A stretch of 64,000 bases of DNA. It comes from Macrostomum lignano. Taxonomy: Eukaryota. The first letter of the stretch is position 1, and every line of letters begins with the position of its first letter. The DNA is taken from positions 305,370 to 369,369 of the forward strand of contig NIVC01001059.1 in the NCBI GenBank assembly GCA_002269645.1. The letters run 5' to 3'. Below are positions 1-64,000 of the stretch, one piece after another. The translations under genes and the position numbers were made by a program. Under the pieces are notes generated by a model that worked only from the letters and a program-made list of their open reading frames with translations, was not told the origin of the DNA and searched no databases.

Positions 1-156
1 TTTAATTATACTAAATCCTAGATCCTGAAGAGCATAAAAAGGGCAAAATGAGCTAAGTTGATCATCCATGCAGCAGAGAAAGCGTGATATTGAATACGTA
101 ACTTAAATGTATATAAATAAATATTATTCAGCCTGGGCCCTGGCTGGGATGGCTGC

Positions 157-3100
157 TCAGTCGTGCACCTCCTCGGTTACTGAATCAGCAGATGGCACAG
201 GTAGCTGCTCCAGCTGCTGCACCTTCTGCGGCTGCTGACGGTCACCGTCACCCGCTTTCTCATCGTCCTGCAGAAAAAGCGAGCGGGAGGGCGCGGCCTC
301 GAGCTCCTCCTGAGTGAGCACCCGCACCGCATACTCCCCATCAATATCGGCCAGTCCGTGCACCTCCACCGGCTTGTTGCCCTTCAGCAGCTTGGCCAGG
401 TAGGACGTGATGGGTGGGGTGATCACCTGGCCTGGCACTAGCACCGGGATGCCGGGTGGGTAGGCCAGCACCTGGTCGCAGCAGACGCGGCCAGTAAGAG
501 CCTCGTTCGGCCTGCGGATAGATAGCGGATGGGCGGGATAGATACGGATGGTGGGGTAGATATCGGATGGTGGGGTAGATAGCGGATGGGCGGGGTAGAT
601 ATCGGATGGTGGGGTAGATAGCGGATAGGCGGGTAGATAGCGGATGGTGGGGTAGATAGTGGATAGGCGGGGTAGATAGCGGATGGGCGGGGTAGATAGC
701 GGATGGGCGGCGGGGTAGATAGCGGATGGGGGGTAGATAGCGGATTGGTCGGGGTAGATAGCGGATGGCGGGGTTGATAGTGGATAGGCGAGGTAGATAG
801 CGGATGGCGGGGTAGATAGTGAATAGGCAGGGTAGATAGCGGATGGGCGGGGTAGATAGCGGATGGGCGGCGGGGTAGATAGCGGATGGCGGGGTAGATA
901 GCGGATGGCGGGGTAGATAGCGGATGGCGGGGTAGATAGTGAATACGCGGGGTAGATAGCGGATGGGCGGGGTAGATAGCGGATGGGCGGGGTAGATATC
1001 GGATGGGCGGCGGGGTAGATAGCGGATGGCGGGGTAGATAGTGGATAGGCAGGGTAGATAGCGGATGGCGGGGTAGATAGTGAATAGGCGGGGTAGATAG
1101 CGGATGGGCGGGGTAGATAGCAGATGGGCGGCGGGGTAGATAGCGGATGGCGGGGTAGATAGTGGATAGGCGGGGTAGATAGCGGATGGCGGGGTTGATA
1201 GTGGATAGGCGAGGTAGATAGCGGATGGCGGGGTTGGAGAGCGGGCGTGTCACTCACCGGCCATCATCGTCCAGCAGATAGAGACACTCGCCCGACTCGT
1301 AGAAAGCGCTGCGCGGCAGGCAAGCCAGCCAGCTGAAGTGCGGCACCTCCGCCATCCGGTAGGACTGCTTCGGCACCCGGCGCCGGTCCTTGGCCAGGCG
1401 GAACATGGCGTCGCACAGGCGGGACACCTTGCTGCGGGTGGTGCCCACGCCCAGCAGCAGCGTCAGCGTGCTGAATGTCGACTTCTCGCCCTGGATGTTG
1501 TACTTGTCGAACAGCACCTGGCATTGATGGTCGGGAAGGTTTTAAAATTCTGTATAGTCAGTGCATTCGACTTTTCTACTTTGATTTCTTAGGCGCGACA
1601 CAAAATTCTTTTTTTAATTTTACAGTGAGAATCCTGTTGTGTTGTGCACTTTTACGGTGCCTGTGTACCTGCCTCCCAGCGGGCTGGGGTCACCCCTCAA
1701 CTAGTTGTTTACAGTACTTTTTGTTATTCCCCCCTTTGCGTTGCCGCAGCCAGAGGCTTAAGTCGGTGTGAGTTTTGGCATTTGTTCGCTCGCCCTGCGT
1801 GGTGATTGGTCGCGGCCAGCCAGTCGCGTAGTGATTGGCTGGGCCGGTGGCGGGCGTGGTGCTGACGTCCCCCGGGGGAATGGCTGGGGGTTGGTGGGGT
1901 GGTGGAGTTGAGAGCGCGTGGCCCTCCCCCCTCCGCGGGCGTGTGCTATTTAACATCGCTCGCGGCGGATTGGAGCGGTGCGCGTCTCGACTGTCCCCTC
2001 TCTGTGAACTCGATTTTTCGTCAGAGCTATATACACCGAAAAAGGCCATCTACCTGAGCCCTGAGCGACAGCCGCCAGCTAAGTAAGTGCGCATTCTGCC
2101 TTTTTTCTTTCGGTTGCCTAGGGGGGCAGAGAGTCCGTGTGTCCGGACACCGACTCAGCTAGTTGGGGTTGATACCAGTACGTCAGAAGGATACCTACCG
2201 TACGCCTCTACGCCTCTACGCCAGCCAGTGCGTCCCGACGCCTCGCTGAAGGCGGCCCGCACCACTGCGTCCCGACGCGTGGGAAGGCTGCGTGGGTGCG
2301 TCCTGACGCCCCAGACTGTCAGGGGAAGTGCTCGCCCTAGCGCCCGCGTGCAGGCTTAGCAAGGACCCGATTGTACTGTACCCTGGTAGGACTACCCTAC
2401 TGCCGGGCCGGGGGCTGCAGGGATACAACAATCCCTTCAAATCCAACAATGAAAAACTCATATTCACTGACATCCCAAAGTGAGGACTAAAACTCGCTCA
2501 AATCCCACAAACCTGTTCCATCTCGTCGGCGCTGTAGCCAGACTTGGAGATGTCCACAGTCAGCTTGGTGGGGTCCAGCCGAACCCCGTCATTGCGCACC
2601 TCATCGGGCAGGAGGTCGCCGATGTCCAGTACGCGGAAGACGCCGGTGGAGTTGATTTTCTGGCGAAGTTCAGCGCCCAGTTTGAGGGTCCGGTCCAGCA
2701 GCTTGTAGCCCTCCATCATTGCCTGCTTCCGGCCAACGTCCAGGCTGGCGATGAGAGCGTACTGTGGGCTCGTGGAGGCGTACATGTTGAAGTTCTCACG
2801 GAAAAGGTGCTCGTCGAACTCCGGGTCGTTGACGTGGACCATGCTGGCCTGCGAGAAGGAGGTCAACGTCTTGTGGATGCTCTGCGTTACGTAGTCGGCG
2901 CCGCACTCCAGCGCGGTGGGCCGGAAGGCCGGATGGAAGCGGGCGAAGGCGTACCAGGCCTCGTCAATGATCACCTGCGGGATTTGGTGGCGTTGGGAGC
3001 GCGGGTTCCGAAATTGCAAAGTGGCATCCCGGTTATGAAAGGTTCATGAGATGCTTTGAAACACATTGACTATAACAACGGCACCAAGCCGATTCAAGCG

Positions 3101-4149
3101 TTTAAAGGCAGCACTAAAGTACTCAGGCGGCATCCGTATAAACAAACCTTGATGCCGGCCTTGTGCGCAGCCTCAACAATGGGCTTCAGGTCGTACAGCA
3201 TACCATCGTAGGTGCAGCAGGTGAGAATGAGCGCCTTGGCGTCCGGATTCTCCTTGATAGCCCGGTAGATGGTGGCCTTCGGCACAGGGCCGAAGATGCC
3301 GAACTCCCTGCACACGGAGGAGTCCAAGTAGATGGGCCGAGCGTCCGACAGGATCACGCCGTGGTGGACGGACTTGTGGCAGTTGCGGTCCAGCAGGAGC
3401 TTGTCGCCCGGGGCCAGCAGAGTCTGGAAGATGATCTTATTGGTGGTGGAGGTGCCGTTGGTGGCCAGATAGGTCTTGCGGGCGCCGAAGGCCGTGGCGG
3501 CCAGGTTCTGGGCGGTGGCGATGACCCCAGTGGGGTGCAGCAGCGAGTCCAGCATGGGCACGGAGACCGACAGGTCGGCCCTGAGCAGATTCTCCCCCAC
3601 GAACTCGTAAAAATCGCTGACCCAGGGCGAGTTCTTGAGCGAGTCGCCGCCAGAGTGACCGGGCGAGTGCCAGGAATCCTTGGCCATCTTCACATAGGCC
3701 TGCAGCGCATCGTAGAACGGCGTGGCGGACTTCTCGGCCAGCTCGGCGGACAGGATGCGGAACCAGCCGTGGTAGTCGGGCTCGTCCCGGTCGAAGTAGC
3801 CGTCCACGGCGTGGCTGACCAGCTCCTCCACCATGGCGCGCTCGTCATCGCTGAGCACAACATAGAGGGACAGCTCCGGCCGCCAGGAGTTGATGCGGTT
3901 GGCCAGGTCCAAGGCCGCCTGGCCGGGGCCGAGGCCGGCCAGCGACTTGTCAATCACCACCAGCTGCAGGTCGCCGTCCGCCTTCACCGTCTGCATGGCG
4001 TGGTCTCCGGTGCGCGCGGACACGAATGCGATGCCGAACGGGTTGTCAAGGCGAGCGCTGGCCGAGGCCAGGCCGCTCAGAGCCGGCTCCAGCCAGGCCG
4101 CGTCGTTGCTGACGACCAGCGCACGGCTTACCGGCTTTAGCGACGGCAT
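157..4149 (-). CDS. Bacterial-type (class I, AAT-fold, PLP-dependent) Orn/Lys/Arg decarboxylase with N-terminal receiver-like wing domain; 4 coding exons, 692 aa
   Basis: Exons (minus): 4149-3148, 2974-2513, 1517-1258, 511-157. All introns are GT..AG (GTTTGT/CAG, GTTTGT/CAG, GTGAGT/CAG), phases 0,0,2. Joined length 2079 nt = 692 aa + TGA in one frame. Family motifs in order: SPGHSGG, NGTSTTNK, DRNCHKSVHH, TYDG, DEAW (just after intron 1), TQSIHKTL (PLP lysine), STSPQYALIASLD, DPTKLT, YPPGIPVLVPG. The first ~140 aa resemble the wing domain of LdcI/AdiA/SpeF-type enzymes. Substrate not determinable by eye. Confidence 0.93.
512..1235. repeat. Minisatellite, ~19-22 bp unit GGGGTAGATAGCGGATGG(G)C, filling intron 3 of the decarboxylase
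   Basis: Tandem copies are visible directly. The array runs up to the acceptor at 512-514 and explains the Pro-rich pseudo-ORFs 157..1257 and 438..1253. Confidence 0.97.
1800..2090 (+). promoter_or_regulatory. Promoter-like GC-rich segment inside decarboxylase intron 2, antisense to the gene
   Basis: Three ATTGG (reverse CCAAT) boxes near 1805, 1833 and 1968, TGACGTC near 1863, CTATATA near 2027, then a GTAAGT donor consensus near 2083. Motif-level evidence only. Confidence 0.3.
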
Positions 4150-4194
4150 GGCCTGCTGCGAGCATGCAGAGATTTGAGTCCGGCTCTGCCACTG

Positions 4195-5082
4195 CAGGGG
4201 TCTGGCTTTATTTACTGCTGGGGTCTGGCTTTATTTACTGCTGGGGTCTGGCTTTATTTACTGCTGGGGTCTGGCTTTATTTACTGCTGGGGTCTGGCTT
4301 TATTTACTGCTGGGGTCTGGCTTTATTTACTGCTGGGGTCTGGCTTTATTTACTGCTGGGGTCTGGCTTTATTTACTGCAGGGGTCTGGCTTTATTTACT
4401 GCAGGGGTCTGGCTTTATTTACTGCTGGGGTCTGGCTTTATTTACTGCTGGGATATGGCTTTATTTACTGCTGGGGTCTGGCTTTATTTACTGCTGGGGT
4501 CTGGCTTTATTTACTGCTGGGGTCTGGCATTATTTACTGCTGGGGTCTGGCTTTATTTACTGCTGGGGTCTGGCTTTATTTACTGCTGGGGTCTGGCTTT
4601 ATTTACTGCTGGGGTCTGGCTTTATTACTGCTGGGATGGGGCCTGATTCCGCTGGGGTGGGGTCTGATTCTGCTGGGGTGGGGTCTGATTCTGCTGGGGG
4701 GGGTCTGATTCTGCTGGGGTGGGGTCTGATTCTGCTGGGGTGGGGTCTGATTCTGCTGGGGGGGTCTGATTCTGCTGGGGGGGTCTGGTTCTGCTGGGGT
4801 GGGGTCTGATTCTGCTGGGGAGGGGTCTGATTCTGCTGGAGTGAGGTCTGATTCTGCTGGGGTGGGGTCTGATTCTGCTGGGGAGGGGTCTGATTCTGCT
4901 GGGGGGGTCTGATTCTGCTGGGGTGGGGTCTGATTCTGCTGGGGAGGGGTCTGATTCTGCTGGGGTGGGGTCTGATTCTGCTGGGGAGGGGTCTGATTCT
5001 GCTGGGGGGGGTCTGATTCTGCTGGGGAGGGGTCTGATTCTGCTGGGGGGGGTCTGATTCTGCTGGGGTGGGGTCTGATTCT
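4195..5082. repeat. Two adjacent minisatellites: 23-bp GCTGGGGTCTGGCTTTATTTACT (~4195-4635) and 21-22-bp GGGGTCTGATTCTGCTGGGG(T) (~4636-5082)
   Basis: Direct tandem repeats starting ~45 bp upstream of the decarboxylase ATG. The two units share GGGGTCTG and CTGCTGGGG. Confidence 0.96.
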
Positions 5083-6263
5083 ACTATCAACTAAGACAGT
5101 GAAAATACAGACAACACAAAGACCGCTGAGTTCCTGATCCAGACTAAAACACTGTCCTTGGTCCAAAGACAAAAGGATGAAATTATCAATAAATTTATTA
5201 ATAAACAGGAATTAGCAAAATGGTGAATACAAGGCGGAATACTAGAGCGCGCCGGCTGCCGAAAACAGTATAGGGAAGTCGGCACTGGCAGGCATAAAAT
5301 ATAAGGCGTTTTCTATCCTAAATTGGAATCACGTAGAAAAATTTACATCATTTTTCTCCTTACGCATCACCCTACTACTATTAAGTAGGAATAAGTGAAA
5401 ATAGAAATTAAAAAAAGGCGAAGGCCGCTGCCAGAGCCGGAAATGTTAATAAATGGAGACAGAGGAAGACGGTGACTCGAGTGCGGAATGAGCTGCTGGG
5501 CCCTGCCTCAGTTTACTGATAGGCTTGAATACAATAGAAACTAAACTGCTGAAAAAGTGGCTCTCAGTAAAACTCCTAAAGGTTCGTTGAGTTCAGTGCG
5601 ATTGAAAAAGTTCACTGAAATGAGGCTCTGGGTGAGACGACACAACAGGACAGGGAGCTGCGCAATGCTGCTAATCGTGTATAGGATAAAGACTGAGTAT
5701 GCTGAGTACAGTACGCTGAGCACGTGCAGTATGCACAGCAAATATACAGTATGCTGAGTAGCTGAGTAGCTCAGGCGGGCCGGGCAGCGCCAGTCTCAAT
5801 TTTCTGCTTCATTCTCCGAGCCGCTGGTGCTGCTAAAGCGTTGTGGAGCCAAAGAGGAGCTTGGCCTGCGGGTTGCAATGGGGCGATTTGGGACCCGTCA
5901 ATAAGATGTAAGCTGGTCAGACTGGCTGCGGAATTAGTCCATAAATTTGGCCTGCACAAAGCGGTAACTACTACTATAAATACGAGTTTGCTTAGATGCG
6001 TGAACTCTGCAGGCTGGCGGCTTGAAATGGTTAGGCATGTGAGCGATAGGTTGGGGATAGACTTTGCGGCCAGGGAGGCCCTTCTACATGTACATGGAGT
6101 AGATAGCAACCAATTTACAGGTGCTGTGAGGCGCTAGGGTGAGCTAGGATTGACGCCACAGCTGCATCCTTGAGGTCCTCCACCTGAGCTCAGACCACGT
6201 CCCGACCTGCGGCCGTTCGCAGAACGAGAAATCGCGGAAATCGGCGACGAACTTGAGCGGGGC

Positions 6264-6487
6264 CGGATGCGGAACCGGATGCGGAACCGGATGCGGAACC
6301 GGATGCGGAACCAGATTCGTAACTGAATATGGAACTAGATCCGGAACCAGATACGGATCCGGAACCAGATACGGATACAGATACGGAACCAGATACGGAT
6401 CCGGAACCAGATACGGATCCGGAACCAGATCCGGAACCAGATCCGGAACCAGATCCGGAACCAGATGCGGAACCAGATGCGGAACCA
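6264..6487. repeat. Short-period repeat (GGAACCAGATCC / GGAACCGGATGC, 12-bp with 6-bp variants)
   Basis: Tandem copies seen directly. Confidence 0.92.
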
Positions 6488-7489
6488 ACAGCGTCGATTG
6501 CCGGCAGTGGCGGCTGCAGTTATCAAAATTCAGCACCGATTATGAGTAAGTAGGATAAGAGAAATTAGAAAGAAGATTCTGGAGCTTGATTTGAGTCGCA
6601 ATTTTGGTAAGCTACGGCAGAGAAATAAAAATTCTGCATCCGAGTTATGGATCTTTAGACGGCACGAATATTGGAATTAAAAAAATCAAATGAGAAATTT
6701 CTGGCAAAAAAACCATAATGCGATTATGACAAAGCAAGCCAATACGTAGTAAGAAAGCACTACTACGAGTAGGACATCAGGGCACGGCAAACTGTGCAAT
6801 CCGACAACATAAACAGAAACGATTCCGATTTCCATCTTCCTCTACTGTAAGTAGGCTTTTCAGAATAAAATAACAAACAATCGACCATTTCTCAGGCCAA
6901 TCGAATCGGCAAAAAAACTACAAATCGCTGCAAAACAGTTCGCCCCGCCCTGCCCGCATGTTGCGGACTTGCGCGTCCACCTGGCCGGGGCTCACCTGGC
7001 CCACCTACCTCTGGCCAAGCCGGTCGAACTTCCTAGACAGCGACGGCGAGCGCTTCTGCTTGAATTGGTGCACGGGTTTTCGGGCTAAACAGGCTGGGCG
7101 AGGACTTGCACACTGCTGGCTAATTGGCTAATTGGCTAATTGGCTAATTGCTTGATTGGCACAACACCCAGGAGCAGCGTGCGGTGGCTCAAAGGTCACA
7201 TATTCCCAAAATGAAACATAAAAAATCAATTTTTCTCTTCAAAACCTAAGGTTGAAAGTAAAAGCAACAGTGGCAATGAGAAGGAACTGGAGCAAACTGA
7301 GCACAACAACAGCGTATTATAGTAAAACAAAAGGTGCAGTTTTCTGTTTAAATGTAACCGAATACCAAATTAAAAGTGGAGGAGTGCCGGGGAGCTTTTC
7401 TTTACCGTCATCTTGTCCACGGGAATGCTGGACCAGCTCCTCAGGCTGGGGGGTGAAGTAGTGAGGGTGGGAGGATGAGACACGCTCAC

Positions 7490-8230
7490 ACACAAACACA
7501 GACACACACTCTAGTCACATATTCACAGAAACTAATCATATAATCACACCATTCACACAAACTAGTCACACATTCATAAAACTAATCACAACTTCACAAA
7601 AACTAGTCACATATTCACACAAACTAGTCACACATTCACACAACTAGTCACATATTCACACAAACTAGTCACACATTCACACAAACTAGTCACATATTCA
7701 CACAAACTAGTCACACACTCACACAAACTAGTCACACATTCACACAAACTAGTCACACTTTCACACAAACTAGTCACACACTGACACAAACTAGTTACAC
7801 ATTCACACAAACTAGTCACACATTCACACAAACTAGTCACATATTCACAGAGACTAGTCACACACTCACACAAACTAGTCACATATTCACACAAACTAGT
7901 CACATATTCACACACTCTAGTCACATATTCACACAACTAGTCACACATTCACAAAAACTACTCACATATTCACACAAACTAGTCACATATTCACACAAAC
8001 TAGTCACACATTCACACAAACTAGTCACATATTCACACAAACTAGTCACATATTCACACAAACTAGTCACACATTCACAAAAACTAGTCACACATTCACA
8101 CAAACTAGTCACATATTCACACAAACTAGTCACATATTCACACAAACTAGTCACAAATTCACACAAACTAGTCAAATATTCACACAAACTAGTCACACAT
8201 TCACACAAACTAGTCACATATTCACACAAA
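7490..8230. repeat. 21-bp minisatellite CACACAAACTAGTCACA(T/C)ATT
   Basis: Tandem copies; source of the CEYVTSL pseudo-ORFs. Confidence 0.96.
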
Positions 8231-8889
8231 CCAATCAACGCGCAATCACACAAGCCGTGTGACGCACCTCATCGAGACGGTGGCAGCCACCTGAATGCTG
8301 GTGACAGATGCGAAGTCAAGCTGAAAAGGCCGGGCGGTTTCTTAGAATTGAGAAACCCGCTAGCAACTGTCCTGCCATTCGCTGGATTCACATCAAGTTA
8401 AATGCCAAATATGTCAGGTGCGAGCTCAGGCGTGGATTTATTAATATTGAAACACAGGAAAAATGTACTTTAATTGGCACAAATAATTGGATGCGCAGAA
8501 ATTCTACGAGCAATTTGGGGCAAATATCAGATACTACACATGACAGCAATAGCTGCCTGTTAGGGTGGTGAGTTATCACATCACTGGTTAGAACGAGCTA
8601 AAATAAATATGAATTAAAACTGACCTTATGGACAATGGACAATGAGATTAACAATGACTACGGACAGTGAGATGAACAAAGACTATGAACAGTCGGATGA
8701 ACAAAGAATATGAACAGTGAGTTGAAAACAAAGACTATGGGCAAGGAGAGGAACAAAGACTATGAACAGTCGGATGAACAAAGAATATGAACAGTGAGTT
8801 GAAAACAAAGACTATGGGCAGGGAGAGGAACAAAGACTATGGACAGTGAGATGGAATCGATACAGTACTAAGACAAAGGATTTGCAGCC

Positions 8890-22451
<13,562 letters not shown>

Positions 22452-22527
22452 GGCTGCACTGGCTCTGTAGGCGGCTACATCAATCAGTATTGAGTGGTTG
22501 CTATGGAAATTAAAAATTGTTCCAAAT

Positions 22528-22960
22528 CCATGATACTAAAAATAGTTTGTCAGTATCTAGGTAAGTATCTATGTGATTGATTTCAGAAAAAACGGCTCAA
22601 CCAATTTTCTTCAAACTTGCACCATTTTATCATTTTTTCCTTTGGGACTAAAAATAACTTTTTAGCAAGGAATAGTTGTTCGTTTTTAATTCTGTTTCAA
22701 AGAAAGCAATTGCATATTTTAAGTAAAAGCTCAAAACAATATATTCAATTCATATAGATTATTTACTTAAATATTACAAGTTAACCACTGAACTTCTTTG
22801 AATAAAAGCATAATGAAAAAAAACAAATACATACCGTTAAAAATCTTATAAAAACAAATATCTATATTTATAGAATTAGAAGTTTGAAGAAAACTGGTTC
22901 AGCAGTTTTTTCTAAAATCGTTCACACACATACCTACGGACAAACCATTTTTAGTATATG
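22528..22960. mobile_element. MITE-like element with ~85-bp imperfect inverted ends
   Basis: Left end CCATGATACTAAAAATAGTTTGTC...AAAAAACGGCTCAACCAATTTTCTTCAAACTT. Right end in reverse complement CCATATACTAAAAATGGTTTGTCC...AAAAAACTGCTGAACCAGTTTTCTTCAAACTT. AT-rich non-coding interior. Confidence 0.6.
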
Positions 22961-24036
22961 GAAATAGTTGGGCATCAATGAAAGACTTGCCAAAATACTG
23001 TTTAGTTTAAGCAAATATAAATTCATAACTGTAATGAAAACTCATAATAACTTAGATATTTAATTCAATACAATGATGTAGCTTTGAATAGGTTAAAGCC
23101 AAAGAAAGGGTGGGGTGGCCATCTCAAGGAGATAAAATGTAAAAAATGGAGCTACTTTTGAAGTAGCTCAAAAATTTGTGAGACAAGTCGATTTTTACTA
23201 AAGTACCTATTTTCCCTTGGCTCCCTTTTCGGTATTGACCTCTTATAGTGATCTAATTCCATAGCTCAAACTGACTGGATTTGTATGTTGCATTATTAAT
23301 ATTAATCATGAAATTTAGCTAGGAATATACTGTGCATACTAGAAACAAATAGATAAATTAAATTAAATTTATAAAATATTGAAACTAAATTCGCTATTTA
23401 ATAAGCTTAAAACAAAATATCAAGACTGCAGTGTGGGTCTCGGTCAGGTCAGGTCCAATTCAATTCCAAAGTAAGGAAAATACTCGTAACTTGCATGTAA
23501 TTTGAAAAAAGAGACTACTCTTGTTTAAATTTATAACAAGTCATATAGAATTAAGTAAGCTCTTTATATACATTGAAATTGCCATTTTTAATACATAAGA
23601 AAAAATACATTTAAGATCATTTTATTCAAAGATTAGGTGTTCTTTTTTCGTAACAGTAAAAAAGCATAATTTGCGCTCGTTTCCAAAACTACACAAAAAT
23701 CAAGGACTACTCTAGTAGAAGAAATGACCTCGTGTCTTAGAAATTTCTAGAAGGTGTGTTGACGTTCGATCCACTGCATGGAGGCCAGACTGTCTAGCCA
23801 TCTTTGAGTGCCCTTGAAAATCCGCCTTTTAAATTTCACAGGATAATGTACAGTATGGTTGAACCAATTAGTAAGCTGTTTACGTCTGCAATTAGCTTGG
23901 CTTCTAAACTGATTAAAATCATCGCAGCTGCCTTTCATTTATTCTTATGAAATATCATACTGCATGCATTCTTCATTGCTATTAAACTGAAAGTAGAAAG
24001 CTGTTTTGCTAAGTATATATTATGCAGGAGTGGCCC

Positions 24037-24382
24037 GGGTCCATAAGAATTTCCCGCAGACGAATTGCCCGCCGAGTTTTTTCCCGCCAAGGTTTGCCCG
24101 CAATGCTTTTTCCTGCAGCGCATTTGGCAGCTAGATTCTGTCTGAATTCCCCCCCCCCCAAAAAAAATACGCATTTGATATATGCATGCAGTTACTATCA
24201 AAACGTTTTGATCGGGTAAATCTCTTTATTAAAACTTACTATAAGCATTGGCGAGGCAATTCAGACAAAATCTGCCGCGTGGCCAAATGCGCTGCAGGAA
24301 AAAAGCAATGCGGGCAAATCTCGGCGGGCATATATTCGCTCGCGGGCAAATTGCACTGCGGGCATTTCTCGTGCTCCCGATC
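24037..24382. mobile_element. MITE-like element with ~90-bp inverted arms made of CCCGC subrepeats
   Basis: 24047-24130 is the reverse complement of 24274-24368 (shared TTTGCCCGCA-TGCTTTTTCCTGCAGCGCATTTGG). An 8-bp direct repeat AGTGGCCC lies at 24029-24036 and 24383-24390. Confidence 0.6.
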
Positions 24383-25580
24383 AGTGGCCCATCCAGTTAT
24401 TCTACAGGGGTCGACAAAACTTTTACCTCAAGGGCTAGATGAAGAATCCGGCTCATTCTGCGGAGTGGAAAGGATCGAGGTAATTAGAAGATGAGAGATT
24501 GGAGAGAGAGTGGAGATGGTAGAGAGGAAAGGATCAGAGAGGAGAGGAGAGAGGAACAGGGAGAGGGGAGAGAAGAGAGAAGAGAGGGTGTCTGGTGTCT
24601 GAACTTAACGAGACACCAACCTTGAGCGGACGGGATTGCTATTGTGAAGTTTCAATGAACCATGCAGAATTGTGTACATGACTAACATACATGTACATAT
24701 TGTACACGTACAACAGTACATGTGTTTTTTTGCAGTCGATCAATCATTGCCCTTCGCAAGCCATATTTCATATCCTGGAAAAGCATATTGGAAGATGGCT
24801 CATAATCGCGCGGGTTAGAAATACTGCAAGGTCTTGCAAAAACATTTAAGATTTGCCACCAGTAACTTTTCGATGCTTTTAGTTGGCCTCCTCTCACAAT
24901 TTTCACGATTCCGCTTTAGTGAAGCCCTCGATGGAATGATGAAAAAACACTGCAAAACACGATCAACACTTCAATTTGAAATGAAATTTTACGAGTGAAA
25001 GTCCACGACTCGTCCACTACAAGTCGCGATCTTGTATGATAATCATGAGTATTTATGAATATTGTAAGAATTATCTACAATCATTCTCAGTTGACATCAG
25101 GCATCGATGATTTTTGTCACAATGCCAGCTTGTAAGTCGTATCAAAATTAAGAATTTGTACTTCAATTTTCGGCGGCTACGAGATTTATTTTTGCGCGAA
25201 GGAAAATGGGGACAGGCCACCTAAAAATATTATAAATTCAATGCTGAAACTGAAATCACTCGAATTAACTCAGTGCTGAGGGTACAGTTTCAATATATTT
25301 GAAACATTTAGACAAAAAACTGAATTACAAATTACAAGAGTCCACTGAGTTGCTTGCTGCAAGCATGTTCGAAAACGATAAGTAGCTGTTAAAAACAGCT
25401 GCATTGCTGCTCTTCAGGGTTCCTCCTCCATCAGCATGTCGAATCTCACTTCTGCAAGGTAAATCAAAATAATAAGCACACAAGTAAAAGACCTCTTAGA
25501 AAAAAGACCAGTTATGATCAAGACCAAAATATTGGCGAGAAAAGCCGCCTGCAGACCGCACTGCATTCTCAGTTTACGAA

Positions 25581-26049
25581 TAGGGGTCGCAATCGAATCC
25601 CAGGATAAATTTTTGCGTTTTTTACAGTGTTATAAAATGAACAAATTGGGCCCAAAACTACGCTCGTAGTTCATTATTTATACTGCGCTAATCTCCGTAG
25701 TTGCCTCACGTCGTGTGGTGTTTATTTCAACCCGAGTGACAACTAAAAGTCTGTTAGAATTTTCGTTTTCGTTTTTCAAATTACGAGTACTTAATGGCTA
25801 CACTTGGTATTGGTTGGTAGTTGCTAGTTGCTAGATTTGATGCTGTATGAGAGTGAGAGTAGATAGTCTCAATAGAGTCAATTTAGAGCTTTAGAAACTT
25901 TAACAAAATCTTTTACACTTTTTCTACTCTACTATCTACATTCGACATACAGTACACAATACATACATGTATCTCGCATTACATACAAGCTTAAAAATCT
26001 GTATTTTTCTGATTACAGGATCGCAAAAAACGGGATTTTGCGATCCCTA
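25581..26049. mobile_element. Non-autonomous hAT-type element (469 bp)
   Basis: Perfect 8-bp TSD TTTACGAA (25573-25580, 26050-26057). Termini TAGGGGTCGCAA / TTGCGATCCCTA. An 8-bp TSD with TAGGG ends is typical of hAT. Confidence 0.85.
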
Positions 26050-38692: not shown

Positions 38693-39626
38693 TTCGAGGT
38701 GTGTTTTGTGTTGTGTGTTTTGTGTGTGTTGTCTGTTCTAAGAGATGCCTTAAGTTCGACAGTGTCTTGTTTAATTGCATGGGACGGTTTCAATCCAGTC
38801 ATGCGTGTTACTTCATTGTTCAGTTGCTCTATAACAGTGGGGAGGCGGTCTGTCCATTTTGTATAGTACTGGCCACTTTTTAGTTTGAAACGGTGAAGAG
38901 TTTGTATTGACGTTGATCATTGAGAGAATGTAAGAAAAAAATTACAATTGCAAACTACAAAACAAAACTACAAATTACAACTGCCTTATAACTTCAGCGA
39001 AGTTATAGTAGCTGTCGTAATCTTTTACGTAGGTTACTCCATACTTATGAAACCAGTGAGATTTAAGTGCTTGACTAATATTAGGGACATTGATATCAAC
39101 GCCGGGCCAATATTTTCTCATGTACTCGCTGCATTCTAGTTTGAATCGGTACTTACTCTTGTAATTAGGCTCGTGCACTTTGTAATAAGAACCTGGAGAG
39201 ACAACTGGAAACATTTTTAGAGAAAATTTAATTTTTTTTCGGAGGATGAGCACCCTGCGCTGAGGATTTAAAGTCTTAGGGATCTGATTTCGCGAATTGA
39301 ATGTGGGGAGAAGAATGCAGATTATTTTCTGATTGTTTCGAAGATGCTATGGGTGGATGTTAGTGGATTATGTAGGACACCTGTTATGCTCTGATTCTGG
39401 GATAATATGGATGGATTTGGGTGGATTATGGATGACTTTTTGTGAGCGAGTGCGACCCTCTGATTCAGGGATAATATGGATGGATTTAATGGGATTATAT
39501 TTGAAGTTTTCAAAGCGAGTGCGACCCCCCTTTTTCTGATTCTGTCGGGGATAATATAGATGGATTTAATGGGATTATGGAGGACGTGAAAAATTTTGTC
39601 CCAGAAGCACCCTCATGCATTCTACT

Positions 39627-40171
39627 TCTTCTTCTTCTTCCGTCCTCCATTCCTCCGCGATGGTACATTTTTTACATTTCCACTGCGTCTTACCGGTCTT
39701 GATCTTGTCTTGCTTCGCCCGGGTAAGGCCTGTGCAACTGCCATGGTACTGACATCCGCAGTTAGCGCACTCAATCGGTTTGGTCCCCGTAGCAATTTTC
39801 TTGCCGCACCGGTTACACGGTCCGGAGTTCACTTCGACGTCTCCAGCCTGTACAAGTCTAGCCGCTGTCCACCATTTTTCCATCCTTTTTATTTGGTTTT
39901 CGGGTTCTTTGTTATTTTTGATAGGTTTTTGTCGTTTAAAGAATTCTGAACATTTGGATCTGGATGTGCGCCGTTTTCCTTCGAACTGCTTAACTAATGC
40001 AACGGCTTGGTGACGCTCCGTTTCAATCCGAGTGTTCGTGTATCCGACGGTGATCAGATCGTCGGCTCCCGTCCGCCGCGTAGAGGCCCCCGGATTATAG
40101 GACAGGCTGTTGCTGTTGTTAAGGTCAACAAGACAAGCTGTTGACAAGAGGTTTTTTGTCTCCCACCTCAT
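39627..40171 (-). mobile_element. 5' part of the same LINE ORF: 2A-like motif and PHD1
   Basis: RLVQAGDVEVNSGP followed by CNRCGKK...CANCGCQYHGSC...WKCKKC. Removing the Polinton and one TSD fuses this in frame to EFKNRREQ...PHD2-APE. Confidence 0.85.
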
Positions 40172-40600
40172 CAGTGAAATGTGTTTTCTGATCGGTAAAA
40201 TTCAGATCACTGAAAAAAGTTTTGTTTTAAAAAGAAAATCAAAGATGGCAAGTGTCATCCACATAGCGTTTGTGGTATCTCGGAGCAGTTTCTAACTTCA
40301 TACGTACATTTTCATATGTCAAGCTTGAATTAAGACCAAAAATACTTGAATTCGTATCCATAAAACACAAACCTAGTCTCAATGTTCAACTGCAATACGG
40401 TTATTCTAAGTAACCTGACCACATTACGGAACTTCCCTCCCCCTGACATGTCCTCTTGGATCCTGCAGCCAAATCTTTAGCATTTAATTAAATGTTGAAA
40501 TATTCCTGTTTCTGTCTAGTTTATTAAATAAAAATTTAAATAAACAGTCAATCGCCCTGAAAATGAGCAAATGTAGTCCAAATGCATCGGAAATTAATAA

Positions 40601-43600
40601 ATAAATGTTGATAAGATCTATGACGAGCCTATAGAAGACACAGAGCCGCTTGTTTCCTTTCAAAGCAACCAAGAGAAGCAACTTGCAGTTAACGAACCAT
40701 TGAAAAAAGCAACTGATTTTGAAAGGCTCACTCCAGGCACCATCGAGTGGGTGAAGCCCGGTGATGTCTTCAAGATCAACGGTCAGCTGATTATTGTTGA
40801 AGAGGTACAGCATGCACCCAATAACGTATATGAATTTAAAGCGATTCATTGCACTAAAAACAAGAAACAGTCCAAATTTACACTTTTCAAAGACAAGAGA
40901 GTATCAAGAGAAAATTTCACGGTCAATGTGATCAAATCGAAAAGTACACACCGTCTGCAGCCCGATTGCCAGCTCGCTCTTTTCCCAACGTCCCATTGCC
41001 ACCCGCCTAAGGATGTTGTCCAAAGAGCTCGCAGCCGCCTGAACGAAATTCAGAGTGACTCGTCACTTTTCGTCAAGTGGTGCAAGATGAAGGACCCAAC
41101 CCACTGTTCCGAGATCCTTGTGCCGATCTTCGTGTCAGACGACCACGAAATCCACGAGGTGAAAGTTAAAGACCACCTGAATTTGCAGCATGTTGCTGGC
41201 CCACTTCACGGAGAGGTTTCAAATATCGACAACCTGAGTGACGAATCGCTGCTGCTAACGATGTGCATTCAAACTAGCAGGATGCGATCCGTTCCATTGG
41301 TTCGAATCGAAGAGAAGGAGCTTCTCGCCCCCGTTCCGGTAGTAGCGTCAGTTCCCCAGTGCGTGGACGAGGAGGAACTTCTCGCCAGGGTTGAAATCCT
41401 GGACAGACTTGTGTTCAGCAAAGACATCTCTACCCTGGCATTCTGCCGACTGCTTACTAATCCGAATCTTCGTGATAGCGCATGGGGTGAGCAGGTGGCG
41501 ATGCTCCCAGACACCGAAGCTAAAGTAAGTCCTCTCTGCAAAAGCACGAGTCCAGAAAGTTTAAAAATCGGCAGCATCATTTCAATCGATGGAGCATACA
41601 CAGTGGTCATCGCAGTTCGCTGTGGTGCTGATAGAGTCCATGTAAAGATGGTGCAGTATGGAGCTCAGTCATTGGATGAAGATGAAACAGAGCGCCAGAT
41701 CAAGTACATAATCAAGAAAAGAGAGACGGACACACAGCTCAGCGTACACAATGAGATTAAAAAGGATTGCCCTCTGTACCACCCTGTTCTTGGGCCACAA
41801 GGTTTATATGCAGAAGAAGCATTGACGCCTATTTTACTTCAAAGCCTGAAGAAGGGTGATGTGATTCGAATAAGCTCGCGCTGGATCATTGTTGAAGATT
41901 CGGAATTCGCAAATGGCTCGTGCACTGTGGTCGCTATTTTCTACGACAAAAGAAAGCTTCTCGAGACAAACATGGTAATTGTACATGATCTCCAACCGTA
42001 CGGTCACTGCCCAACTTCTTGGGCAAACTGCCTCCACCAGAGTCTGTAAGGGTGGACCCCAAGGCGGAGTCCTCACCCCGACGCTCTGGAACCTGGTCAT
42101 GGACGCTCTTTTGAGTGACTCCCGACCCGACCCCGTCTTCAAAGTCGGGTATGCTGATGACGTCACGGCCATTGTGGCAGGACCGTCTCCCAGCACGCTC
42201 AGGGATCTGATGCAGAGATTTATCCGCAAAGCAGAATCCTGGCCAATGACAATGGTCTGGAACTCTCTGAGCCCAAAACCGTTGCCATTATGTTTACCAG
42301 CAGACTACGCTGGAACATACGTCCTCTGCAGCTCTACGGCAGAGATATTGCCTTCGCGCACCAGACCAGATGTCTCGGGGTCATACTTGACCACCGGCTC
42401 AACTGGTCCTCCCACGTGAAAGCAAAAGCCAAGCGTGCCTCAGCCATCCTGGCCCAGCTCCGACGAGCACTTGGCACTTCTTGGGGTCTATCCCCAAAGC
42501 GGCTTTGGTGGATCTATACTTCTGTAGTTAGACCTGCCATTACGTACGCCTCTGTTGTCTGGGTTAGCGCTACCCAGGTCAAAAGCCATGCAGACCTGCT
42601 CAACACGATCCAAGGCAGAGCGTGTAGGCTCATCTGCAACGCCACCAGGTCCACGCCCTTTGCTGGCATGGGGGCCTTCCTTAATCTTCCGCCTCTTGAC
42701 CTCTTCATCAGGGGTGAGGCGGCTAGAACGACGCGGCGTCTAATTGATGCCGGCGTCAAATTCATTTACATGAGAGCACCTGCTAAGCGGAACCTTGTCC
42801 CGCATAGCGATCTGTGCCTCAACTTTCTCAACGAGTGTCAGGCCAATCGCGTCTTCACCGATGGCATTGCCTCAACGCTCAACCTGAGACAGCGCTACTC
42901 CGTAGCTATCGACTCGCGCGATAACATCAATGACCATTGGAACCCTGGTGAGCTTCATTGCTACACCGACGGTTCTAAGCAGTCAGCCAACACCGGCTTT
43001 GGTGTTGGAATCTTTCTGAACGGGAGGGTCATCGCTACCCACGCTCAATACACTGGGGTCAACTCCAGTGTTTTCCAAAATGAAGTTCTGGCCATCAGCT
43101 CCTGCACTGCAGAGCTTCTCGCCACTGGCGTTACTGGTAAGAACATCATTTTCCATTCGGACAGCCAAGCTGCCTTGCACGCCATCAGTGGCTGCAGCAC
43201 CAACTCTGCTACAGTCCTTGACTGTATCAAACTCCTCAATGTGTTGGGTTCCGCCAACAAAATTACCCTTAAGTGGGTTCCGGGGCATGTGGGGATCCGA
43301 GGAAATGAGTTGGCTGACACCCTTGCAAAAGTTGGTGCCTCCGGCTCCTCTCTCGGCCCCGAACCTCTTGTCCCGATTCCTGGCTGCGTCATCGACTCGC
43401 GCATCAAAGCGTGGATCAGGACTCAGCACCGCTCGACTTGGGCGAACCGCACGAACTGCAGGCAATCCAGAGGCGCTGTCCCTCAGCCCTCTCACCAGCT
43501 CCGGAAGCTCCTCTTGCGCCTCTCGCGCAGAGACATCCGGGCTGCCACCATGACCCTCTCTGGTCACGGCTGCTTCTCCAGGCACCAGCACCTGCAGGGC

Positions 43601-46600
43601 AACGCCACCAACGCCACCTGTAGCTTCTGCAACTCAGGTGACGAAACCGCTGAGCATTTCGTCAGCATCTGTCCCGCCTTCACGCGGGCCAGACTCACTT
43701 ACCTCGGGCCACACACATCTATTACTGAAGCGTGCAAACCCGAAAACTTTAATCAGCTCATGCGCTACCTTCGGGCCACCCGCAGGGCTGAACTCTCCTT
43801 TCCAGAGAGCACCATAGCTGCTGGCGACACTGGGGGACCTCCCTGGGCGGCGCCAACCCTCCGTCCATAGCGACGCGTCGGCCGTTCAGGGACTAGCGGA
43901 ATGGGCGCCCGCGCCTTCCCGCTGTGTCCCCTCCGGGACAGCCCTGCAGCTAAGTCAAGTAAGTCAACAGGGTAATTAGACATACTCTTAACTTTAGGGT
44001 TATAAACCCTAGTAAGCAAGTTGAACCAGAGGGCTGGCTTTGTCGCTATGCTGAGGCCTGGTGCTTCGACCCAGACATTGTGATCAAAAGAGCTCATAGT
44101 CGACTTAACGAGAGTCAGTACTCACTGATCTCTAATAACGGAGAGAATTTTGTGAAATGGTGCAAGACAAAGTGTTCCAGTCACAGGCCAGAGTGCCTTG
44201 TCCCAATTTACTTGCCCAATGAGCACACTCACTCGGTGAAAGTTGGAGATCATCTGAACTTCACATGTGATAGTGGTACAAAGCTCCATGGAGAAGTGAC
44301 TGAGGTGACAGAGTTGAAGTCGAAGCAGAATATTCTACTCTGCATGAACGCGATAAAGCCGAAGTCAATGTGCTGTGTGCAAAAAAGTGAGCTCACTCTT
44401 GTCGGCGCTGTGAGCGTCATTGTAACGGCCCCACTGTCCGTCAGTGAAGCAGAGCTGTCGCAGCGAGTTCTGTTTATCGATAATTTGGCTTTCAAAGGAA
44501 CAGAAAGCTCAATGAATATCTGCCGTTTTCTAACTAAATCAAAACTTGAGCTTGAAGACTGGAAGGACGTAATCTGCCGCAGTCAGCCCTTCAAAGATGC
44601 AGCAACTGAGCAGACTATTCTCTGCCGCCAAAGATGTCCAGATCAGTTGAAAGTTGGCAATATAATATTTCTGGATGGTGTGTACCGAGTTGTTGCCGAA
44701 ATCCACCTTTGTGATGCTGAAGCAGCTGGACGATTTAAGATCGTGACTGTTCAATATGACTTGAGTCTGACAGAGAGTGGTGTGTCAAAGCTGAAGTACG
44801 CGATTCGAGCAGAGGAGACGGAAGCCGTGCTGTGCGTTCACAACAATCCAAGTTTGGACTGCATCTTACACGGTGCTGGAAGAGATATGCCAATGTATAC
44901 ATCTAATAAAGTTTACGATGTACGAACCATTTCACAGGGCTGTGTCATTTCGATGAGAAGAAGGTTTCTGCAGTATCAGCATTCCGTGGTTGTCAGTGAT
45001 CCTACACTGGAAGGAGATAGCGGATCAGCTCAGTCCTGTGCTTCATTGGAGGTTATTGAATACGCGATGAAGCTTACTAGCAGAAATGAAGTTGTGAAAG
45101 ATAAAATTCGAGTCGATGTTTCAAAGCAGGAAGTCTACCTCATCAAGTATGATAAAATCTGTGAAGAAAAGAAATACTCTCCAGACAAAGTGATTGAGAG
45201 AGCCCACTCAAGGCTGGGGGAAAAGCAGCACAACACACAATGGAACAACAGTCGGGATTTCGCTCGCTGGTGCAGCCTTCAGCACCCAAGCAACAGGGAG
45301 CAGTGCAGGATTCCAGTTACATCGGCTCAGCAGCTGGTCGATTTCAAAAGAGGTCACGTTAAGTTTCGTAAGTCGCCAGAAATTTATACCCACGACGCTG
45401 TAATGAGAGACTGCACAGCAGTTGAAGGTTGCAGCGACATCGTCAGGGTTACTCTGTATGAAAATAACCATGAGCAGCGTAGAGTGAGGCTCGAGGACTT
45501 AACCATCGATAAAGGTGAGAGCTTGATTCGTCGGGTGAATTACGAAGGCAATAAGGAATTCGCCACCGATGAGTTCAGCATCTTGAAGGACCTGATTGAT
45601 TGCACTTTTCTGAATGCCGATGATGACGTTAAAGGATGGACGGGGCAAGAGAAAAAGTGTGGCAGTCGAGTCACCAGCCGAGACTTCTGTTATTGGCTCA
45701 AAACTACGAAAAAAGAACTCTGCAGCATTAAATACTTGTTTGAAAAAAACCTTGAAACCATGCAGAAAAAAATGGCGAAACTGTGCTGCGAAGGCGTCCT
45801 ATATGACAATACGGATGAGCAAAGACGTCTGAGAATCGAAATCGAGCATGGAGTAGACAGGCGCGACTTAAGACTTCATGACCACATCATTCTGAACCGT
45901 ACGGTAGATGAAAAAGTAAAAGAAGTTCATTTTATCCTAGTTGAGTGGAACGAGGAGACACACACTGGTGTCGGTGTGACGTACGAGTTTCCACCAGAAC
46001 CTACTGGAATTGGATTTATGAAGTTCAATGGATTTCTTCGAGTGAGCGGCCCTAATCAGATGGATAAGGTCGTTCACAACTCGGAGCCTGACTGGAATGA
46101 GATTGATGACAGGTTCAACACCCTAAGGGGCATCAAGGAGTACCACCTCTTGCGCAACAATTGCGAGCACTTTGTAAATTTTTTGATTTATGGCCGCGGT
46201 AGCTGCCTTCAGCTGAGCAAGCGGGTCTGGCAGATCGCCCACACGTTACCGAGCGCTATTCAAAACCTAGCTTCCTCCGTGACTCGAGTACTGCGAATGG
46301 CCGTCGCTGTAGTGCTGAGAGCGAATCCAACCATGGGAGAAGCATTTTCGTTTATTCCAGACATCCTCGCAGCCGAAGGTGGAAGCATCGCTTTGATCGG
46401 CATTGTGAATTTTGTTGCCTGGCTACTGCTTCGACATCGCCGCGCAAACAGTGGGATGTCCCTTCAGGAGTACCAGGAGAGAAGGCTGGGCATCCTGTGC
46501 CGCGCACTTATTCCCATCGCGGGAAGCATCGCAGTAGCACTCATCACATTCTTCAACCCTTTCTCGGCAGGCCTGACTGGCGCAGGTGTCGGTGTTGGTG

Positions 46601-46671
46601 TCACGACCTTCGGAATTGCCTGTGCCATACCGAAGCTGCTGGTTATTATCAAGGCCTGGAGGCATCCGTAG
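40601..46671 (+). pseudogene. Large tandem LRAT/PLAAT-like (permuted NlpC/P60) repeat protein with C-terminal hydrophobic segments, interrupted by a LINE
   Basis: Joining 40700-41980 to 43978-46671 gives one stop-free 1,324-codon frame, open upstream to 40601. Repeated V-x-x-RA-x-SRL...F-x-x-WC motifs and a final YHLLRNNCEHFVNF. Two or three hydrophobic helices at the C-terminus. No in-frame ATG at the 5' end (possible acceptor at 40615, or ATG 40563 with a 1-nt indel). Confidence 0.75.
41981..43970 (+). mobile_element. 5'-truncated LOA/R1-group LINE (RT C-terminal part, RNase H, Cys/His motif)
   Basis: TSD GGTAATT at 41974-41980 and 43971-43977. RT: PQGGVLTPTLW, GYADD. RNase H: YTDGSK, VFQNEVLAI, SDSQAAL, WVPGHVGIRGNELAD. 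Then CSFC...ETAEHF..CP. Short-repeat 3' tail AAGTCAAGTAAGTCAA. Confidence 0.93.
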
Positions 46672-48076
46672 GCTCGCTAACCCCATGCTTCCAAAGTAGT
46701 GACAAGTCGACTCAAGCTGAAACATCAAAAGCTGAAGACTAAAACAGTGCTGCCATTTGCCACTCATCTGCGAGGCCTGCCGCGTGCTAATTTATTTTAA
46801 TTGTGGTTTGCGCTTGCACTTTTGGCTTGTGCACCTGGTTCGTATCTTTCCTGTTTACACGCTCCAGTGTACAGCACGGTCTTTTTTATCCTGGGTTTGT
46901 GGGTTGGTGTTTGCTTGTGCTTTCGATTACTTCGTGCAGTGCATAAAAAAGATTCAGATATTTCAGATCATCTTTTCAGCCTTTGCGTGACACTACGCTC
47001 GTATATTGTACTCGAGAACACAATGTGACGGTTTTATAATTCTGTAATTAGAAGAAAATGTATGTAAAAAAACTATGTGCTTAATCTATTCTAGGTTTCA
47101 AATAATATGTTACTTTGTTTAATTGGACTCCGTTTCCAAGAAATTCGACTCGTATTTAAGCATGCTACTTATCCTCTTCTGTAAGCGTGTGGCAGCCTTG
47201 GACGTAGATCAATCAGTTTAACATTTTAAAACCGCAGCACGTTGTGATAAATAATCATAGTCGATCAAAATAAGAACTATTTCTTATACAATAGCGAATC
47301 GTCCGGGCCTGACAGGCGTAGCTACTTAAACATACGCTACTAATAGTAGCGCACTCTAGTCTCCTTCGCTAAGTACATTTATTTATTTGTTTAATCCTAA
47401 ATAATATCAAAATATCACCATATTACTATTAGTACTAAATTAATCATAAGTATACTAGATTAGCATATTTTTGAAAATGTACCCTGTCAGTTTGACAGAC
47501 TTCCCGCCTCTTGCTTGTTCTGTGTACGAGTTACCAGCCTGGATTGTAGGTGATTTTTTGTTTCGTTATCATTCACTAATTTTGAATTCTATATCTTTTA
47601 TCCAAAATTATTTTAATAATTAGTAGACTATAAATTTTAGTAATCACTAACTTACAATGTGACAGCAATTGACTGAAATTTCAATGAAATAAATTGTATA
47701 ATCCGCTAATTTTACCTGATAAATGAGGATTTGTAATCAGCTGATTTGTGCTAGCCGTCTTAGGAACTCAAAAACCCTGCCTTGCTGTGGACATCACCCC
47801 AGCAAGGCAAACTATTTGCACATTCAGCACAATTAGTTTTGGTCATTGTTCCACAACATATAGTTATTACCCCATGTAGAAATGTCATAACGTGACTGCT
47901 TTTTATAATTATTATTTATTCTTGCCTCCCTGTCTTTGCATTTAGAGCGAAAAATGGTGAAATAATGACGTCTCTGCTGGGCAAAGTACACACAGTACTC
48001 GTATTTTTTCTGCCATTATTCAAACTCTGCTACCATGCTAAACAATCTGCCATTGCAAAGTACTCAGCGTAATTAC

Positions 48077-48273
48077 CAATCAGGAGCGGCTCCTTGCTTT
48101 TGTCCTTGAACTCCAGAATCAGCGGCAGCGTCCTGTCTGCGGGGCTCAGGCGTCTGGTATAGTTGATCATCCGCAGGGCGTCCTCCAGTGGCTGTTTCTG
48201 CATTGGAAAGAGTGGCTGTTGAAGTCTGGAAGTCCACAAGTACAGCAAGTTGTCTCTGGCGGAGTGGCCCATG
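48077..48273 (-). other. Isolated exon-like segment of an unidentified gene
   Basis: AG acceptor at 48275-48274, ATG one base later, GTAATT donor at 48076. Open frame MGHSARDNLLYLWTSRLQQPLFPMQKQPLEDALRMINY...EPLLIG, GC-richer than its flanks. No family recognised. Confidence 0.3.
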
Positions 48274-48711
48274 CTTCAATCTTATTACGCAAACGAATAA
48301 ACTTCAAAAGTAGGCGACATTTGGTACCTGAAGTCGCTTCATATCGGCCAAAAGTTCACAACGTCAGAATGAGCAAAATGTCGGCCCCTTGATTACTCAA
48401 AATGCCGACGCTTCGCATTGTCAAAATTTGGCATCTTCAAAGTTCCACAAAATCGAAACTTCAAAAGTCGTGCCCTTTTTGAACTATCGACGCTTATGAA
48501 GGGGCCGACATGCTCGCTTTTTCGACGATGCGAAAGAAAGTATCATTCGACGTTATAGAATTTGGAGGATATGATCAGGCGAGGCCCGGTACATCACTGG
48601 CCTACATAAGCCTTGTCAGATAACTTCACAGGCATTTAAAAAATTATGAAACTACAAAAACTATCAGTTCTACAAAGCTTAAATTTCTGAATCGTTGAAT
48701 CTAGAAAGCGA

Positions 48712-49009
48712 TAATACACCTGCTCCGATTGGGCCAGATGTGCAACTGACAGCTCAGCCGCAGCTATTGCGTGGCGCATCTGACGGCTGCATACGGCTAT
48801 TCAGTCCACGGACTGGAGGTCGCCACACACACTCTCTCAATTACCCCAGCTAATGCTGGCACCCATTTTACAGCAGGGTGAACTCAACTTCTGAGGCAAT
48901 GCAGAGTTAAATGTCTTGCTTAAAGACACAAATTGTTCCAGTGAGATCGAGAATCGAACCGACGACCTACAAGTCGTGAGTCCGACGCTCTAACCACTAA
49001 GCTACAACC
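48712..49009 (-). mobile_element. tRNA-derived SINE
   Basis: 5' head GGTTGTAGCTTAGTGGTTAGAGCG with A box (TAGCTTAGTGG) and B box (GGTTCGATTC). Body GTGTCTTTAAGCAAGACATTTAACTC...CACCCTGCTGTAAAATGGGTGCC resembles conserved central SINE domains (V/Meta/Nin type). Confidence 0.8.
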
Positions 49010-49868
49010 CCCTAAGGCATAGAATTTGGAGGTTTTGAGGCGACACCCGGTACTTCACTGGCCTGCACAAGCCTCAAACGAGTTCACACAGTCACAGGTA
49101 TTGAAGATTTATGAAACTGCAGAAAAATATCATTCTAACAAAGCTTAAAACCTCTGAATCTTTGAATCTAGGAATAAAGCGTATTCCACAAACCAAATAT
49201 AATACTGGCTCGACCCGAGGATCCCAAGCTGACCGTATTTGCGTCCCGAAGCTGAATCTCCCGACGAGGAATGCGAAGCCTCTCAGCAATCTTCAGCTTC
49301 AGATTGCCAACGTAGAACCAATTGCACAACTCGGAAATGCGAAAGTCGCTTGCTGGTGCAGCCATGGTCAATTTTAAATTGAATTGCAAAGCAGAACTAG
49401 CTCGTAATATATTGAAAACTGACTATATCAATGAATTATACACTCGTATGTGCAGATGTGTCGATTTGGAAAAAAGTATAAAGGGGCAAGCAAATTTTAA
49501 ACCGACTATGAAAGATGGTGCCGGGTGGGGGCATAGACATCATGCAACTTTCTCAATGAAAATCACTTGAGGGACACATCCGGACCTTATTGTTCCTCTT
49601 TCTTTCTAAAAATTCTGAATCCATAATTAACAGTCCCGATTTTTTACGAATAACGATTGCCAATTGTTATACCAAATCTTAGAGCTGTACTCGTACAGTA
49701 GAAAATATTGAGTAAAAGACCGCAAGGACACGTACCGATTCAATGAAATTTTTGAAGGGTTTCGAAACATTATTCATGGAACTGAAAAAAGGATTGTAAT
49801 GTACGCAATGCTTACATGTGTAGTAACGTTTGATTTAATGCCAATTTTCCAATTTTTTTGTTGCTGTT

Positions 49869-50075
49869 CAGGGGCGTAGGCAGTGGGATAGGGGGGGGGG
49901 GTGCATCCCCCCCCCCCGAAAAGCCTGACCAAAACTTTTTTGTTGCCCTTTGTTGCTATACATGCTACCAGTACCATGTGACTCTGTCATAGCAGTTTTA
50001 CCTTGGTGTATCCCCCCGTAGAAAATTCACCTTGGTGTACCCCCCCCCCGTAGAAAATTCCTGGCGACGCCCCTG
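49869..50075. mobile_element. hAT-type MITE (207 bp)
   Basis: Termini CAGGGGCGT / ACGCCCCTG. 8-bp TSD TTGCTGTT / TTGCTGTC (7 of 8 match). Confidence 0.8.
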
Positions 50076-51169
50076 TTGCTGTCATGCTATATGTCCACTT
50101 TGTAATTTGAATAATTGGTGCATGTAAAATAATAACATTGCAGATGCACTGTTAAGAACGTATAATAGCATATTTTAGTGGCCCTGCTGGTCTGCGATTC
50201 GTGCAGTACAAATGCACCAGAAACAATCCCAACCCAACTATAAAGCTTGAAGGGGGGTGCACGCAGCCCAATGACTGAACACGCCATCAATTACTAGCTG
50301 CAGACAGCACCTCCCCCGGCCACACTGTCTGGCTACAGAATAGATAGACTCTGCGTTCGGCGTACGCTGCGGCCCGGGCACGGAGTCCAACGTCGCGCTC
50401 TTCGCGCTAGGGTGGCCACGTCATCCTGACGTGGAGAGTCGGAGAGTCGGAGAATCGCTGCGCCGCGAGAGCCGTTACACGACCTGCTGTTGTGGACGGC
50501 GCAGGATCCGCGGAGACGAGACCATAGGGCGAACGATGCGCTACACCGAGCTTCTTATGAGGGATGCGAGAGCCCGCCGCTCTGACTGCAGGGGCCCGGT
50601 GGGAAAGCAATAGTGGGCCCAGGGCGGGCCGCTAGCGATTGCTGCTAGACAAGCGACTTTTCATTTTTTTGGTTATAACCTTTTTTTACAACAAAAGAAT
50701 CAAATCATTGACGTGGTTCTGCATACATGTAGTTCTTCTCAAACCTTTTAGTGGGCTCAGTAAAATGGTTTTCGAAAGAATAAATCAAGTAGCAAATGAG
50801 TGGCATGCCGCCCCTTTAGCTATATTTGGGTGGCATTATCGCCTACCACTAGCGGGCCACAATGGCGGGCCGCTAGCATTTCGTGGCGCAACCCGCCAGT
50901 GGTCCACCCATGATGCCGACAGCGACAACGCTGGTGGGCCGCCAACTTTTTTCCCACCAGGGGGAGCTGAATTTTGAGATGTGCGGCCCACAGGCGTGTT
51001 CTGACACCTCTCCCTCTGTGGATGCGAGGTGTATTTTGTTGTTGTTATGAATACGTGTAATATTGCAAATAATCACACCACTTCTAACAATTCAACTTTG
51101 GCCTCGCCCCATTCCATGTGCGAGTCGCTAAAATATAAAAAAATCTTTTTTTAACATGTAAAATGTCAA

Positions 51170-53870
51170 AACATTTCAGAAGTTTTTAATTTCTAACTTA
51201 GAGCACAACAACAAACTACAGCAACCCTGGGCAAGCCAAATTGGGTTGCTGTCAAATGGCGCGCGCAAGCGCAGATTTGCGCAGAACAGCGAGTCCGCGG
51301 GGTCGGAGATTTCAGCGTCTCTTAAAATCAGGTCGACGAAACGCAGACTACTCGCCTGACCAAGCCGCCGCGGCACGTCTTGCAGCAGCAGCAGCACGTC
51401 TTGAAGCGGCTCAGGGCAGTACTGCTCTGCCCGGATGACGTGGCCGGCCAGCTGTAGGCGCCGGATTCGCAGCAACTGGCTGGGTCGGGAGAGCTTAGCC
51501 CGTCGGTATAACTCGTCATTACTGGTGTTGGTGGTGGCGGTCGGCGAGTATTGGACACCGAAGGCGGCTCTCAGGAGTCCAGCGTGAACGGCGTCGAGTT
51601 GCCGCTCCTGCGGGCCGGTCGGTGTCAACGTTTCAGCGATCCGGCAGCGCGGGGCTCTGCAGGACAGTCCGCACGGTGCGGAATGCGCCCCAGGCAAGCG
51701 CCCTGCGCCGTGCCATGTCCTCCGTGATGCTTGGCACCAGACCACCGAGGTAGACGAACTCTTTGCAGCGGGGCAGCAACGCCACCTGCCCGTTCGTGCA
51801 GCGGCAGTAGATCTCAGCTGGGAGGTCCGTCGGCACGGTCAGCACCATTGTCTTTTTTGGTATTCACGGACAGTCCGATCGCAGCGGCCGCCGCCGTCCG
51901 CTGGTCTAGCAGGCGTTGAGCTCCTTCAGCTGTGCTAGACAGCAGCGCTAGATCGTCCGCGTACGCTAGGACGGAGAGTCGCTTCTCGGGGTGCCGCTTG
52001 CTTGTTCTGCGGCAGAGCAAGAATCCTTTGGAGTCGTCAGGGAAGCCAGTGCGCAGTACCCAATCCAGGACCAGGACTAATAGAAAAGGAGCCAGGGTGT
52101 CCCCTTGGAGAACGCCGGAAGACGTGTCAAAGAAGTCGGAAAGGCCATCCGGTGTCACAACTGCCGCCCTAGTCTCCTGTCTCCCTGTACAGAGCTAACA
52201 CAGCCGTCACCAGCTGCTCGGGTACGTGATACGCGCGCAGGATGTTCGCGATGACCCGCCTCGACACCGAGTCAAAGGCCTTCAGGAAGTCTACGAAGAT
52301 GCAGATGATGGTCGACTGATGAACCTGGGTCACCCACCAGGTTCAGAGCGTTGCGTCTCTAGCGGCCTGTCAGCTGATTGACGACCGACCAGACGACACG
52401 CGGTTTCTTCTCGGGACCGGCGTCCGTGATCTCCTGAATAGCGGTCTCTACCGCGGCGCGTTGCCGGGCTTTAAATGTCTCCGCTAGAGTCTCCTCTTCC
52501 TTCTCCGCGGGCTGTCCGCTCCTCCGCAGTCTCTCCACTGTCAGCTGGGCCTGCCACAGCACTTCGTCGTTCTGCCACACTGGCCGACTCCTTTCTGCTG
52601 GCTTCACCAGCGGTAGAGTTTTCGTAGGGGCGGCGGCTTGGATGGCGGTACTGTGGCTGGGGTTGTTGTATCCGGCCGTTCTTCAAGCGCCTCGGCAGAC
52701 AGAAGCGGCCACTTGTAACCGGGTCGCGTAGGGCGCGGAAGTAGCGTTTTGGCTGTTTTTTCGGTGGTCGATATAGCGGGTCCTTCAGGTGCAGGTCGCA
52801 GTAGAGCAGCCTATGGTCTGACCGCACTGCCAACGGAGCCACCGTATCGCAGTTAGTCACTCGTCGTCGTTCTTGCTGGCGAAGCAGCACGTGGTCGTGC
52901 TGTGCGAGTCTCTTCCTATCAAATTTTCCAGACGCTTTCCGACGTGGCCGCTTACAGCCAGCAAATGTTGCCAATCTGTGAAGCGGCTTCCTGAACAGCG
53001 TGTTTGCTGAGACCAGGTCATGGAGGTCCATGAAATCCACTAGGGCATTAGTATTGTTGTTTTCGCGTGGCGTTACAAAGCAAGCGCGCTCGGACCTTCG
53101 CATGACCGCGTTGAGGTCTCCGAGTACCAGTACAGTGTCGCGTTGAGCGGTCTTCTCCAGCTGCGCAGACAGGAACTCCAAAAACTGTCAGTGCTCCTCA
53201 GGGCGTGCAGCCGTGGGCGCATAGGCACAGAAGAGCCGCATGTTACGCTTGCGGAGTCGGATGTCGACGCGCAGAAGCCGCGGCGAGAGGCTTCTCAAAG
53301 CGTGTACTTTGCTGAAGCCTCGGCCCGGTTAGAACGCCAATTCCTCCCAGACCTTTCGAGTCTGCTGATGTGTAATGCAGCAGCCAGCCACCGCCTACTA
53401 GGTGCTCCTTGTGAAGCCCAGGTTCGGCCGTGATGGAGAGCTCCTGCAGCATAATTATATCAAGTTGTAGGTCACCTGCAAGCTGGGCCAAAAGATGTTG
53501 TCTCCACTTTGCTCGCAAAGTTCGGCAGTTCCAGGTAGCAATTCTGAGCTGTTGCTGTGCGCATTTTGGTTCGGCTGGGGTCCGGTGATTTTGAACCTCA
53601 CGGTCCCTGGCGCCACCCAAGCGGATCTGCACCACCAGTTGGCAGGGCCGGCTGCCTGTGGCTCGTCGCTCGCGTCCCCGAAGTCGGCCACGGCGATTTC
53701 GCTCACGGCGGCGCCGTTCTTTGCGTCGACGCTCACTTCAGCGGCCCCGCCGAGTGGATGGTGTACCGCTCTTGGCAGCCGCAGCAGAAGCGCGGCTCTC
53801 CGTTGAGGCCTTGGAACGCACCGCTAGCATGCTTGACGGCGGCACCAGGAGGCGGTGGCACTATTTAAAG
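51170..53870 (-). mobile_element. Decayed RTE-type LINE (APE endonuclease plus RT)
   Basis: Endonuclease: LRIATWNCRTL, IMLQE, LGDLNA, RSDHRLL. RT: GVLQGDTLAPFL, LAYADDLAL, FVYLG, then RLQLAGHVIR. Multiple frameshifts. Confidence 0.88.
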
Positions 53871-54959
53871 GCTCAGCGTTTAAATATTTATACTATATTT
53901 ATAATTCTATCTTAGTATTGACAAGAAGTTAAAGAACTAGCAAGTATAAAACACAGAGGGATATACGTGCTATAAAGTTGTAATTATTGAATTGGAATAG
54001 CCAAGAAAAAAGTGAAAAATCGTGCAAAGTGAGGCTGTTAAGGCAGTCAAAATTCAACAAAGTTAAATAGTTATAAATTACTGCTTTTTGTTTGGGAAAA
54101 TCGGAAGTGATTCTGGTTCTGGAATCGCGCGGTAATATGAAAGGCTAGTTGAAAAACGGCATGCGTGAACCATGTAATTTACGAGCGTACTTACTTGTAA
54201 TTCCAAGAAACAAGTTCCCACTACGGTTCACTAATTATCTTACTAGCCAGAGGCCAGAGGCTAGGTCTAGGATAGGTCTAATTCTACTTTTTTTGCTCTG
54301 TTACTCCAAGAGGATGATGTCTATATAGTCTATATGTGGTGTAGATTTACTAGTCAATTTATCTATTATAGAGATAGGCCTAGGCTAATATAAAGCAATT
54401 TTGTGCTCATGTACTACAGAACATAATAAGCTATAAGCAATAAGCATTAAACTGCATATGGTGGCTGTGGGTAGAAAATGCATCTATTCTACAATTTCAA
54501 GGTTGTAAATTGTTTGACTTGCTCTGCATTGCCTATAACTATAGGCCTAATGACATCATCAAAAAATTGAACGTCTATACTCCCAGTACCAGAACCAGTA
54601 CCAGAACCAGTACCAAAAAATAAAATACAAAATACAAGTAAAAAAACGAAAAATAACCTACAAAAATGTCTAAAATAGTAAAAAATCAACTCTAGCAATT
54701 ATTATAACCGTTAACACAGCGTTCAACATATTTCGTTTCAGCGAATTACATTACAGCATAACTTAATGCCTATTAAAATACTTATTTAAAAACTAAAAGT
54801 AAAACACCGAAATTTAACATTCTAGCTGAAAAACCTTAAAACAAATATATATAAAACTAAAAAAACCTATCAACAATTGGTGATGCCATAGATACAATAT
54901 AAATATACCAAAAAACTGTACATGTAATATGTTCAATTCCTGTAATTTTTCACCAAAAT

Positions 54960-57900
54960 TACTTTAGTGTACTTCGGCAGGAACCATTGTGAGTACGAAG
55001 CTGAAAACTGAGATCTGGAAGGAAACATTATCAATCTAGAAGCCTACAAGACGCCAAGGCTCCATCTGTTCCCTACTCGAACTTACAGACTCCCAAGTCC
55101 CCCTGCTCAGTACACTCAGCTGCAGAAAGTACTTTAGTGTACTTCGGCAGGAACCATTGTGAGTACGAAGCTGAAAACTGAGATCTGGAAGGAAACATTA
55201 TCAATCTAGAAGCCTACAAGACGCCAAGGCTCCATCTGTTCCCTACTCGAACTTACAGACTCCCAAGTCCCCCTGCTCAGTACATTAATATGCAGAAAGT
55301 ACTTTAGTGTACTTCGACAAGAACCATTGTGAGTACGAAGCTGAAAACTGAGATCTGGAAGGAAACATTATCAATCTAGAAGCCTACAAGACGCCAAGGC
55401 TCCATCTGTTCCCTACTCGAACTTACAGACTCCCAAGTCCCCCTGCTCAGTACATTAATATTCAGAAAGTACTTTAGTGTACTTCAGCAGGAACCATTGT
55501 GAGTACGAAGCTGAAAACTGAGATCTGGAAGGAAACATTATCAATCTAGAAGCCTACAAGACGCCAAGGCTCCATCTGTTCCCTACTCGAACTTACAGAC
55601 TCCCAAGTCCCCCCTGCTCAGTACATTAATATGCAGAAAGTACTTTAGTGTACTTCGACAAGAACCATTGTGAGTACGAAGCTGAAAACTGAGATCTGGA
55701 AGGAAACATTATCAATCTAGAAGCCTACAAGACGCCAAGGCTCCATCTGTTCCCTACTCGAACTTACAGACTCCCAAGTCCCCCTGCTCAGTACATTAAT
55801 ATGCAGAAAGTACTTTAGTGTACTTCGACAAGAACCATTGTGAGTACGAAGCTGAAAACTGAGATCTGGAAGGAAACATTATCAATCTAGAAGCCTACAA
55901 GACGCCAAGGCTCCATCTGTTCCCTACTCGAACTTACAGACTCCCAAGTCCCCCCTGCTCAGTACATTAATATTCAGAAAGTACTTTAGTGTACTTCGAC
56001 AAGAACCATTGTGAGTACGAAGCTGAAAACTGAGATCTGGAAGGAAACATTATCAATCTAGAAGCCTACAAGACGCCAAGGCTCCATCTGTTCCCTACTC
56101 GAACTTACAGACTCCCAAGTCCCCCCTGCTCAGTACATTAATATGCAGAAAGTACTTTAGTGTACTTCGGCAGGAACCATTGTGAGTACGAAGCTGAAAA
56201 CTGAGATCTGGAAGGAAACATTATCAATCTAGAAGCCTACAAGACGCCAAGGCTCCATCTGTTCCCTACTCGAACTTACAGACTCCCAAGTCCCCCCTGC
56301 TCAGTACATTAATATGCAGAAAGTACTTTAGTGTACTTCGGCAGGAACCATTGTGAGTACGAAGCTGAAAACTGAGATCTGGAAGGAAACATTATCAATC
56401 TAGAAGCCTACAAGACGCCAAGGCTCCATCTGTTCCCTACTCGAACTTACAGACTCCCAAGTCCCCCCTGCTCAGTACATTAATATTCAGAAAGTACTTT
56501 AGTGTACTTCAGCAGGAACCATTGTGAGTACGAAGCTGAAAACTGAGATCTGGAAGGAAACATTATCAATCTAGAAGCCTACAAGACGCCAAGGCTCCAT
56601 CTGTTCCCTACTCGAACTTACAGACTCCCAAGTCCCCCCTGCTCAGTACATTAATATGCAGAAAGTACTTTAGTGTACTTCGACAAGAACCATTGTGAGT
56701 ACGAAGCTGAAAACTGAGATCTGGAAGGAAACATTATCAATCTAGAAGCCTACAAGACGCCAAGGCTCCATCTGTTCCCTACTCGAACTTACAGACTCCC
56801 AAGTCCCCCCTGCTCAGTACATTAATATGCAGAAAGTACTTTAGTGTACTTCGACAAGAACCATTGTGAGTACGAAGCTGAAAACTGAGATCTGGAAGGA
56901 AACATTATCAATCTAGAAGCCTACAAGACGCCAAGGCTCCATCTGTTCCCTACTCGAACTTACAGACTCCCAAGTCCCCCCTGCTCAGTACACTCAGCTG
57001 CAGAAAGTACTTTAGTGTACTTCGACAAGAACCATTGTGAGTACGAAGCTGAAAACTGAGATCTGGAAGGAAACATTATCAATCTAGAAGCCTACAAGAC
57101 GCCAAGGCTCCATCTGTTCCCTACTCGAACTTACAGACTCCCAAGTCCCCCCTGCTCAGTACATTAATATGCAGAAAGTACTTTAGTGTACTTCGCAGGA
57201 ACCATTGTGAGTACGAAGCTGAAAACTGAGATCTGGAAGGAAACATTATCAATCTAGAAGCCTACAAGACGCCAAGGCTCCATCTGTTCCCTACTCGAAC
57301 TTACAGACTCCCAAGTCCCCCCTGCTCAGTACATTAATATGCAGAAAGTACTTTAGTGTACTTCGACAAGAACCATTGTGAGTACGAAGCTGAAAACTGA
57401 GATCTGGAAGGAAACATTATCAATCTAGAAGCCTACAAGACGCCAAGGCTCCATCTGTTCCCTACTCGAACTTACAGACTCCCAAGTCCCCCCTGCTCAG
57501 TACACTCAGCTGCAGAAAGTACTTTAGTGTACTTCGACAGGAACCATTGTGAGTACGAAGCTGAAAACTGAGATCTGGAAGGAAACATTATCAATCTAGA
57601 AGCCTACAAGACGCCAAGGCTCCATCTGTTCCCTACTCGAACTTACAGACTCCCAAGTCCCCCCTGCTCAGTACACTCAGCTGCAGAAAGTACTTTAGTG
57701 TACTTCGGCAGGAACCATTGTGAGTACGAAGCTGAAAACTGAGATCTGGAAGGAAACATTATCAATCTAGAAGCCTACAAGACGCCAAGGCTCCATCTGT
57801 TCCCTACTCGAACTTACAGACTCCCAAGTCCCCCCTGCTCAGTACACTCAGCTGCAGAAAGTACTTTAGTGTACTTCGCAGGAACCATTGTGAGTACGAA

Positions 57901-60900
57901 GCTGAAAACTGAGATCTGGAAGGAAACATTATCAATCTAGAAGCCTACAAGACGCCAAGGCTCCATCTGTTCCCTACTCGAACTTACAGACTCCCAAGTC
58001 CCCCCTGCTCAGTACATTAATATGCAGAAAGTACTTTAGTGTACTTCGACAAGAACCATTGTGAGTACGAAGCTGAAAACTGAGATCTGGAAGGAAACAT
58101 TATCAATCTAGAAGCCTACAAGACGCCAAGGCTCCATCTGTTCCCTACTCGAACTTACAGACTCCCAAGTCCCCCCTGCTCAGTACATTAATATGCAGAA
58201 AGTACTTTAGTGTACTTCGACAAGAACCATTGTGAGTACGAAGCTGAAAACTGAGATCTGGAAGGAAACATTATCAATCTAGAAGCCTACAAGACGCCAA
58301 GGCTCCATCTGTTCCCTACTCGAACTTACAGACTCCCAAGTCCCCCTGCTCAGTACACTCAGCTGCAGAAAGTACTTTAGTGTACTTCGCAGGAACCATT
58401 GTGAGTACGAAGCTGAAAACTGAGATCTGGAAGGAAACATTATCAATCTAGAAGCCTACAAGACGCCAAGGCTCCATCTGTTCCCTACTCGAACTTACAG
58501 ACTCCCAAGTCCCCCCTGCTCAGTACACTCAGCTGCAGAAAGTACTTTAGTGTACTTCGACAAGAACCATTGTGAGTACGAAGCTGAAAACTGAGATCTG
58601 GAAGGAAACATTATCAATCTAGAAGCCTACAAGACGCCAAGGCTCCATCTGTTCCCTACTCGAACTTACAGACTCCCAAGTCCCCCCTGCTCAGTACATT
58701 AATATGCAGAAAGTACTTTAGTGTACTTCGCAGGAACCATTGTGAGTACGAAGCTGAAAACTGAGATCTGGAAGGAAACATTATCAATCTAGAAGCCTAC
58801 AAGACGCCAAGGCTCCATCTGTTCCCTACTCGAACTTACAGACTCCCAAGTCCCCCCTGCTCAGTACATTAATATGCAGAAAGTACTTTAGTGTACTTCG
58901 ACAAGAACCATTGTGAGTACGAAGCTGAAAACTGAGATCTGGAAGGAAACATTATCAATCTAGAAGCCTACAAGACGCCAAGGCTCCATCTGTTCCCTAC
59001 TCGAACTTACAGACTCCCAAGTCCCCCCTGCTCAGTACATTAATATGCAGAAAGTACTTTAGTGTACTTCGACAAGAACCATTGTGAGTACGAAGCTGAA
59101 AACTGAGATCTGGAAGGAAACATTATCAATCTAGAAGCCTACAAGACGCCAAGGCTCCATCTGTTCCCTACTCGAACTTACAGACTCCCAAGTCCCCCCT
59201 GCTCAGTACACTCAGCTGCAGAAAGTACTTTAGTGTACTTCGACAGGAACCATTGTGAGTACGAAGCTGAAAACTGAGATCTGGAAGGAAACATTATCAA
59301 TCTAGAAGCCTACAAGACGCCAAGGCTCCATCTGTTCCCTACTCGAACTTACAGACTCCCAAGTCCCCCCTGCTCAGTACATATGCAGAAAGTACTTTAG
59401 TGTACTTCGACAAGAACCATTGTGAGTACGAAGCTGAAAACTGAGATCTGGAAGGAAACATTATCAATCTAGAAGCCTACAAGACGCCAAGGCTCCATCT
59501 GTTCCCTACTCGAACTTACAGACTCCCAAGTCCCCCTGCTCAGTACATTAATATGCAGAAAGTACTTTAGTGTACTTCGCAGGAACCATTGTGAGTACGA
59601 AGCTGAAAACTGAGATCTGGAAGGAAACATTATCAATCTAGAAGCCTACAAGACGCCAAGGCTCCATCTGTTCCCTACTCGAACTTACAGACTCCCAAGT
59701 CCCCCCTGCTCAGTACATTAATATGCAGAAAGTACTTTAGTGTACTTCGACAAGAACCATTGTGAGTACGAAGCTGAAAACTGAGATCTGGAAGGAAACA
59801 TTATCAATCTAGAAGCCTACAAGACGCCAAGGCTCCATCTGTTCCCTACTCGAACTTACAGACTCCCAAGTCCCCCTGCTCAGTACATTAATATGCAGAA
59901 AGTACTTTAGTGTACTTCGACAAGAACCATTGTGAGTACGAAGCTGAAAACTGAGATCTGGAAGGAAACATTATCAATCTAGAAGCCTACAAGACGCCAA
60001 GGCTCCATCTGTTCCCTACTCGAACTTACAGACTCCCAAGTCCCCCCTGCTCAGTACATTAATATGCAGAAAGTACTTTAGTGTACTTCGACAAGAACCA
60101 TTGTGAGTACGAAGCTGAAAACTGAGATCTGGAAGGAAACATTATCAATCTAGAAGCCTACAAGACGCCAAGGCTCCATCTGTTCCCTACTCGAACTTAC
60201 AGACTCCCAAGTCCCCCCTGCTCAGTACATATGCAGAAAGTACTTTAGTGTACTTCGACAGAACCATTGTGAGTACGAAGCTGAAAACTGAGATCTGGAA
60301 GGAAACATTATCAATCTAGAAGCCTACAAGACGCCAAGGCTCCATCTGTTCCCTACTCGAACTTACAGACTCCCAAGTCCCCCCTGCTCAGTACATATGC
60401 AGAAAGTACTTTAGTGTACTTCGGCAGAACCATTGTGAGTACGAAGCTGAAAACTGAGATCTGGAAGGAAACATTATCAATCTAGAAGCCTACAAGACGC
60501 CAAGGCTCCATCTGTTCCCTACTCGAACTTACAGACTCCCAAGTCCCCCCTGCTCAGTACATTAATATGCAGAAAGTACTTTAGTGTACTTCGACAAGAA
60601 CCATTGTGAGTACGAAGCTGAAAACTGAGATCTGGAAGGAAACATTATCAATCTAGAAGCCTACAAGACGCCAAGGCTCCATCTGTTCCCTACTCGAACT
60701 TACAGACTCCCAAGTCCCCCCTGCTCAGTACATTAATATGCAGAAAGTACTTTAGTGTACTTCGACAGGAACCATTGTGAGTACGAAGCTGAAAACTGAG
60801 ATCTGGAAGGAAACATTATCAATCTAGAAGCCTACAAGACGCCAAGGCTCCATCTGTTCCCTACTCGAACTTACAGACTCCCAAGTCCCCCCTGCTCAGT

Positions 60901-63900
60901 ACATTAATATGCAGAAAGTACTTTAGTGTACTTCGACAAGAACCATTGTGAGTACGAAGCTGAAAACTGAGATCTGGAAGGAAACATTATCAATCTAGAA
61001 GCCTACAAGACGCCAAGGCTCCATCTGTTCCCTACTCGAACTTACAGACTCCCAAGTCCCCCTGCTCAGTACATTAATATGCAGAAAGTACTTTAGTGTA
61101 CTTCGACAAGAACCATTGTGAGTACGAAGCTGAAAACTGAGATCTGGAAGGAAACATTATCAATCTAGAAGCCTACAAGACGCCAAGGCTCCATCTGTTC
61201 CCTACTCGAACTTACAGACTCCCAAGTCCCCCCTGCTCAGTACATATGCAGAAAGTACTTTAGTGTACTTCGACAAGAACCATTGTGAGTACGAAGCTGA
61301 AAACTGAGATCTGGAAGGAAACATTATCAATCTAGAAGCCTACAAGACGCCAAGGCTCCATCTGTTCCCTACTCGAACTTACAGACTCCCAAGTCCCCCT
61401 GCTCAGTACATTAATATGCAGAAAGTACTTTAGTGTACTTCGACAGGAACCATTGTGAGTACGAAGCTGAAAACTGAGATCTGGAAGGAAACATTATCAA
61501 TCTAGAAGCCTACAAGACGCCAAGGCTCCATCTGTTCCCTACTCGAACTTACAGACTCCCAAGTCCCCCTGCTCAGTACATTAATATGCAGAAAGTACTT
61601 TAGTGTACTTCGACAGAACCATTGTGAGTACGAAGCTGAAAACTGAGATCTGGAAGGAAACATTATCAATCTAGAAGCCTACAAGACGCCAAGGCTCCAT
61701 CTGTTCCCTACTCGAACTTACAGACTCCCAAGTCCCCCCTGCTCAGTACATTAATATGCAGAAAGTACTTTAGTGTACTTCGACAGAACCATTGTGAGTA
61801 CGAAGCTGAAAACTGAGATCTGGAAGGAAACATTATCAATCTAGAAGCCTACAAGACGCCAAGGCTCCATCTGTTCCCTACTCGAACTTACAGACTCCCA
61901 AGTCCCCCCTGCTCAGTACATTAATATGCAGAAAGTACTTTAGTGTACTTCGACAAGAACCATTGTGAGTACGAAGCTGAAAACTGAGATCTGGAAGGAA
62001 ACATTATCAATCTAGAAGCCTACAAGACGCCAAGGCTCCATCTGTTCCCTACTCGAACTTACAGACTCCCAAGTCCCCCCTGCTCAGTACATTAATATGC
62101 AGAAAGTACTTTAGTGTACTTCGACAGAACCATTGTGAGTACGAAGCTGAAAACTGAGATCTGGAAGGAAACATTATCAATCTAGAAGCCTACAAGACGC
62201 CAAGGCTCCATCTGTTCCCTACTCGAACTTACAGACTCCCAAGTCCCCCTGCTCAGTACATTAATGCAGAAAGTACTTTAGTGTACTTCGACAGAACCAT
62301 TGTGAGTACGAAGCTGAAAACTGAGATCTGGAAGGAAACATTATCAATCTAGAAGCCTACAAGACGCCAAGGCTCCATCTGTTCCCTACTCGAACTTACA
62401 GACTCCCAAGTCCCCCCTGCTCAGTACATTAATATGCAGAAAGTACTTTAGTGTACTTCGACAGGAACCATTGTGAGTACGAAGCTGAAAACTGAGATCT
62501 GGAAGGAAACATTATCAATCTAGAAGCCTACAAGACGCCAAGGCTCCATCTGTTCCCTACTCGAACTTACAGACTCCCAAGTCCCCCTGCTCAGTACATT
62601 AATATGCAGAAAGTACTTTAGTGTACTTCGACAAGAACCTTGTGAGTACGAATCTGAGAAAGGAAACCTACAAGACGCCAAGGCTCCATCTGTTCCCTAC
62701 TCGAACTTACAGACTCCCAAGTCCCCCTGCTCAGTACATTAATGCAGAAAGTACTTTAGTGTACTTCGACAGAACCATTGTGAGTACGAAGCTGAAAACT
62801 GAGATCTGGAAGGAAACATTATCAATCTAGAAGCCTACAAGACGCCAAGGCTCCATCTGTTCCTACTCGAACTTACAGACTCCCAAGTCCCCCTGCTCAG
62901 TACATTAATATGCAGAAAGTACTTTAGTGTACTTCGACAAGAACCATTGTGAGTACGAAGCTGAAAACTGAGATCTGGAAGGAAACATTATCAATCTAGA
63001 AGCCTACAAGACGCCAAGGCTCCATCTGTTCCCTACTCGAACTTACAGACTCCCAAGTCCCCCTGCTCAGTACATTAGCAGAAAGTACTTTAGTGTACTT
63101 CGACAGAACCATTGTGAGTACGAAGCTGAAAACTGAGATCTGGAAGGAAACATTATCAATCTAGAAGCCTACAAGACGCCAAGGCTCCATCTGTTCCCTA
63201 CTCGAACTTACAGACTCCCAAGTCCCCCCTGCTCAGTACATTAATATGCAGAAAGTACTTTAGTGTACTTCGACAAGAACCATTGTGAGTACGAAGCTGA
63301 AAACTGAGATCTGGAAGGAAACATTATCAATCTAGAAGCCTACAAGACGCCAAGGCTCCATCTGTTCCCTACTCGAACTTACAGACTCCCAAGTCCCCCC
63401 TGCTCAGTACATTAATATGCAGAAAGTACTTTAGTGTACTTCGACAAGAACCATTGTGAGTACGAAGCTGAAAACTGAGATCTGGAAGGAAACATTATCA
63501 ATCTAGAAGCCTACAAGACGCCAAGGCTCCATCTGTTCCCTACTCGAACTTACAGACTCCCAAGTCCCCCTGCTCAGTACATTAATATGCAGAAAGTACT
63601 TTAGTGTACTTCGACAGGAACCATTGTGAGTACGAAGCTGAAAACTGAGATCTGGAAGGAAACATTATCAATCTAGAAGCCTACAAGACGCCAAGGCTCC
63701 ATCTGTTCCCTACTCGAACTTACAGACTCCAAGTCCCCCCTGCTCAGTACACTATGCAGAAAGTACTTTAGTGTACTTCGACAAGAACCATTGTGAGTAC
63801 GAAGCTGAAAACTGAGATCTGGAAGGAAACATTATCAATCTAGAAGCCTACAAGACGCCAAGGCTCCATCTGTTCCCTACTCGAACTTACAGACTCCCAA

Positions 63901-64000
63901 GTCCCCCCTGCTCAGTACATTAATATGCAGAAAGTACTTTAGTGTACTTCGACAGGAACCATTGTGAGTACGAAGCTGAAAACTGAGATCTGGAAGGAAA
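54960..64000. repeat. Satellite DNA, 170-171-bp monomer, ~53 copies, continuing past the window end
   Basis: Monomer AAAGTACTTTAGTGTACTTCGACAAGAACCATTGTGAGTACGAAGCTGAAAACTGAGATCTGGAAGG...CCCCCTGCTCAGTACATTAATATGCAG. Spacing read at 54961, 55131, 55301, 55471, 55642. No sustained ORF. Confidence 0.98.

What the first reader, a model, noticed from the sequence alone, without database searches (positions are those of the whole stretch)
157..4149. Intron-containing bacterial-type winged Orn/Lys/Arg decarboxylase in an animal genome: probable domesticated horizontal transfer
Seen: a complete 692-aa ORF with all class I basic-amino-acid decarboxylase motifs and the receiver-like wing domain. It is split by three canonical, phase-compatible spliceosomal introns, has GC-rich exons like the neighbouring host gene KANK, and carries host-style minisatellite in intron 3. 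Established: this AAT-fold family (LdcI/CadA, AdiA, SpeC/SpeF, LdcA) is characteristically bacterial, while animal ornithine decarboxylase is an unrelated fold-type III enzyme. Inference: an old bacterium-to-animal transfer that gained introns and stayed intact, potentially giving the animal a new route to cadaverine, agmatine or putrescine, or an acid-stress system. The introns argue against contamination.
Basis: partly seen in the sequence, partly recalled or inferred. Interest (0 to 1): 0.88.

Follow-up and report, generated by a model that had tools for sequence, protein, structure and literature searches.

The report
Bacterial decarboxylase gene domesticated by flatworm
The flatworm Macrostomum lignano carries an intact bacterial-type amino-acid decarboxylase gene, split by three animal-style introns and captured from a Chromobacterium-like bacterium; it is a clean, testable bacterium-to-animal gene transfer, but what the enzyme makes in the worm is unknown.

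Summary
On the minus strand, four exons (4149-3148, 2974-2513, 1517-1258, 511-157) splice through three GT..AG introns into a stop-free 692-aa protein. This is exactly GenBank PAA72828.1 (BOX15_Mlig029890g1) of the flatworm Macrostomum lignano.

[quoted passage not shown] Apart from M. lignano models, the top 120 database hits carry bacterial names or none. They are 65-76% identical and about 652 aa long. The protein nests inside the Chromobacteriaceae.

Bacterial homology ends at the ORF borders. The exon junctions align without gaps to the bacterial proteins. Three near-identical copies lie on contigs of 197-369 kb, each behind the same ankyrin (KANK-like) host gene. Contamination is therefore excluded.

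New here:
- A second, 76%-identical paralogue lineage exists elsewhere in the genome and is sister to this one. That indicates one transfer, then an old duplication.
- Purifying selection is detectable.
- The bacterial stop codon was lost, adding about 37 disordered residues.
- Expression probably uses spliced-leader trans-splicing behind the upstream gene.

The substrate is unproven. The pocket looks basic-amino-acid-like, and bacterial synteny points to ornithine or arginine. I found no paper describing this transfer.

The parts
3148..4149 (-). Exon 1 (aa 1-334): start codon at 4149-4147, wing domain, and the first half of the PLP domain including H258 of the DRNCHKS motif.
   Evidence: If left unspliced, the ORF stops 17 codons into intron 1.
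3724..4149 (-). N-terminal CheY-like receiver ('wing') domain, aa 1-142, with a (beta-alpha)5 fold.
   Evidence: AF2 model with pLDDT 91. Foldseek matches REC domains at TM 0.70-0.74 and the AdiA wing at 0.66-0.68. Pfam support is sub-threshold only.
2975..3147 (-). Intron 1: 173 nt, GTTTGT..CCGCAG, phase 0. It lies at an AAG|GT site that the closest bacterial gene also has.
   Evidence: It is 100% identical in all three copies.
2513..2974 (-). Exon 2 (aa 335-488): D338, W341, S366, H368, the PLP-binding K369 (codon 2872-2870) and T402.
1518..2512 (-). Intron 2: 995 nt, GTTTGT..TGCCAG, phase 0.
1630..2429 (-). An 800-bp insertion inside intron 2, flanked by duplicated GGATT. It is present in copies g1 and g2 and absent from g3, whose intron 2 is 194 nt.
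1258..1517 (-). Exon 3 (aa 489-575, the last codon split): carries the E499-K500 motif.
512..1257 (-). Intron 3: 746 nt, GTGAGT..CCGCAG, phase 2. Its body is a 20-bp minisatellite of 36 copies at 519-1234.
   Evidence: Its length varies between copies: 746, 811 and 604 nt.
157..511 (-). Exon 4 (aa 575-692 plus TGA at 159-157): the end of the C-terminal domain and the extension.
160..270 (-). C-terminal extension of about 37 aa (aa 656-692) beyond the position of the bacterial stop codon. It is predicted to be disordered.
   Evidence: The bacterial proteins end at ...SRSLFA or similar. pLDDT is below 40 over 658-692.
4150..4175 (-). Putative spliced-leader trans-splice acceptor (..CTCGCAGCAG|GCC ATG), 3 nt upstream of the start codon.
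   Evidence: The CDS of copy g2 is annotated from this GCC as 5'-partial. The M. lignano SL ends in ATG, which would be in frame. This is an inference, not an observation.
4191..5082 (.). Two host minisatellites (23-bp and 21-bp units) filling most of the 1.65-kb spacer to the upstream gene.
5796..14496 (-). 3' part of the upstream same-strand host gene (product 1524-1527 aa, C-terminal ankyrin repeats of KANK type; the Ank exon is at 9453-8923). This is context, not part of the transferred DNA.

Best explanation
A single ORF for a winged (REC-domain) AAT-fold, PLP-dependent amino-acid decarboxylase moved from a Chromobacteriaceae-like betaproteobacterium into an ancestor of Macrostomum lignano. 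It has been kept there as a working gene.

Shown:
- Only the ORF is of bacterial origin.
- It acquired three spliceosomal introns, later invaded by a host minisatellite and an 800-bp insertion.
- It lost the bacterial stop codon, adding about 37 disordered residues.
- It duplicated into two lineages, A (this locus) and B (elsewhere), now 76% identical.
- Lineage A was then triplicated by the recent genome duplication.
- The active site is split over exons 1 and 2, so only spliced mRNA can encode an enzyme.

Inferred:
- The mRNA is made by SL trans-splicing to the CAG three bases before the ATG. It may come from a transcript started at the upstream KANK-like gene, which would explain how a promoter-less bacterial ORF became expressed.
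- The cytosolic enzyme removes the alpha-carboxyl group from a basic amino acid. Ornithine or arginine is the most likely substrate and lysine is possible. The product would be a diamine (putrescine, agmatine or cadaverine) made independently of the antizyme-controlled animal ODC.
For: Identity and origin:
- The protein is identical to PAA72828.1, and the window equals NIVC01001059.1.
- Apart from M. lignano models, every named protein among the best 120 hits is bacterial, at 65-76% identity.
- In an NJ tree, A+B is monophyletic (200/200) and sister to bacterial P0003/P0004 (200/200), inside the Crenobacter/Vogesella/Gulbenkiania/Chromobacterium/Aquitalea group.
- P0003 and P0004 lie on plainly bacterial contigs, with DnaB, flagellin, argF and argG.

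Integration:
- tblastx homology to the bacterial contig is confined to the ORF.
- Three copies sit on contigs of 369, 359 and 197 kb, each downstream of the same Ank gene.
- The independent ML2 assembly produced a model fusing the same two genes.

Introns: the junctions are gapless and the splice sites are identical in all copies. The GenBank models derive from a genome-guided RNA-seq transcriptome (PMC5730564).

Constraint:
- dN/dS is 0.19-0.27 among the copies (binomial P 0.007-0.03).
- Of the columns invariant in 84 bacterial sequences, A keeps 153 of 160 and B keeps 149 of 157. Divergence at variable columns is about 30%.

Fold: AF2 pLDDT 83.9. The best PDB matches are Rv2531c, AdiA and LdcI. 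The wing is REC-like.

Substrate pocket: S375 and E499 resemble the Lys/Orn/Arg enzymes. The glutamate decarboxylase Rv2531c has R576 and N731 at those positions.

Synteny: dc-(argD)-argF-argG is conserved in betaproteobacteria.

Trans-splicing hints.
Against: - I saw no RNA-seq read or transcript contig myself. Exact look-ups found no transcript-derived copy.
- No expression table that I could search lists the gene.
- The substrate is not established. The protein scores far below the cut-offs of every characterised subfamily.
- Its best solved relative is a glutamate decarboxylase, not a basic-amino-acid one.
- The dN/dS estimate rests on only 8-11 substitutions per pair.
- The tree is NJ only. 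The two flatworm branches are long, so A+B monophyly could be inflated.
- The locus of paralogue B, and so whether it shares intron positions, could not be retrieved.
- The trans-splice acceptor matches the published YTNCAG motif only in its CAG.
Confidence: 0.8

Rival explanations
1. Bacterial contamination or a chimeric assembly: the ORF belongs to a culture-associated bacterium and was mis-joined to flatworm DNA.
For: The protein is 72-76% identical to Chromobacteriaceae proteins. Its GC3 of 0.87 resembles that of the donor-like gene.
Against: - Three introns interrupt the ORF at gapless positions.
- A host minisatellite and an insertion polymorphism lie inside the introns.
- No other bacterial gene lies within 10 kb either side.
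- Three long contigs and a second assembly show the same neighbours.
- No bacterium is closer than 76%.
Confidence: 0.01
2. A transcribed but functionless relic: the transfer is real, but the gene is drifting and encodes no active enzyme.
For: I saw no direct expression or activity data. Seven positions that are invariant in bacteria have changed in A (for example T159S, F225L, H396Y). The flatworm branches are about twice as long as the bacterial sister branch.
Against: - The 2079-nt ORF is intact in all three A copies, and lineage B also has an essentially full-length ORF.
- About 95% of bacterial-invariant columns are retained against about 30% change at variable columns.
- dN/dS is about 0.2.
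- All catalytic residues are kept.
Confidence: 0.1
3. A working enzyme with a substrate outside Lys/Orn/Arg (for example glutamate, as in Rv2531c, or another amino acid), or one re-purposed after transfer.
For: The best sequence and structure match among solved proteins is Rv2531c, a glutamate decarboxylase long mis-annotated as a KOR decarboxylase. That paper argues that many family members catalyse other reactions. The protein is below every NCBIfam subfamily cut-off.
Against: The residues proposed to select glutamate in Rv2531c (R576, N731) are S375 and E499 here, as in Lys/Orn/Arg enzymes. The extra N-terminal domain of the long form is also absent. Synteny with argD-argF-argG is conserved in the bacterial family.
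Confidence: 0.12
4. Two independent transfers from related bacteria produced lineages A and B.
For: A-B identity (76.3%) is no higher than A-P0003 (75.9%) or B-P0003 (76.0%).
Against: - A+B is monophyletic in 200/200 bootstraps.
- Quartet-informative sites favour AB|PO (13-24) over the alternatives (1-7).
- A and B share S->T and H->Y changes at columns invariant in 84 bacteria.
Confidence: 0.05
5. Vertical inheritance: an ancient eukaryotic gene lost from nearly all other animals.
For: OKR_DC_1 proteins exist in some eukaryotes, namely apicomplexans and plants.
Against: The flatworm clade nests deep inside one betaproteobacterial family at 72-76% identity, and no eukaryotic hit other than M. 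lignano appears in the top 120. The reported eukaryotic members belong to other subgroups, the long Rv2531c-type and the wingless ancestral form.
Confidence: 0.02

Closest known systems
Uncharacterised ~652-aa winged decarboxylase family of Betaproteobacteria (Chromobacterium, Aquitalea, Gulbenkiania, Vogesella, Crenobacter, Ideonella, Nitrosospira), annotated 'arginine/ornithine decarboxylase' or 'aminotransferase class I/II-fold PLP enzyme'
   Same: 65-76% identity over 94% of the length. The domain order is the same (REC-like wing, PLP domain, short C-terminal domain), and 153 of 160 family-invariant residues are kept.
   Different: The flatworm gene has three spliceosomal introns, about 37 extra C-terminal residues, 3 extra N-terminal residues, host flanks and no argF/argG neighbours. 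I found no characterised member of this family, so its substrate is unknown.
Rv2531c of Mycobacterium tuberculosis (PDB 9N0O/9N0N/9N0P), a 'long-form' OKR_DC_1 enzyme shown to be an L-glutamate decarboxylase
   Same: It is the best solved match by sequence (E 6e-81) and by fold (TM 0.74, rmsd 4.3 A). It shares the REC, PLP and C-terminal domains, and H-K, T402/T606 and the PLP lysine are conserved.
   Different: It has an extra N-terminal domain that is absent here. Its proposed glutamate-selecting residues R576 and N731 are S375 and E499 here. Identity in the Foldseek structural alignment is only 27-28%.
Enterobacterial LdcI/CadA, LdcC, AdiA, SpeC/SpeF and Pseudomonas LdcA (winged AAT-fold Lys/Arg/Orn decarboxylases)
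   Same: The same fold and wing, the same PLP-attachment motif (S-x-H-K..SQAS), and the same DRNCHKS, DEAW and EK motifs.
   Different: Structural identity is 21-26%. NCBIfam scores are 200-243 bits against cut-offs of 794-1310. The protein is shorter (652-692 aa against 710-756). The wing orientation in the model differs (rmsd about 9 A). There is no antiporter or acid-stress context.
Other documented bacterium-to-animal transfers that became spliced, expressed genes, for example the nematode rml-3 (PMC10473587, listed); the bdelloid rotifer and plant-parasitic nematode cases are from general knowledge
   Same: A single bacterial ORF, nested phylogenetically in its donor clade, linked to host genes, with gained introns and retained under selection.
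   Different: The recipient is a free-living flatworm, for which my searches found no such report. The gene is a polyamine-type decarboxylase. The old A/B duplication and the possible operon/SL route to expression are particular to this case.
Animal ornithine decarboxylase (alanine-racemase fold) with antizyme control
   Same: It may make the same product, putrescine. M. lignano has an antizyme gene, so the canonical system is presumably present.
   Different: The fold is unrelated (established knowledge). A bacterial-type enzyme would not be expected to bind antizyme; this is an inference.

Membership tests
Pfam OKR_DC_1 superfamily (AAT-fold Orn/Lys/Arg-type decarboxylases) | Major PLP domain PF01276 above the gathering score | tested here: met
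   338.8 bits against a cut-off of 27; residues 143-518 cover the whole profile.
Pfam OKR_DC_1 superfamily (AAT-fold Orn/Lys/Arg-type decarboxylases) | C-terminal domain PF03711 | tested here: met
   32.6 bits against a cut-off of 24.2; residues 518-620.
Pfam OKR_DC_1 superfamily (AAT-fold Orn/Lys/Arg-type decarboxylases) | PLP-attachment motif with the catalytic lysine, plus the PLP-contacting His, Asp and Trp | tested here: met
   TQSIHKTLTSFSQAS at 364-378 (K369), with H258, D338, W341, S366 and H368. All are invariant in a 49-sequence alignment. The PROSITE-style pattern I used was recalled from memory.
'Extended/winged' form of the AAT-fold decarboxylases | N-terminal CheY-like receiver (REC) domain fused to the decarboxylase | tested here: met
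   The AF2 model of residues 1-142 (pLDDT 91) matches REC domains at TM 0.70-0.74 and the AdiA wing at 0.66-0.68. At sequence level there are only sub-threshold hits: Response_reg at E 0.22, and OKR_DC_1_N at E 0.024 for the bacterial sister.
Characterised subfamilies LdcI/LdcC, AdiA, SpeC/SpeF (NCBIfam models) | Score above the curated whole-protein cut-off of the subfamily model | tested here: not met
   LdcC 243 against 968; CadA 223 against 1056; SpeF 201 against 1310; AdiA 200 against 1167; SpeC-type 200 against 794.
Rv2531c-type 'long-form' glutamate decarboxylases | Additional N-terminal domain before the REC domain (protein about 930-950 aa) | tested here: not met
   The protein starts directly with the REC domain at residue 8 and is 692 aa long.
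Rv2531c-type 'long-form' glutamate decarboxylases | Basic or neutral pocket residues proposed to bind the gamma-carboxylate (R576, N731, R718) | tested here: not met
   The aligned residues are S375, E499 and M486 (alignment; determinants from PMC13506015).
Domesticated bacterium-to-animal horizontal transfer | Phylogenetic nesting inside a donor clade, with no animal orthologues following the species tree | tested here: met
   NJ tree with 200/200 support for the bacterial sister and for nesting in the Chromobacteriaceae. Apart from M. lignano models, every named protein in the top 120 is bacterial. I could not run an ML tree or an explicit survey of metazoan proteomes.
Domesticated bacterium-to-animal horizontal transfer | Physical linkage to host genes in independent assemblies | tested here: met
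   Three contigs of 197-369 kb with the same upstream Ank gene. The ML2-derived model P0002 fuses the two genes.
Domesticated bacterium-to-animal horizontal transfer | Spliceosomal introns that are actually removed, and expression | tested here: inconclusive
   The intron structure is certain from the sequence. The GenBank model comes from an RNA-seq-guided transcriptome. I saw no read or transcript directly.
Domesticated bacterium-to-animal horizontal transfer | Purifying selection after transfer | tested here: met
   dN/dS is 0.19-0.27 among the copies (few sites). About 95% of bacterial-invariant columns are retained in both A and B.
Domesticated bacterium-to-animal horizontal transfer | Presence in related host species (dating the event) | not testable with these tools
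   The genomes and transcriptomes of other Macrostomum species are not searchable here. Exact-sequence look-ups found nothing.

The most novel reading that the evidence does not exclude
Two things would make this more than another transfer case.

First, the flatworm may use two diverged bacterial-type decarboxylases (lineages A and B) as a standing, antizyme-independent route to a diamine. Such a route could feed the high polyamine demand of a regenerating, neoblast-rich animal, or make a compound animals normally cannot.

Second, the promoter-less bacterial ORF may have become expressed by landing behind a host gene and acquiring a spliced-leader acceptor ('operon capture'). That would be a general way for SL trans-splicing lineages to domesticate foreign genes.
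Probability: 0.3. Interest if true: 0.75.

Novelty: new member of a known kind. Interest (0 to 1): 0.62.

Why it matters
Well-supported bacterium-to-animal transfers with intact, spliced, selected genes are still few. My literature searches found none reported for free-living flatworms.

M. lignano is transparent, regenerates, and has working RNAi and transgenesis. The function of an acquired metabolic gene could therefore be tested directly in vivo.

The gene also offers a clean natural experiment on de novo intron gain: three introns, one of them at a pre-existing AAG|GT site. It bears on how foreign ORFs become expressed in genomes that use SL trans-splicing.

The enzyme belongs to an uncharacterised subfamily of a decarboxylase superfamily whose annotations were recently shown to be unreliable. 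Characterising either the flatworm or the Chromobacterium protein would fill that gap.

Tried and rejected
- GC content and GC3 as evidence for or against amelioration: rejected, because donor-like and host genes are equally GC3-rich.
- Remnants of other bacterial genes around the locus: none within 10 kb either side in three copies.
- Transcript-derived proteins or independent contigs by exact look-up: none for the full protein or for the exon-1 ORF. A search with the junction-spanning C-terminal 260 aa found no M. lignano fragment of lineage A. It did reveal paralogue B.
- Retrieving the B locus: not in the window or in the three fetched loci. The exact look-up failed.
- Closer bacterial donors: the genome and metagenome scans found nothing above 66-71% identity.
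- Introns 1 and 2 as duplicates of one another: no similarity beyond shuffled controls.
- Other copies of the 800-bp intron-2 insertion in the available sequence: none, so it could not be classed as a transposon.
- Glutamate decarboxylase, as in Rv2531c: considered and judged unlikely from the pocket residues.
- Literature and supplementary-table searches for the gene ID or for reports of this transfer: nothing.
- A KN motif in the upstream gene: not found, so 'KANK' is only partly supported.

Full report
**1. The observation**

Reading the minus strand of window 1-4500, I joined 4149-3148, 2974-2513, 1517-1258 and 511-157. This gives a 2079-nt reading frame with no internal stop, encoding 692 aa. 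The three intervening segments are 173, 995 and 746 nt. They begin GTTTGT, GTTTGT and GTGAGT, end CAG, and lie in phases 0, 0 and 2.

Left unspliced, the first exon's ORF stops 17 codons into intron 1. The PLP-binding lysine lies in exon 2. Only a spliced mRNA can therefore encode an enzyme.

Pfam gives OKR_DC_1 at 338.8 bits over the whole profile, plus OKR_DC_1_C. The PLP-attachment motif (residues 364-378, K369) and the DRNCHKS, NGTS, DEAW and STSP motifs are all present. They are invariant in a 49-sequence family alignment.

The exon junctions align without a single gap to nine homologues, eight of them bacterial and one paralogue B. The introns are thus exact insertions into a bacterial-type ORF and cannot be explained by chance GT/AG pairs. 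Intron 3 is almost entirely a 20-bp minisatellite of 36 copies.

**2. Where the window comes from**

The spliced protein is identical to GenBank PAA72828.1 (BOX15_Mlig029890g1, UniProt A0A267FGD5) of the free-living flatworm Macrostomum lignano. The first 14,149 bases of the window are 100% identical to contig NIVC01001059.1 (369 kb) of assembly Mlig_3_7.

Two further copies, g2 and g3, lie on contigs of 359 kb and 197 kb. In all three, the gene follows the same 1524-1527-aa ankyrin-repeat gene on the same strand. The older, independent ML2 assembly yielded a gene model (P0002) that fuses that ankyrin gene to the decarboxylase.

The ankyrin domain of the neighbour matches KANK1, KANK2 and KANK3 end to end (E about 1e-41). 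No KN motif was recorded or found, so 'KANK' is only partly verified.

The rest of the window is typical host DNA: many minisatellites, retroelement and transposase fragments, and a 171-bp satellite.

**3. Origin of the gene**

A search of 5.8 billion proteins returned the M. lignano models and, for the rest of the best 120 hits, proteins of 645-682 aa at 65-76% identity that carry bacterial names or none. The named ones are Chromobacterium, Aquitalea, Gulbenkiania, Pseudogulbenkiania, Vogesella, Crenobacter, then Ideonella, Leptothrix and Vitreoscilla.

The two closest, P0003 and P0004 (76%), lie on plainly bacterial contigs carrying DnaB, flagellin, SodB, argF and argG. tblastx of that bacterial contig against all three flatworm loci (10 kb either side) finds homology only across the decarboxylase ORF. 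A single ORF was therefore retained.

In an NJ tree of 88 sequences, the flatworm proteins are sister to P0003/P0004 in 200/200 bootstraps. They sit inside the Chromobacteriaceae-type clade. Genome and metagenome scans found nothing closer.

Contamination is excluded by the introns, the host repeats inside them, the three long contigs, and the absence of any other bacterial gene. GC3 of the gene (0.87) resembles both the host's neighbouring exons (0.74-0.89) and the donor-like gene (0.93), so composition is uninformative. Third-codon-position identity to the closest bacterial gene is only 61%, which is consistent with a transfer that is not recent.

**4. A second lineage, and the age of the transfer**

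A search with the C-terminal 260 aa turned up another M. lignano protein, P0124. Its cluster mate P0244 is a 1237-aa model in which a full-length decarboxylase is fused to an amiloride-sensitive channel (ASC) gene. This paralogue, B, is not in the window.

B is 76.3% identical to the window's protein (A). That is about the same as either one's identity to P0003. Even so:
- A and B group together in 200/200 bootstraps.
- Quartet-informative sites favour A+B (13-24 sites) over either alternative (1-7).
- A and B share S->T and H->Y changes at columns that are invariant in 84 bacterial sequences.

The simplest reading is one transfer followed by an old duplication. The three A copies, in contrast, differ by dS of about 0.01. 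That fits the recent genome duplication and assembly redundancy described for this species.

I could not retrieve the B locus, so shared intron positions, the cleanest test, remain unchecked.

**5. What happened to the gene in the host**

- Three introns were gained. Intron 1 lies at AAG|GT, a site the closest bacterial gene also has. Introns 1 and 2 are unrelated in sequence.
- Intron 2 is 194 nt in g3 but 995-996 nt in g1 and g2, because of an 800-bp insertion flanked by duplicated GGATT.
- Intron 3 varies in minisatellite copy number: 746, 811 and 604 nt.
- The bacterial stop codon was lost. The protein runs on for about 37 residues, which are predicted to be disordered.
- The DNA upstream is host minisatellite, and the DNA downstream is AT-rich.

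**6. Is it maintained?**

All three A copies keep the full ORF and identical splice sites. Pairwise dN/dS is 0.19-0.27. Nonsynonymous changes are fewer than expected under neutrality (binomial P 0.007-0.03), though only 8-11 substitutions are involved.

A test over deeper time is stronger. Of the columns invariant across 84 bacterial homologues, A retains 153 of 160 and B retains 149 of 157. Both differ from the nearest bacterium at about 30% of the variable columns. This is the pattern of a protein still under the family's functional constraints. The flatworm branches are nevertheless roughly twice as long as the bacterial sister branch.

**7. Expression**

The GenBank annotation of Mlig_3_7 was produced from a genome-guided transcriptome (StringTie/TACO on RNA-seq plus a de novo assembly). 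Gene ends were set from trans-splicing and poly(A) reads (PMC5730564). The annotated intron structure therefore implies spliced transcripts. I did not see reads myself, and exact look-ups found no transcript-derived copy.

The CDS of copy g2 is annotated as 5'-partial, starting at the GCC codon just before the ATG. That GCC follows ..CTGCTGCTCGCAGCAG. The M. lignano spliced leader ends in ..GCATG (PMC8629364), so an SL joined there would supply an in-frame AUG (M-A-M-P-S..).

The spacer to the upstream CDS is 1646 bp, of which 892 bp are minisatellite. That leaves about 750 bp, below the paper's 1-kb repeat-adjusted threshold for operons.

I infer that the gene is SL trans-spliced and may be co-transcribed with the KANK-like gene. 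That would explain how a promoter-less ORF became expressed. This step is inference, not observation.

**8. What the protein is and does**

The AlphaFold model is confident (pLDDT 83.9, pTM 0.86). Its best PDB matches are the Rv2531c dimer (TM 0.74), then AdiA, LdcI, LdcC, LdcF and LdcA (TM about 0.6).

The N-terminal 142 residues, modelled alone (pLDDT 91), match CheY-like receiver domains and the AdiA wing. This confirms the 'winged' form described in the literature (PMC8503589).

The protein is not a member of any characterised subfamily. NCBIfam scores are 200-243 bits against cut-offs of 794-1310.

Its closest solved relative, Rv2531c, was recently shown to be a glutamate decarboxylase. 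The authors warn that annotations in this superfamily are unreliable (PMC13506015). The residues they propose for glutamate recognition (R576, N731, R718) align here to S375, E499 and M486. S375 lies in the ..SQAS motif and E499 in the ..EK.. motif, as in the Lys/Orn/Arg enzymes. The extra N-terminal domain of the long form is also absent.

In betaproteobacteria the gene is followed by argF and argG in the two closest bacterial contigs and in 17 of the 21 other loci examined, most of the rest being too short to show them. In Nitrosovibrio an ArgD-like aminotransferase lies in between.

My best estimate is a cytosolic PLP-dependent decarboxylase of a basic amino acid. Ornithine or arginine is more likely than lysine. 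The product would be a diamine. M. lignano has an antizyme gene (PMC1874602), so such an enzyme would bypass the usual control of animal ODC; this is an inference. There is no antiporter, and the family is not the acid-inducible type.

**9. Comparison with what is known, and novelty**

The thing works like other bacterium-to-animal transfers that became spliced, selected genes. It meets the defining tests I could apply: nesting in a donor clade, linkage to host genes, introns and constraint. Direct expression evidence and distribution among related species remain open.

The gene models are already in GenBank and UniProt as 'hypothetical' or 'OKR_DC_1 domain-containing' proteins. Full-text searches found no paper that describes this transfer, and no search of mine turned up a bacterial gene transfer reported for Macrostomum.

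It is therefore a new member of a known kind. Three features are of wider interest: a double paralogue lineage, a possible operon/SL route to expression, and membership of an uncharacterised enzyme subfamily.

**10. Verdict**

Confidence that this is a genuine, integrated bacterial gene is about 0.95 or higher. Confidence that it encodes a working decarboxylase is about 0.75-0.8. Confidence in any particular substrate is low. Interest is 0.62.

Noticed in passing
not in the window; proteins P0244 (A0A1I8GP85) and P0124 (A0A1I8HIJ3) of M. lignano: A second decarboxylase paralogue lineage (B) is 76% identical to the window's protein and sister to it. In the ML2 annotation it is modelled as a fusion with an amiloride-sensitive (ASC/ENaC) channel gene. 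Its genomic locus and intron positions could not be retrieved.
   Followed up: partly
window 54956-64000: A long array of a 171-bp satellite, with at least 53 copies at 97-98% identity, runs off the end of the window.
   Followed up: no
window 4191-15351: At least nine unrelated minisatellite or microsatellite arrays (units of 4-31 bp, 200-840 bp each) fill the spacer and the introns of the upstream ankyrin gene. Intron 3 of the decarboxylase holds another such array.
   Followed up: partly
window 40700-46671 (+): Three large uninterrupted ORFs lie in series: 449 aa with no clear domain, 526 aa with RNase H, and 863 aa with three LRAT/NlpC-P60-type stretches. GC3 of the LRAT ORF is 0.52, against 0.74-0.89 for the host exons. 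This may be a mobile element with cargo.
   Followed up: no
window 37141-37944 (+) and 27220-28086 (-): ORFs with a retroviral-type integrase core (rve) and with a TNP-like RNase H N-terminal domain. These are transposable-element fragments.
   Followed up: no
window 1630-2429 (intron 2); absent from L002: An 800-bp insertion flanked by a duplicated GGATT is present in copies g1 and g2 but not g3. No other copy was found in the sequence available, so its nature (transposon or other) is open.
   Followed up: partly
L001, L005-L026 (bacterial loci): In betaproteobacteria the orthologous decarboxylase gene is almost always followed by argF and argG. In Nitrosovibrio an ArgD-like aminotransferase lies in between. 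This conserved neighbourhood hints at the substrate of this uncharacterised bacterial family.
   Followed up: partly
window 4150-4157; L004 9990-10006: The CDS of copy g2 is annotated from the GCC just upstream of the ATG as 5'-partial. The M. lignano spliced leader ends in ATG, so trans-splicing at this CAG would give an in-frame SL-borne start codon.
   Followed up: partly

What the first reader, a model, noticed from the sequence alone, without database searches (positions are those of the whole stretch)
40601..46671. ~1,320-aa protein of 8-9 tandem LRAT-like modules in which only the last keeps the catalytic NCEHF motif
Seen after removing the LINE: a three-module block repeated twice (~380 aa period; e.g. 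VVQRARSRL..LFVKWCK / VIKRAHSRL..NNGENFVKWCK; VKVKDHL / VKVGDHL; LKIGSII / LKVGNII), then three more modules. The catalytic position reads DSSLF, NNGENF, NNSRDF, SRDF, and finally NNCEHF next to C-terminal hydrophobic helices. No introns are evident over ~4 kb, unlike the neighbouring genes. Established: LRAT/PLAAT (HRASLS) proteins normally have one permuted NlpC/P60 domain with NCEHF plus a C-terminal membrane anchor. Inference: one active membrane-proximal acyltransferase/phospholipase preceded by an array of pseudo-enzyme domains acting as sensors, decoys or scaffold. This architecture is suggestive of fast-evolving immune or effector families.
Basis: partly seen in the sequence, partly recalled or inferred. 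Interest (0 to 1): 0.72.

Follow-up and report, generated by a model that had tools for sequence, protein, structure and literature searches.

The report
LINE-split nine-module LRAT protein gene
This is a flatworm-type gene, cut in two here by a jumping-gene insertion, for a large membrane-anchored protein built from nine copies of a lipid-enzyme (LRAT/PLAAT) fold of which only the last still has its catalytic cysteine; the same "one live, many dead" design turns up unannotated in mussels, clams and an acorn worm.

Summary
Two intact reading frames (40601-41981 and 43972-46671, + strand) are separated by a 5'-truncated sense LINE (41982-43971, 7-bp target duplication GGTAATT). Joining the flanks gives one 1,357-codon frame without stops. 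It is colinear with intronless 1,379/1,382-aa Macrostomum lignano "LRAT domain-containing" proteins (44% identity).

The protein is A1-B1-C1-A2-B2-C2-A3-B3-C3 plus a 150-aa hydrophobic tail. Support differs by module:
- A1-A3 and C3 are LRAT by Pfam or profile.
- B3 is LRAT-like at 96% hhalign probability and B1/B2 at 72%.
- C1/C2 (79%) are beta-only half modules.

Only C3 has NNCEHF (Cys at 46162-46164). The other modules read S, G, S or S at that position.

In M. lignano the dead modules are under purifying selection (dN/dS 0.36), and B3, next to the active module, is the most conserved. The design is not unique. Bivalve and hemichordate proteins carry one Cys module next to a similar hydrophobic block, followed by 2-11 Cys-to-Ser modules. 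I found no paper describing this.

This copy lacks an in-frame ATG, is LINE-disrupted and sits among transposons and satellites, so it is probably a young pseudogene. An immune or effector role is untested.

The parts
40601..40720 (+). Open-frame N-terminal leader (40 codons) with no in-frame ATG/GTG. The first listed start is TTG at 40700, and an in-frame TAA lies at 40598-40600.
   Evidence: It aligns with the poorly conserved N-terminus of P0001/P0002.
40721..41104 (+). Module A1: a full LRAT-like domain that is catalytically dead. SDSSLF (41054-41071) replaces NCEHF.
   Evidence: hhalign A1~A2 99.8%. Motif coordinates. No Pfam hit on its own.
41105..41503 (+). Module B1: a divergent LRAT-like domain. 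It keeps GDH.. and LHGEV (His) and has ISTLAF at the NCEHF place.
   Evidence: B1~B2 99.7%. The pooled B1/B2 profile against the outgroup LRAT-array profile gives 72% probability, P 3e-5, over 109 columns.
41504..41818 (+). Module C1: a beta-only half module with the G.II and VHN motifs and no Cys helix.
   Evidence: C1~C2 99.5%. The pooled C1/C2 profile against the outgroup LRAT profile gives 79% over 76 columns, covering the N-terminal half only.
41819..41981 (+). Module A2, first half, up to the LINE insertion point. 41975-41981 is the left copy of the target-site duplication GGTAATT.
41982..43971 (+). 5'-truncated LINE inserted in sense orientation. The RT fragment and the RNase H/zinc-knuckle ORF lie in different frames. 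The 3' end carries a TAAGTCAAG-like short repeat.
   Evidence: Pfam RVT_1 5e-8 and RNase_H 3e-11. Junction sequences. No other copy in the window.
43972..44184 (+). Module A2, second half. 43972-43978 is the right copy of the duplication. NNGENF lies at 44134-44151.
   Evidence: Pfam LRAT 2.1e-8 for the joined A2. The frame is continuous across the empty site.
44185..44583 (+). Module B2: a divergent LRAT-like domain with SSMNIC at the NCEHF place.
   Evidence: In the AF2 model (pLDDT 83) B2 has 5-6 strands and then 3 helices. The second helix starts at the Ser that aligns with the catalytic Cys. hhalign 72%.
44584..44916 (+). Module C2: a beta-only half module.
   Evidence: The AF2 model shows five strands and no long helix. 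hhalign 79% to the N-terminal half of LRAT.
44917..45294 (+). Module A3: a full LRAT domain that is dead. NNSRDF lies at 45244-45261.
   Evidence: Pfam LRAT 1.2e-8, 35.7 bits against a cutoff of 24.3. A2~A3 98.6%.
45295..45795 (+). Module B3: an LRAT-like domain that is dead (VTSRDF at 45670-45687). It is the best-conserved module of the protein.
   Evidence: hhalign against the outgroup LRAT profile gives 95.9%, P 6e-9, over 121 columns. It is 61% identical to P0001, against 37-46% for the upstream modules.
45796..46221 (+). Module C3: the only catalytic-type LRAT domain. His is at 45928-45930 (VHFILVEW). NNCEHF is at 46156-46173, with Cys at 46162-46164.
   Evidence: Pfam LRAT 4e-7. PDB sequence hits to PLAAT2/PLAAT3 over the Cys helix, E 1e-4. 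Coordinates.
46222..46671 (+). C-terminal tail: an amphipathic stretch plus three hydrophobic segments (about residues 1256-1280, 1297-1322 and 1326-1353 of the joined protein). Stop TAG at 46669-46671.
   Evidence: Kyte-Doolittle scan. A tail HMM weakly matches the block that follows the catalytic module in bivalve relatives.

Best explanation
Shown:
- The locus is a copy of a macrostomid flatworm gene family that encodes a roughly 1,360-aa intronless protein.
- The protein has nine modules, all derived from the circularly permuted NlpC/P60 (LRAT/PLAAT) fold and arranged (A-B-C)x3.
- A C-terminal block with three hydrophobic segments follows the last module.
- Only the last module (C3) keeps the His and the NCEHF cysteine.
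- A1-A3 and B1-B3 are full-length but nucleophile-less domains. C1 and C2 are beta-sheet-only halves.
- In this window a 2.0-kb 5'-truncated LINE has inserted into module A2, with a 7-bp target duplication.
- No in-frame ATG precedes the first module.

Inferred for this copy: because both halves are otherwise free of stops and frameshifts, it is most likely a recently inactivated pseudogene or an insertion allele.

Inferred mechanism for intact family members:
- C3, held at a membrane by the hydrophobic tail, forms a thioester acyl-enzyme on its Cys. It acts as a phospholipase A1/2 or acyltransferase on membrane phospholipids, as PLAAT and LRAT enzymes do.
- The dead modules are retained by selection as non-catalytic lipid- or protein-binding domains that position, gate or scaffold the single active site.
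- B3 forms a conserved functional pair with C3.
- The unit [catalytic LRAT + hydrophobic block] is the ancestral cassette. Arrays of dead copies were added N-terminally in Macrostomum and C-terminally in bivalves and hemichordates.
For: - ORFs, LINE and empty-site frame.
- Colinearity with M. lignano P0001/P0002 (44% identity, same nine modules and tail).
- Single-exon M. lignano genes.
- Internal duplication.
- LRAT identity of modules: Pfam for A2, A3 and C3. hhalign to a 200-sequence outgroup module profile gives A 99.9%, B3 95.9%, C3 94.8%, C1/2 79% and B1/2 72%, against 0.2% for the tail as a negative control.
- Sub-threshold HMM hits of the B and C profiles fall on LRAT modules of outgroup proteins.
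- Structure: the AF2 model of B2-C2-A3 has pLDDT 83. Its strand-then-helix order puts the Cys-equivalent Ser at a helix N-terminus in both B2 and A3. A Foldseek hit to a Catovirus LRAT protein has probability 1.00.
- Catalytic motif only in C3. PLAAT2/3 are the closest solved sequences.
- Selection: dN/dS is 0.36 (CI 0.27-0.49) over the dead modules B1-B3. B3 and C3 are the most conserved modules.
- Family rule elsewhere: 39 of 50 outgroup proteins with at least 3 modules have exactly one Cys module, at the first position and next to a hydrophobic block, followed by Cys-to-Ser modules.
Against: - No biochemical or expression data exist for any family member.
- Foldseek against the PDB gave no significant hit and no PLAAT structure among the top 50. 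The weak hits were SH3-like barrels such as Tudor, PWWP and KOW.
- The BFVL-type evidence is limited: the BFVD LRAT hit cannot be assigned to a particular module.
- B1/B2 and C1/C2 reach only 72-79% hhalign probability.
- The position of the second catalytic His of PLAAT3 appears to be Tyr in C3.
- The closest M. lignano proteins, P0001/P0002, have Asp at the first His position, so activity is not guaranteed even in intact copies.
- Membrane topology is unknown.
- The pseudogene call rests on one assembly.
Confidence: 0.6

Rival explanations
1. The B and C modules are not LRAT-derived. They are unrelated small beta-barrel (SH3/Tudor/KOW-like) plus helical adaptor domains. On this view the protein has four LRAT domains (A1-A3, C3) interspersed with other folds.
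For: - Pfam finds no LRAT in B1, B2, B3, C1 or C2.
- Direct B-to-A and C-to-A comparisons within Macrostomum are weak.
- The best Foldseek PDB hits to the confident model are Tudor, PWWP, Agenet, KOW and CAP-Gly barrels, all non-significant.
- The N-terminus of A1 gives a marginal EFP_N KOW hit.
Against: - B3 reaches 95.9% and B1/2 72% over nearly the full LRAT length, in the expected motif register: GD.I, then His, then the helix carrying the Cys-equivalent.
- Weak HMM hits of the B and C profiles land on LRAT modules of outgroup proteins.
- The secondary-structure order of B2 in the AF2 model equals that of A3.
- The tail control scores 0.2%.
Confidence: 0.2
2. The locus is still functional. 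Either the LINE is an insertion polymorphism or assembly-haplotype feature with an intact allele in the population, or it is removed from the transcript. The start AUG comes from a trans-spliced leader.
For: - Both halves are free of stops and frameshifts over 4.07 kb.
- The M. lignano spliced leader ends in ATG and about 30% of its genes are trans-spliced (PMC8629364).
Against: - With the GTAATT donor at 41975, no nearby AG acceptor restores the frame without a stop (my reading).
- The candidate [T/C]TNCAG acceptor at 40683-40688 would join the leader ATG out of frame.
- No leader sequence occurs in the window.
- The neighbourhood is transposons and satellites.
- No closer relative or intact copy was found among 15 billion proteins.
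Confidence: 0.2
3. The family is a fast-evolving immune or effector family in which the dead modules are decoys or sensors for pathogen factors.
For: - The family is expanded and tandemly clustered in M. lignano and in bivalves (913 representatives at E<1e-3).
- Overall dN/dS is 0.51, and about 1.4 for the N-terminus plus A1.
- One copy has been lost to a LINE here.
Against: - The confidence interval for the N-terminus plus A1 includes 1 (0.78-3.15), so neutrality is not rejected.
- The core modules are under purifying selection (0.31-0.49).
- M. lignano is a hidden polyploid, which alone inflates copy number (PMC10468722 abstract).
- There is no signal peptide-like N-terminus, no known immune domain and no expression data.
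Confidence: 0.15
4. The Ser-bearing modules are not dead. With the retained His they form Ser-His hydrolase or acyltransferase sites, so the protein carries several active centres.
For: - In outgroup arrays the Cys position is Ser in 155 instances, and the second His is kept in 247 of 367 instances.
- B modules keep invariant His residues H16, H23 and H35.
Against: - In the Macrostomum paralogues the residue at the Cys position is not conserved: S/K/D, G/A/S, S/D/G, S/D and, in B1/B2, S/T/K/R.
- In outgroup arrays the first His is replaced by D/E/K/Q.
- To my knowledge, no Ser-nucleophile NlpC/P60 enzyme is known.
Confidence: 0.08

Closest known systems
PLAAT/HRASLS (H-rev107) phospholipase A-acyltransferases, PLAAT1-5 (Pfam PF04970 LRAT; PDB 4DOT, 4DPZ, 2KYT)
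   Same: Module C3 has the permuted order His...Cys and the NCEHF motif. It is followed by a hydrophobic membrane-anchoring C-terminus. PLAAT2 and PLAAT3 are the best PDB sequence hits.
   Different: PLAATs are about 160-aa single-domain proteins with one C-terminal helix. This protein has eight extra LRAT-derived modules and a 150-aa tail with three hydrophobic segments. The position of the second His of PLAAT3 seems to be Tyr.
LRAT (lecithin:retinol acyltransferase)
   Same: Same Pfam family and the same catalytic Cys-helix motif. It is membrane-bound.
   Different: LRAT is single-domain with N- and C-terminal membrane helices and a family-specific insert. Nothing here indicates retinoid specificity.
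LRATD1/LRATD2 (FAM84A/FAM84B), non-catalytic LRAT-domain proteins of vertebrates
   Same: A precedent for an LRAT fold kept without enzymatic function, like modules A1-A3 and B1-B3.
   Different: They are single-domain and soluble, and are not fused to an active paralogous domain. I recall this from general knowledge and did not test it here.
Uncharacterised 'LRAT domain-containing' array proteins of bivalves (Potamilus KAK3603616.1, Mercenaria XP_053378500.1, Mytilus XP_076105740.1, Sinanodonta KAL3874825.1) and of Ptychodera flava
   Same: One Cys/His module sits directly next to a roughly 150-aa hydrophobic block, plus 2-11 tandem LRAT modules with Cys replaced, mostly by Ser.
   Different: - The order is reversed: the catalytic module and hydrophobic block come first and the array follows C-terminally.
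- All array modules are of the A type.
- The Macrostomum-specific B and C module types and the (A-B-C) super-repeat are absent.
M. lignano paralogues BOX15_Mlig000580g1 and Mlig026729g1 (P0001, P0002)
   Same: Same nine modules in the same order and the same tail. Intronless. 44% identity over the full length.
   Different: They are intact, with an ATG and no LINE. Their C3 has Asp where the window copy has the first catalytic His.

Membership tests
LRAT/PLAAT family (Pfam PF04970) | Significant match to the family profile | tested here: met
   ORF2 scores 77 bits, E 2e-21. Singly, A2 scores 34.9, A3 35.7 and C3 30.8 bits against a cutoff of 24.3. A1, B1-B3 and C1-C2 are not detected by Pfam.
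LRAT/PLAAT family (Pfam PF04970) | Catalytic Cys in the NCEHF motif at a helix N-terminus | tested here: met
   Present only in C3, as NNCEHF at 46156-46173. It aligns to NCEHF of PLAAT2/3. The other eight modules lack it.
LRAT/PLAAT family (Pfam PF04970) | Permuted order with a catalytic His in an N-terminal beta-strand before the Cys | tested here: met
   The His of VHFILVEW (45928-45930) aligns with the conserved His of the outgroup profile. The equivalent of the second His is uncertain and appears to be Tyr.
LRAT/PLAAT family (Pfam PF04970) | Papain-like alpha+beta NlpC/P60 fold shown by structure | tested here: inconclusive
   The AF2 model of B2-C2-A3 is confident (pLDDT 83). Foldseek against the PDB gave no significant hit. 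BFVD gave a Catovirus LRAT protein at probability 1.00, E 0.014, but the matching module is not identified. C3 itself was modelled only at pLDDT of about 40.
LRAT/PLAAT family (Pfam PF04970) | Hydrophobic C-terminal membrane anchor | tested here: met
   Three hydrophobic segments lie after C3. This is more than the single helix of PLAATs.
LRAT/PLAAT family (Pfam PF04970) | Thiol-dependent phospholipase A or acyltransferase activity | not testable with these tools
   This needs an enzyme assay of an intact paralogue.
Invertebrate 'one live + many dead' LRAT-array proteins (undescribed; defined here) | At least three tandem LRAT-derived modules, exactly one of which carries the Cys | tested here: met
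   The window protein has nine modules and one Cys module. In the outgroup, 39 of 50 proteins with at least 3 modules follow the rule.
Invertebrate 'one live + many dead' LRAT-array proteins (undescribed; defined here) | The Cys module lies directly adjacent to a roughly 150-aa multi-segment hydrophobic block | tested here: met
   In the window, C3 is followed by the tail. The tail HMM matches the block after module 1 in P0081, P0112, P0054, P0062, P0039 and P0057 at E 1e-5 to 3e-3 in a 170-sequence set. That is weak but positionally consistent.
Invertebrate 'one live + many dead' LRAT-array proteins (undescribed; defined here) | Catalytic module first, array C-terminal, and dead modules with Ser at the Cys position | tested here: not met
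   In Macrostomum the order is reversed. The replacing residue is not conserved, and B and C module types are lineage-specific. I therefore treat the Macrostomum group as a separate branch or variant.

The most novel reading that the evidence does not exclude
A widespread but undescribed class of invertebrate membrane enzymes (flatworms, bivalves, hemichordates) in which a single PLAAT-like active domain, anchored by a conserved hydrophobic block, is controlled or targeted by an array of catalytically dead copies of its own fold. These dead copies would act as multivalent lipid or membrane-state sensors, for example for damaged organelles or foreign membranes. On this reading the array was built independently on opposite sides of the same catalytic cassette in different phyla.
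Probability: 0.25. Interest if true: 0.7.

Novelty: new variant of a known kind. Interest (0 to 1): 0.5.

Why it matters
PLAAT/LRAT enzymes are known as small single-domain proteins. They remodel phospholipids, degrade organelles in the lens and are host factors for picornaviruses.

This finding shows that the same fold has repeatedly been multiplied into long arrays in which only one copy stays catalytic. The dead copies are kept by selection. Standard Pfam annotation shows only one LRAT stretch in most of these proteins (three in Ptychodera P0067), so the architecture has gone unnoticed.

If the dead modules bind lipids or partners, the family would be a natural model of how pseudoenzyme domains regulate a sibling active site. 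M. lignano offers RNAi and transgenesis to test this.

The particular locus in this window matters less. It is a LINE-disrupted copy in repeat-rich DNA, and it illustrates turnover in the family.

Tried and rejected
- **AF2 of the whole second ORF** (899 aa, 6-row alignment) gave pLDDT 40 and was not used for fold inference.
One search was wasted.
- **Foldseek of the good three-module model against the PDB** gave only non-significant SH3-like barrel hits. The model cannot be split by domain with the tools at hand, so the structural test of B and C stays open.
- **The LINE as an intron.** The only plausible donor, GTAATT at 41975 (phase 0), has no in-frame, stop-free acceptor near the LINE 3' end. 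I rejected this as unlikely.
- **A spliced leader supplying the AUG.** The M. lignano leader ends in ATG. The best acceptor-like site, TTGCAG at 40683-40688, is out of frame. The only in-frame AG (40614-40615) has a poor context. No leader gene occurs in the window. This is unresolved.
- **Paralogues elsewhere in the window:** none found.
- **Literature** on multi-LRAT arrays, Macrostomum LRAT and bivalve LRAT: nothing relevant found.
- **Synteny with the M. lignano P0002 locus:** only the gene itself and one dispersed repeat match.
Full report
**1. What is in the sequence**

On the + strand there are two long open frames. The first is 40700-42049, open in frame from 40601 after an in-frame TAA at 40598-40600. 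The second is 44080-46671, open in frame from 43966.

Between them lies a retrotransposon fragment. An RT piece (Pfam RVT_1, E 5e-8) starts in mid-domain at about 41982. A 526-aa ORF with RNase H (E 3e-11) and a zinc-knuckle tail ends at 43870.

The host sequence GGTAATT occurs at both junctions, at 41975-41981 and 43972-43978. The LINE is therefore 41982-43971, 5'-truncated and in the sense orientation. No second copy is in the window.

Joining the flanks at the empty site (40601-41974 plus 43972-46671) gives a single frame of 1,357 codons with no internal stop.

**2. Relatives, and proof that the join is right**

A search with the second ORF found only five proteins. All are Macrostomum lignano "LRAT domain-containing" or hypothetical proteins. 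P0001 (1,379 aa) and P0002 (1,382 aa) align with the joined window protein from end to end at 44% identity, including across the LINE junction.

Their genes are single uninterrupted ORFs: L001 10001-14149 and L002 3001-7140. The absence of introns is therefore a family trait.

A dispersed repeat at window 48717-49006 is 80% identical to repeats in the M. lignano locus. I infer that the window comes from a Macrostomum-like flatworm. It is probably not the annotated M. lignano assembly, because no closer protein exists among the roughly 15 billion searched.

**3. Module anatomy**

By alignment I divided the protein into ten parts (window coordinates are in the parts list):

| Part | Residues |
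|---|---|
| A1 | 41-168 |
| B1 | 169-301 |
| C1 | 302-406 |
| A2 | 407-529 |
| B2 | 530-662 |
| C2 | 663-773 |
| A3 | 774-899 |
| B3 | 900-1066 |
| C3 | 1067-1208 |
| Tail | 1209-1357 |

- Block 1 against block 2 gives 31-32% identity over 407-465 aa, E 4e-46 to 3e-54.
- hhalign gives A1~A2 99.8%, B1~B2 99.7%, C1~C2 99.5% and A2~A3 98.6%.
- Shorter M. lignano paralogues (P0003-P0007) simply lack the first A-B-C unit.

**4. Are all modules LRAT-like?**

Pfam recognises A2, A3 and C3 individually at 31-36 bits against a cutoff of 24.3. It does not recognise A1, B1-B3 or C1-C2.

A profile search of 1.84 billion representatives returned 913 hits at E<1e-3. Many are 400-1,700-aa proteins with 3-10 separate matches to the A-type module.

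From 200 such outgroup modules I built a broad profile and compared it with pooled Macrostomum module profiles:

| Pooled profile | hhalign probability | Note |
|---|---|---|
| A | 99.9% | |
| B3 | 95.9% | P 6e-9, 121 columns |
| C3 | 94.8% | |
| C1/C2 | 79% | 76 columns, N-terminal beta half only |
| B1/B2 | 72% | 109 columns |
| Hydrophobic tail | 0.2% | negative control |

The alignments are in the expected register: GD.I strand, then the His strand, then the helix carrying the Cys-equivalent. Sub-threshold HMM hits of the B and C profiles fall on LRAT modules of outgroup proteins.

Structure prediction gave mixed results.
- The 899-aa second ORF failed, with pLDDT 40.
- B2-C2-A3 with a 10-row alignment gave pLDDT 83.3 and pTM 0.74.
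- In that model B2 has five to six strands followed by three helices. A3 has six to seven strands followed by two helices.
- In both, the Ser that aligns with the catalytic Cys (S109 of SSMNIC, S356 of NNSRDF) opens a helix. From my knowledge of the PLAAT3 structures, this is the hallmark position of the nucleophile in papain-like/NlpC-P60 folds.
- C2 is five strands with no long helix.

Foldseek against the PDB gave nothing significant. The weak hits were Tudor, PWWP and KOW-type barrels. Against BFVD, a Catovirus "lecithin retinol acyltransferase" matched with probability 1.00, E 0.014, over 141 columns. I cannot tell which module produced that match.

My reading is seven full LRAT-derived domains plus two beta-only half modules. 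A1-A3, C3 and B3 are secure. B1/B2 and C1/C2 are probable.

**5. Catalytic residues**

At the NCEHF position the modules read as follows:

| Module | Motif |
|---|---|
| A1 | SDSSLF |
| A2 | NNGENF |
| A3 | NNSRDF |
| B3 | VTSRDF |
| C3 | NNCEHF |

B1 and B2 read ISTLAF and SSMNIC.

The residue at the Cys place is not conserved among paralogues: S/K/D in A1, G/A/S in A2, S/D/G in A3, S/D in B3 and S/T/K/R in B1/B2. These modules therefore have no conserved nucleophile.

C3 has the first His (VHFILVEW, 45928-45930) and the Cys (46162-46164). The C3 helix aligns with PLAAT2/PLAAT3 in the PDB, E 1e-4.

Two caveats apply. The place of PLAAT3's second His seems to be Tyr. P0001/P0002 carry Asp at the first His position.

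**6. The tail**

After C3 come an amphipathic stretch and three hydrophobic segments. An HMM of this tail weakly but consistently matches the block that directly follows the catalytic module in outgroup proteins.

**7. The wider family**

Named members of the outgroup come from several taxa, all uncharacterised:
- Bivalves: Potamilus, Sinanodonta, Mercenaria and three Mytilus species.
- The hemichordate Ptychodera flava.

Their rule is striking.
- The first module has His-His-Cys and is followed by a hydrophobic block.
- Then come 2-11 modules with Ser (155 instances) or Ala at the Cys position and D/E/K/Q at the first His.
- 39 of 50 proteins with at least 3 modules have exactly one Cys module, in first position.

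Macrostomum has the mirror arrangement, with the array first and the catalytic module plus hydrophobic block last. It also has its own B and C module types.

Pfam reports only one LRAT stretch in six of the seven proteins scanned; Ptychodera P0067 shows three. The arrays are thus mostly hidden in standard annotation. I found no paper on them.

**8. Selection and turnover**

Window against P0001, by module: B3 is 61% identical and C3 56%. The upstream modules are 37-46% and the tail 34%.

Between the M. lignano pair P0001 and P0002 (Nei-Gojobori with a codon bootstrap):

| Region | dN/dS | 95% CI |
|---|---|---|
| Whole gene | 0.51 | 0.40-0.65 |
| Dead modules B1-B3 | 0.36 | 0.27-0.49 |
| N-terminus plus A1 | 1.41 | 0.78-3.15 |
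| Tail | 0.80 | 0.46-1.43 |

The dead modules are clearly constrained. The value for the N-terminus plus A1 is not different from 1.

In M. lignano the genes sit in tandem clusters with partial duplicates.

**9. State of this copy**

Several features point to inactivation.
- There is no in-frame ATG or GTG between the upstream stop and the conserved A1 module.
- The M. lignano spliced leader ends in ATG and uses [T/C]TNCAG acceptors (PMC8629364). The matching site here (40683-40688) is out of frame.
- No leader sequence is in the window.
- The LINE interrupts A2, and I found no frame-preserving splice that removes it.
- The neighbourhood holds an integrase ORF, LINE ORF1/endonuclease fragments, a transposase, many minisatellites and a 171-bp satellite of over 9 kb.

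Because both halves are otherwise intact, the insertion must be recent or polymorphic.

**10. Mechanism (inferred)**

Intact family members are most likely membrane-anchored thiol acyl-enzymes, acting as a phospholipase A or acyltransferase through C3. The nucleophile-less modules, kept under purifying selection, would act as binding or scaffolding domains. B3 is the obligatory partner of C3.

The immune or effector idea remains a speculation with only circumstantial support.

**11. Verdict**

This is a new variant of a known kind: a multi-module LRAT/PLAAT architecture with one live domain, conserved in several invertebrate phyla but undescribed. The specific locus is a probable young pseudogene.

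Noticed in passing
window 54956-64000: A 171-bp satellite with at least 53 copies at 97-98% identity, and a 341-bp higher-order period, runs to the end of the window. This explains the constant GC and AT skew seen from 56 kb onward.
   Followed up: partly
window 519-21415: About fifteen separate minisatellite arrays (periods 15-31 bp, 0.3-0.8 kb each, plus a (CAGA)n run at 9492-10042) fill the first third of the window. Several long 'ORFs' there are translations of these repeats.
   Followed up: no
window 27220-28086(-), 34793-36203(-), 37141-37944(+), 39575-40171(-): Transposon debris surrounds the gene. It includes a TNP-like transposase RNase H domain, a LINE endonuclease (Exo_endo_phos_2), PHD-finger ORF1-like ORFs and a retroviral-type integrase core (rve).
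   Followed up: partly
window 41979-42419 and 42290-43870: Inside the inserted LINE, the RT fragment and the RNase H/zinc-knuckle ORF are in different, overlapping frames. This LINE copy therefore carries at least one frameshift or uses frame overlap.
   Followed up: no
window 48717-49006: A dispersed repeat here is about 80% identical to two copies inside the neighbouring carboxypeptidase gene of the M. lignano locus L001 (17609-17880 and 21169-21363). It is the only non-genic DNA similarity between the two loci.
   Followed up: no
L002 7848-10098 and 11998-13101 (M. lignano NIVC01001606.1): Directly downstream of the P0001 gene lies a partial tandem duplicate (residues 631-1379, 93% identity), followed by a further diverged paralogue (31% identity). 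The database gene model 3001-10101 seems to merge the first two.
   Followed up: partly
P0001/P0002, C3 module (alignment A1 columns about 1325-1330): The two M. lignano proteins closest to the window gene have Asp (ADF/VDF) where the window copy and P0003-P0006 have the first catalytic His (VHF). They may use another His or be inactive.
   Followed up: no
Alignment A3 (B and C modules of all Macrostomum paralogues): The 'dead' B modules keep invariant H16, D22-H23, H35 and W126, with C113 near-invariant. The C modules keep G.I, Y, K, E and VH(N)..C.L. This conserved His/Cys set is unexplained; a metal or ligand site is possible.
   Followed up: no
Outgroup proteins P0009, P0010, P0012 and others: In bivalve arrays the dead modules almost always read N-R-S at the NCE position. 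This keeps Ser at the nucleophile place and also creates an N-x-S glycosylation sequon. It raises the question of which side of the membrane the array faces.
   Followed up: no
Tool behaviour: the search for homologous proteins with the full-length six-sequence profile hit the 8,000-candidate limit and returned no hit. The single-sequence query and the exhaustive representative search found clear homologues.
   Followed up: yes
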